From the NCBI GenBank assembly GCA_043819795.1, contig JBDREN010000063.1:1-35079 (forward strand): a stretch of 35,079 nucleotides of DNA. The letters run 5' to 3'. The notes beneath the pieces are model-generated. The model saw nothing but the letters and a program-made list of their open reading frames with translations, was not told where the DNA came from and did not search any database. This DNA is from Elusimicrobiota bacterium (GTDB lineage Bacteria > Elusimicrobiota > Elusimicrobia > UBA1565). The translations under genes were made by a program, and so were the position numbers. Shown here piece after piece: positions 1-35,079 of this stretch (positions within the stretch are counted from its first letter, which is position 1; each line of letters opens with the position of its first letter).

Positions 1-113
1 CTGCGCCTGCGTTGCTCCTCGGTCACATCCCGTCGAGGGATGCTCCCTCGTCGCGCCTTGGCTCGGCTCGCTCCAGGCGATTTCGCCATCCGAAATACTT
101 TTGCCACGGGCTG
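1..113 (-). mobile_element. MITE-like element, family A, copy 1 (truncated by window start)
   Basis: 1..113 is the reverse complement of 9959..10071 with one mismatch. It ends in ACTTTTGCCACGGGCTG followed by CTAG (114-117), and that CTA is the TAG stop of the kinase gene. Confidence 0.85.
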
Positions 114-3100
114 CTAGGAGCTCCCGCCCAGGACTTGGCTGAGCAGCTCGGAGACTTCCTCGAGCCGGTAGGGCTTGGCGAGCATGCCCGAGAAGCCGTG
201 CGCGGCGAAGTCCGACATGACCGTCCCGGTCGCGTAGCCGCTGGACACGATCGCCTTGACCCCGGGGTGGAGCTCGGCCAGCTTCTTGATCGCCTGCTCG
301 CCGCCCATGCCGCCCGGGATGGTGAGGTCCATGAAGACGACGTCGAAGGGCGCGCCCGCTTTCTCCGCCTCGGCCACGGCCTCGAGCGCCGCGGCCCCGT
401 CCGGGGCGGACTCCGCCTCGTATCCGAGCGTCCGGACCATTCGGGCCAGCACCTTGACGACTGAGCGGTCGTCGTCCATGATGAGTATCCTTCCCTCGCC
501 TTTCTTGATCTTCGGGGCCTTGGTCTCGGGTTGCGGCGCTTGGGCGGAGGAGGCCGGCAGGTGGATCGTGAAGGTCGCTCCCGCGCCAGCCTCGGATTCG
601 GCCGCGATGTGCCCCCCGTGCCTGGCGACGATGGACCGGCAGGTCGCCAGGCCGAGCCCGCGTCCATTCTCCTTGGTGCTGTAGTAGGGAGCGAAGACCT
701 TCGCCATCTGCTCGGCCGGTATGCCCACCCCCTGGTCCTTGACCCGGACCCGGACGTACGGGCCGTCCGGCAAAGACAGGGCGTCCTTTTCGGACAGCGC
801 GACGTTTTCGGCCGTCACCCTCAGGACGCCCCCTTCGGACATGGCCTGCACGGCGTTGATCGCGAGGTTGCTCAAGACCTGGGCCACCTGCTCCGCGTCC
901 GCGTCGACGGTCCGCAGGTCCTCGGCCACGTCGAAGTCGCAGCGGGTGTGGGAGCCACGGGTCGCGAAGGTGACGGACTCCTTCAGCAGCGGGGCCAGGG
1001 CGATGACCTTCTTCACCGGGCTGCCGCCCTTGGAGAAGGTGAGCAGCTGGTGCGTCAGGCTCTTGGCGCTGTGCGCGGCCCGTTCCGTCTCCTCGATGAG
1101 CGGGCGGACGTCCGCGCCGCCGCCCATCTCCATCTTGGCCAGCGACAGGTTGCCGAGCACGGCCGTGAGCAAGTTGTTGAAGTCGTGGGCGATGCCTCCC
1201 GCCAGCACGCCGAGAGACTCGAGGTTCTGCGTCCTCAGCCGGTCCTCCTCCGCCCTCTTGAGCACGGTGATGTCAGTCGCGCATTTCATGAAGGCGACGA
1301 CTCTCCCATCCCTGACGATCGGCGCGATCCTGACGTCGAAATACCTTGTCTCGCCGGTCTCGGAGCGGTACGGCGTGCTGTACCTGCCCGGCTTCCTGGT
1401 CTTCAGGATGCGATCCAGGCAGTCCCTCGCGACTTGATGGTATTCCGATGGGAGGAACTCGAAGTCGGACTTTCCGATGACATGCTCCACGGTCAATCCC
1501 GGCACGGTGCGGTTGATGAATGTTATCTTGAAGTCCCGGTCCAGCATGATGATGTGGTCGGGGGAGCTCTCGATCAGCGAGCGCCACCTGGATTCGCTCT
1601 CCCGCAGCTTGTCCACCGTCCGCTTGCGCTCGGTGACGTCCCGGAATACGCCCAACAGGGAGCGTCTCCCGGCGAGCGTGATGGGCCTCGAGTTTATGTC
1701 GGCGAAGAACACGGTGTCGTCTTTCTTGAGCACGGGGATGTCTTTGGCCACGGATGACCCGCCGCTCGCCTGTCGAGCGAACGCGGCCGCCACGGCGGGC
1801 AGGGCATCCACGGGGTGGATATCATCGAACTTCAGGCGCGTGAACTGCTCGCGGGTGTATCCCAGCTTGTCGCAGATCGCCTTGTTGCAGGCGATGAAGC
1901 GCTTCGTCTCGATGTCCGCGACGGCAATCCCGTCGAGGGCGCCTTCAAAGAGGGTCCGGAACCCGGCCTCGCTCTCTCGCAGCGCCGCCTCGGCCCTCTT
2001 TTGTTCCGTGACGTCGCGCACCACCGACCTGCTCTCCAGAACGTTGCCCTTCTCGTCGCGCATGGCGGTGACGTCCAGGATGACGTCGATAGGGCTCCCG
2101 TCCTTGCGTTTCATCCGCAGTTCGACGCCGCGGACCTCTCCCTTCCTCTTGAAGGAGGCGAAGGCCTTCCTGGCGGCGGCGAGGGAATCGGGATGGTAGA
2201 GGTCGAAGACGGGCAGGCCGATGATATCGTCCTGCGAGACCCCCAGGGCCGCGGCCATCGTCCGGTTGCAGGACTTGACCTTACCGGTCTTCGCGTCCAC
2301 GGAAGCCAGCATGGCGGGAGATTCATCGTACAGATCGTGGTAGGCGGCTTCGGCCTGCTTGAGGGCGGTCTCCCAGCGGCTTCTCTCGGTCACGTCGGTC
2401 GAGCTGCTTATGAGGGCGACCGGCCTGCCGGCCTCCAGCAGGGGAGCGATCCGGACGTCGAAATGGCGCGTTTCTCCGGCCTTGGTGCGGTACTCGGTGC
2501 TGTAGGAGTCCGGCATCCCAGTCTTGAGCACGCGTTTATAGCATTCCCTGGCGACCCGCTCGTATGCCGGCGGAATGAAGTCGAAGTTAGACCTTCCGAT
2601 GACCTCCTCCTTGGTCAAGTCCGGCACGGTGCGGTTGATGAACCGTATCCTGAAATCCTTGTCGAGAAGCATGATGTGGTCCGGAGAGCCTTCGACCAGG
2701 GAACGCCACTTCTCCTCGATCCCGCGGAGCCGCTCCTCGGCCAGCTTGATGTCGGTGATGTCGGTATGGATCGAAACGGCGACCTTCCCGTGCTCGGGAT
2801 GATCGAACGCGGAGACGCTCGCCCGGCACCAGAGGGGAGAGCCGTCCCCCTTGGCGTTCTTGATCTCCCCCCGCCATTCGCCGTGTTTCGCGATGTGGGC
2901 CCGGATTTCGGCCGCCCGCTCCTCCGGGTTGCCGTCGGTCCCGGCGTTCAGCGCGGAGACGTGCTTGCCGGCCAGCTCGCCGGGTTCGTAGGCGAACATC
3001 TTTTCGAGCTGCGGGTTGGCGTAGAGGATCACGCAGTCGCGGAGCCGGACGAGATGGACGCCTTCGGCCATATTGGCCATCGTCTTGGAGTAGAATCCCG

Positions 3101-3215
3101 CGGAGCCTTTCGCCGGTACGCGCTTGGGTCGGGGGGCTTCGAGCTTCTTAAGCTTCCGGCGGGCGGTTCGCAACTCCTGGATCAGCGCGGCTTTGGTCTT
3201 CTTGATATCCTGCAT
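114..3215 (-). CDS. Cytoplasmic multi-PAS hybrid sensor histidine kinase/response regulator (CckA-like), 1033 aa
   Basis: Five PAS/PAC repeats (DIT/DVT ends), H-box GGIAHDFNNLL, N-box NLAINAVQAM, G-boxes DQGVGI/GRGLGL, and a C-terminal receiver (ILIMDDD, MDLTIP, KPY). Confidence 0.93.
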   Translation of the reverse strand: MQDIKKTKAALIQELRTARRKLKKLEAPRPKRVPAKGSAGFYSKTMANMAEGVHLVRLRDCVILYANPQLEKMFAYEPGELAGKHVSALNAGTDGNPEERAAEIRAHIAKHGEWRGEIKNAKGDGSPLWCRASVSAFDHPEHGKVAVSIHTDITDIKLAEERLRGIEEKWRSLVEGSPDHIMLLDKDFRIRFINRTVPDLTKEEVIGRSNFDFIPPAYERVARECYKRVLKTGMPDSYSTEYRTKAGETRHFDVRIAPLLEAGRPVALISSSTDVTERSRWETALKQAEAAYHDLYDESPAMLASVDAKTGKVKSCNRTMAAALGVSQDDIIGLPVFDLYHPDSLAAARKAFASFKRKGEVRGVELRMKRKDGSPIDVILDVTAMRDEKGNVLESRSVVRDVTEQKRAEAALRESEAGFRTLFEGALDGIAVADIETKRFIACNKAICDKLGYTREQFTRLKFDDIHPVDALPAVAAAFARQASGGSSVAKDIPVLKKDDTVFFADINSRPITLAGRRSLLGVFRDVTERKRTVDKLRESESRWRSLIESSPDHIIMLDRDFKITFINRTVPGLTVEHVIGKSDFEFLPSEYHQVARDCLDRILKTRKPGRYSTPYRSETGETRYFDVRIAPIVRDGRVVAFMKCATDITVLKRAEEDRLRTQNLESLGVLAGGIAHDFNNLLTAVLGNLSLAKMEMGGGADVRPLIEETERAAHSAKSLTHQLLTFSKGGSPVKKVIALAPLLKESVTFATRGSHTRCDFDVAEDLRTVDADAEQVAQVLSNLAINAVQAMSEGGVLRVTAENVALSEKDALSLPDGPYVRVRVKDQGVGIPAEQMAKVFAPYYSTKENGRGLGLATCRSIVARHGGHIAAESEAGAGATFTIHLPASSAQAPQPETKAPKIKKGEGRILIMDDDRSVVKVLARMVRTLGYEAESAPDGAAALEAVAEAEKAGAPFDVVFMDLTIPGGMGGEQAIKKLAELHPGVKAIVSSGYATGTVMSDFAAHGFSGMLAKPYRLEEVSELLSQVLGGSS

Positions 3216-3394
3216 GACGCGGCTCCCGGCCTGCCGCTGGGGAATGGCGCGATGTCTGGACCGTCCCCGAGGCGGACAGAGCTAACTACTCTGGAAGGGT
3301 AAGGCCGCTCAGAGAGATTGTCAAGAGGTTCGCGGGCGCGCCTGAGTTCCACGAAAACGGTCCCGGGGAAAACGCCTCCAGCCCGGGCATAAAA

Positions 3395-3487
3395 GGTCCT
3401 ATTTTCCGGTCCTATTTCGGGTAGGTCCATTATCCGATGGACGGTGCCTTCAGGGCCCATGTGCGAGACCGGTCCCGTACGTACAAT
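3395..3487 (+). promoter_or_regulatory. Putative promoter with repeated GGTCCTA-like boxes and -10 TACAAT
   Basis: GGTCCTATTT at 3395 and 3408, GGTCCAT at 3424, GGGCCCAT at 3453. TACAAT at 3482-3487 lies 7 nt before ATG 3495. Confidence 0.45.
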
Positions 3488-3494
3488 TAACGTA

Positions 3495-6400
3495 ATGGAC
3501 GTTTCCATATTCCGTAAGAGCCTGGCGGTCGCGCTCTCGGCATCCCTGATGCTCGCCCAGCAGGGATTCGTTTGGGAGGCCGTCGCCGGCGTCGTCGTGG
3601 CCCCGCGGGCGGGGTCGGCCGCCGCCGGGACGGGGGCCGCGGCTGGGGGCGCGGCGACCGCCGTCTCTCAAGTATCCCTTTCCAATCTCAGCGTCAATAC
3701 TCCCGCCGGCTTGACCGGATCGAGCCTGTTGATCCCCGCGGCGGCACCGAAAGTCGGAGTCCAGGCTCCCCGGATCGGCGTTCGGGCCTCGGCGGCGACA
3801 CCTGGTCCGGCGCCGGCTCAGAGCGCGCTGTCGCGCGGCGAGCCCGCGCGCGCCGCCGCGCCGACGGTCGGGGCCCGGGGGGAGGGTGCGTCCCCGCTAG
3901 AAGCGAATCTCTCGGCGGCGAGCAAAAAGGCGGCTCCCGCGGCCGCCAATGCGCCTAAGTCTGACGGGCTTATCGGACGCCTGGCCGCTTTCGGCCGGAC
4001 GCTCGTGGGCGCCCCGGCCGCCGCTCCGGTCTCCCTGCGCAGGATCTTCGACGGCTCCGCGACCCGGTCCGGCCTGACGGCCCCCGCCGATGCCGCCGCT
4101 GAGGCGGACGGGAGCCGTAAGCGGCGTATCGGGCTGTCCAAGCCGGACGCCGGGACCGCCGCTTCGGCCTCGGCAAACGAGGAACCGTATCAGCGCGTCA
4201 AGGAGCTCCGCCAGGTGCTCGGGGACGGGACGGTCGGCGCGAAGGGCCGGATCGAGGCGTTCTCCTTCGGGACGCCGGACGGAGGGCGGATCCGCGCCCG
4301 CTCCGCCGGCATGGAGGGCTTCCTTTACTCCAAACTGGAGCACGAGCGGGCCCACGGACAGGCATTCGCGCTCGCCCAGCTCGACGATTACTTCGGCTAC
4401 CTAGACGGCCTGCTCGCGCCCGTGGGCTGGACGCAAGACATCCGGAGGGAGCTGGGCGCCATCCGGCGCTCGCCCGTCGGCCCCGAGGAGAAGAACGGCC
4501 GCCTCAACGAGTTTTTGCAGAGGACCGTCGCGCGCCTGCAGAGCGACATAAAGACGAGCGACCCGGCGCTGTGGGGCCGCGACGCCAGCATCTACATGAT
4601 CCTGGCGCGCGCCTACAATCGGATAAAGGCCGACGGGCGCGGCGGAAAGAAGAACTTCTTCGACTCCTTGGACGACGCGGAGCTCGACGGCATCCGCGAG
4701 CGGACCGGGGCCAACACCGTCTGGATCCTGGACATGTTCGAGATCGGCGACATCGCCCGATGGGGCACGGGCGGGGGCTCGCCGTACGCCATCAAGGGCT
4801 ATCGCGTGAAGGAGGAACTGGGAGGGGACGAGGGCCTGAAGCGCTTCGTGGACAGGGCCCACGCCAAGGGCCTGAAGGTCATGACGGACTACATTCCCAA
4901 CCACACCTCGCTCGACAGCCACATGGTGGCCGAGCGTCCCGAGGGCTTCATCCACATCGTCCCGCCCCAGCCCGAGCCGAACGAGCCGATCGAGGACTAC
5001 AAGAAGCGGATCATCTCGCAGGTCCCGCACATCCCAGCCCCGGGCGGCGGGCCCATGTACTATCTCTTGGAAACGGACAACTATCCGGAGGGCGGCAAGA
5101 GGGTCCACAAGTTCATCCTGCTGCACCACCCGTATCAGGACGGGGGCTGGATGTGGGTGGACATGGGCCAGATCGACTACACCCATCCGGCGGCCTGGGA
5201 CTTCAGGATCAAAGAAGCCAGGGGCCTCTTCGAGCGGTTCGGGATCGACGGCGTCCGCCGGGACATGTCCTACCTTGTTCTTAGCGACAAGTTCCACAGG
5301 CATTGGGCCGGCACCCTGGCGTGGGAGCGGGACAACGCGACCGGCTGGGTGCGCGAGCAGCTCGAGAGGGCCGCGGCGGGCCTGGAGCGGAGGCACAAGG
5401 CCCTCGCCGGCCGGGAATACCTCGACACGATGATGGCGGCCGTGCGCGAGGTCAAGCCGGGCGCCTTCCATATCGACGAGGCCTACGAGGAGTACGAGGC
5501 CTTGAGCCGCTCGGGATCGCACGCCCGCTACAACAAGATGGGCCTCTACGACGCGCTGGTGAGCCGCGACGCCGGATGGATCCGCGAGGCGCTGAAGGAG
5601 CTCTCCTTCCGGACGTGGCAGAAGGGCGGCGCGGGCTTGGTCAATTTCGTGGGGACGCACGACGGCGGCGAGGGCAACCCGGTCGACAAGCTCGGGCGGC
5701 ATTTCCGGGCGGCCGTGGCCATGGCCCTGTTGGCGAGGCCGACCTTGTTCTACAACGGCCTGGAGCTGGGCGTCGGGCAGGCCGCCATGCTGATCAGCGA
5801 CGATCTGCACAAGTCGCAGGACCTCGCCAAGGCCATCCCATTCGATATAAAGGTCCTCATCAACTGGGCCAACGCCGATCCCGGCAACGTGGAGTTCCTC
5901 CGGCGGATCCTGAAGTTCGGCGAGCGCCACTCGGACCTGTTCCGGGACGGGGGCATGGAGGTCCTCTCGCCCCACGAGGCGACGCCGGTCGTGGCCTACA
6001 CCGCCGCCCGCGACGACGCCGGCGGACGAAAGACGGTCCTGGTCGCCGCGAACTTCGGCGACGAGGCCGCGTGGGGGCATTTTAATTTGGGGCGCGCCCC
6101 GGTCCTGGAGAAATTCGGGGCTTTCCGGCCGCGGGCGGGCAAGACGTACGTGCTGCGGGACCGCGCGCATCCGGCCGCTGACGGCTCTCCGGCCGCTTAC
6201 GTCCGCACGGGCAAGGAGCTTCTCGAGAAGGGGCTCTTCGTGCGGCTGGACCCGGGAGACGTCCATCTTTTCGAGATCGAGGAGCTCGACCCCAACGCGC
6301 CGGCCCGGGCCCCGCCCTCGGCGGGGGCCAAGAGCGGCGCGCTTTCCTCCGGGCTCTGGCGCGCCCAAGGAGCGAGCGGCCGGGAGCTTCCTTCACTCAC

Positions 6401-7667
6401 GGGGAGCTCGCAAGGAACCCCTGTTTCCGCCGCCGCGACGAGCGTTCAGGACCCGGACCCGCTCAAGAAGGTCCGGGTATTCCTCACGAGGCCCGGCGAG
6501 CGGCCGATCGCCGCGGACCTCGCCTCGCTGGGCCGGGTCCTGGCCGCGGATCGGTCCCTGGCGGAGACCCTCAACCGGATCGGCAGGATCCGCGTGGTCC
6601 TCAGCAAGGAGAATCCCAACGGCGGGCTCTCCAAAGAGGACATCGCGCGGGTGGAGGAGACCCTCCGGTCCTACGGGATCCGCGCCAAGCTCCAGGTCGA
6701 GAGCATCCCCGTCGACTGGAAGAAGCATTCCCGGAAAGGGGCGCCGGCCGCCGACGAGGCCGTCGAGACCGGAGCGCGGCGGGACAAGGGCTGGAAGGAG
6801 GGCCGGTTCTGGCGCTACTTCCTGGGACCGGTCACCCGGCCGTTCCGCGAGCTGGCGTACCTGGCCCGGACGTTCGCGAACTCGCTGACCCGGCCGACGC
6901 TCCCCGAGGTGGCGGGCGGCATCGCGTCCAAGGCCTTCTCGTTCACCATAGCCGTGGGCGTCTGGACGTCCATGTACGCCGGGCATCCCGCGGCTGCGGC
7001 CATCGCCATAGGCCTGTCCCTCTCGCTGGACACCTTCCACGGCATCTGGATCAACTCCTGGTCCAACTTCCAGAACAACATCGGCAAGCAGCGCGGGCTG
7101 CGCTATCAGACGGTCTTCAATTTCGCTTATGGGCAGTGGTGGGGCGGCGTGTTTCGGACCTTGGCCTGGTCGGTCTTGCCGGGCAAGGTCCCGCCGTGGT
7201 CGCCGCTCTACTGGAAGGACGTGGGCATCGCCACCGTCATCGGCACGTTCTTCGGGACTCTGGGCTACCGGGGGCTCAACGCCCTCTACGACAACGGCCG
7301 CATATCCCGCTGGCAGCGCTCCGCCATCCAGCAGCTGAGGGATCTCTTCTTCGTCCTGGCCGGCACCTACTTCGGCGCGGGCTCCATGGCCTTGTTCTGG
7401 ACCGTCTTCGCGGCCCAGCAGACGCTCGACTTGGTCATCTTTCTGATCAGCCGCGCGGCCAAGAAGAGGCCCATCCTCTACGTCACTGACGAGGCCGTCG
7501 CCGGGACCGGCGAGTTCCAGGGGATGTATCCGGTGAGTCCGGAAAGCGCGTCGAGCGAGTCCCCGCTCAAGCAGGCGCTCGGCGGCATCGCGAACAGCCC
7601 CTTCGTCAAGCCGGTCGCGCTCTTCGTGCGTTGGCTCCGCGGCAAGCTCTCGAAAAACGGCCGTTAG
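3495..7667 (+). CDS. Large exported protein: signal peptide + Ala/Pro-rich linker + GH13 alpha-amylase-family domain + C-terminal multi-TM domain (~1390 aa)
   Basis: The N-terminus MDVSIFRKSLAVALSASLMLA is signal-like. GH13 motifs: GSPYAIKGY, FVDRAHAKGLKVMTDYIPNHTS, DGVRRD (nucleophile), IDEAY (acid/base), GTHD. Hydrophobic helices at ~6900-7450. Start moved from 3444 to ATG 3495. Confidence 0.8.
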   Translation: MDVSIFRKSLAVALSASLMLAQQGFVWEAVAGVVVAPRAGSAAAGTGAAAGGAATAVSQVSLSNLSVNTPAGLTGSSLLIPAAAPKVGVQAPRIGVRASAATPGPAPAQSALSRGEPARAAAPTVGARGEGASPLEANLSAASKKAAPAAANAPKSDGLIGRLAAFGRTLVGAPAAAPVSLRRIFDGSATRSGLTAPADAAAEADGSRKRRIGLSKPDAGTAASASANEEPYQRVKELRQVLGDGTVGAKGRIEAFSFGTPDGGRIRARSAGMEGFLYSKLEHERAHGQAFALAQLDDYFGYLDGLLAPVGWTQDIRRELGAIRRSPVGPEEKNGRLNEFLQRTVARLQSDIKTSDPALWGRDASIYMILARAYNRIKADGRGGKKNFFDSLDDAELDGIRERTGANTVWILDMFEIGDIARWGTGGGSPYAIKGYRVKEELGGDEGLKRFVDRAHAKGLKVMTDYIPNHTSLDSHMVAERPEGFIHIVPPQPEPNEPIEDYKKRIISQVPHIPAPGGGPMYYLLETDNYPEGGKRVHKFILLHHPYQDGGWMWVDMGQIDYTHPAAWDFRIKEARGLFERFGIDGVRRDMSYLVLSDKFHRHWAGTLAWERDNATGWVREQLERAAAGLERRHKALAGREYLDTMMAAVREVKPGAFHIDEAYEEYEALSRSGSHARYNKMGLYDALVSRDAGWIREALKELSFRTWQKGGAGLVNFVGTHDGGEGNPVDKLGRHFRAAVAMALLARPTLFYNGLELGVGQAAMLISDDLHKSQDLAKAIPFDIKVLINWANADPGNVEFLRRILKFGERHSDLFRDGGMEVLSPHEATPVVAYTAARDDAGGRKTVLVAANFGDEAAWGHFNLGRAPVLEKFGAFRPRAGKTYVLRDRAHPAADGSPAAYVRTGKELLEKGLFVRLDPGDVHLFEIEELDPNAPARAPPSAGAKSGALSSGLWRAQGASGRELPSLTGSSQGTPVSAAATSVQDPDPLKKVRVFLTRPGERPIAADLASLGRVLAADRSLAETLNRIGRIRVVLSKENPNGGLSKEDIARVEETLRSYGIRAKLQVESIPVDWKKHSRKGAPAADEAVETGARRDKGWKEGRFWRYFLGPVTRPFRELAYLARTFANSLTRPTLPEVAGGIASKAFSFTIAVGVWTSMYAGHPAAAAIAIGLSLSLDTFHGIWINSWSNFQNNIGKQRGLRYQTVFNFAYGQWWGGVFRTLAWSVLPGKVPPWSPLYWKDVGIATVIGTFFGTLGYRGLNALYDNGRISRWQRSAIQQLRDLFFVLAGTYFGAGSMALFWTVFAAQQTLDLVIFLISRAAKKRPILYVTDEAVAGTGEFQGMYPVSPESASSESPLKQALGGIANSPFVKPVALFVRWLRGKLSKNGR

Positions 7668-7740
7668 ACCCGTTTCCTGACATCCTCCTGCGCCGCCCTC
7701 TACCCGGCGCCCGCCCGGAAATCGGGCGGCGTCCGTCGTC

Positions 7741-7769
7741 TTGTCAAGCCCGCGGCTATTTGTTAACGT
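7741..7769 (+). promoter_or_regulatory. sigma70-type promoter of the EF-G paralog
   Basis: TTGTCA-17 bp-TAACGT with an extended -10 TG at 7761-7762. Confidence 0.55.
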
Positions 7770-7903
7770 TTATCCATGCATCCGAGGGGACGCGGCACCG
7801 ACGGAAGCATCCCACCGTCGACCGGGCGCAGCGAGCATGCAGGCGGCCTTTTGGAGCGAAAACCAAGCCTAAAGAGTTCCCCGCAGGTTGGGGAGGAGAT
7901 GTA

Positions 7904-9958
7904 ATGGCTGTCGAGACCAAATCCATCAGGAACATAATCGTATTGGGACATTCCGGGTCCGGAAAGACCTCCATCGTCGAGTCGCTCCTTTTCAATGGAG
8001 GCGCGATCCCGAAGGCGGGTTCCGTCACCGACGGCGACACGGTCTCCGATTACAACGAAGACGAGATCGAGCGGAAGTCCTCGGTGAACTCCTCTATCTC
8101 TCATTTGATCCACAATAACGTCAAGGTGAACCTGATCGACACCCCCGGCTACAGCGATTTCATCGGCGAGGTGATCGGCGGTCTCCGGGCCGCGGACGCG
8201 GCGATCCTCATCGTGAACGCGGTCAGCGGCCTGGAGATGGGGACCGACAAGTTCCACAAGATGATCCAAGAGCGGTCGCTCCCGTTCGCGATCTTCGTGA
8301 ACAGGATGGACAAGGAGAACGCGGACTTCGACAAGTGTATGGAGCAGATCACGAGGAAGTACGGCAAGAGCTGCGCCTGCCTCACCTATCCCGTGGGCAG
8401 CGCGTCCGAGTTCAAGAGGACCGCGAACCTCCTGACGGGGGAGGGGATGGATGAGCTGGAAGGCGCCGACGCCGAGAAGGCCGCGAAGCTGCGCGAGGCG
8501 TTGATCGAGAGCGTGGCGGAATCGGACGACGAGCTCTGCGAGAAATACCTGGACAAGGGGGAGCTCTCGACGGACGAGGTGAAGGAGGGCTTCCGGAACG
8601 CCGTCATAGCGGGCAAGGTCTCGCCCGTCTTCGCCGGGTCCGCGACCGCGAACATCAGCGTCAAGAAGCTTCTCGACATCATCGTCGAGAGATTCCCGTC
8701 CCCGCTGGACCGGCCGCCCGTGGGGGGCACGAAGATCTCCGACGGCGAGAAGACCCAGCTGGAGCCGAAGCCGGACGCGCCGTTCGCCGCGCAGGTCTTC
8801 AAGACGATCTTCGACCCCTACCTGGGTCAGATCTCCATCATGAAGGTCTTCTCGGGCTCCATCTCCACGAACGCGAACGTGCACAACGTCTCGAAGGACG
8901 CGCGCGAGAAGCTGGGCCAGCTCTTCTGCCTGACGGGCAAGAAGGAGGCCCATGTCGAGAAGGTCAACGCCGGGGACATCGTCTGCGTGGCGAAGCTGAA
9001 GAGCACCGTCACGGGCGACTCGCTGGCGGACGAGAAGATCCAGACCAAGATCGACGATGTCGGCTTTTCGGAGCCCGCCATCTCCTTCTCCATCAAGCCC
9101 AAGACCAGGTCCGACGAGGACAAGATCTCGAACGCGCTGCACAAGCTGACGGCCGAGGACAACACCTTCCGGATCCGCAGGGACCCCCAGACCAGGGAGA
9201 TGATCGCCTCCGGCATGGGCGAGCTGCATGTGACGGTGATGCTGAACCGGCTGCGCAGCAGGTTCGGGGTGCAGGTCGACATCGGCACGCCCAAGGTCGC
9301 CTATCTCGAGACGATAACCGGCAAGGGCAGCTCCCAGTACAGGCACAAGAAGCAGACGGGAGGGGCCGGCCAGTTCGCGGAAGTGTGGATGAGGGTCGAG
9401 CCGCTGGCCCGGGGCGCGGGTTTCGAGTTCGCCAACGAGGTCTTCGGCGGCTCCATCCCGGCCACGCTCATGCTGAGCTGCGAGAAGGGCGTCAAGACCG
9501 CCATGATCGCGGGCGGGCTGGGCGGCTTCCCGGTGGTGGACGTCCGCGCGGTCGTCTACGACGGCAAGACCCACCCGGTCGACTCCAAGGACATCGCGTT
9601 CCAGATCGCGGCGAGGGCCGCTTTCCGGGAGGCCTACCAGAAGGCCCGGCCCGTGCTCCTGGAGCCCATCATGGACGTGGACATCATCGTCCCGGATCAG
9701 TACATGGGCGACATCACGGGGAGCCTGAACCAGCGGCGGGGCAGGATCCTGGGCATGGACCCGGGCGACGGCATCCAGACCATCAGGGCGAAGGTCCCCC
9801 TGGACGAGATGTACAAGTACATCAAGACCATGAAGTCCCTCACCGCCGGAACGGCTGAGTACGGCATGAGGTTCTCCCACTACGAGATCGTTCCCTCCAA
9901 CATCGCGCAGACCGTGATCGACGAGATGAAGGCGGCGAAGGAGGAAGCCAACGCCTAG
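7904..9958 (+). CDS. fusA: Elongation factor G paralog (EF-G II / fusA2 type), 684 aa
   Basis: G1 GHSGSGKT, DTPGYSDF, NRMD, SGMGELH, HKKQTGGAGQFA, DSKDIAF, LLEPIM. GGAGGAG RBS before ATG 7904. The gene stands alone, outside the rpsL-rpsG-tuf operon. Confidence 0.9.
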   Translation: MAVETKSIRNIIVLGHSGSGKTSIVESLLFNGGAIPKAGSVTDGDTVSDYNEDEIERKSSVNSSISHLIHNNVKVNLIDTPGYSDFIGEVIGGLRAADAAILIVNAVSGLEMGTDKFHKMIQERSLPFAIFVNRMDKENADFDKCMEQITRKYGKSCACLTYPVGSASEFKRTANLLTGEGMDELEGADAEKAAKLREALIESVAESDDELCEKYLDKGELSTDEVKEGFRNAVIAGKVSPVFAGSATANISVKKLLDIIVERFPSPLDRPPVGGTKISDGEKTQLEPKPDAPFAAQVFKTIFDPYLGQISIMKVFSGSISTNANVHNVSKDAREKLGQLFCLTGKKEAHVEKVNAGDIVCVAKLKSTVTGDSLADEKIQTKIDDVGFSEPAISFSIKPKTRSDEDKISNALHKLTAEDNTFRIRRDPQTREMIASGMGELHVTVMLNRLRSRFGVQVDIGTPKVAYLETITGKGSSQYRHKKQTGGAGQFAEVWMRVEPLARGAGFEFANEVFGGSIPATLMLSCEKGVKTAMIAGGLGGFPVVDVRAVVYDGKTHPVDSKDIAFQIAARAAFREAYQKARPVLLEPIMDVDIIVPDQYMGDITGSLNQRRGRILGMDPGDGIQTIRAKVPLDEMYKYIKTMKSLTAGTAEYGMRFSHYEIVPSNIAQTVIDEMKAAKEEANA

Positions 9959-10119
9959 CAGCCCGTGGCAAAAGTATTTCGGAAGGCGAAATCGCCTGGA
10001 GCGAGCCGAGCCAAGGCGCGACGAGGGAGCATCCCTCGACGGGATGTGACCGAGGAGCAACGCAGGCGCAGGCCGCTTCCAGGCGATTGCAGGCCCCGGA
10101 AGACTTTTGCCACGGGCTG
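9959..10119 (+). mobile_element. MITE-like element, family A, complete copy (161 bp)
   Basis: Perfect 17-bp terminal inverted repeats CAGCCCGTGGCAAAAGT (9959-9975 / 10103-10119), flanked by CTAG at 9955-9958 and 10120-10123. Non-coding; second copy at 1..113. Confidence 0.88.
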
Positions 10120-10144
10120 CTAGCGGCGTCTCCTGCGGGAATCC

Positions 10145-10299
10145 TAGGTGTCAGGCTGAAGCTTTTGAAACTTGTTGCGGAACGGTCCCGTCGTAGCCCG
10201 AGGTTGTCTCCGATCTTTTAATCCGTCCTCTGTCATGGGCTCGACAGCCGGCCAAGTGACGCCGCCCAATCTTCTCCCAAAGATTCAGCCTGACACCTA
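10145..10299. repeat. REP/MITE-like inverted-repeat element, family B (GGTGTCAGGCT...AGCCTGACACC)
   Basis: Perfect 16-bp IR TAGGTGTCAGGCTGAA (10145-10160) / TTCAGCCTGACACCTA (10284-10299). The right arm overlaps the polB stop. Related element at 34877. Confidence 0.75.
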
Positions 10300-12456
10300 T
10301 AATATTTCCTGGGCGGCGCGCTCGAGGAGCTCCAGGTACTTGGCCTCGTCGTACTCGAGCGGGCCTTCCGAGAGCGCTAGCGGGACCGTGCGCCAGTCCT
10401 TGACCGCGTCCTTGGCCGAGGCGATCACGTAGCGGACGGTCTCTCCCCGGTGCAGGCGCAGGCCCGCGGCCGCGAGCCGCTTGGCGGCCAGGGCGTGGAG
10501 CGTGTCGTGGACGTATTCCCCCGGCTCCTTCGAGAGGTGGAACGTGACCGCCAGGTCCTCGGCCGAGACGCGTCCCTCCCTCAGGCGGGCACGGTACTCC
10601 TCCACGAGCGTCTCGAGCCGGCCCCGCAGCGCCCGGCACGCGGCCAGGCCGTCGGCGCGGGCCAGAAGCTTCAATAGCCTCATCTGCATCTGGGCGAGCA
10701 CGGCCGGCGTGTCGCGCCGCCTGAGCGCCAGCCCGCGGACCTTCGTCTCGCCTCCGGCGAAGACGCCGAAGTAGCGGGCCGGGACGCCGGAGCGCGGGTC
10801 CGTCTTCGAGGGGCAGAAGCGGATCCAGCGGTACACCCCCTCCAGGCCCACGGGGCAGCCCGCCTCCGCCTCGATGGCCCGGCGCAGGGCCTCGTAGTCG
10901 GAGCCGGGCGCGCCCTGGACCCATACCGCGTCCACGAGCGCGTGCAGCATGCGCAGGCCCCGGCGCTCCACAGCCTCCTTGGCCCGCAGGAGGACCTCCC
11001 GGCCGCAGGCCGTCACGCATTCGTGGGCCTCGATCTTCCCGAAGCGGGCGTTCTTGAACCCGAGGTATCCGAAACAAGTGACCAGGATCCACTTGTGCGC
11101 CGATGCGCGCCGCTTGTAAGAGTCCCGCCGCGGCCCTTCCTTTTTAGCCAGGGCCTTGTAGCGGGCGCGTTTGGCCAGGATCGGGGCGATCACCTTAGGT
11201 ACGAGCCCTCGCCTGCGGCGGCACAGATGGTGCCCGATCTCGGGGACGCGGTTGTCCGGGCAACAGGGGCAATTGACGGTCTCGGGGGAGATGTTCCAGC
11301 GGGCCATCAGCGTCGGGTACATGGAGACGAAGTCGTACTCGGCCACCTCTTCGTGCCAGCCCACCTCCGGCTCGTAGACCAGCCCGCCCTTGTCGGCCGT
11401 CACCAGGGCGTCGGCGGGCCGGAAGTCCTCGGCCTGCTCTTTATCCATCGGGACGAGCACGCCGTCCTTCCACGCCTGGTTCATCTGCATCGAGCTCAAG
11501 GAAGTGCCGATCGTGCAGCGGGCGGCGCGCTGGACCGGGATGCGGGCGATGCGGGCGATCTCCACGAGGCCGTCGAGCCCGCTCTCCTTGAGCGTGAAGC
11601 TGTTCTTGAGGTCGAGGTGCCAGCGGCCGAAGAGGTAGCGGACGTCCGTCTGGTAGACGGCGCGGCCGTAGGTGTAGAAGCTCCTCCCGCCGCGGCCGGA
11701 CATCGCGCGGCCCGGGTCTCGCGAGAGGGGGAGCGGCCGTCCGAGCCGCTCGGCAAGCGAGGCGAGGCGGGGCAGGAGGTAGCTGTCTCCCCATTCGGTC
11801 GTGACGACGTCGGGGTCCCACTCGCGGAGGCGGCGCGCGAGGGACTCGAGCTGCTCCTCCGCCGTCCCCTGGAGCTCGCAGGCGTAGCCGTCCATGGTCA
11901 GGGTCAGCGTGCCGCGGGGCGCGTGGTTGGGGTCGATGCGGCCGGCGGTCTCCGAGCCGCTTAGCGCCAGGTGGAGCGTGCGCATGGGCGGCAGCTCGTA
12001 GTCCGGGGCCCAGGGGTCGTCTTGGAGCTCCCAGTCCCCCAGCCGGTCCCCCTCCAGCTCGAACGCGCAGCGGGCCAGGGGGAAGTGGCCTCGCTCATAA
12101 TGCCAGACCTGCGCGGGATGGATGTCGGCGTTATAAAGGGAAAGCCCGAGCCGGCGGAGCCGGCGCACGAGCGGGCCGTGGGCCGGCGGGGACGTCCGGA
12201 CCTCCAGGACGGAGCGTGCCTCGCCCGAGAAGAGCTCCGTCCGGCGGACCCAGCGGCACCGGACGGGATGCGGAAGGGAGCGAAGGAGGGCTAAGGCGCG
12301 GCGCATGCCCGGCCGGGGACCGGAGACGCAGAGGCCGGGGCGCCAGGCGTCCAGGAAGCTGTGGCTGCCGCCCTCGGCGTCCAGGACCCATACCCGGATC
12401 CCTTCCGGTTCGGGATAGGCGTCGAAGATCCAGCCTTCCACCCGGCGCGGTTTCAT
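10297..12456 (-). CDS. B-family DNA polymerase, PolB2 (Dpo2-like) group, 719 aa
   Basis: Motif A YDFVSMYP; motif B variant KWILVTCFGYLG (canonical KxxxNSxYG); motif C variant ALVDA (canonical YGDTDS); KVRGLALRRRDTP. Exonuclease motifs are degenerate. Confidence 0.88.
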   Translation of the reverse strand: MKPRRVEGWIFDAYPEPEGIRVWVLDAEGGSHSFLDAWRPGLCVSGPRPGMRRALALLRSLPHPVRCRWVRRTELFSGEARSVLEVRTSPPAHGPLVRRLRRLGLSLYNADIHPAQVWHYERGHFPLARCAFELEGDRLGDWELQDDPWAPDYELPPMRTLHLALSGSETAGRIDPNHAPRGTLTLTMDGYACELQGTAEEQLESLARRLREWDPDVVTTEWGDSYLLPRLASLAERLGRPLPLSRDPGRAMSGRGGRSFYTYGRAVYQTDVRYLFGRWHLDLKNSFTLKESGLDGLVEIARIARIPVQRAARCTIGTSLSSMQMNQAWKDGVLVPMDKEQAEDFRPADALVTADKGGLVYEPEVGWHEEVAEYDFVSMYPTLMARWNISPETVNCPCCPDNRVPEIGHHLCRRRRGLVPKVIAPILAKRARYKALAKKEGPRRDSYKRRASAHKWILVTCFGYLGFKNARFGKIEAHECVTACGREVLLRAKEAVERRGLRMLHALVDAVWVQGAPGSDYEALRRAIEAEAGCPVGLEGVYRWIRFCPSKTDPRSGVPARYFGVFAGGETKVRGLALRRRDTPAVLAQMQMRLLKLLARADGLAACRALRGRLETLVEEYRARLREGRVSAEDLAVTFHLSKEPGEYVHDTLHALAAKRLAAAGLRLHRGETVRYVIASAKDAVKDWRTVPLALSEGPLEYDEAKYLELLERAAQEIL

Positions 12457-12728
12457 GAACGATCACGGATTAAGGCCGCGCGTAATTCCATCAGCAGGCG
12501 CTCGAGCTCCTCCGCCCGGCGCTCGAGGCCCACGAGCATCGCCATGAAGACGCTCTCCAGCGGCACCGCCCGGCTCGCCATGGAGGCCGGGGCCGCGTGC
12601 CGGCGGACGTGGCGCCAGAGGGCGTCGAAGGCCTCCTGGTCCTCGCGGCGCAGGGCGCGCCGGAAGCGCCTCCAGTTCTCCTTCTCGATCTCCAGGGTCT
12701 GGATGATCGTGGGCAAAGTCCGTCCCAT
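12453..12728 (-). CDS. Small alpha-helical PolB2-associated protein (PPB2 / arCOG07300-like), 91 aa
   Basis: MGRT start and FRRALRREDQEAFDALW motif, recalled as typical of this family. ATGA overlap with polB. Confidence 0.75.
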   Translation of the reverse strand: MGRTLPTIIQTLEIEKENWRRFRRALRREDQEAFDALWRHVRRHAAPASMASRAVPLESVFMAMLVGLERRAEELERLLMELRAALIRDRS

Positions 12729-12732
12729 GGCC

Positions 12733-13344
12733 TTACCGCCCGATGATCCGGGCCATCGTCCGCAGCCGCGGGGGGACTTCCTCCTCCGCGAGCCGGAGGA
12801 GACGGTCGGAACGCCGGATCAGGGAATCCAGCACGCACGCGCGCTCCTTCGGCGCTTTTCGCTCCACGGCCAGGACCATCCAGAGCGCCGGCAGCCGCCC
12901 GAGGCATCCCAGGACGCGGGGAAGCATCCGGCGGACCTGGGCTCGCGGCAGGTCCTCGTCGAGGAACGGGGCCAGCGGATCGGAGAGGACCACCGGCTCG
13001 CCGCGCCACGCCGCCGGCAGCTTGCGCCGGAGGATCGTCTCGAGCTGGAATACGTTGAAGGGCCTGGCCAAGCGGACGCGCGCGAGGGCGCGGCGCGGGT
13101 CCGCGCCCAGGTCCCGCGCGGCGCGGCCGAGGCCGTAGGCGTCGAACCGGTTGCCCGCGTCGATCCAATAGACGCGCAGTCCGCGCTCGAGGGCCGGGGC
13201 CAGAGCCGAGAGGAACCATGCGGGCAGCCAGGACGAGCCCAGCGCCGTATGGACGCGGGAGCGGGCCCGCCGGGGCCGGGCGGGGGCCATGGGGCGCAGC
13301 GCCCACCCTAAAGAGTCCGCGAGGTCGCGCGCGTCTCCCGCCAT
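12733..13344 (-). CDS. Inactive RecA/RadA-like protein (iRadA / ImuA analogue), 203 aa
   Basis: VYWIDAGNRFDAY and RVRLARPFNVFQL are RadA-like segments; VVLSD is Walker-B-like; there is no Walker A GxxxxGKT. GGGAGG RBS. Lies between lexA and PPB2. Confidence 0.72.
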   Translation of the reverse strand: MAGDARDLADSLGWALRPMAPARPRRARSRVHTALGSSWLPAWFLSALAPALERGLRVYWIDAGNRFDAYGLGRAARDLGADPRRALARVRLARPFNVFQLETILRRKLPAAWRGEPVVLSDPLAPFLDEDLPRAQVRRMLPRVLGCLGRLPALWMVLAVERKAPKERACVLDSLIRRSDRLLRLAEEEVPPRLRTMARIIGR

Positions 13345-13359
13345 GGGAGCCTCCCTTTT

Positions 13360-13947
13360 TTAGCGGTCGTAGCGGCGGATGAGGCCGACGACTTTCCCGA
13401 CGATCTTGAAGTCCTTCGCGATCGGCGGGTAGGCCGGGTTGGCCGATTCCAGGCGGCGGTCCCGGCCCCGCCGCGCGAGCCGCTTGACGACGCCCTCGTC
13501 CTGGACGAGGGCGACCACGATGTCGCCGTCCTCGGCGGCGTCCTGCCGGCGCACCTGGACGAGGTCGCCCTCGAGTATGCCGGCCGCGTCCATGCTGTCG
13601 CCGCGCACGCGCAGGAGGAAGTGGGCCCCCCGCAGGAGGTCCTTGTCGGGGTCGACGTAGCCTTCGATATCCTCCTGGGCGATCATGCCCTCGCCGGCCC
13701 CGACCCTACCGAGGATGGGCAGGCGCAGGGGATGCGACGCGAGGCTCAGTCCCCGGCTGATCGCGCCCATGCGCTTGATGAGCCCTTTTTCCGCGAGGAC
13801 CTTGAGGTGATAGGCCACCGAGCTCGGCGCCGCGATCCGGAAGCGCCGGCCGATCTCCCGGATCGTGGGCGGGTAGCCGTCTCCGCGGATGGCGTCCGTG
13901 ATGAACGCGAAGATTCTCTTCTGCAGCTGCGTGATTTGAGTGGACAT
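13360..13947 (-). CDS. lexA: SOS repressor LexA, 195 aa
   Basis: wHTH GYPPTIREIG...YHLKVLAEKGLI, cleavage site GRVGA-G, catalytic Ser (VRGDSM) and Lys (VVKRL). Confidence 0.95.
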   Translation of the reverse strand: MSTQITQLQKRIFAFITDAIRGDGYPPTIREIGRRFRIAAPSSVAYHLKVLAEKGLIKRMGAISRGLSLASHPLRLPILGRVGAGEGMIAQEDIEGYVDPDKDLLRGAHFLLRVRGDSMDAAGILEGDLVQVRRQDAAEDGDIVVALVQDEGVVKRLARRGRDRRLESANPAYPPIAKDFKIVGKVVGLIRRYDR

Positions 13948-13955
13948 CCGCGCAT

Positions 13956-13984
13956 AGTTTAGTGTACAAATGTACAGTTGTCAA
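13956..13984 (-). promoter_or_regulatory. lexA promoter (TTGACA-17-TAAACT) containing candidate SOS box TGTAC-N4-GTACA at 13963-13976
   Basis: Perfect -35 at 13984-13979, -10 at 13961-13956, and the dyad TGTACAAATGTACA in the spacer. ATG lies 8 nt after the -10. Confidence 0.8.
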
Positions 13985-14014
13985 GGGGGCGTTCCCCACG
14001 CTACACTACCCAAT

Positions 14015-14305
14015 ATGATCGTCGCCTCCTGCCGGATCACGCTCTACCTCGACGAGGCGCGCTCCCTTAAGGAAAAGCGTCGCGTCGCGAAGGGCCTGTC
14101 GCAGCGCCTTCGCGAGCGCTACAACGTCTCGGTGGCGGAGGTGGACGCCGAGACCCGGGACCTTTGGCAGAAGGCCGTGCTCGGGGTCGCGCTGGTGGCT
14201 CCGGGGCTCGGCGAGGCGGAGACCCGCCTCGATCGCGTCCTGCGCGACGTCGAGGAGTGGAGCGGGGTCAAGCACGTCGAGTTCGAGCCCGCGTACCACG
14301 GCTGA
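14015..14305 (+). CDS. DUF503 / YlxP family protein
   Basis: SLKEKRRV...RYNVSVAEVD...DLWQKAVLGVA family signature. Start placed at ATG 14015, 7 nt after TACACT. Confidence 0.85.
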   Translation: MIVASCRITLYLDEARSLKEKRRVAKGLSQRLRERYNVSVAEVDAETRDLWQKAVLGVALVAPGLGEAETRLDRVLRDVEEWSGVKHVEFEPAYHG

Positions 14306-14314
14306 GCCTGAGCC

Positions 14315-14947
14315 ATGAATCCGGCGGGGATCCTCTCCATGGTCGGGCACTACGGCCTGGCCTTCCTGTCCGGGGCCGTGGTCCTGGTCCTCGAGATCCT
14401 GGGCTCCCGCCTCCTCGCCCCCTTTTTCGGGACGACCGTCCACGTGTGGTCGGCCTTGATCACGGTGGCCCTCGCCGCTCTGGCGGCGGGCTACGCGGCC
14501 GGAGGCTGGCTGGCGGACCGGAAGCCTCCTCTCAAGGCGCTGGGCGGCGCGCTGGCCGCCGGCGGCTTGTGGCTGCTGATCCTTCCGGCGATCCGCCGGC
14601 CGGCGCTCCTGGCCGCGGGGGGGCTCGGCGTCTCGGGCGGGGCGCTGGCCGGGGCCGCGCTGCTGCTGGCGGTCCCGCTCCTGTGCCTCGGGACCGTGCC
14701 GCCGCTGTGCGTCCGCCTCCGGACCAAGAGCCTCGGCCGCCTCGGCCGCGAGGTCGGCGCCGTCATCTCGGTCTCCACGGCCGGCGGCGTGCTGGGGGCG
14801 CTGGCTGCGGGTTTCTACCTCATCCCGCTGGTGGGCGCCGGGGCGATCCTGCTCGGCTCGGCCGCGCTGGTCCTTCTGCTGTCGGCCGCGTGCTTCGGGG
14901 CGGTGTACTCCGGGCGGGCGCGCGGGACAGAGGCTTTCCAAAAATAA
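14315..14947 (+). CDS. Membrane protein: N-terminal MFS-like domain of fused MFS/spermidine synthase proteins, without the methyltransferase-like domain
   Basis: FLSGAVVLVLEILGSRLLAPFFGTTVHVWSALI and STAGGVLGALAAGFYLIP motifs; ~6-7 hydrophobic helices; stops at 210 aa. Confidence 0.75.
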   Translation: MNPAGILSMVGHYGLAFLSGAVVLVLEILGSRLLAPFFGTTVHVWSALITVALAALAAGYAAGGWLADRKPPLKALGGALAAGGLWLLILPAIRRPALLAAGGLGVSGGALAGAALLLAVPLLCLGTVPPLCVRLRTKSLGRLGREVGAVISVSTAGGVLGALAAGFYLIPLVGAGAILLGSAALVLLLSAACFGAVYSGRARGTEAFQK

Positions 14948-15002
14948 AGATCGGGCGCGTTGCGCAGCGCCCGATCTCGAGGATCCGTTCGGGTTTTCCC
15001 GC

Positions 15003-15881
15003 TTATCTCCCGGTGTCTGTGCGCGACTCCCGGGCCGCCTTCAACTGCTCCTTGAGGTACTCCAGGTGGATGGCCTGCTCGTTGTAGCCGATGCAACTGA
15101 ACCCGAAATTGGCGAGATGGACCATCAGCCGGGTCTCCACCTGCTCGTGGCCCGCCTTTTCGCTGAGTTCCGCCCACCGGGGGACGTCCTCGGGCTCAAC
15201 GTAGGCCGACGCCACCGACATCGTGGCGACCTCCTCGAACGCGTTGACCTCGGCCTCCGCGCTGGTGTCGATCGTGCCGGAGGGGTCCACGCCGTGCCTC
15301 TTGTCGAAGTCCTTCCAGGCCACGTCCTCGCTGATGTCGATGCCGTACCTCTTGTAGAACTTCTTGAGGTTCCAGAGCTGGACCCGCTTGTGCCGGATGA
15401 GGGGCATGAGCTTGGCCGCCTCGTTCCGGATCTTCGTCTCGATCGCGTTGATGGTCCTATCGAGATTGGAAAGGGTTCCGTCGAAGCCCCCGGGGAGCTT
15501 CAAGACGCTGTCCGCGGCTTTGGCGGGACCGCCCGGCTCCGCCGGATACTCCTCCGGAGTGAGGGTGTATTCGATGACGTTCGTGTCCTCGGAGGGCTCG
15601 GCTGCGGGCGCCGCCTCTTCGGCCGGGCCCGAGACGAGTACACGCCCGGCCGGCACGGGCGCGGGGGCCGCCTCTTGGCCGGGGCCCGAAACTAGTACGC
15701 GCCCGACCGGCACGGGCGTGGGGGCCGCCTCTTGGCCGGGGCCCGAGACGAATACGCGCCGGATCGGCGCGGGCAAATCTTCGGCGAGTTCGGCGACCTG
15801 TTGAGCCGCGGCCGGCAGGGCCAGCGCCAAGGCCGAGGCCAGGAATATCGCTAAACCGGTGATCGGGGTTCTTCGTGTCAT
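15003..15881 (-). CDS. Secreted hypothetical protein with internal 19-aa repeats, 292 aa
   Basis: Signal peptide MTRRTPITGLAIFLASALALALPAAA, AGGAGG RBS, and an upstream TACAAT (15915-15910). Confidence 0.7.
   Translation of the reverse strand: MTRRTPITGLAIFLASALALALPAAAQQVAELAEDLPAPIRRVFVSGPGQEAAPTPVPVGRVLVSGPGQEAAPAPVPAGRVLVSGPAEEAAPAAEPSEDTNVIEYTLTPEEYPAEPGGPAKAADSVLKLPGGFDGTLSNLDRTINAIETKIRNEAAKLMPLIRHKRVQLWNLKKFYKRYGIDISEDVAWKDFDKRHGVDPSGTIDTSAEAEVNAFEEVATMSVASAYVEPEDVPRWAELSEKAGHEQVETRLMVHLANFGFSCIGYNEQAIHLEYLKEQLKAARESRTDTGR
15604..15758 (-). repeat. Intragenic tandem repeat, 57-bp unit x ~2.7
   Basis: Encodes RVFVSGPGQEAAPTPVPVG / RVLVSGPGQEAAPAPVPAG / RVLVSGPAEEAAPA. Confidence 0.85.
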
Positions 15882-15998
15882 GGTGTGCCTCCTGTTCGTT
15901 ATCGGCTTTATTGTAGCCGGGGATGTGCGGACGCGCCAGGCCCAGAAGGGGCAAGGGAGTGGGGGGGGCGGGGCCTAGGCCGGAGTGGGTCCTAGGGC

Positions 15999-16052
15999 CT
16001 AGTGTAGTGTCCTGTAAATAACTGGCCAGTTATTTACGGGACACTACATTAG
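15999..16052. repeat. 54-bp loopless palindrome; possible minimal MITE (family C) with CTAG/TTAG flanks
   Basis: CTAGTGTAGTGTCCTGTAAATAACTGG|CCAGTTATTTACGGGACACTACATTAG: 27-bp arms with 2 mismatches, AT-rich in a GC-rich context. Confidence 0.75.
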
Positions 16053-16103
16053 TGGGCGCAACGCCGTGCTGAGATGGGAAACGGCGGCGGGAGGGGTGCG
16101 TTC

Positions 16104-16137
16104 CCCGGGGGAGGCGGGTCTTTCCGCCTTCCCCGGG
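16104..16137 (-). terminator. GC-rich hairpin downstream of the 130-aa gene
   Basis: CCCGGGGGAGGCGG / CCGCCTTCCCCGGG stem; no clear U-tract. Confidence 0.4.
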
Positions 16138-16176
16138 ACGACGAACCGGCGACGGGAGCCGGTCCGTCGGGGGACG

Positions 16177-16569
16177 TCAGTTCATCCGCGCCTTGTCCCG
16201 AGGCCGATGCCGGGCGCTGCGGGCGCCCCGCGTCGCCGGCTTCGCGCTCTTGGCGACCGCGGAGAGGATCTCGAGCTCGGAGATGACGCGGAAGGGGCGC
16301 GCGTTGGTGGTGGCCGCGCCGGTCTCAGTGAGTACCCTCGCGACGACCTTGTGGCTTCCCGCCGGGGCGCAATGCCAGTCGTACCACCAATACCCCATCG
16401 AGGGCCTGCAGGCCCGCCAGGGGCTGCCGTCGATCGACAATTCCACCTGGCCGTGGACTTTGGCCTCGATCCGGAACGAGTAGTGGCGGGGCAATATCCG
16501 CTCGTGAAGCTGCGGGTAGTTGATGAGTATCTTCGTCCCGGTGATCCTTCTAGCCGACTTGACAGCCAT
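16177..16569 (-). CDS. Hypothetical protein, probable small Ig-like beta-sandwich, 130 aa
   Basis: GGAGGAG RBS. The VELSIDGSPW...WWYDW...GSHKVVARV pattern resembles bacterial Ig-like domains. Confidence 0.65.
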   Translation of the reverse strand: MAVKSARRITGTKILINYPQLHERILPRHYSFRIEAKVHGQVELSIDGSPWRACRPSMGYWWYDWHCAPAGSHKVVARVLTETGAATTNARPFRVISELEILSAVAKSAKPATRGARSARHRPRDKARMN

Positions 16570-16583
16570 CTCGATCTCCTCCA

Positions 16584-16772
16584 GTCGCAGAGGCCTTGCG
16601 CAAACGTCCCTGTCCGATGTTTTCTCCGGTGGTTGTTAAGGGCGGCTTCTACTCCAACGCCACGTGGCGGACCTTCGCCTGCTCTACTCTTTGGAAGGAG
16701 CTGCTTCAGGAGGCCGTTGTCGTGGTTGGCTGTCCCCGCGTCAGGGCCGACGTGTTACCTCACCTCTGCGAC
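16584..16772. ncRNA. Candidate ~190-nt structured RNA / leader, family and strand unresolved
   Basis: The ends pair (GTCGCAGAGG / CCTCTGCGAC), with further nested stems. A minus-strand promoter TTGCCA-17-TACCGT lies at 16822-16794. Confidence 0.35.
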
Positions 16773-16833
16773 GAATGCTGACGACTGCGGAACACGGTAT
16801 CATTTAATCCCCATTTTGGCAACAATCTCAAGC

Positions 16834-16850
16834 TTGGTGTTTTTGTTGCT
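16834..16850 (+). promoter_or_regulatory. sigma54-type -24/-12 promoter of the cytochrome c operon
   Basis: TTGGTGTTTTTGTTGCT: GG at 16836-37, 10 nt, GC at 16848-49. Confidence 0.6.
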
Positions 16851-16863
16851 AATATCTACTTGA

Positions 16864-18075
16864 ATGTCCGCCATAGACATGAGGTCCGCTCTCCGGAAGT
16901 CCGTCGCTTTCCTCTCCTCGATCGAGCTTGGGATCGCGTCGCTTGTCCTCCTGATGATCCTCGTCGTGCTTTGCACGCTCGACCAGGTGAATATCGGGAC
17001 ATTCGGGGCCGTCGAGAAATACTTCCGCAGCTTCTTCCTTTACGGCCGGCTGCCGCTGGCGGGCTGGCGCGTCCCCGTCTTCCCCGGGGGCGCCCTCGTG
17101 GGGGGACTGCTCCTCGCGAACGTGACCGCTTCGGCGGTGGCTCGCTTCCAGCTGCGGCTCTCCAAGACGGGCGTCTGGATGATCCACCTGGGCCTCATGC
17201 TGCTGATCCTCGGCGAGTTCGTCACGGGGGTCTTCTCGGTCGAGACGCAGATGGCGATCGAGGAGGGGGCCTCGCGCGACTACTCGGAGAGCCCGCGCCG
17301 CGCCGAGCTCGTGGTCATTGACGGGTCCGAGGCCGCTCACGACAAGGTGTTCAGCGTCGGCGAGTCCTCCCTGCGCGAGGGCAGGGAATTCCATCATCCC
17401 GCATGGCCGTTCTCTCTGCGGGTGGCTGCCTACTTCTCGAACTCGGCGATCGGCCGCAGGCCGGACAGCGACGCTCTGCCCCCTTCGCGCGCCGACCGGG
17501 GAGCGGGCCGCGATCTGGTGGTGCGGCCCCTGGCCCGCGCGGCGCGAGACGACGTGCGGAACCAGCCCGCGGCCTTCGTCGAGCTGCTCGCCGAAGGGCG
17601 CTCCCTCGGGACATGGCTCGTGGGCAGCGCCCTCGGGCGGCTTGAGACCTTCTCCCATGAGGGGAGGACGTACGCCCTGGGCATGCGTCCGCTCCGGCGC
17701 CACATGCCCTTCACGCTCACGCTCAAGGACTTCCGTCACGACGTCTACCCGGGGACCGAGATACCGAAGAACTTTTCCAGCCGGGTGCGTCTCACGCATC
17801 CCGAGAAGGGCGAGGCCCGGGACGTCCTGATCTACATGAACCATCCCTTGCGGTACCTGGGCAGGACGTTCTACCAGGCCAGCTACGGCAAGAACGACAC
17901 TCTATCGGTGCTCCAGGTCGTCGAGAATCCGGGATGGCTCTTGCCTTATATCGCGTTCATCATGATGGCCCTGGGGCTCGCCTTCCAGTTCACGTTCCAT
18001 CTGCTCAGGTTCCGGCCAGCCGGGGCCAAGGGAGCTGTCGAGCCGGACGCGGCCCGCTCGAGGGGGGGGCGGTGA
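16864..18075 (+). CDS. resB: Cytochrome c biogenesis protein, ResB/CcsB family (system II)
   Basis: N-terminal TMs, conserved IHLGLMLL His, YPGTEIPKNFSS, MNHPLRY..TFYQASY, and a C-terminal TM. The start could instead be ATG 16879. Confidence 0.85.
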   Translation: MSAIDMRSALRKSVAFLSSIELGIASLVLLMILVVLCTLDQVNIGTFGAVEKYFRSFFLYGRLPLAGWRVPVFPGGALVGGLLLANVTASAVARFQLRLSKTGVWMIHLGLMLLILGEFVTGVFSVETQMAIEEGASRDYSESPRRAELVVIDGSEAAHDKVFSVGESSLREGREFHHPAWPFSLRVAAYFSNSAIGRRPDSDALPPSRADRGAGRDLVVRPLARAARDDVRNQPAAFVELLAEGRSLGTWLVGSALGRLETFSHEGRTYALGMRPLRRHMPFTLTLKDFRHDVYPGTEIPKNFSSRVRLTHPEKGEARDVLIYMNHPLRYLGRTFYQASYGKNDTLSVLQVVENPGWLLPYIAFIMMALGLAFQFTFHLLRFRPAGAKGAVEPDAARSRGGR

Positions 18076-19865
18076 AGCGGCTTTTGCCCTGGGTCCTGAC
18101 GGCGGCCGGCGCGCTCTACGCGTTGACCGGGATCCGGGCTCCGGGAGACGGCGGGACCGGGGCCTTCGGCGGGCTCCCGGTGCTGCACAACGGGCGGGTC
18201 AAGCCCATGGACAGCGTCGCCCGGAACGCGCTGCTGACGCTCCGCGGCAAGCAGTCCGTCCGGGAGGAAGGCGTCCGGCTGGACGCGGTCTCGTGGCTGC
18301 TCGAGCTGATGGCGCGGCCGGACGCGGCGGACGAGCGCAAGGTGTTCCGTATCGACGACCCCGACGTGCTCGGCCTGCTGGGCCGCAGGGCGGGGCGGCG
18401 GCGGTACTATTCCTTCGCCGAGCTTAGGCCGCAGCTGGAGGAGATCGAGAGTCAGTCGCACCGGGCCGAAGGCGTGCAGGCGCAGCTTCGCACCCGCTTC
18501 GAGGCGAGCGTCGTCAATCTCTACCGTCAGCTGTCGCTATACCATCGCCTGAAGAACACGCTGCGCCTGGCCGAGACCGAGGACTTCGGCGGCGAGCTGC
18601 GGGAGTTCGAGGGGCTGCTCGCCGACAACGATCGGCTCGTGAAGGCGGCCGGCTTTTTCGGGCGCTACGGCTTTCTCGCCGACATCGCCTACTTCCGTCC
18701 CCTGCCGCCCCGCGCGGGCGAGGACCCCGGCTCCTGGGTCAGCGTGGGGGAGGGGCTGCTGGGCGCGGCGCACGACGGGGGCCTGCGTCCCGGGGTCCGC
18801 GCCTACGCGGAGATGCTCGACGCGTTCCGCGCGGGCGACATGGAGGCTTTCGGCCGGCGCGTCGAGGGCTTCGAGCGTCTCTTGGCGGAGCGCTCTCCTG
18901 CCGCGGCGGCGAAGGCGCGCCGCGAGGCCCTGCTCAACCGGCTCCAGCCGTTCGCCAAGGGGATGCTCCTCTACGTGGCGGTCTTTCTGCTAGGGTGCCT
19001 TTCCTGGCTGGCGTGGACGGGCCCGTTGCGGCGCTCGGCCTTCGCCCTGCTCGTGCTGGCTTTCGGCATCCACACGCTGGGGATGGCGGCGAGGATGGTT
19101 CTGGAGGGCCGCCCTCCGGTCACGAACCTCTACTCCTCGGCCGTGTTCGTCGGATGGGGGGGCGTGCTCCTGGGGCTCGTCCTCGAGCGGCTCTACCGGC
19201 GCGGCGTCGGCTCGCTGACGTCCGCGGCGGTCGGCTTCTGCACGCTGCTGATCGCGCACCACCTGTCCGTGGGCGGGGACACGCTGGAGATGATGCAGGC
19301 GGTCCTGGATTCCAACTTCTGGCTGGCGACGCACGTGATCACCATCACGCTCGGCTACAGCTCCGTGTTCCTGGCCGGCGCGCTCGCTCACGTCTACCTG
19401 GTCGGAAGGCTGACGGGCCGGCTCGGCAAGGACATGGGCAAGGAGCTGGCCCAGATGACCTATGGGATCGTCTGCTTCTCGCTTCTGTTCAGCTTCATCG
19501 GGACCGTGCTGGGCGGGATCTGGGCCGACCAGTCCTGGGGGCGCTTCTGGGGATGGGACCCGAAGGAGAACGGCGCGCTGTTGATCGTCCTTTGGCAGGC
19601 GCTGATCCTGCACTCCCGGTGGGGCGGGCACATCCGTGAGCGCGGGCTCATGGTGATGGCCGTGTTCGGGAACATCCTGACCGCGCTGTGCTGGTTCGGC
19701 GTCAACATGCTGGGCGTCGGCCTGCATTCCTACGGGTTCATGGACAAGGCGACTTTCTGGCTGGCCGCCTTCACCGCTTCGCAGCTGGCGGTCATGGGAA
19801 CGGCCGCGCTGCCCTCCGGATGGCTCGGGGGCATGTCCGTCGCGGGAGATAAGCGGGAGCGATGA
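18072..19865 (+). CDS. ccsA: Cytochrome c biogenesis protein CcsA/ResC with extended periplasmic domain
   Basis: WWD motif GGIWADQSWGRFWGWDPKE, GLHSYG, WLATHV, NGRVKPMDS. GTGA overlap with resB gives start 18072. Confidence 0.92.
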   Translation: MKRLLPWVLTAAGALYALTGIRAPGDGGTGAFGGLPVLHNGRVKPMDSVARNALLTLRGKQSVREEGVRLDAVSWLLELMARPDAADERKVFRIDDPDVLGLLGRRAGRRRYYSFAELRPQLEEIESQSHRAEGVQAQLRTRFEASVVNLYRQLSLYHRLKNTLRLAETEDFGGELREFEGLLADNDRLVKAAGFFGRYGFLADIAYFRPLPPRAGEDPGSWVSVGEGLLGAAHDGGLRPGVRAYAEMLDAFRAGDMEAFGRRVEGFERLLAERSPAAAAKARREALLNRLQPFAKGMLLYVAVFLLGCLSWLAWTGPLRRSAFALLVLAFGIHTLGMAARMVLEGRPPVTNLYSSAVFVGWGGVLLGLVLERLYRRGVGSLTSAAVGFCTLLIAHHLSVGGDTLEMMQAVLDSNFWLATHVITITLGYSSVFLAGALAHVYLVGRLTGRLGKDMGKELAQMTYGIVCFSLLFSFIGTVLGGIWADQSWGRFWGWDPKENGALLIVLWQALILHSRWGGHIRERGLMVMAVFGNILTALCWFGVNMLGVGLHSYGFMDKATFWLAAFTASQLAVMGTAALPSGWLGGMSVAGDKRER

Positions 19866-20329
19866 GCCAACCCGGGAAACGAGCCCCCGAGCTCTGCGAC
19901 CTGCGTTCGATGGAGGGCGAGCACCGCATGCTCGAGGACCTGCTCCGGCGCCATCAGGAGGCGCTGGTCGGCTTCGAGTTCTCGAGCGCGCTCGCCGAGC
20001 TCGAGGAGTTCGCGAGGCGCCTGCGCCGCCACATGGCGCTCGAGGAGAAGGTCCTGATCCCCGCCTACGCCGGGCTCGCGGATCTGCCGCGCGCGGGCCA
20101 GCCGGGTTTCTTCGTGGACGAGCACCGGAAGATCGAGGCCCGGATCGAGGCGATCCTGACCGCGGCCCGCAGCCTGAGCGCCGGCTCCGGGACCCGGGGC
20201 GCGGTCGTCTCCCTGCTCGAGCGGGAGATGCGGGTAAAGACCCTGCTCGAGCACCATCAGAGCCGCGAGGAGACGACGCTCCTGCCGCGGCTCGAGCGGC
20301 ATCTCGGCCGGGGCGGCCCCCCTTCCTAG
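19862..20329 (+). CDS. Hemerythrin (HHE) domain protein, 155 aa
   Basis: H...RHMALEE...EH...HHQSREE di-iron ligand pattern; ATGA overlap. Confidence 0.8.
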   Translation: MSQPGKRAPELCDLRSMEGEHRMLEDLLRRHQEALVGFEFSSALAELEEFARRLRRHMALEEKVLIPAYAGLADLPRAGQPGFFVDEHRKIEARIEAILTAARSLSAGSGTRGAVVSLLEREMRVKTLLEHHQSREETTLLPRLERHLGRGGPPS

Positions 20330-20333
20330 GCGG

Positions 20334-20864
20334 ATGAGAGCGCGCGTCTTGCCGTGCGCGGCGGTCGTTTTGTTGATTCTCTCCGCGTCCGGCCTCATGG
20401 CCGAGAAAGGACCGGGCGCCGGAACGCCGGCGCCGAAATCGCCTTCCGCGTCGACCTACCGGGGCGCCGCCAAGTGCAAATGGTGCCACATCGACGAGTT
20501 CATGACCTGGGAGAAGACCAAGCACGCCCGGGCCTTCGAGGCGCTGCTGGGCGACGAGAAGGAGGATCCGGAGTGCGTCGGGTGCCACAGCACCGGCTTC
20601 GGCGAGGGCGGCTACGGGATGGGCGGGCCGGAGGGGGAGAACAGGAGGTTCCTGGGCGTCCAGTGCGAAGCCTGCCACGGCCCGGGCCGCGCGCACGTCA
20701 GGGCGCCGAGCGCGGACACCATCACGAGGACACCCGCGGGCTGCGCCCGGTGCCATGACGCGCACCGGGAGTGCGCGTCCCGCCCCCACGGGGCGGGACG
20801 CGGGAATAGGAGGGGGCAGAGCCATCGCCCCTCGCTTGAGCGGCCCCCCGCGGGGGGCCGCTGA
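20334..20864 (+). CDS. Periplasmic tetraheme cytochrome c (c554-like)
   Basis: Signal peptide; CKWCH, CVGCH, CEACH (GVQCEACHGPG), CARCH. Confidence 0.88.
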   Translation: MRARVLPCAAVVLLILSASGLMAEKGPGAGTPAPKSPSASTYRGAAKCKWCHIDEFMTWEKTKHARAFEALLGDEKEDPECVGCHSTGFGEGGYGMGGPEGENRRFLGVQCEACHGPGRAHVRAPSADTITRTPAGCARCHDAHRECASRPHGAGRGNRRGQSHRPSLERPPAGGR

Positions 20865-20949
20865 CTCTACCACGGGAAAGGACGAGAAACAGGAGGGGAA
20901 GGAACCATCGCCCCCCTACTTGAGCGGCCCCCGCGGGGGGCCGCTGACT
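20808..20949. repeat. Two direct copies (period 83 bp) of a ~59-bp double-hairpin unit between convergent operons
   Basis: AGGAGGGG..CCATCGCCCC..CTTGAGCGGCCCCC(C)GCGGGGGGCCGCTGACT at 20808-20866 and 20891-20949. Confidence 0.75.
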
Positions 20950-20961
20950 TGGGGCCGCCGA

Positions 20962-22317
20962 TTATTTCTTGGGCTTGGCGATCCCGTACTCTTTGAGCTT
21001 GCGCCAGAGGGTGTTGCGGCCGATCTTGAGCCGCTTGGCGGCCTCGCCCTGGTTCCCGCCGCAGGCGTCGAGCGTCGTCAGGATGTGCTCCTTCTCGACC
21101 TCGCGCAGAGGGCGGACCGCGTCCCCGCCGAACCCGGCGGACCGGACCTCGGGCGGAAGGTCCTCCGGCCGGATCTCCTCGCCGGCGGCGAGGATCACGG
21201 CCCGCTCGACCGCGTGCTCGAGCTCGCGGACGTTGCCCGACCACCGGTAGCCCAGGAGCGCCTTGGCCGCCTCCGGCGAGAAGCGGTGGGCCCGCCCGCC
21301 GTGCTTGCCGCGGGCCACCTTCAGGAACTGCTCCGCCAGCGGGAGGGTGTCCTCCGGGCGGTCCCGCAGCGGCGGGATGACGATGGGGAAGACCTTGAGC
21401 CGGTAGTAGAGGTCGTCGCGGAAGGAGCCCTTCTCCATCTCCTTTTTGAGGTCCCGGTTGGTGGCGGTGACGATCCTGGCGTTGACCTTGATGTTCCGGT
21501 TCTCACCGACGCGACGGACCTCGCCCTGCTGGAGCGCCCGCAGGAGCTTGACCTGGAGCGCCGGCGCCATCTCCCCGATCTCGTCCAGGAAGAGGGTCCC
21601 GTCGCGGGCCTCCTCGAAGAGCCCCCGCTTGTTCGCCACGGCCCCGGTGAAGGCGCCGCGGGCGTGGCCGAAGAGCTCGCTCTCCAGAAGGCCCTCGGGA
21701 AGGGCCCCGCAGTTGACGGCCACGAAGGGATGGTTGCGGCGGCCGCTCGACGAGTGGATGGCGCGCGCGATGAGCTCCTTGCCCGTCCCCGACTCTCCTT
21801 CGATGAGCACTGAGGCGTCGGTGGCCGCCACCTTGCGCACCAGGTCCAGCACGCGGTGGAACGACGGGCTCGCGTAGACGATGTTGTCGAAGCTGAACTT
21901 CCCGCGCACCTGGGCGCGCAGATGCTCGACCTCGCGCAGCAGCCTGCGGCGCTCGAGGGCCTTGTTCACCGAGATGGCCAGGGCCTCGGGCTCGATCGGC
22001 TTGGTGAGGTAGTCGAAGGCGCCGGACTTCATCGCGCGCACGGCCGAGTCGATCGTCCCGTGGCCGGTGATCATGATGACCTGAGCCTCCGGATTGCGCC
22101 GCCGCGCCTCCTCGAGGACCTTGAAGCCGTCAACCCCCGCCATCTTGAGATCGGTGATGACGAGGTCGAAGTTGCGTCTGGCCATCGCCGCGACGGCCTC
22201 CCGCCCTCCGGGCACGCTCGTGACCTGCAGCCCGAGGCGCTTGAGCTCCAGCGTGAGCACGGTCCTCAACGAGGTGTCGTCTTCTGCGAAAAGCACGGTG
22301 GTGGCGCCCGTCATCAT
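20962..22317 (-). CDS. sigma54-dependent response regulator (NtrC/AtoC/ZraR family bEBP), 451 aa
   Basis: Receiver (AEDD, TDLKM, TKP), Walker A GESGTGKE, GAFTGA, LFLDEIGE, NVRELE, and Fis-type HTH LKIGRNTLWRKL. The real start 22317 overlaps the kinase stop. Confidence 0.95.
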   Translation of the reverse strand: MMTGATTVLFAEDDTSLRTVLTLELKRLGLQVTSVPGGREAVAAMARRNFDLVITDLKMAGVDGFKVLEEARRRNPEAQVIMITGHGTIDSAVRAMKSGAFDYLTKPIEPEALAISVNKALERRRLLREVEHLRAQVRGKFSFDNIVYASPSFHRVLDLVRKVAATDASVLIEGESGTGKELIARAIHSSSGRRNHPFVAVNCGALPEGLLESELFGHARGAFTGAVANKRGLFEEARDGTLFLDEIGEMAPALQVKLLRALQQGEVRRVGENRNIKVNARIVTATNRDLKKEMEKGSFRDDLYYRLKVFPIVIPPLRDRPEDTLPLAEQFLKVARGKHGGRAHRFSPEAAKALLGYRWSGNVRELEHAVERAVILAAGEEIRPEDLPPEVRSAGFGGDAVRPLREVEKEHILTTLDACGGNQGEAAKRLKIGRNTLWRKLKEYGIAKPKK

Positions 22318-23939
22318 CCCTCCCTGTCGGTCGGCAGGACGATCGAGAAGCGCGCGCCGCTTCCTGGCGCGCTCTCGATGAGGATGTGGCCGCCGTGCGC
22401 CGAGACGATGCGTTCGGCGACGGCGAGCCCCAGCCCCGTTCCCTGCTGTTTCGTGGTGTGGAACGGCTCGAAAATCTTCGTCCGCGATTCCTCCGGGACG
22501 CCCGGGCCCGTGTCCGAGACGCGGAGGACCGCCTCTCCCTCCTCCATCCCGGTCGAGATCGCGAGGAGTCCCTTCCCGCCCATGGCCTGCAGCGCGTTCA
22601 TTACGACGTTCCACAGGACCTGGCGGAGCTGGTCCCCGTCGAAGGGGAAGGGCGGCAGGGCCTTGTCCAGGCGTTCCTCGATGCGCACCTTGCCGAGCAG
22701 CTTGGGGTCGGAGCGGATCATGCGCAGGACCTCCCGGATCGACTGGTTCAGGTCCTGCTTCTCCAGGCGCAGGCCGCGCGGCCTCGCGTACTGGAGGAAC
22801 TGGTTCAGGGTGTCGTTGAGGCGCTTGCTCTCCTTGCGGATCACGGCGAGGAGCGTCCCGCGCTCCTTGGCGGGGAGCTCGGCGTGGGAGATCGAGCTGG
22901 CCGCGGTGACGATCGAGCCGAGCGGGTTCCGGATCTCGTGGGCGACGACCGCCGCCATCGAGCCCATGGCCGCCAGCGACTCGCTCTTGGCCAGGAGCCT
23001 CTGCATCCGCTCCTGCTCCGCGACGTCCACGGCGTTCGACACGAAGCCGACGATCTCGCCGCGGGCGTCGCGGACCGCGGTGATCGAGAGGATGACGGGG
23101 ACCTCGGCGCCGTTTTTCGTCCGGTTGACCACGCGGCCCCTCCAGAACCCCTTGGAGGGATCGAGGATGTCCCGCCACAGGCGCTTGTAGAGGTCCTGGC
23201 TCGTCTGCTGCGAGCGCACGATGCGGGGGCTGCGCCCGACGGCCTCTTCCCGCTTGTAGCCGAAGCGCTGGATGAAGGCGTCGTTGACGTCGAGGATGAT
23301 CCCGTTGCGGTCGGTGTAGAACATGTAGTCGTTGGAGTTGCGGAAGCCCTGGTAGAAGGCCAGGGCCTGCCGCTCGAGCTGGCGCTGGGCGGTCAGGTCG
23401 CGGCCGATGCCGAGCAGCCAGACCTTGTCGGCGATGCGCATGGGGGTATTGCGGATCTCGACCTCCAGCCGCGAGCCGTCCTTGCGGAGGAAAGCGCCCA
23501 CCCGGGTGGCGGAGCCTGTCCGTAGGGCCTCGTCGAACAGGCGCCGGGCCTCGGTCACCTCCTCGGGCGAAGCCAGCAGGTCGAAGTAGCTGCGCCATAG
23601 CAGCTCCTCGCGCCGGTACCCGAGCAGGCGACAGGCCGCCAGGTTGACGTCCATGATGTTGCCGGAGTCCGGGTCCCGCAGGAAGATCATGTCCGCCGCC
23701 GTGTCGAAAAGCTGCCGGTACTGCCTCCGCCTCTGCCGCATTCCACGGAGCAACGGGTCGATCTTGAGGCGGAAGATGGCTCCTCCGAGCAGGATGACGA
23801 GCAGCGCGGCCGACGCGGTCACCGCGGCGGCCTTGACGAGCGGAGCCCCTCGCATGACGTAGGCGGCCGCGCCGATGGTGACGAGGGCGACTGCCGCTAG
23901 GCTCGCGATCAGGTAGGCCAGTTTTCTGCGTTCATTCAT
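22314..23939 (-). CDS. Membrane-anchored two-PAS sensor histidine kinase (NtrB/AtoS-like), 541 aa
   Basis: Two N-terminal TMs, two PAS domains, AHEIRNPL, NALQA, DTGPG, GTGLGL. Confidence 0.93.
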   Translation of the reverse strand: MNERRKLAYLIASLAAVALVTIGAAAYVMRGAPLVKAAAVTASAALLVILLGGAIFRLKIDPLLRGMRQRRRQYRQLFDTAADMIFLRDPDSGNIMDVNLAACRLLGYRREELLWRSYFDLLASPEEVTEARRLFDEALRTGSATRVGAFLRKDGSRLEVEIRNTPMRIADKVWLLGIGRDLTAQRQLERQALAFYQGFRNSNDYMFYTDRNGIILDVNDAFIQRFGYKREEAVGRSPRIVRSQQTSQDLYKRLWRDILDPSKGFWRGRVVNRTKNGAEVPVILSITAVRDARGEIVGFVSNAVDVAEQERMQRLLAKSESLAAMGSMAAVVAHEIRNPLGSIVTAASSISHAELPAKERGTLLAVIRKESKRLNDTLNQFLQYARPRGLRLEKQDLNQSIREVLRMIRSDPKLLGKVRIEERLDKALPPFPFDGDQLRQVLWNVVMNALQAMGGKGLLAISTGMEEGEAVLRVSDTGPGVPEESRTKIFEPFHTTKQQGTGLGLAVAERIVSAHGGHILIESAPGSGARFSIVLPTDREG

Positions 23940-24030
23940 CGGGACCCAACGGCCGTGGAAAGGTTATTGCGCGCTTATTGTACTGTTTTGATTTCAATAA
24001 TGGAACATTCGGAGGCTATCGGTCGTTTTT

Positions 24031-24052
24031 TAGGCAGGATTGTTGCTATAAT
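24031..24052 (+). promoter_or_regulatory. sigma54-type -24/-12 site upstream of the rpoN-like gene, overlapping a TATAAT
   Basis: TAGGCAGGATTGTTGCT (GG 24033-34, GC 24045-46); TATAAT at 24047-24052. Confidence 0.6.
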
Positions 24053-24120
24053 ATTAGGAATAAGGGCGGGTGTTTCCCGTGCTTCCGGGGCTTTACACCG
24101 GACAAAAGTTGGAGAGCGAG

Positions 24121-25212
24121 ATGCCTCAGAAACCGACGCTGGCGATGGAGCTGAAGGTGCAGAACTTCCAGCTTCTGCAGGGCCGGCTCACGGCCGCGAA
24201 GTGGCTCTCCATGTCGGAGCCGGAGGTGGTCAAGGAGATCGGCGAGCTCGAAGCGGACCCGCTGTTCCGCGAGATCATGTACGGCTGGACCCAGCAGGGG
24301 CCGATCCTCCGGCGCAGCCGCTGGCCCGCGTCCGCCCTGCATTCCGGTTTCTACGAGCTCAAGGAAGAGATCGCGGCGGGAGGCGACACCGGGGCCATCC
24401 ACGACATCCTCGACGCCAGGACCGACCTGGTGAGGCTCATCCAGCGCGTCGGGGTCGAAGCCTTCGAGCGCTACTTCCTCTACGGCGAGGAGGGCAAGTC
24501 CCTGCCGGAGGTCTGCCGCATCGCCGGGATCAGCGAGGAGGAGGGGCAGCGCATCTTGGACCTCGTGCTCGCCGTGGGGGCGCGCTCGGAGTTCTATCGG
24601 CCGGGCCTGGTCCCCGAAACGTCCGGCATCCGCTATCACTGCATCGCGTCCATCCAGCAGGACCCTCGCGATCCCGAGAACCTGTTCTTCCGGTTCCTTT
24701 CGCCCCACTGGGCGCGAGGGAGGTATGTGGTCCTTTACGACAAGCTGGAGGACTGGAAGAAGCGCAGGAGCCTGAGCGTCGAGGAGCGGCGCCGCCTTCG
24801 CCAGCTGCTCAAGCGAGTGGAGCTGCTCAACATGCGCCAGGACACGCTCTTCCGGATACTCTCGCGCGTGACCACCGAGCAGTCGTCTTACCTCCGCAGC
24901 CGAGAGAGGTCCCGGATGAGGCCGTTGAGCCTCAGGGAGCTCGCCCGGCGCATCAGCGTGGCGCCGAGCACCGTCAGCCGTGCGGTCTCCAACCGCTCGG
25001 TCCTGATGCCGTGGGGAGAGGAGGTGCCGCTCAAACTCTTGCTGACTGGCCAGCGAGTGGTCATCCTCGCGATCCTGGCGGAGTGGCGCGATCAGGGCCG
25101 TTTGGGCAAGGGCGTGACCGACGAGGAGCTCACGCGGCGTCTTGCCCATGAGTCCGGCATCACCGTCTCGCGACGGAGCGTCAACGAGTGCCGCCGGAAA
25201 CTCCTCGGCTGA
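24121..25212 (+). CDS. rpoN: Divergent, short RNA polymerase sigma54 (RpoN-like) factor, 363 aa
   Basis: Region I-like QLLQ..WLSMSEPEVVKEIGELEADPLF; HTH MRPLSLRELARRISVAPSTVSRAVSNR; TDEEL; RpoN-box variant ITVSRRSVNECRR. GGAGAG RBS before ATG 24121. Confidence 0.8.
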   Translation: MPQKPTLAMELKVQNFQLLQGRLTAAKWLSMSEPEVVKEIGELEADPLFREIMYGWTQQGPILRRSRWPASALHSGFYELKEEIAAGGDTGAIHDILDARTDLVRLIQRVGVEAFERYFLYGEEGKSLPEVCRIAGISEEEGQRILDLVLAVGARSEFYRPGLVPETSGIRYHCIASIQQDPRDPENLFFRFLSPHWARGRYVVLYDKLEDWKKRRSLSVEERRRLRQLLKRVELLNMRQDTLFRILSRVTTEQSSYLRSRERSRMRPLSLRELARRISVAPSTVSRAVSNRSVLMPWGEEVPLKLLLTGQRVVILAILAEWRDQGRLGKGVTDEELTRRLAHESGITVSRRSVNECRRKLLG

Positions 25213-25307
25213 GAGCGATTCCTTCCCGATCGCCCCCCCCGGCCGCTATCCCGCTTCATGCGCCGCCTGGGCGGCTAAATCCCCGTCGAGAGGCCCTTCT
25301 GGAAACA

Positions 25308-25324
25308 TTGGCAGTAGTGTTGCA
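25308..25324 (+). promoter_or_regulatory. sigma54-type -24/-12 promoter of the oxidoreductase operon
   Basis: TTGGCAGTAGTGTTGCA: GG at 25310-11, 10 nt, GC at 25322-23. Confidence 0.7.
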
Positions 25325-25469
25325 ATTTAGGTAAAGCGAGCGGATCGGCCCTGCCCCTGCCGCGGAGTCCCAAGGGTAGTCCTGGGTTGAGGCCGGAATC
25401 GCTGGCGCTTGCCAGGCCCCAATACGCCGGTCGGCGGGTGCCAAGTCTTCCCCTGGGGAGTCTAACTTC

Positions 25470-25730
25470 ATGGCTGCAAGGCAACCGGTCAATCTGGCAT
25501 CGGCTAAGATCCCGCATGCGAAGCTGTTCATCCTGCCGGAGCGGTGCAAAGGGTGCCGCTTCTGCATCGAGTTCTGCCCGAAGGATGTCCTCGTGGAATC
25601 CGAGGAGATCAACGCGAAGGGCTACCATTACCCGATCTCCAAGGAAGGCAAGGAGGACGCGTGCGTCCACTGCCGGTTCTGCGATCTGGTCTGCCCCGAG
25701 ATGGCTATATACACCGAGGAGGTCGAATGA
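25470..25730 (+). CDS. korD: 2x[4Fe-4S] ferredoxin; delta subunit of 2-oxoacid:ferredoxin oxidoreductase
   Basis: CKGCRFCIEFCP and CVHCRFCDLVCP; first gene of the operon. Substrate not established. Confidence 0.88.
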   Translation: MAARQPVNLASAKIPHAKLFILPERCKGCRFCIEFCPKDVLVESEEINAKGYHYPISKEGKEDACVHCRFCDLVCPEMAIYTEEVE

Positions 25731-26881
25731 GCCCTTCTGGACGAGTCTTGACTGGACAGCACTTCATGCTCGGCGACCACGCGGCCGCCGAAGGAGCCTT
25801 GGCCGCGGGACTGACTTTCTTCGCCGGCTATCCCATCACCCCCTCCACCGAGATCATGGAGCGCCTCGCCGTGAGGATGCCCAAGGTGGCGGGGTGCAAG
25901 TTCGTGCAGATGGAGGACGAGCTCGCCAGCATGGCCGCGATCTGCGGAGCATCATGCGCCGGCGCGCGAAGCATGACCGCCACTTCGGGCCCCGGCTTGA
26001 GCCTGATGATGGAGAATGTGGGCCTGGCATGCATGCTGGAGCTCCCCTGCGTCGTCATCGACGTGATGCGCGGCTCGCCGTCCACGGGCCTTCCCACGGC
26101 CGTGGGCCAGGGAGACATCATCCAGACGCGCTGGGGCTCGCACGGCGACTACGCCATCGTGGCCTACTGCCCCAACTCGCCCCAGGAGTGCTTCGACCTC
26201 ACGGTCAAGGCATTCAACACGGCGGACCTTTACCGCATCCCCACCTTCGTGCTGATGGACGAGGTGATCGGGCATATGACCGAACGCGTGGTCATCCCCG
26301 AGCCGGGCGAGATCCCGCGCGCTCACCGGAAGCGTCCGTCGAAGCCGGCCAACGGCGGGGAGTTCTTTCCGTTCCGGGCGGACGGGGACATGATCCCTCC
26401 GATGGTCCACGCCGGCGAGGGCTACAAGGTCCATTTCACCGGCCTGACCCACAACGAGAAGGGCTATCCGGACCTCACCGCGCAGGCGCACGACGCCTTG
26501 GTGCGGAGGCTGATCAATAAGGTCAGGCTCAACGCCAAGGCGATCGTCGAGTTCGAGGAAGTCGGCCTTGACGACGCCGAGGTGGTGGTGGTGGCTTTCG
26601 GCTGCACCTCCCGGTCGGCCCGGAGCGCCGTCGCCATGGCGCGCGAGAAGGGCGTCCGGGCGGGTTTCCTCCGGCCCATCACGCTTTGGCCCTTCCCCGA
26701 GGACCGGCTGCGGCGAGTTATAGAAAAAGGGAACGTAAAACGCTTCGTTGTTCCAGAATTGAACATGGGCCAGGTCGCGCGGGAGGTGGAGCGCATCACC
26801 CAGCTCCCCGTCGTGCGCGTCAACCACCTGGGTGGGACCATGCTGATGCCGGAGGGCATCTTGGAGGGGGTGCTCAAGTGA
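25727..26881 (+). CDS. korA: 2-oxoacid:ferredoxin oxidoreductase alpha subunit
   Basis: AGYPITPSTE, QMEDE, TATSGPG, RGSPSTG, ELNMGQ; ATGA overlap. Confidence 0.92.
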   Translation: MSPSGRVLTGQHFMLGDHAAAEGALAAGLTFFAGYPITPSTEIMERLAVRMPKVAGCKFVQMEDELASMAAICGASCAGARSMTATSGPGLSLMMENVGLACMLELPCVVIDVMRGSPSTGLPTAVGQGDIIQTRWGSHGDYAIVAYCPNSPQECFDLTVKAFNTADLYRIPTFVLMDEVIGHMTERVVIPEPGEIPRAHRKRPSKPANGGEFFPFRADGDMIPPMVHAGEGYKVHFTGLTHNEKGYPDLTAQAHDALVRRLINKVRLNAKAIVEFEEVGLDDAEVVVVAFGCTSRSARSAVAMAREKGVRAGFLRPITLWPFPEDRLRRVIEKGNVKRFVVPELNMGQVAREVERITQLPVVRVNHLGGTMLMPEGILEGVLK

Positions 26882-27786
26882 GTCAAAAGAACGTCACCAT
26901 CGTAGACAAACATCCGAACGATCACCTGTTCCGGGCGGACCGGTTTCCGCATATCCTGTGCCCGGGCTGCGGGGTGGGGCCGGCCATGCAGTGCTACGCC
27001 AACGCCATGGTCGAGTCCGGCTATCCCCTCGACAAGCACGTGTGCGTCTCGGGCATCGGCTGCTCGGGCCGGACCGCGGGCTACGTCAACGTCGACTCCT
27101 ACCACAGCACCCACGGCCGGGCCATCCCCTTCGCCTTGGGCATCGCCGTGACCAACCCCGAGCTGCGGGTGACCGTGTTCAGCGGGGACGGGGACCTCAT
27201 CTCCATCGGAGGCAACCACTTCATCCACTCGGCGAGGCGCAACGTGGACCTCACCGTCATCTGCGTCAACAACTTCAACTACGGCATGACGGGCGGGCAG
27301 GCGGGACCCACCACGCCGCTGGGGGCCAAGGCGAGCACGGCCCCCTACGGGAACGCGGAGCGGCCTTTCAACCTGCCCTATCTGGCGGCGGCCGTCGGCG
27401 CTCCCTTTGTGGCGCGATGGACTTCCCTGCACGTCCGGCAACTCAAGGACGCCATGGTCCGGGCCATCAAGAAGAGGGGCTTCTCGTTCGTCGAGGTCCT
27501 CGCCCCGTGCCCGACCGGCTTCGGCCGGCCCAACAACATCGGCGACAGCCTGGAGGAGATGGGGCGCTACCGGACCCGCTGCGTCGTGGACCACAAGGCC
27601 CCGCTCGACGAGCTCGACATCGACCTCCGCGACACCGACAAGCCGTTCGTCCTGGGCAACTTCGTGGACATCGACAAGCCGTGCTACCGGCCGCCGATGA
27701 TGCAGCAGAGCCCGGCGGAGGAGTTCGGCCCGCCTCGGGACCACGGGGTGGCGCAAACGACGGCGGGTCTGGAGGGGCACCAGTGA
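26878..27786 (+). CDS. korB: 2-oxoacid:ferredoxin oxidoreductase beta (TPP-binding) subunit
   Basis: CPGCG, SGIGCS, HGRA, GDGD...NN, YGMTGGQ, PCPT; GTGA overlap. Confidence 0.92.
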   Translation: MSQKNVTIVDKHPNDHLFRADRFPHILCPGCGVGPAMQCYANAMVESGYPLDKHVCVSGIGCSGRTAGYVNVDSYHSTHGRAIPFALGIAVTNPELRVTVFSGDGDLISIGGNHFIHSARRNVDLTVICVNNFNYGMTGGQAGPTTPLGAKASTAPYGNAERPFNLPYLAAAVGAPFVARWTSLHVRQLKDAMVRAIKKRGFSFVEVLAPCPTGFGRPNNIGDSLEEMGRYRTRCVVDHKAPLDELDIDLRDTDKPFVLGNFVDIDKPCYRPPMMQQSPAEEFGPPRDHGVAQTTAGLEGHQ

Positions 27787-28322
27787 GAACAGAGATTCAG
27801 ATAGCGGGCTTCGGCGGTCAGGGGATGGTCCTCGCGGGGATGCTCCTCGGGAAGGCGGCATCCCTCTACGACGGCAAGGAAGCGGTCTTCACGCAGTCCT
27901 ACGGCCCGGAGGCTCGCGGCGGCGCTTCCTGCGCGAACGTGGTCATCGAAGACATACCCGTGGATTTTCCCCTGGTCACCAAGCCGGATATCCTGGTGGC
28001 CATGTTCCAGGAGGCGTACGCCAAGTACCGGCCCCGGCTCAAGAAGGGCGGGACTTTGATCCTGGACACCGGCTTGGTCAAGCCGGAGACGGCGGATAGG
28101 AAGTGCGCGGGGCTGCCGGCGACCCGCGTGGCCGAGGAGCTCGGCAGGCGGATCGTGGCGAACGTGGTGATGTTCGGCTACGTCGTCGGCCTGACCGGGG
28201 TCATCAGCCGCGAAGCCGCGGAGAAGGCCATCCATTCCACGGTCAAGCCCAAGACCGTGAACCTAAACCTAAAGGCGTTCGCGGCCGGCTTCGACCGCGC
28301 GCGGGAGAAGGTGACAGCGTGA
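27783..28322 (+). CDS. korC: 2-oxoacid:ferredoxin oxidoreductase gamma subunit
   Basis: AGFGGQG, YGPEARGG, NLKAF; GTGA overlap. Confidence 0.92.
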   Translation: MRTEIQIAGFGGQGMVLAGMLLGKAASLYDGKEAVFTQSYGPEARGGASCANVVIEDIPVDFPLVTKPDILVAMFQEAYAKYRPRLKKGGTLILDTGLVKPETADRKCAGLPATRVAEELGRRIVANVVMFGYVVGLTGVISREAAEKAIHSTVKPKTVNLNLKAFAAGFDRAREKVTA

Positions 28323-31300
28323 GCGATTCGATACTGATCATCGGCGGAGGCATAGCGGGCATCCAGGCGGCGCTCGACCTGGCGGAGGCCGGGTCCCGCG
28401 TGATCCTGGTGGAGAAGTCGCCGTCCATCGGCGGCAAGATGGCGGTGCTCGACAAGAACTTCCCGACGCTGGACTGCTCGATCTGCATCGAGGCCCCCAA
28501 GATGAGCGAGGTGGGCCAGAACAAGAACATCGAGATCCTCAGCCCGGCCGAGGTGGTGGGGCTGGAGGGCGAGCCCGGCAGCTTTAAGGTGAAGATCCGC
28601 AAGCAGAACCGCATGGTGACCGACGAGTGCACGCGCTGCGACCTGTGCTCGCAGGCCTGCCCGCAGGTGCTTCCCAACGAGTTCGACTCCGGGATGGCCT
28701 TCCGGAAGGCCGTCTACACCCCCATCACTCAGGCGGTGCCGAGCCCCTATCTCGTGGACCTCGACAACTGCCTCAACGACCCGCCCAACTACATGCCCTG
28801 CCAGCGCTGCGTGGACGCGTGCCTGCCCAAGTGCATCGACTTCGGCATGCCGCGCGAGGAGATCGTGGAGCGCGAGGCCGCCTCGGTCATCGTGGCCGTG
28901 GGCTACGACCTCATGCCCGGCGAGCGGATGAAGGAGTACGGCTACGGGACCCATCCCGACATCCTCACCTCCATGGAGCTCGAAAGGCTGCTGACCTCCG
29001 CGGGCCCCACGGGGGGCGAGATCCTCAGGCCCTCGGACGGCAAGCACGCGCACAACGCCCTGATGGTGCTGTGCGTCGGCTCGCGCGACCAGCGCTACTT
29101 CAGGCACTGCTCCCGCTTCTGCTGCATGTACACCGCGAAGCACGCGTTCCAGATGATGGACCACGGGGTCAAGGACCTCACGATCCTCTACATGGACCGG
29201 CGGGCCTACGGCAAGGGCTTCGACGAGTTCTGGACGAGGACGGCCACCGACGGGGCGAAGTACGTCCGCGGGCGGCTGGCCAGCGTGAAGCCCAAGGAGG
29301 GCGGCGGCCTCACGGCGACCTACGAGAGCACGAAGGAAGGGAAGCTCGTGAAGCGGGACTTCGAGATGGTTGTGCTCGCGACGGCGGTCCAGCCCTCGGC
29401 CGGCATGGAGGAGCTCGCTCAGGCCCTCGGCATCGAGCTCGACACCGACGGCTTCGTCAAGGCCGTGGAGACCAAGGGAGGCCTCATCCACACGACCCGC
29501 CCCGGCATCTACGCGGCGGGCTGCGCCTCGGGCGCCAAGGACATCCCGGATTCGGTGGCGGAGGGCGGAGCCGCGTCGGTCCTCGCCCTGGGCCACTTGG
29601 ACAAGCGGACCTGGCCGGAGGAGGAGGAGGTCGAGCCCATCACCGGTATCGAGACCGCGCGCATCGGCGTGTTCGTATGCCACTGCGGCTCCAATATCGC
29701 CGGCGTGGTGGACGTCGATCGAGTCACCGAGTACGCCAAGAAGCTCCCCGGCGTCGTGTACGCCCAGTCGCAGATGTTCTCGTGCGCGGGGAACACCCAG
29801 GCGGACATCGAGAAGGCCATCAAGGACAACGGCATCACCCGGGTCGTGGTGGCGGCCTGCTCGCCCAAGACCCACGAGATCACCTTCCGCGGCGTCCTCC
29901 ACCGGGCGGGGCTCAACCCCTACCTGCTCGAGCTGAGCAACGTGCGCAACCAGGACTCCTGGGTGCACAAGGAGCACAAGGAGGAGGCCACGATCAAGGC
30001 CATGGACATGGTGGCCATGGCGGTCGAGAAGGCGAGGCGCCTGACCCCCCTGCACGCCACGCACCAGCCCGTCATCCAGAAGGCCTTGGTCATCGGCGGC
30101 GGCGTGGCGGGCATGACGGCCGCGGCCGCGGTCGCGCGCCAGGGTTACGAGACCCATCTGGTCGAGAAGGAGGACCGGCTGGGCGGCGTCGTCGCGGACC
30201 TGGAGGATATCGCTCCCTCCGGCATCAAGGCCAAGGAGCTCATCGGAACCCTCACCAAGCAGCTCGAGTTGGGGGGCGTCCACGTCCACATGAAGACCAC
30301 CGTCGAGCTGATCAGCGGCTACGTTGGCAATTTCGAGGCCAGGCTCTCGAACGGCAAGGAGTTCAAGATCGGGGCCGTGATCCTGGCCATGGGCGCCGCC
30401 CCCTACGAGCCGACCGAGTTCGGCTACGGCGTCGACAAGAAGGTCCTCACGAACGTGGACCTTGAGGCGGCGCTGGCCAACGGCGGCCTTCCGGGCGAGA
30501 CGGTCACCTTTGTAGGCTGCGTGGGGTCGAGAAAGGACAAGGCCGGCTGCTCGCGCTACTGCTGCGCCTCCATGATCCAGCAGGCGCTGCACCTTAGGCG
30601 GCTGGGCAAGAAGGTGCGGGTGCTCTACAAGGACATCCGGACCTTCACCCGCCACGCCGAGGAGCTCTATGAGACGGCCTGCCGCGAGGGCGTGCAGTTC
30701 TTCCGCTACGACGAGGAGAAGCCGCCGGAAGAGGCCGTGCGCTTCGAGGACGGGACCGTCAGAGTCACCGACGAGATCACGGGCAGGGAGATCCGTATCC
30801 CGACGGCCCATCTGATCCTGGCCACCGCTTTGGTCCCCCGCGAGGACACCATCGCGGCGCAGCTCAAGCTGGCCAAGAGCTCGGACGGGTTCATGCTCGA
30901 GCTGCACCCCAAGCTGGGGCCGGCCGAGACCGCCTCGCAGGGCATCTACCTGGCCGGATCGATCCAGGCGCCCAAAGACGTGCGCGAGGCCATCGCCCAG
31001 GGCCTGGCAGCGGCCTCCAAGGCCTCGGGGCTTCTAGCCAAGGACACCCACGAGAAGGAGCCTTTGACGGCGAAACACGACCCGGAGAAGTGCAAGGCCT
31101 GCATGGCTTGCGTCAAGGTCTGTCCGTTCGGCGCGATCGAGCAGATCGGCAAGGTCAAGGAGGGCAGCATCAAGATCAATGAGGCCCTGTGCATGGGCTG
31201 CGGCAACTGCGCGGCCCAGTGCAACTTCGGGGCGATCGATATGCCCTTCTTCACCAAGGACCAGATCCTCGCGCAGATCGACGCCACGCTGGCCGAGAAG

Positions 31301-31759
31301 CCGGAGGAGAAGGTACTCGTCTTCGCCTGCAACTGGTGCTCCTACGCGGGGGCCGACCAGGCCGGCATCGAGAAGGTCCAGTACCCTCCGTCCTCCCGGG
31401 TCATTCGCACGATGTGCTCCGCCCGGTTCGAGAAGTCCTTCATTGAGCGCGCCTTCGAGAAGGGCGTCGGCGCGGTGCTCATCAGCGGATGCCGGCTCAC
31501 GGAGCAGGGCTCGGACTGCCACTACAACTACGCCAACACGCACACCATGAAGCGCTTCCGGGCGTGGCGGAGCATGATGGCGCGCAAGGGCGTCGTCGAG
31601 GAGCGGCTCCAGCTGCGGTGGATCTCGGCCGCGGAGGGCAAGGAGTTCGCGGCCAAGATGAAGGAGATGCACGAGGTCGTCGGCAGATACGTGAAATCCC
31701 TCAAGGAGAAACCGGCCGAGCCGGTCGGCGCCTCCAAGGAGGAGCCAAAGAAGTCATGA
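28319..31759 (+). CDS. hdrA: Heterodisulfide reductase A-like flavoprotein with tandem FAD modules and fused C-terminal MvhD domain, 1146 aa
   Basis: GGGIAG..LDKNFPTLDCSICI; ferredoxin insert; CVGSRD..CSRFCC; GVFVCHCG..AACSP; second GGGVAG..CVGSR..CSRYCC; 2x[4Fe-4S]; MvhD motifs CNWCSYAGAD, MCS, SGC, DCHY. Confidence 0.9.
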   Translation: MSDSILIIGGGIAGIQAALDLAEAGSRVILVEKSPSIGGKMAVLDKNFPTLDCSICIEAPKMSEVGQNKNIEILSPAEVVGLEGEPGSFKVKIRKQNRMVTDECTRCDLCSQACPQVLPNEFDSGMAFRKAVYTPITQAVPSPYLVDLDNCLNDPPNYMPCQRCVDACLPKCIDFGMPREEIVEREAASVIVAVGYDLMPGERMKEYGYGTHPDILTSMELERLLTSAGPTGGEILRPSDGKHAHNALMVLCVGSRDQRYFRHCSRFCCMYTAKHAFQMMDHGVKDLTILYMDRRAYGKGFDEFWTRTATDGAKYVRGRLASVKPKEGGGLTATYESTKEGKLVKRDFEMVVLATAVQPSAGMEELAQALGIELDTDGFVKAVETKGGLIHTTRPGIYAAGCASGAKDIPDSVAEGGAASVLALGHLDKRTWPEEEEVEPITGIETARIGVFVCHCGSNIAGVVDVDRVTEYAKKLPGVVYAQSQMFSCAGNTQADIEKAIKDNGITRVVVAACSPKTHEITFRGVLHRAGLNPYLLELSNVRNQDSWVHKEHKEEATIKAMDMVAMAVEKARRLTPLHATHQPVIQKALVIGGGVAGMTAAAAVARQGYETHLVEKEDRLGGVVADLEDIAPSGIKAKELIGTLTKQLELGGVHVHMKTTVELISGYVGNFEARLSNGKEFKIGAVILAMGAAPYEPTEFGYGVDKKVLTNVDLEAALANGGLPGETVTFVGCVGSRKDKAGCSRYCCASMIQQALHLRRLGKKVRVLYKDIRTFTRHAEELYETACREGVQFFRYDEEKPPEEAVRFEDGTVRVTDEITGREIRIPTAHLILATALVPREDTIAAQLKLAKSSDGFMLELHPKLGPAETASQGIYLAGSIQAPKDVREAIAQGLAAASKASGLLAKDTHEKEPLTAKHDPEKCKACMACVKVCPFGAIEQIGKVKEGSIKINEALCMGCGNCAAQCNFGAIDMPFFTKDQILAQIDATLAEKPEEKVLVFACNWCSYAGADQAGIEKVQYPPSSRVIRTMCSARFEKSFIERAFEKGVGAVLISGCRLTEQGSDCHYNYANTHTMKRFRAWRSMMARKGVVEERLQLRWISAAEGKEFAAKMKEMHEVVGRYVKSLKEKPAEPVGASKEEPKKS

Positions 31760-32964
31760 CCGAACATCCTAACGGCAAAGAACCGATCCTACTGAACGAC
31801 GAGATTTGGGAGAAGGTGCTCAAGGCGACCGACGGGGCCGCCTGGCCCTGCTACCAGTGCGGGACCTGCACGGCCGCCTGTCCCTGGGGCCGGGTCCGCA
31901 AGGAGCCGCTCATGGTGCGGAGCCTCATCCGGAACGCGCAGCTCGGCATCGACGAGGAAAGCGAGATGCTCTGGCTTTGCACCTCCTGCGGGGCCTGCGA
32001 GGCCGGCTGTCCGCGCGGCGTGCCCATCGTCCAAGTGCTGCGGGCCCTGCGCTCGCTCGCCTGGAAGGAGAGGCGCGTGCCCAAGGGCCTGAGCCCGGTG
32101 CTGTGGGGCATGTACCAGGACGGCAACCCCTACTGCCTGCCTCCGTCCGAGCGCTCCAACTGGGCCAAGGGGCTCAAGCTGAAACCCTTCCAGGCCTCCG
32201 ACGAGGTATTGCTTTACGTGGGATGCACCGGATCCTACGACCGGCGCATCCAGAAGGTGGCCCGGGCCGTCGTCCAGCTCCTGGAGGCGGCGGGCGTGAA
32301 GTTCGGCACGCTGGGCGACGCGGAGCCGTGCTGCGGCGAGTCCGCCATGGCCATGGGCCAGGCGGACTACGCCGCGGAGATCTCCAAGGCCAACTCCGCG
32401 CTTTTCAAGGAGAAGGGCGTCAAGACCCTGGTCGCGATCTCCCCGCACTGCTTCGACATGTTCCGCAACCACATGCCCAAGCCCCATCCGGACTTCGAGG
32501 CTCTGCACTACACGCAGCTCCTGGCGCGGCTGATCGCGGACGGGCGGCTCTCCTTCAATGGGAGCTTCCCGAAGAAGGTGGCGTTCCAGGACCCCTGCTA
32601 TCTGGGCCGGCACAACGGCGAGTACGACGCCCCCCGGAAGGTCTTGGAGGCCGTCCCGGGACTGGAGCTTTCCGAGATGGGCGAGATCAAAGAGGAGTCG
32701 CTCTGCTGCGGCGCGGGCGGCGGGAGGATGTTCCTGGACACGGCTGCCGGGGAGCGCTTCTCGGACATCCGCGTGCAGCACGCCGCGGAAGCGAAGGCCG
32801 AGGTCCTTTCCACGGCCTGCCCGTTCTGCGTCGCCTGTCTCGAGGACAGCGCCGCGCAGACGCCCGGCCTTGAGGTGATGGACGTCGCGGAGATCGCGGT
32901 CGCCGCGCTCGGGTCCGGGAAGAAAGCAGCCGCAAAGCCGGCGGTCGCCGCCGGGGGGAGGTAG
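31756..32964 (+). CDS. HdrD/GlpC-like Fe-S protein (2x[4Fe-4S] + two CCG domains)
   Basis: CYQCGTCTAACP, CTSCGACEAGCP, PCCG, DPCYLGRHN, CCGAGGG, TACPFC. Confidence 0.88.
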   Translation: MTEHPNGKEPILLNDEIWEKVLKATDGAAWPCYQCGTCTAACPWGRVRKEPLMVRSLIRNAQLGIDEESEMLWLCTSCGACEAGCPRGVPIVQVLRALRSLAWKERRVPKGLSPVLWGMYQDGNPYCLPPSERSNWAKGLKLKPFQASDEVLLYVGCTGSYDRRIQKVARAVVQLLEAAGVKFGTLGDAEPCCGESAMAMGQADYAAEISKANSALFKEKGVKTLVAISPHCFDMFRNHMPKPHPDFEALHYTQLLARLIADGRLSFNGSFPKKVAFQDPCYLGRHNGEYDAPRKVLEAVPGLELSEMGEIKEESLCCGAGGGRMFLDTAAGERFSDIRVQHAAEAKAEVLSTACPFCVACLEDSAAQTPGLEVMDVAEIAVAALGSGKKAAAKPAVAAGGR

Positions 32965-32968
32965 GACG

Positions 32969-33973
32969 ATGGCGGATTCCCTGTATCGCCCCGAAGAGTC
33001 CAAGGGGATCTGGGTCTGGCTCGAGCACGACGGCAAGGCCCTCGAGGGCGTCTCGTTGCAGCTCCTGGCCAAGGGCCGCGAGCTCGCCGACGCGGCGGGC
33101 GAGAAGCTCGTCGGCTTCCTGATGGGCCACCAGCTCGATGCCCTCTCCAAGGAGACCCTCAAGTACGGCGTCGACGAGGTGATCGTGGCCGAGGACAAGC
33201 TTCTCAAGACCTACACCACCGACGCCTACAGCGACGCGGCCACGCAGGTGATCACCGATATGAAGCCGAACGTGCTCCTGCTCGGGGCCACGCCCGACGG
33301 CCGCGACCTGGCCGGGCGGCTGGCGGTCCGCCTGCGCACCGGTCTGACGGCCGACTGCACCGACCTGGTGATGAAGAAAGACGACCCCTGCCAGATGCTC
33401 GGCGAGGTCTGGGGCTTCGGCGGCGGCATCGCGGCCATGATCGCCATCCCCAAGCACCGGCCCCAGATGGCCACGGTGCGGCCCGGCGTGTTCGAGCCGG
33501 CCAAGGCGGCCCCCAAGAAGAAGGCCTCGGTCAAGCGCTGCAAGGTGACGATCGACGCCAAGAAGATCCGGACCAAGGTCCTCGAGCGCAAGATCGAGGA
33601 GGGCGTGGACCTCACCAAGTCCTCCGCCATCGTCGTCGGCGGGCGCGGGACCAAGGGGGACTTCAGCCCGATCAACGAGCTCGCCCGCCTCATCGGCGGC
33701 GAGGTGGGCTGCACGCGGGTGGCGGTGGACCAGGGCTGGGTCAAGCACGAGCGGATGGTCGGCCAGACCGGCGTGGTGACCCGCCCGAAGGTGGCGGTGG
33801 TCTGCGGCGTGTCGGGAGCCATGCAGTTCACGGTGGGCATCGCGGCGGCCGACAAGGTCGTGTCCATCAACTCCGATCCGGAGGCGCCCATCTTCGAGTG
33901 CTCGGACTATTGCGTCACCGAGGACCTCTTCAAGATCCTGCCGCCCCTCATCAAGGAGCTCAAGTCGAAATGA
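32969..33973 (+). CDS. etfA: Electron transfer flavoprotein alpha subunit (FixB family)
   Basis: GRDLAGRLA..TGLTADCT, RPQMATVRPG, GGRG, VGQTG, GVSGA, INSDPEAPIF. Confidence 0.92.
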   Translation: MADSLYRPEESKGIWVWLEHDGKALEGVSLQLLAKGRELADAAGEKLVGFLMGHQLDALSKETLKYGVDEVIVAEDKLLKTYTTDAYSDAATQVITDMKPNVLLLGATPDGRDLAGRLAVRLRTGLTADCTDLVMKKDDPCQMLGEVWGFGGGIAAMIAIPKHRPQMATVRPGVFEPAKAAPKKKASVKRCKVTIDAKKIRTKVLERKIEEGVDLTKSSAIVVGGRGTKGDFSPINELARLIGGEVGCTRVAVDQGWVKHERMVGQTGVVTRPKVAVVCGVSGAMQFTVGIAAADKVVSINSDPEAPIFECSDYCVTEDLFKILPPLIKELKSK

Positions 33974-34794
33974 AGAGCAACGGGAAGAAAGAGAATCTGC
34001 GCATCATCGTCTGCATGAAGGTCGTCCCCCGGCCCGAGGAGGTCGTGGTCGACCCCAAGACCCACACGCTGGACCGCGCCAAGGCCCGCAGCCTCATCAA
34101 CCCGCCCGACCTCAACGCGCTGGAGATGGCCCTGGCCCTCAAGGACGCCAACGGGGGCGAGGTCACGCTCGTCTCGATGGGCCCGCCGTTCGTCGAGCCC
34201 TATCTGCGCTTGGCCATGGCGGTCGGGGCCGACCGGGCCTTCCTGCTCTCCGACCGGGCTTTCGGCGCGGCGGACACGCTCGCCACGACCTATACGCTGG
34301 CCAAGGGCATCGAGAAGATCGGCGCCTTCGACATCATCCTCTGCGGCGAAGAGTCCTCGGACGGCGCGACCGCCCAGGTCCCGCCGGGCCTGGCCGAGTG
34401 GCTGGACGCGGCCCAGGTCATGTACGCCGTCAAGATGGAGAAGGTCCCGGGCAAGCCCCAGCTGAAGGTCCGCCGCGAGGTCAAAGGCGGCGTCGAGGAC
34501 CTGATCGTGAACCTGCCGGCCGTGGCCTCGGTCAAGTCCAACGTCAACGAGCCGCGCTTCATCGACTTCGACCGCCGGCCCTGGGCGACCGAGGAGACCC
34601 CCGTCACCGTGTGGAACTCCAAGGACCTCGGAACCAAGGCCGACCTCATCGGCCTGACCGGCTCGCCCAGCCGGGTGGACTCGGTCCGCCAGGTGTCCAC
34701 GCGCGAGCGCCAGAAGAAGGCCATGAAGGGGACTCCCGAGGAGATCGCCAAGGAGCTGGCGCAGATCATCCGCGCCCAGCTCCGCACGCGTTAA
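33970..34794 (+). CDS. etfB: Electron transfer flavoprotein beta subunit (FixA family)
   Basis: IVCMKVVP, INPPDLNALE, SMGPP, DRAFGAADTLAT, DGATAQV, NEPR. ATGA overlap gives start 33970. Confidence 0.92.
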   Translation: MKSNGKKENLRIIVCMKVVPRPEEVVVDPKTHTLDRAKARSLINPPDLNALEMALALKDANGGEVTLVSMGPPFVEPYLRLAMAVGADRAFLLSDRAFGAADTLATTYTLAKGIEKIGAFDIILCGEESSDGATAQVPPGLAEWLDAAQVMYAVKMEKVPGKPQLKVRREVKGGVEDLIVNLPAVASVKSNVNEPRFIDFDRRPWATEETPVTVWNSKDLGTKADLIGLTGSPSRVDSVRQVSTRERQKKAMKGTPEEIAKELAQIIRAQLRTR

Positions 34795-34814
34795 AGAACT
34801 TCAAAAGACCGCAT

Positions 34815-34858
34815 AAAGACCGAGCGGCGCCGCCTTGAGCGGACGCCGCTCGGTCTTT
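34815..34858 (+). terminator. Intrinsic terminator-like hairpin after etfB
   Basis: 15-bp perfect stem AAAGACCGAGCGGCG / CGCCGCTCGGTCTTT. Confidence 0.7.
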
Positions 34859-34876
34859 CCCGGCGCCAAGTACCTT

Positions 34877-34961
34877 GGTGTCAGGCTATGACTCTTGGAA
34901 CTTCCGGCTCCGACGGTTTTAGCCGCGAAAAGTCCAGTAAGTCAAGAAAGTCATAGCCTGA
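34877..34961. repeat. Family B inverted-repeat element with its right arm interrupted by the IS
   Basis: GGTGTCAGGCTATGACT (34877-34893) pairs with AGTCATAGCCTGA (34949-34961). The expected CACC is replaced by TAATCATATAG. Confidence 0.7.
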
Positions 34962-35079
34962 TAATCATATAGAGATCCCCTCCCACAGGTTGTATTGTTT
35001 CGTTGCAAGACGAACATTCCAACCCAAGGAGGGGACTGATGAAATTATACGTAGGAATCGACCTGCATTCCAACAACAG
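34962..35079 (+). mobile_element. IS110-family (IS1111-like) insertion sequence, left end (truncated by window)
   Basis: Left end TAATCAT-ATAGAGATCCCCTCCC, short leader, and a transposase start. The left boundary is inferred from the broken repeat. Confidence 0.75.
35039..35079 (+). CDS. IS110-family DEDD transposase/recombinase, N-terminal fragment
   Basis: AAGGAGG RBS, then MKLYVGIDLHSNN, the GIDLH first catalytic motif of IS110 enzymes. Only 13 codons are visible. Confidence 0.75.
   Translation, partial: MKLYVGIDLHSNN

Follow-up and report, generated by a model that had tools for sequence, protein, structure and literature searches.

Sigma-54 proteins are considered highly uniform, with Region I and the core-binding domain both indispensable to the closed-complex lock and to the response to activators. 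The DNA analysed here (the window; 35,079 nucleotides of one contig of an Elusimicrobiota bacterium) encodes a shortened and strongly diverged relative, P0001, between operons of redox metabolism, and raises the question of whether such a protein is a working sigma factor and which promoters it might serve. In our estimation (a probability of about 0.7) P0001, a member of a compact sigma-54-like family whose homology to sigma-54 extends from midway through the core-binding domain (CBD) as far as the RpoN box, likely acts as a true enhancer-dependent sigma factor; one genome apart, no canonical RpoN was found in the phylum.

Organization of the locus

The features of the locus are collected in Table 1. 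The limits of the resB operon, in which hemerythrin and multihaem cytochrome genes follow ccsA as far as 20864, and the gene calls used in the enrichment tests come from a crude custom gene caller. The first-pass annotation described an rpoN-like gene divergent from an NtrB/NtrC-type pair and situated between two redox operons; Pfam matches and coordinates agree with this. The PAS kinase is the first gene of the kinase-bEBP operon and diverges from the sigma gene, which has GGAGAG just upstream of its ATG. The neighbouring activator was correctly called a GAFTGA protein, the loop being readable in the bEBP translation, and the three-gene module (sigma, PAS kinase, GAFTGA bEBP) is conserved. 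Canonical rpoN usually lies beside lptB, hpf or ptsN; the compact gene does not, and it has a -24/-12 site of its own.

Table 1. Genes and promoter-like sites of the sigma-54-like locus (positions in the window)
Feature	Position	Strand	Evidence
-24/-12-like site before resB, TTGGTGTTTTTGTTGCT, weakest of the three	16834-16850	+	sequence
resB-ccsA-hemerythrin-multihaem cytochrome c operon (cytochrome c maturation)	16864..20864	+	Pfam ResB, Cytochrom_C_asm, Hemerythrin, Cytochrome_C554
resB	16864-18075	+	Pfam ResB
ccsA	18072-19865	+	Pfam
NtrC-type bEBP: receiver, AAA+ sigma-54 interaction domain, Fis-type HTH	20962..22314	-	Pfam Sigma54_activat, 238.9 bits
Histidine kinase with two PAS domains	22314..23939	-	Pfam
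-24/-12 site before the sigma-54-like gene, TAGGCAGGATTGTTGCT, 74 nt before the ATG	24031-24047	+	sequence
Compact sigma-54-like gene (P0001, 363 aa, clade A)	24121..25212	+	Pfam, hhalign, AF2
-24/-12 site before korD, TTGGCAGTAGTGTTGCA, about 146 nt before the ATG	25308-25324	+	sequence
korD-korA-korB-korG 2-oxoacid:ferredoxin oxidoreductase, then HdrA/MvhD-like flavoprotein, HdrD-like CCG protein and EtfAB-like genes	25470..34794	+	Pfam

The sigma-54-like protein

The sole Pfam match of P0001 is Sigma54_DBD (PF04552; 58 bits, cut-off 22.8); neither Sigma54_AID (PF00309) nor Sigma54_CBD (PF04963, E<=0.01) is matched. The NCBIfam equivalog TIGR02395 scores 68.2 bits over the C-terminal 137 residues only, far below its cut-off of 277. 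The protein had been described as related to sigma-54 yet far from canonical RpoN, and both parts of that description hold. A profile of the compact family matches the solved sigma-54 chains of the PDB at an E value of 1e-20. By profile-profile alignment with hhalign, residues 126-363 correspond to residues 216-461 of canonical sigma-54 (probability 99.6%), and the N-terminal part alone reaches 94.1% across residues 125-228; when the target is one single canonical sequence, only the C-terminal 140 columns are aligned. Conservation extends to the extra-long helix and to the C-terminal half of the region covered by the Pfam CBD, and the canonical RpoN box ARRTVAKYR (A3 consensus) has its counterpart in SRRSVNECRR. 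Judged by sequence, P0001 is homologous to the sigma-54 of E. coli, Klebsiella and Aquifex aeolicus (PDB 5NWT, 5UI5, 8F1I) from the mid-CBD through the extra-long helix and HTH to the RpoN box. Region II is absent, as in short Aquificota clusters of approximately 369 aa. Residues 1-124, which we take to correspond to Region I and a minimal core-binding fragment, were not aligned to canonical sigma-54 by hhalign, and the first 125 residues or so are not recognisably sigma-54.

The full-length AF2 model (pLDDT 83.9, pTM 0.81) has the same overall fold as canonical sigma-54: the best 30 Foldseek matches and the best 28 VIA matches are all sigma-54 chains, VIA giving a Z of 13.4 over 227 aligned residues (model 15-363, chain 12-467). 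The VIA alignments start at model residues 2-18 and chain residues 8-16. A model of residues 1-228 alone (pLDDT 82) had no Foldseek match at E<=0.001, and in a wide VIA search, whose 50 listed matches include no sigma-54 chain, the best (Z 6.6) was to an unrelated protein. The hhalign gap speaks against a canonical CBD in the N-terminal half, and neither fold search offers a match for one. A likeness to Region I is hinted at by weak signals, namely the nearly invariant ExDPLF (E44, P47, L48, F49), which resembles the canonical ELExNPxLE, a non-significant HMMER stretch (residues 4-51 against 1-50 of E. coli sigma-54; i-E 69) and the span of the structural alignment.

P0001 might instead be a regulator that binds DNA on its own, having taken over the ELH-HTH-RpoN module of sigma-54 without binding core polymerase; it could, for example, act as a repressor or competitor where -24/-12-like sequences occur. 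The missing AID and CBD matches and the lack of detectable sigma-54 homology in residues 1-124 are what one would expect of such a protein, and the N-terminal-half model retrieves winged-helix and three-helix DNA-binding folds, not sigma-54. We consider it unlikely, however, for it would leave the five bEBPs of this genome (GAFTGA intact in four) and those of 39 genomes of other lineages without any sigma-54. Also against it are the conservation of the second half of the CBD region and of the extra-long helix, the alignment of the full-length model to sigma-54 from about residue 15, and a conservation of the family that runs from end to end and takes in the N-terminal motifs ExDPLF and G-x-E-x-F-E-R-Y-F-L-Y.

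The sigma-54 complement of the genome and phylum

The locus had been thought to carry an extra paralog beside a housekeeping rpoN, to be sought elsewhere in the genome. The genome proved to hold a second copy of the same compact type, not a canonical one: TIGR02395 finds just two compact genes (69.6 and 63.2 bits, cut-off 277), one the clade A gene at 24121-25212 and the other a clade B gene on contig C124, and PF04963 has no match in the genome. The duplication behind the two paralogs is old within the class according to a quick IQ-TREE run. One may suppose that a canonical rpoN was missed, the assembly being 90.3% complete and in 241 contigs, and that the compact protein is an accessory paralog; a genome of the same phylum (G111) does possess a canonical RpoN of 461 aa. 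This we regard as very unlikely. At E<=10 the only further TIGR02395 match in the genome is non-significant (11 bits, E 0.39; C146), and PF04963 is absent from 150 of the 151 Elusimicrobiota genomes searched, same-family genomes listed as 97% complete included. The proteins closest to that of G111 carry the label Omnitrophica (73-76% identity), which suggests transfer or mis-binning.

The compact sigma-54-like proteins and bEBPs occur together across the phylum. A Sigma54_DBD match is accompanied by a bEBP in 39 of the 151 genomes and stands without one in six; one genome has a bEBP only, and 105 have neither. The compact family was found in 39 of 40 sampled bEBP-carrying genomes. Since kin genomes are not independent, these counts overstate the support. 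The family proteins are 340-400 residues long and their genes are mostly annotated as "hypothetical". Some genomes have clade A alone (G124, G148), others clade B alone (G092, G056, G114, G128). Scans for P0001 orthologs returned 16 loci from metagenomes, all at 30-38% identity, and seven from genomes, of which two are orthologs. In the part of the literature available to us, the only statement found on sigma-54 in Elusimicrobia is of its absence, cited on the basis of Elusimicrobium minutum (PMC3162934).

Promoter-like sites at the locus

The three oriented GG-N10-GC sites reported by the first-pass annotation are present, all with TGTTGC and none with TGGCAC. They were ranked with a weight matrix from whose training this contig was left out, among 5223 sense-oriented intergenic GG-N10-GC candidates and with 3868 antisense candidates as controls. 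The sites before korD (18.5 bits, rank 12) and the sigma gene (18.4 bits, rank 13) thereby stand as the good -24/-12 sites they had been taken for, a single antisense control reaching at least 16 bits; the resB site scored 13.0 bits (rank 38), and 12 controls reach at least 12 bits. Against the canonical consensus the scores were 5.5 (korD), 5.0 (sigma gene) and 3.5 (resB) of a possible 6.5, and on that consensus alone the resB site is indistinguishable from background. The pattern of a sigma-54-dependent promoter (GG/GC, TGGC/TTGC context, orientation, occurrence above chance) is clear at 24031 and 25308 and weak at 16834. Only 14 nt separate the GC of the resB site from the resB ATG, so that a near-leaderless mRNA would result.

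The first-pass annotation also implied that the sites would recur upstream of orthologous operons. For the sigma gene this was the case, GGC-N7-TGTTGCW being kept in four of four orthologous loci with a variable spacer sequence. It was not so for resB, whose orthologs in five relatives (41-54% identity) lie directly after another gene, inside operons, and have no such site. For the kor operon, the nearest KorA proteins in the order share just 33-35% identity with it, and no close orthologous operon was found. An activator-binding site common to the three promoters was sought upstream and the idea dropped: three 9-mers containing a mismatch were all that emerged, and the promoters have no inverted repeat in common. 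Of the sequencing runs recorded as RNA, none was listed as containing 23000-27000.

Could the three sites be accidental, or belong to sigma-70 promoters whose -10 is extended (TGnTAnAAT-like)? The letters after the -12 of the sigma gene (TGCTATAAT, 24045-24053) would also fit an extended -10 element, TGCTAATAT stands at 16847-16855, the intergenic DNA is AT-rich here (0.39 against 0.33 for the genome), and the low consensus score of the resB site points the same way. For the three together we find this distinctly unlikely; for the resB site alone there is roughly one chance in three. In the four orthologs it is GGC and TGTTGC that are kept at a fixed spacing, and not the -10-like letters; a consensus scan of 16500-25600 found no -35/-10 pair; the korD site has no -10-like hexamer; and the held-out scores of the korD and sigma-gene sites are matched by a single one of the 3868 antisense controls.

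Sites and activators elsewhere in the genome

Some 20-35 similar sites lie elsewhere in the genome, on many other contigs and near four other bEBPs, for which reason the regulon is not the self-contained one that had been proposed. With an untrained consensus and a limit of 250 nt upstream, 27 sense against 5 antisense sites scored at least 4.5, and 14 against none scored at least 5. Around family genes of other genomes, 24 sites scored at least 5.5 in 504 kb (shuffle mean 5.8, maximum 13). The predicted targets comprise multihaem cytochromes, hemA, two further OFOR operons, NuoEF-like genes, feoB, and Fe-S, cysteine and Moco genes, so that the expectation of anaerobic redox and energy genes as targets is upheld for the sites predicted genome-wide. 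We therefore read the locus as a single node in a sigma-54-type network of anaerobic redox metabolism that spans the genome, and not as a closed regulon.

A shift in promoter specificity had also been suggested. Spacing and the GGC/TTGC cores are canonical, and the YG before TTGC is a genome-wide flavour found near other family members as well; on sequence grounds these are standard -24/-12 promoters, with YGTTGCW as a local flavour. Promoter classes specific to each paralog were considered and kept only for the more elaborate scheme below, GTTGC-type sites being present also near clade B and other family genes (L052, L057, L083 and L084). The beta-eliminating lyase-feoB operon is preceded by such a site both here (C96) and in L007. 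A TTGGCACAWAAATTGCTCC site type is seen on C48 and C120.

A proposed mechanism

The co-occurrence with bEBPs and the absence of another sigma-54 lead us to predict that the compact protein associates with core RNA polymerase, giving a closed complex in need of a bEBP and ATP. Core polymerase with a compact sigma-54, either the clade A protein or the clade B copy on C124, would bind TGGC-N7-GTTGCW as a closed complex, which a phosphorylated NtrC-type bEBP would remodel by means of its GAFTGA loop. At this locus the acting bEBP would most plausibly be the divergently encoded one, with its PAS kinase. Because a -24/-12 site precedes its own gene, and this site is kept in all four orthologs, the clade A sigma is predicted to be inducible and to feed forward on its own synthesis. 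Further promoters would lie before korDABG-hdr-etf and probably before resB-ccsA, and those predicted elsewhere in the genome would serve redox, haem, iron and Fe-S genes.

A more elaborate scheme is possible but doubtful. In free-living Elusimicrobiota, and in some Dehalococcoidia MAGs, a minimal sigma-54 would have co-evolved with local bEBPs through a rebuilt N-terminus, whose approximately 125 residues would replace canonical Region I and the first half of the core-binding domain. The family would be split into insulated sigma/bEBP cassettes, each paralog restricted to the activator encoded beside it and to a -12 flavour of its own (YGTTGCW in clade A, AWWTTGCW in clade B). Such cassettes would parallel, for sigma-54, the modular sigma systems of ECF type, and a sigma-54 cascade would turn clade A on.

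Relation to other sigma-54 systems

The GG-N10-GC geometry and an association with GAFTGA bEBPs are common to the compact and canonical systems. The nearest precedent for a dedicated sigma-54 with its activator is Cereibacter (Rhodobacter) sphaeroides, with four RpoN paralogs, each with a cognate bEBP (PMC11999139, which cites Poggio 2006 for differential promoter recognition by the paralogs). As there, several sigma-54 copies share one genome and would be tied to particular activators and gene sets, but the C. sphaeroides proteins are full-length canonical RpoN whose specificity was demonstrated genetically, whereas here both copies are compact, the duplication is old within the class and any specificity is putative.

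Turning to other groups, second rpoN copies of rhizobia (M. loti rpoN2) are reportedly under NifA/RpoN control. The likeness lies in the transcription of a sigma-54 gene under a promoter of the sigma-54 type, and so in a cascade or feed-forward loop, the promoter being a predicted one in our case. The rhizobial genes belong to a symbiosis island and encode canonical proteins, while here a compact sigma has its site in four of four orthologs and a divergent PAS kinase and NtrC. Geobacter sulfurreducens is an anaerobe whose respiration depends on multihaem cytochromes, and its RpoN regulon is said to have been described. Sigma-54 control in an anaerobe would be common to the two, but the Geobacter rpoN is canonical and single, unlike the compact pair of this genome.

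If the compact protein is indeed a sigma factor, a phylum with bEBPs and -24/-12 promoters but only a 340-400-residue protein, its N-terminal third unrecognisable, would show how little of sigma-54 suffices or, alternatively, how the functions of Region I and the core-binding domain can be rebuilt. The annotation of the "hypothetical" compact genes would be corrected, as would the citing of Elusimicrobia as devoid of sigma-54 (PMC3162934). It would also provide a handle on the regulation of cytochromes, OFOR and iron uptake in uncultured groundwater Elusimicrobiota, and the frequent sigma-bEBP gene pairs would be compact parts for synthetic enhancer-dependent switches. A bEBP gene lies within the fetched flanks (about 3.5 kb) of 39 of the 63 family genes, directly downstream on the same strand in 15, and many local bEBPs carry GAFTDA or GSFTGA loops.

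Genome and gene order

The assembly from which the window comes (G000; its contigs carry C numbers, the window being C63) comprises 4.99 Mb in 241 contigs, is 90.3% complete and has a GC content of 0.67. All named relatives of the window's proteins are Elusimicrobia or Elusimicrobiota MAGs. The feature is real. With a probability of about 0.7, P0001, the product of the sigma-54-like gene, is a functional, compact sigma-54 that belongs to a family typical of the phylum and is encoded in a conserved module of kinase, enhancer-binding activator (bEBP) and sigma gene, the last preceded by a promoter of the sigma-54 type; this module would feed into a -24/-12 network for redox metabolism that spans the genome.

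The NtrC-type bEBP of the window carries GAFTGA, and the ATG of the sigma gene is preceded by GGAGAG. Directly 3' of korDABG lie genes for an HdrA-like double flavoprotein-MvhD/FlpD fusion (ca. 1146 aa), an HdrD-like CCG protein and EtfA/B-like proteins, a set that hints at flavin-based electron bifurcation by a complex coupled to the OFOR. Elsewhere LexA, two small unknown ORFs and a family-B DNA polymerase run in one direction and look like an SOS-controlled polymerase cassette.

Features of the window, sigma-gene sites at related loci (L numbers) and candidate targets in G000. Gene order from resB onwards is based on Pfam and our own crude gene caller; each target is preceded by a good site whose -12 element is YGTTGCW.
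Feature	Position or contig	Strand	Remark
Hybrid kinase	114-3215	-	five PAS domains, receiver domain
1390-aa protein	3495-7667	+	sole Pfam match a short alpha-amylase piece
LexA-polymerase gene set	10297-13947	-	
Family-B DNA polymerase	10297-12456	-	
LexA	13360-13947	-	
Site before resB	16834-16850	+	
resB	16864-18075	+	
ccsA	18072-19865	+	
Hemerythrin, then small multihaem cytochrome	to 20864	+	
NtrC-type bEBP	20962-22314	-	
Kinase with two PAS domains	22314-23939	-	
Site before sigma gene	24031-24047	+	TTTAGGCAGGATTGTTGCTATAA
Sigma-54-like gene (P0001)	24121-25212	+	
Site before korD	25308-25324	+	
korD, korA, korB, korG	25470-28322	+	
HdrA/MvhD-like, HdrD-like, Etf-like genes	28319-34794	+	
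Sigma-gene site	L007		TTTTGGCAATCCTGTTGCATAAT
Sigma-gene site	L008		GACTGGCAGAAGTGTTGCATTAC
Sigma-gene site	L035		TACTGGCGATATTGTTGCTATTA
Small and very large multihaem cytochromes, hemA	C33		beside the two C33 bEBPs; YGTTGCW
Another small cytochrome	C215		YGTTGCW
Two further OFOR operons	C202, C226		YGTTGCW
NuoE/F-like genes	C6		YGTTGCW
Beta-eliminating lyase-feoB-dtxR operon	C96		YGTTGCW; similar site before the same operon in L007
Radical-SAM and NifS-like genes	C32		YGTTGCW
cysK-cysE	C139		YGTTGCW
moeA	C114		YGTTGCW
PAS-bEBP of C49 itself	C49		YGTTGCW

The P0001 protein

Judged by profile comparison, the C-terminal two thirds of P0001 (363 aa) are homologous to sigma-54, and the N-terminal third is family-specific. 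The protein's only Pfam match is to Sigma54_DBD (58 bits), and the NCBIfam rpoN model TIGR02395 matches the last 137 residues only (68 bits, cut-off 277). The alignment of 47 family members shows conservation from end to end and, as a profile, matches solved sigma-54 chains with an E of 1e-20. Set against an alignment of 33 canonical sigma-54 proteins (hhalign), residues 126-363 correspond to canonical residues 216-461 with 99.6% probability; this part begins within what Pfam defines as the CBD, of which it takes in the last third, and continues through extra-long helix and HTH to the RpoN box, where SRRSVNECRR is the counterpart of canonical ARRTVAKYR.

The main rival reading is that P0001 is a DNA-binding regulator and not a sigma factor. 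Against a complete sigma-54 it counts that hhalign did not align residues 1-124 to canonical sigma-54, and that residues 1-228, modelled on their own (pLDDT 82), retrieved no sigma-54 chain in a wide VIA search (best Z 6.6, an unrelated protein) or by Foldseek, which gave no match at E<=0.001. We nevertheless regard this reading as improbable: the best 30 Foldseek rows and best 28 VIA rows for the full-length AF2 model (pLDDT 83.9, pTM 0.81) are all sigma-54 chains, the best VIA match (Z 13.4, rmsd 7.4, 227 residues aligned) running from 15-363 of the model to 12-467 of the chain, and no alternative sigma-54 was found in G000, which has five bEBPs (C63, C124, two on C33, C49). We infer core binding by the divergent N-terminal third of P0001 because no alternative sigma-54 was found. 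A Region-I-like N-terminus is weakly suggested by an ExDPLF motif (canonical ELExNPxLE), a non-significant HMMER stretch and the stretch that the structural alignment covers.

Canonical rpoN and activators in the phylum

The first-pass annotation had placed P0001 as a paralog beside a housekeeping rpoN, and named a search for a second, canonical gene as a check. That picture did not hold, since PF04963 (Sigma54_CBD) has no match in G000, and TIGR02395 at E<=10 found only P0001, P0002 and a non-significant match on C146 (E 0.39, 11 bits). P0002, encoded on C124, is likewise compact (343 aa) and 33% identical to P0001 over its full length.

Among 151 Elusimicrobiota genomes from 63 genera, in which kin are not independent and counts are descriptive, PF04963 occurs in one (G111) and PF04552 (Sigma54_DBD) in 45 (39 genera), nearly always in frames of 340-430 aa; true bEBPs (E<=1e-30) occur in 40. 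Both DBD and bEBP are present in 39 genomes, the DBD only in six, a bEBP only in one, and neither in 105. The six include the canonical G111, the sub-threshold G017, G029 (89% complete) and G038 (78% complete). The small gut-type genomes have neither, which fits the published statement that Elusimicrobium minutum lacks sigma-54 and its activators (PMC3162934). The sole canonical RpoN found in these 151 genomes (G111:C163; L006:1198-2583) has its closest relatives among proteins labelled Omnitrophica (73-76% identity), and G111 has no bEBP at E<=1e-30; the contig may be foreign or mis-binned.

Extent of the compact family

In the sampled genomes, 63 genes matched the family HMM from end to end or nearly so; for the canonical protein of G111 the match was confined to HMM positions 204-361 (64.8 bits). 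Later counts leave out L093, which is canonical, L012, which duplicates the record of L068, and the end-cut genes L088 and L092. A search of 1.84 billion representatives gave 338 clusters at E<=1e-30, the best 150 of which all match over most of the profile, and 10,638 at E<=0.001, the weaker of which are presumed to reflect C-terminal matches to canonical sigma-54. The nearest ESM Atlas clusters, mostly Elusimicrobiota with one Chloroflexota, are named "hypothetical protein" or "sigma factor 54 DNA-binding domain-containing protein", and a literature search found no description of such a compact family.

In a quick IQ-TREE tree (SH-aLRT supports only), the class to which the window belongs contains two paralog clades. 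Clade A (11 rows, support 92) holds P0001 in a group of four (support 100), and clade B (16 rows, support 89) holds P0002 with its ortholog in genome G072 (support 98). One copy of each is present in G000, G072, G096, G130 and G112; the duplication is therefore old.

Three Dehalococcoidia-labelled MAG contigs (L010, L011, L013) each carry a compact sigma-54 gene at ca. 5930-7040. These genes share 31-38% identity with P0001, score 390-405 bits against the family HMM and have a bEBP ca. 2.3 kb downstream; in L010 and L013 a near-canonical TTTTGGCA-N6-ATTGC site lies farther on, at ca. 10.4-10.6 kb. Their nesting inside Elusimicrobiota sequences in the quick tree points to horizontal transfer or mis-binning.

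Candidate -24/-12 sites

The three GG-N10-GC sites of the window, with TGTTGC common to all, were confirmed. The canonical sigma-54 consensus is TGGCACG-N4-TTGCW; a scan of G000 with fixed scoring of this sequence (maximum 6.5, untrained on G000) covered 353 kb sense and 271 kb antisense. Within 250 nt upstream of gene starts, 27 sense sites versus five antisense controls scored at least 4.5, and 14 versus none at least 5.0, an excess which indicates that predicted -24/-12-type sites are in use in G000. With a weight matrix trained without C63, the korD (18.5 bits) and sigma-gene (18.4 bits) sites ranked 12 and 13 among 5223 sense candidates, while the resB site reached 13.0 bits (3.5 of 6.5 on the canonical consensus); among 3868 antisense candidates one scored at least 16 bits and 12 at least 12 bits. 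By these held-out scores and controls the korD and sigma-gene sites are strong candidates and the resB site is marginal. A sigma-70 consensus scan found no -35/-10 pair in 16500-25600. Orthologs of resB in relatives lie within operons with no -24/-12 site, no close ortholog of the kor operon was found in the order, and no upstream activator site common to the three promoters was found.

In three cases an ATG follows the -12 GC by only 13-15 nt (window 16850-16866; L007 10282-10298 and ca. 2765-2781), so that these putative promoters would give leaderless or near-leaderless mRNAs. The N-termini of resB orthologs agree better with a start at another ATG, at 16879.

The conserved module

The sequence of bEBP, PAS kinase and divergent sigma gene recurs in G072 (L035), in a groundwater MAG (L007) and, as far as the contig extends, in L008. 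Its neighbours differ: kor-hdr-etf in the window, radical-SAM genes and a flavoprotein in G072, and in L007 a beta-eliminating lyase-feoB operon with a por operon on the other side. Conservation upstream of sigma-gene orthologs, on which the original proposal could have failed, was found at all four loci, the site lying 24-74 nt before the ATG. Because GGC and TGTTGC are constant while the spacer and post-(-12) letters vary, the comparison argues for a predicted sigma-54 site and not an extended -10. Four of the other 59 family genes have an upstream site of at least 4.5 (L083, L050, L051 and L048, the last with a poor -12 element). No such site precedes P0002, where we read sigma-70-like hexamers. 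This pattern predicts that clade A would be an inducible sigma-54, transcribed by holoenzyme carrying either copy.

A bEBP lies within the fetched flanks (ca. 3.5 kb) of 39 of the 63 family genes: directly downstream on the same strand in 15, downstream with roughly one gene between in 12, upstream on the same strand in three, divergent in seven (the window included) and convergent or farther in two. The closest precedent for dedicated sigma-54/activator pairs is RpoN1-4 of Cereibacter sphaeroides (PMC11999139). The sigma-contacting loop was found by pattern in 34 of 40 bEBP frames at the family loci (six gave no pattern match) as GAFTGA, GSFTGA, GAFTDA or GSFTDA. The GAFTDA/GSFTDA forms beside compact sigma genes (L044, L054, L059, L061, L064, L067, L068, L070, L073, L080, L082, L086, L091) may reflect co-evolution with the divergent sigma N-terminus. 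A 389-aa bEBP at G000:C124:9617-10786 (L032:1617-2786), 7 kb from the clade-B sigma gene, has receiver, AAA+ and GAFTGA but no Fis-type HTH, so that its action could not depend on enhancer binding.

Around family genes in other genomes (74 loci, 504 kb), 24 sites scored at least 5.5 versus a mean of 5.8 in 30 dinucleotide shuffles (sd 2.7, maximum 13), and eight at least 6.0 versus 1.3. Many are TTGGCA(C/T)-N5-TTGC, just 3' of a bEBP gene.

A predicted genome-wide network

Similar sites stand on many other G000 contigs, so the predicted regulon is not self-contained, as first supposed, but genome-wide. The supposed shift in promoter specificity fares no better, the -12 flavour being private neither to the locus nor to clade A (GTTGC occurs near L052, L057, L083 and L084). 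The guess of an anaerobic energy function agrees with the redox, haem, iron and Fe-S theme shared by the candidate targets. Two G000 sites (C48, C120) read TTGGCACAWAAATTGCTCC.

A near-identical stretch of ca. 45 nt or more (AAGGGGTGGCAGGTCCTCCGCTTC...) on five contigs, mostly near their ends (C7:7287, C9:325, C28:250, C92:29029, C155:347), is a source of false promoter matches and probably marks where a repeated mobile element ends. At G000:C232:1252-2800, four copies of ACAGGGCAG(G/A)CTTCCTGC, ca. 50-200 nt apart, have promoter-like scores; a repeat array, or a repetitive gene that the gene caller overlooked, is the likelier explanation.
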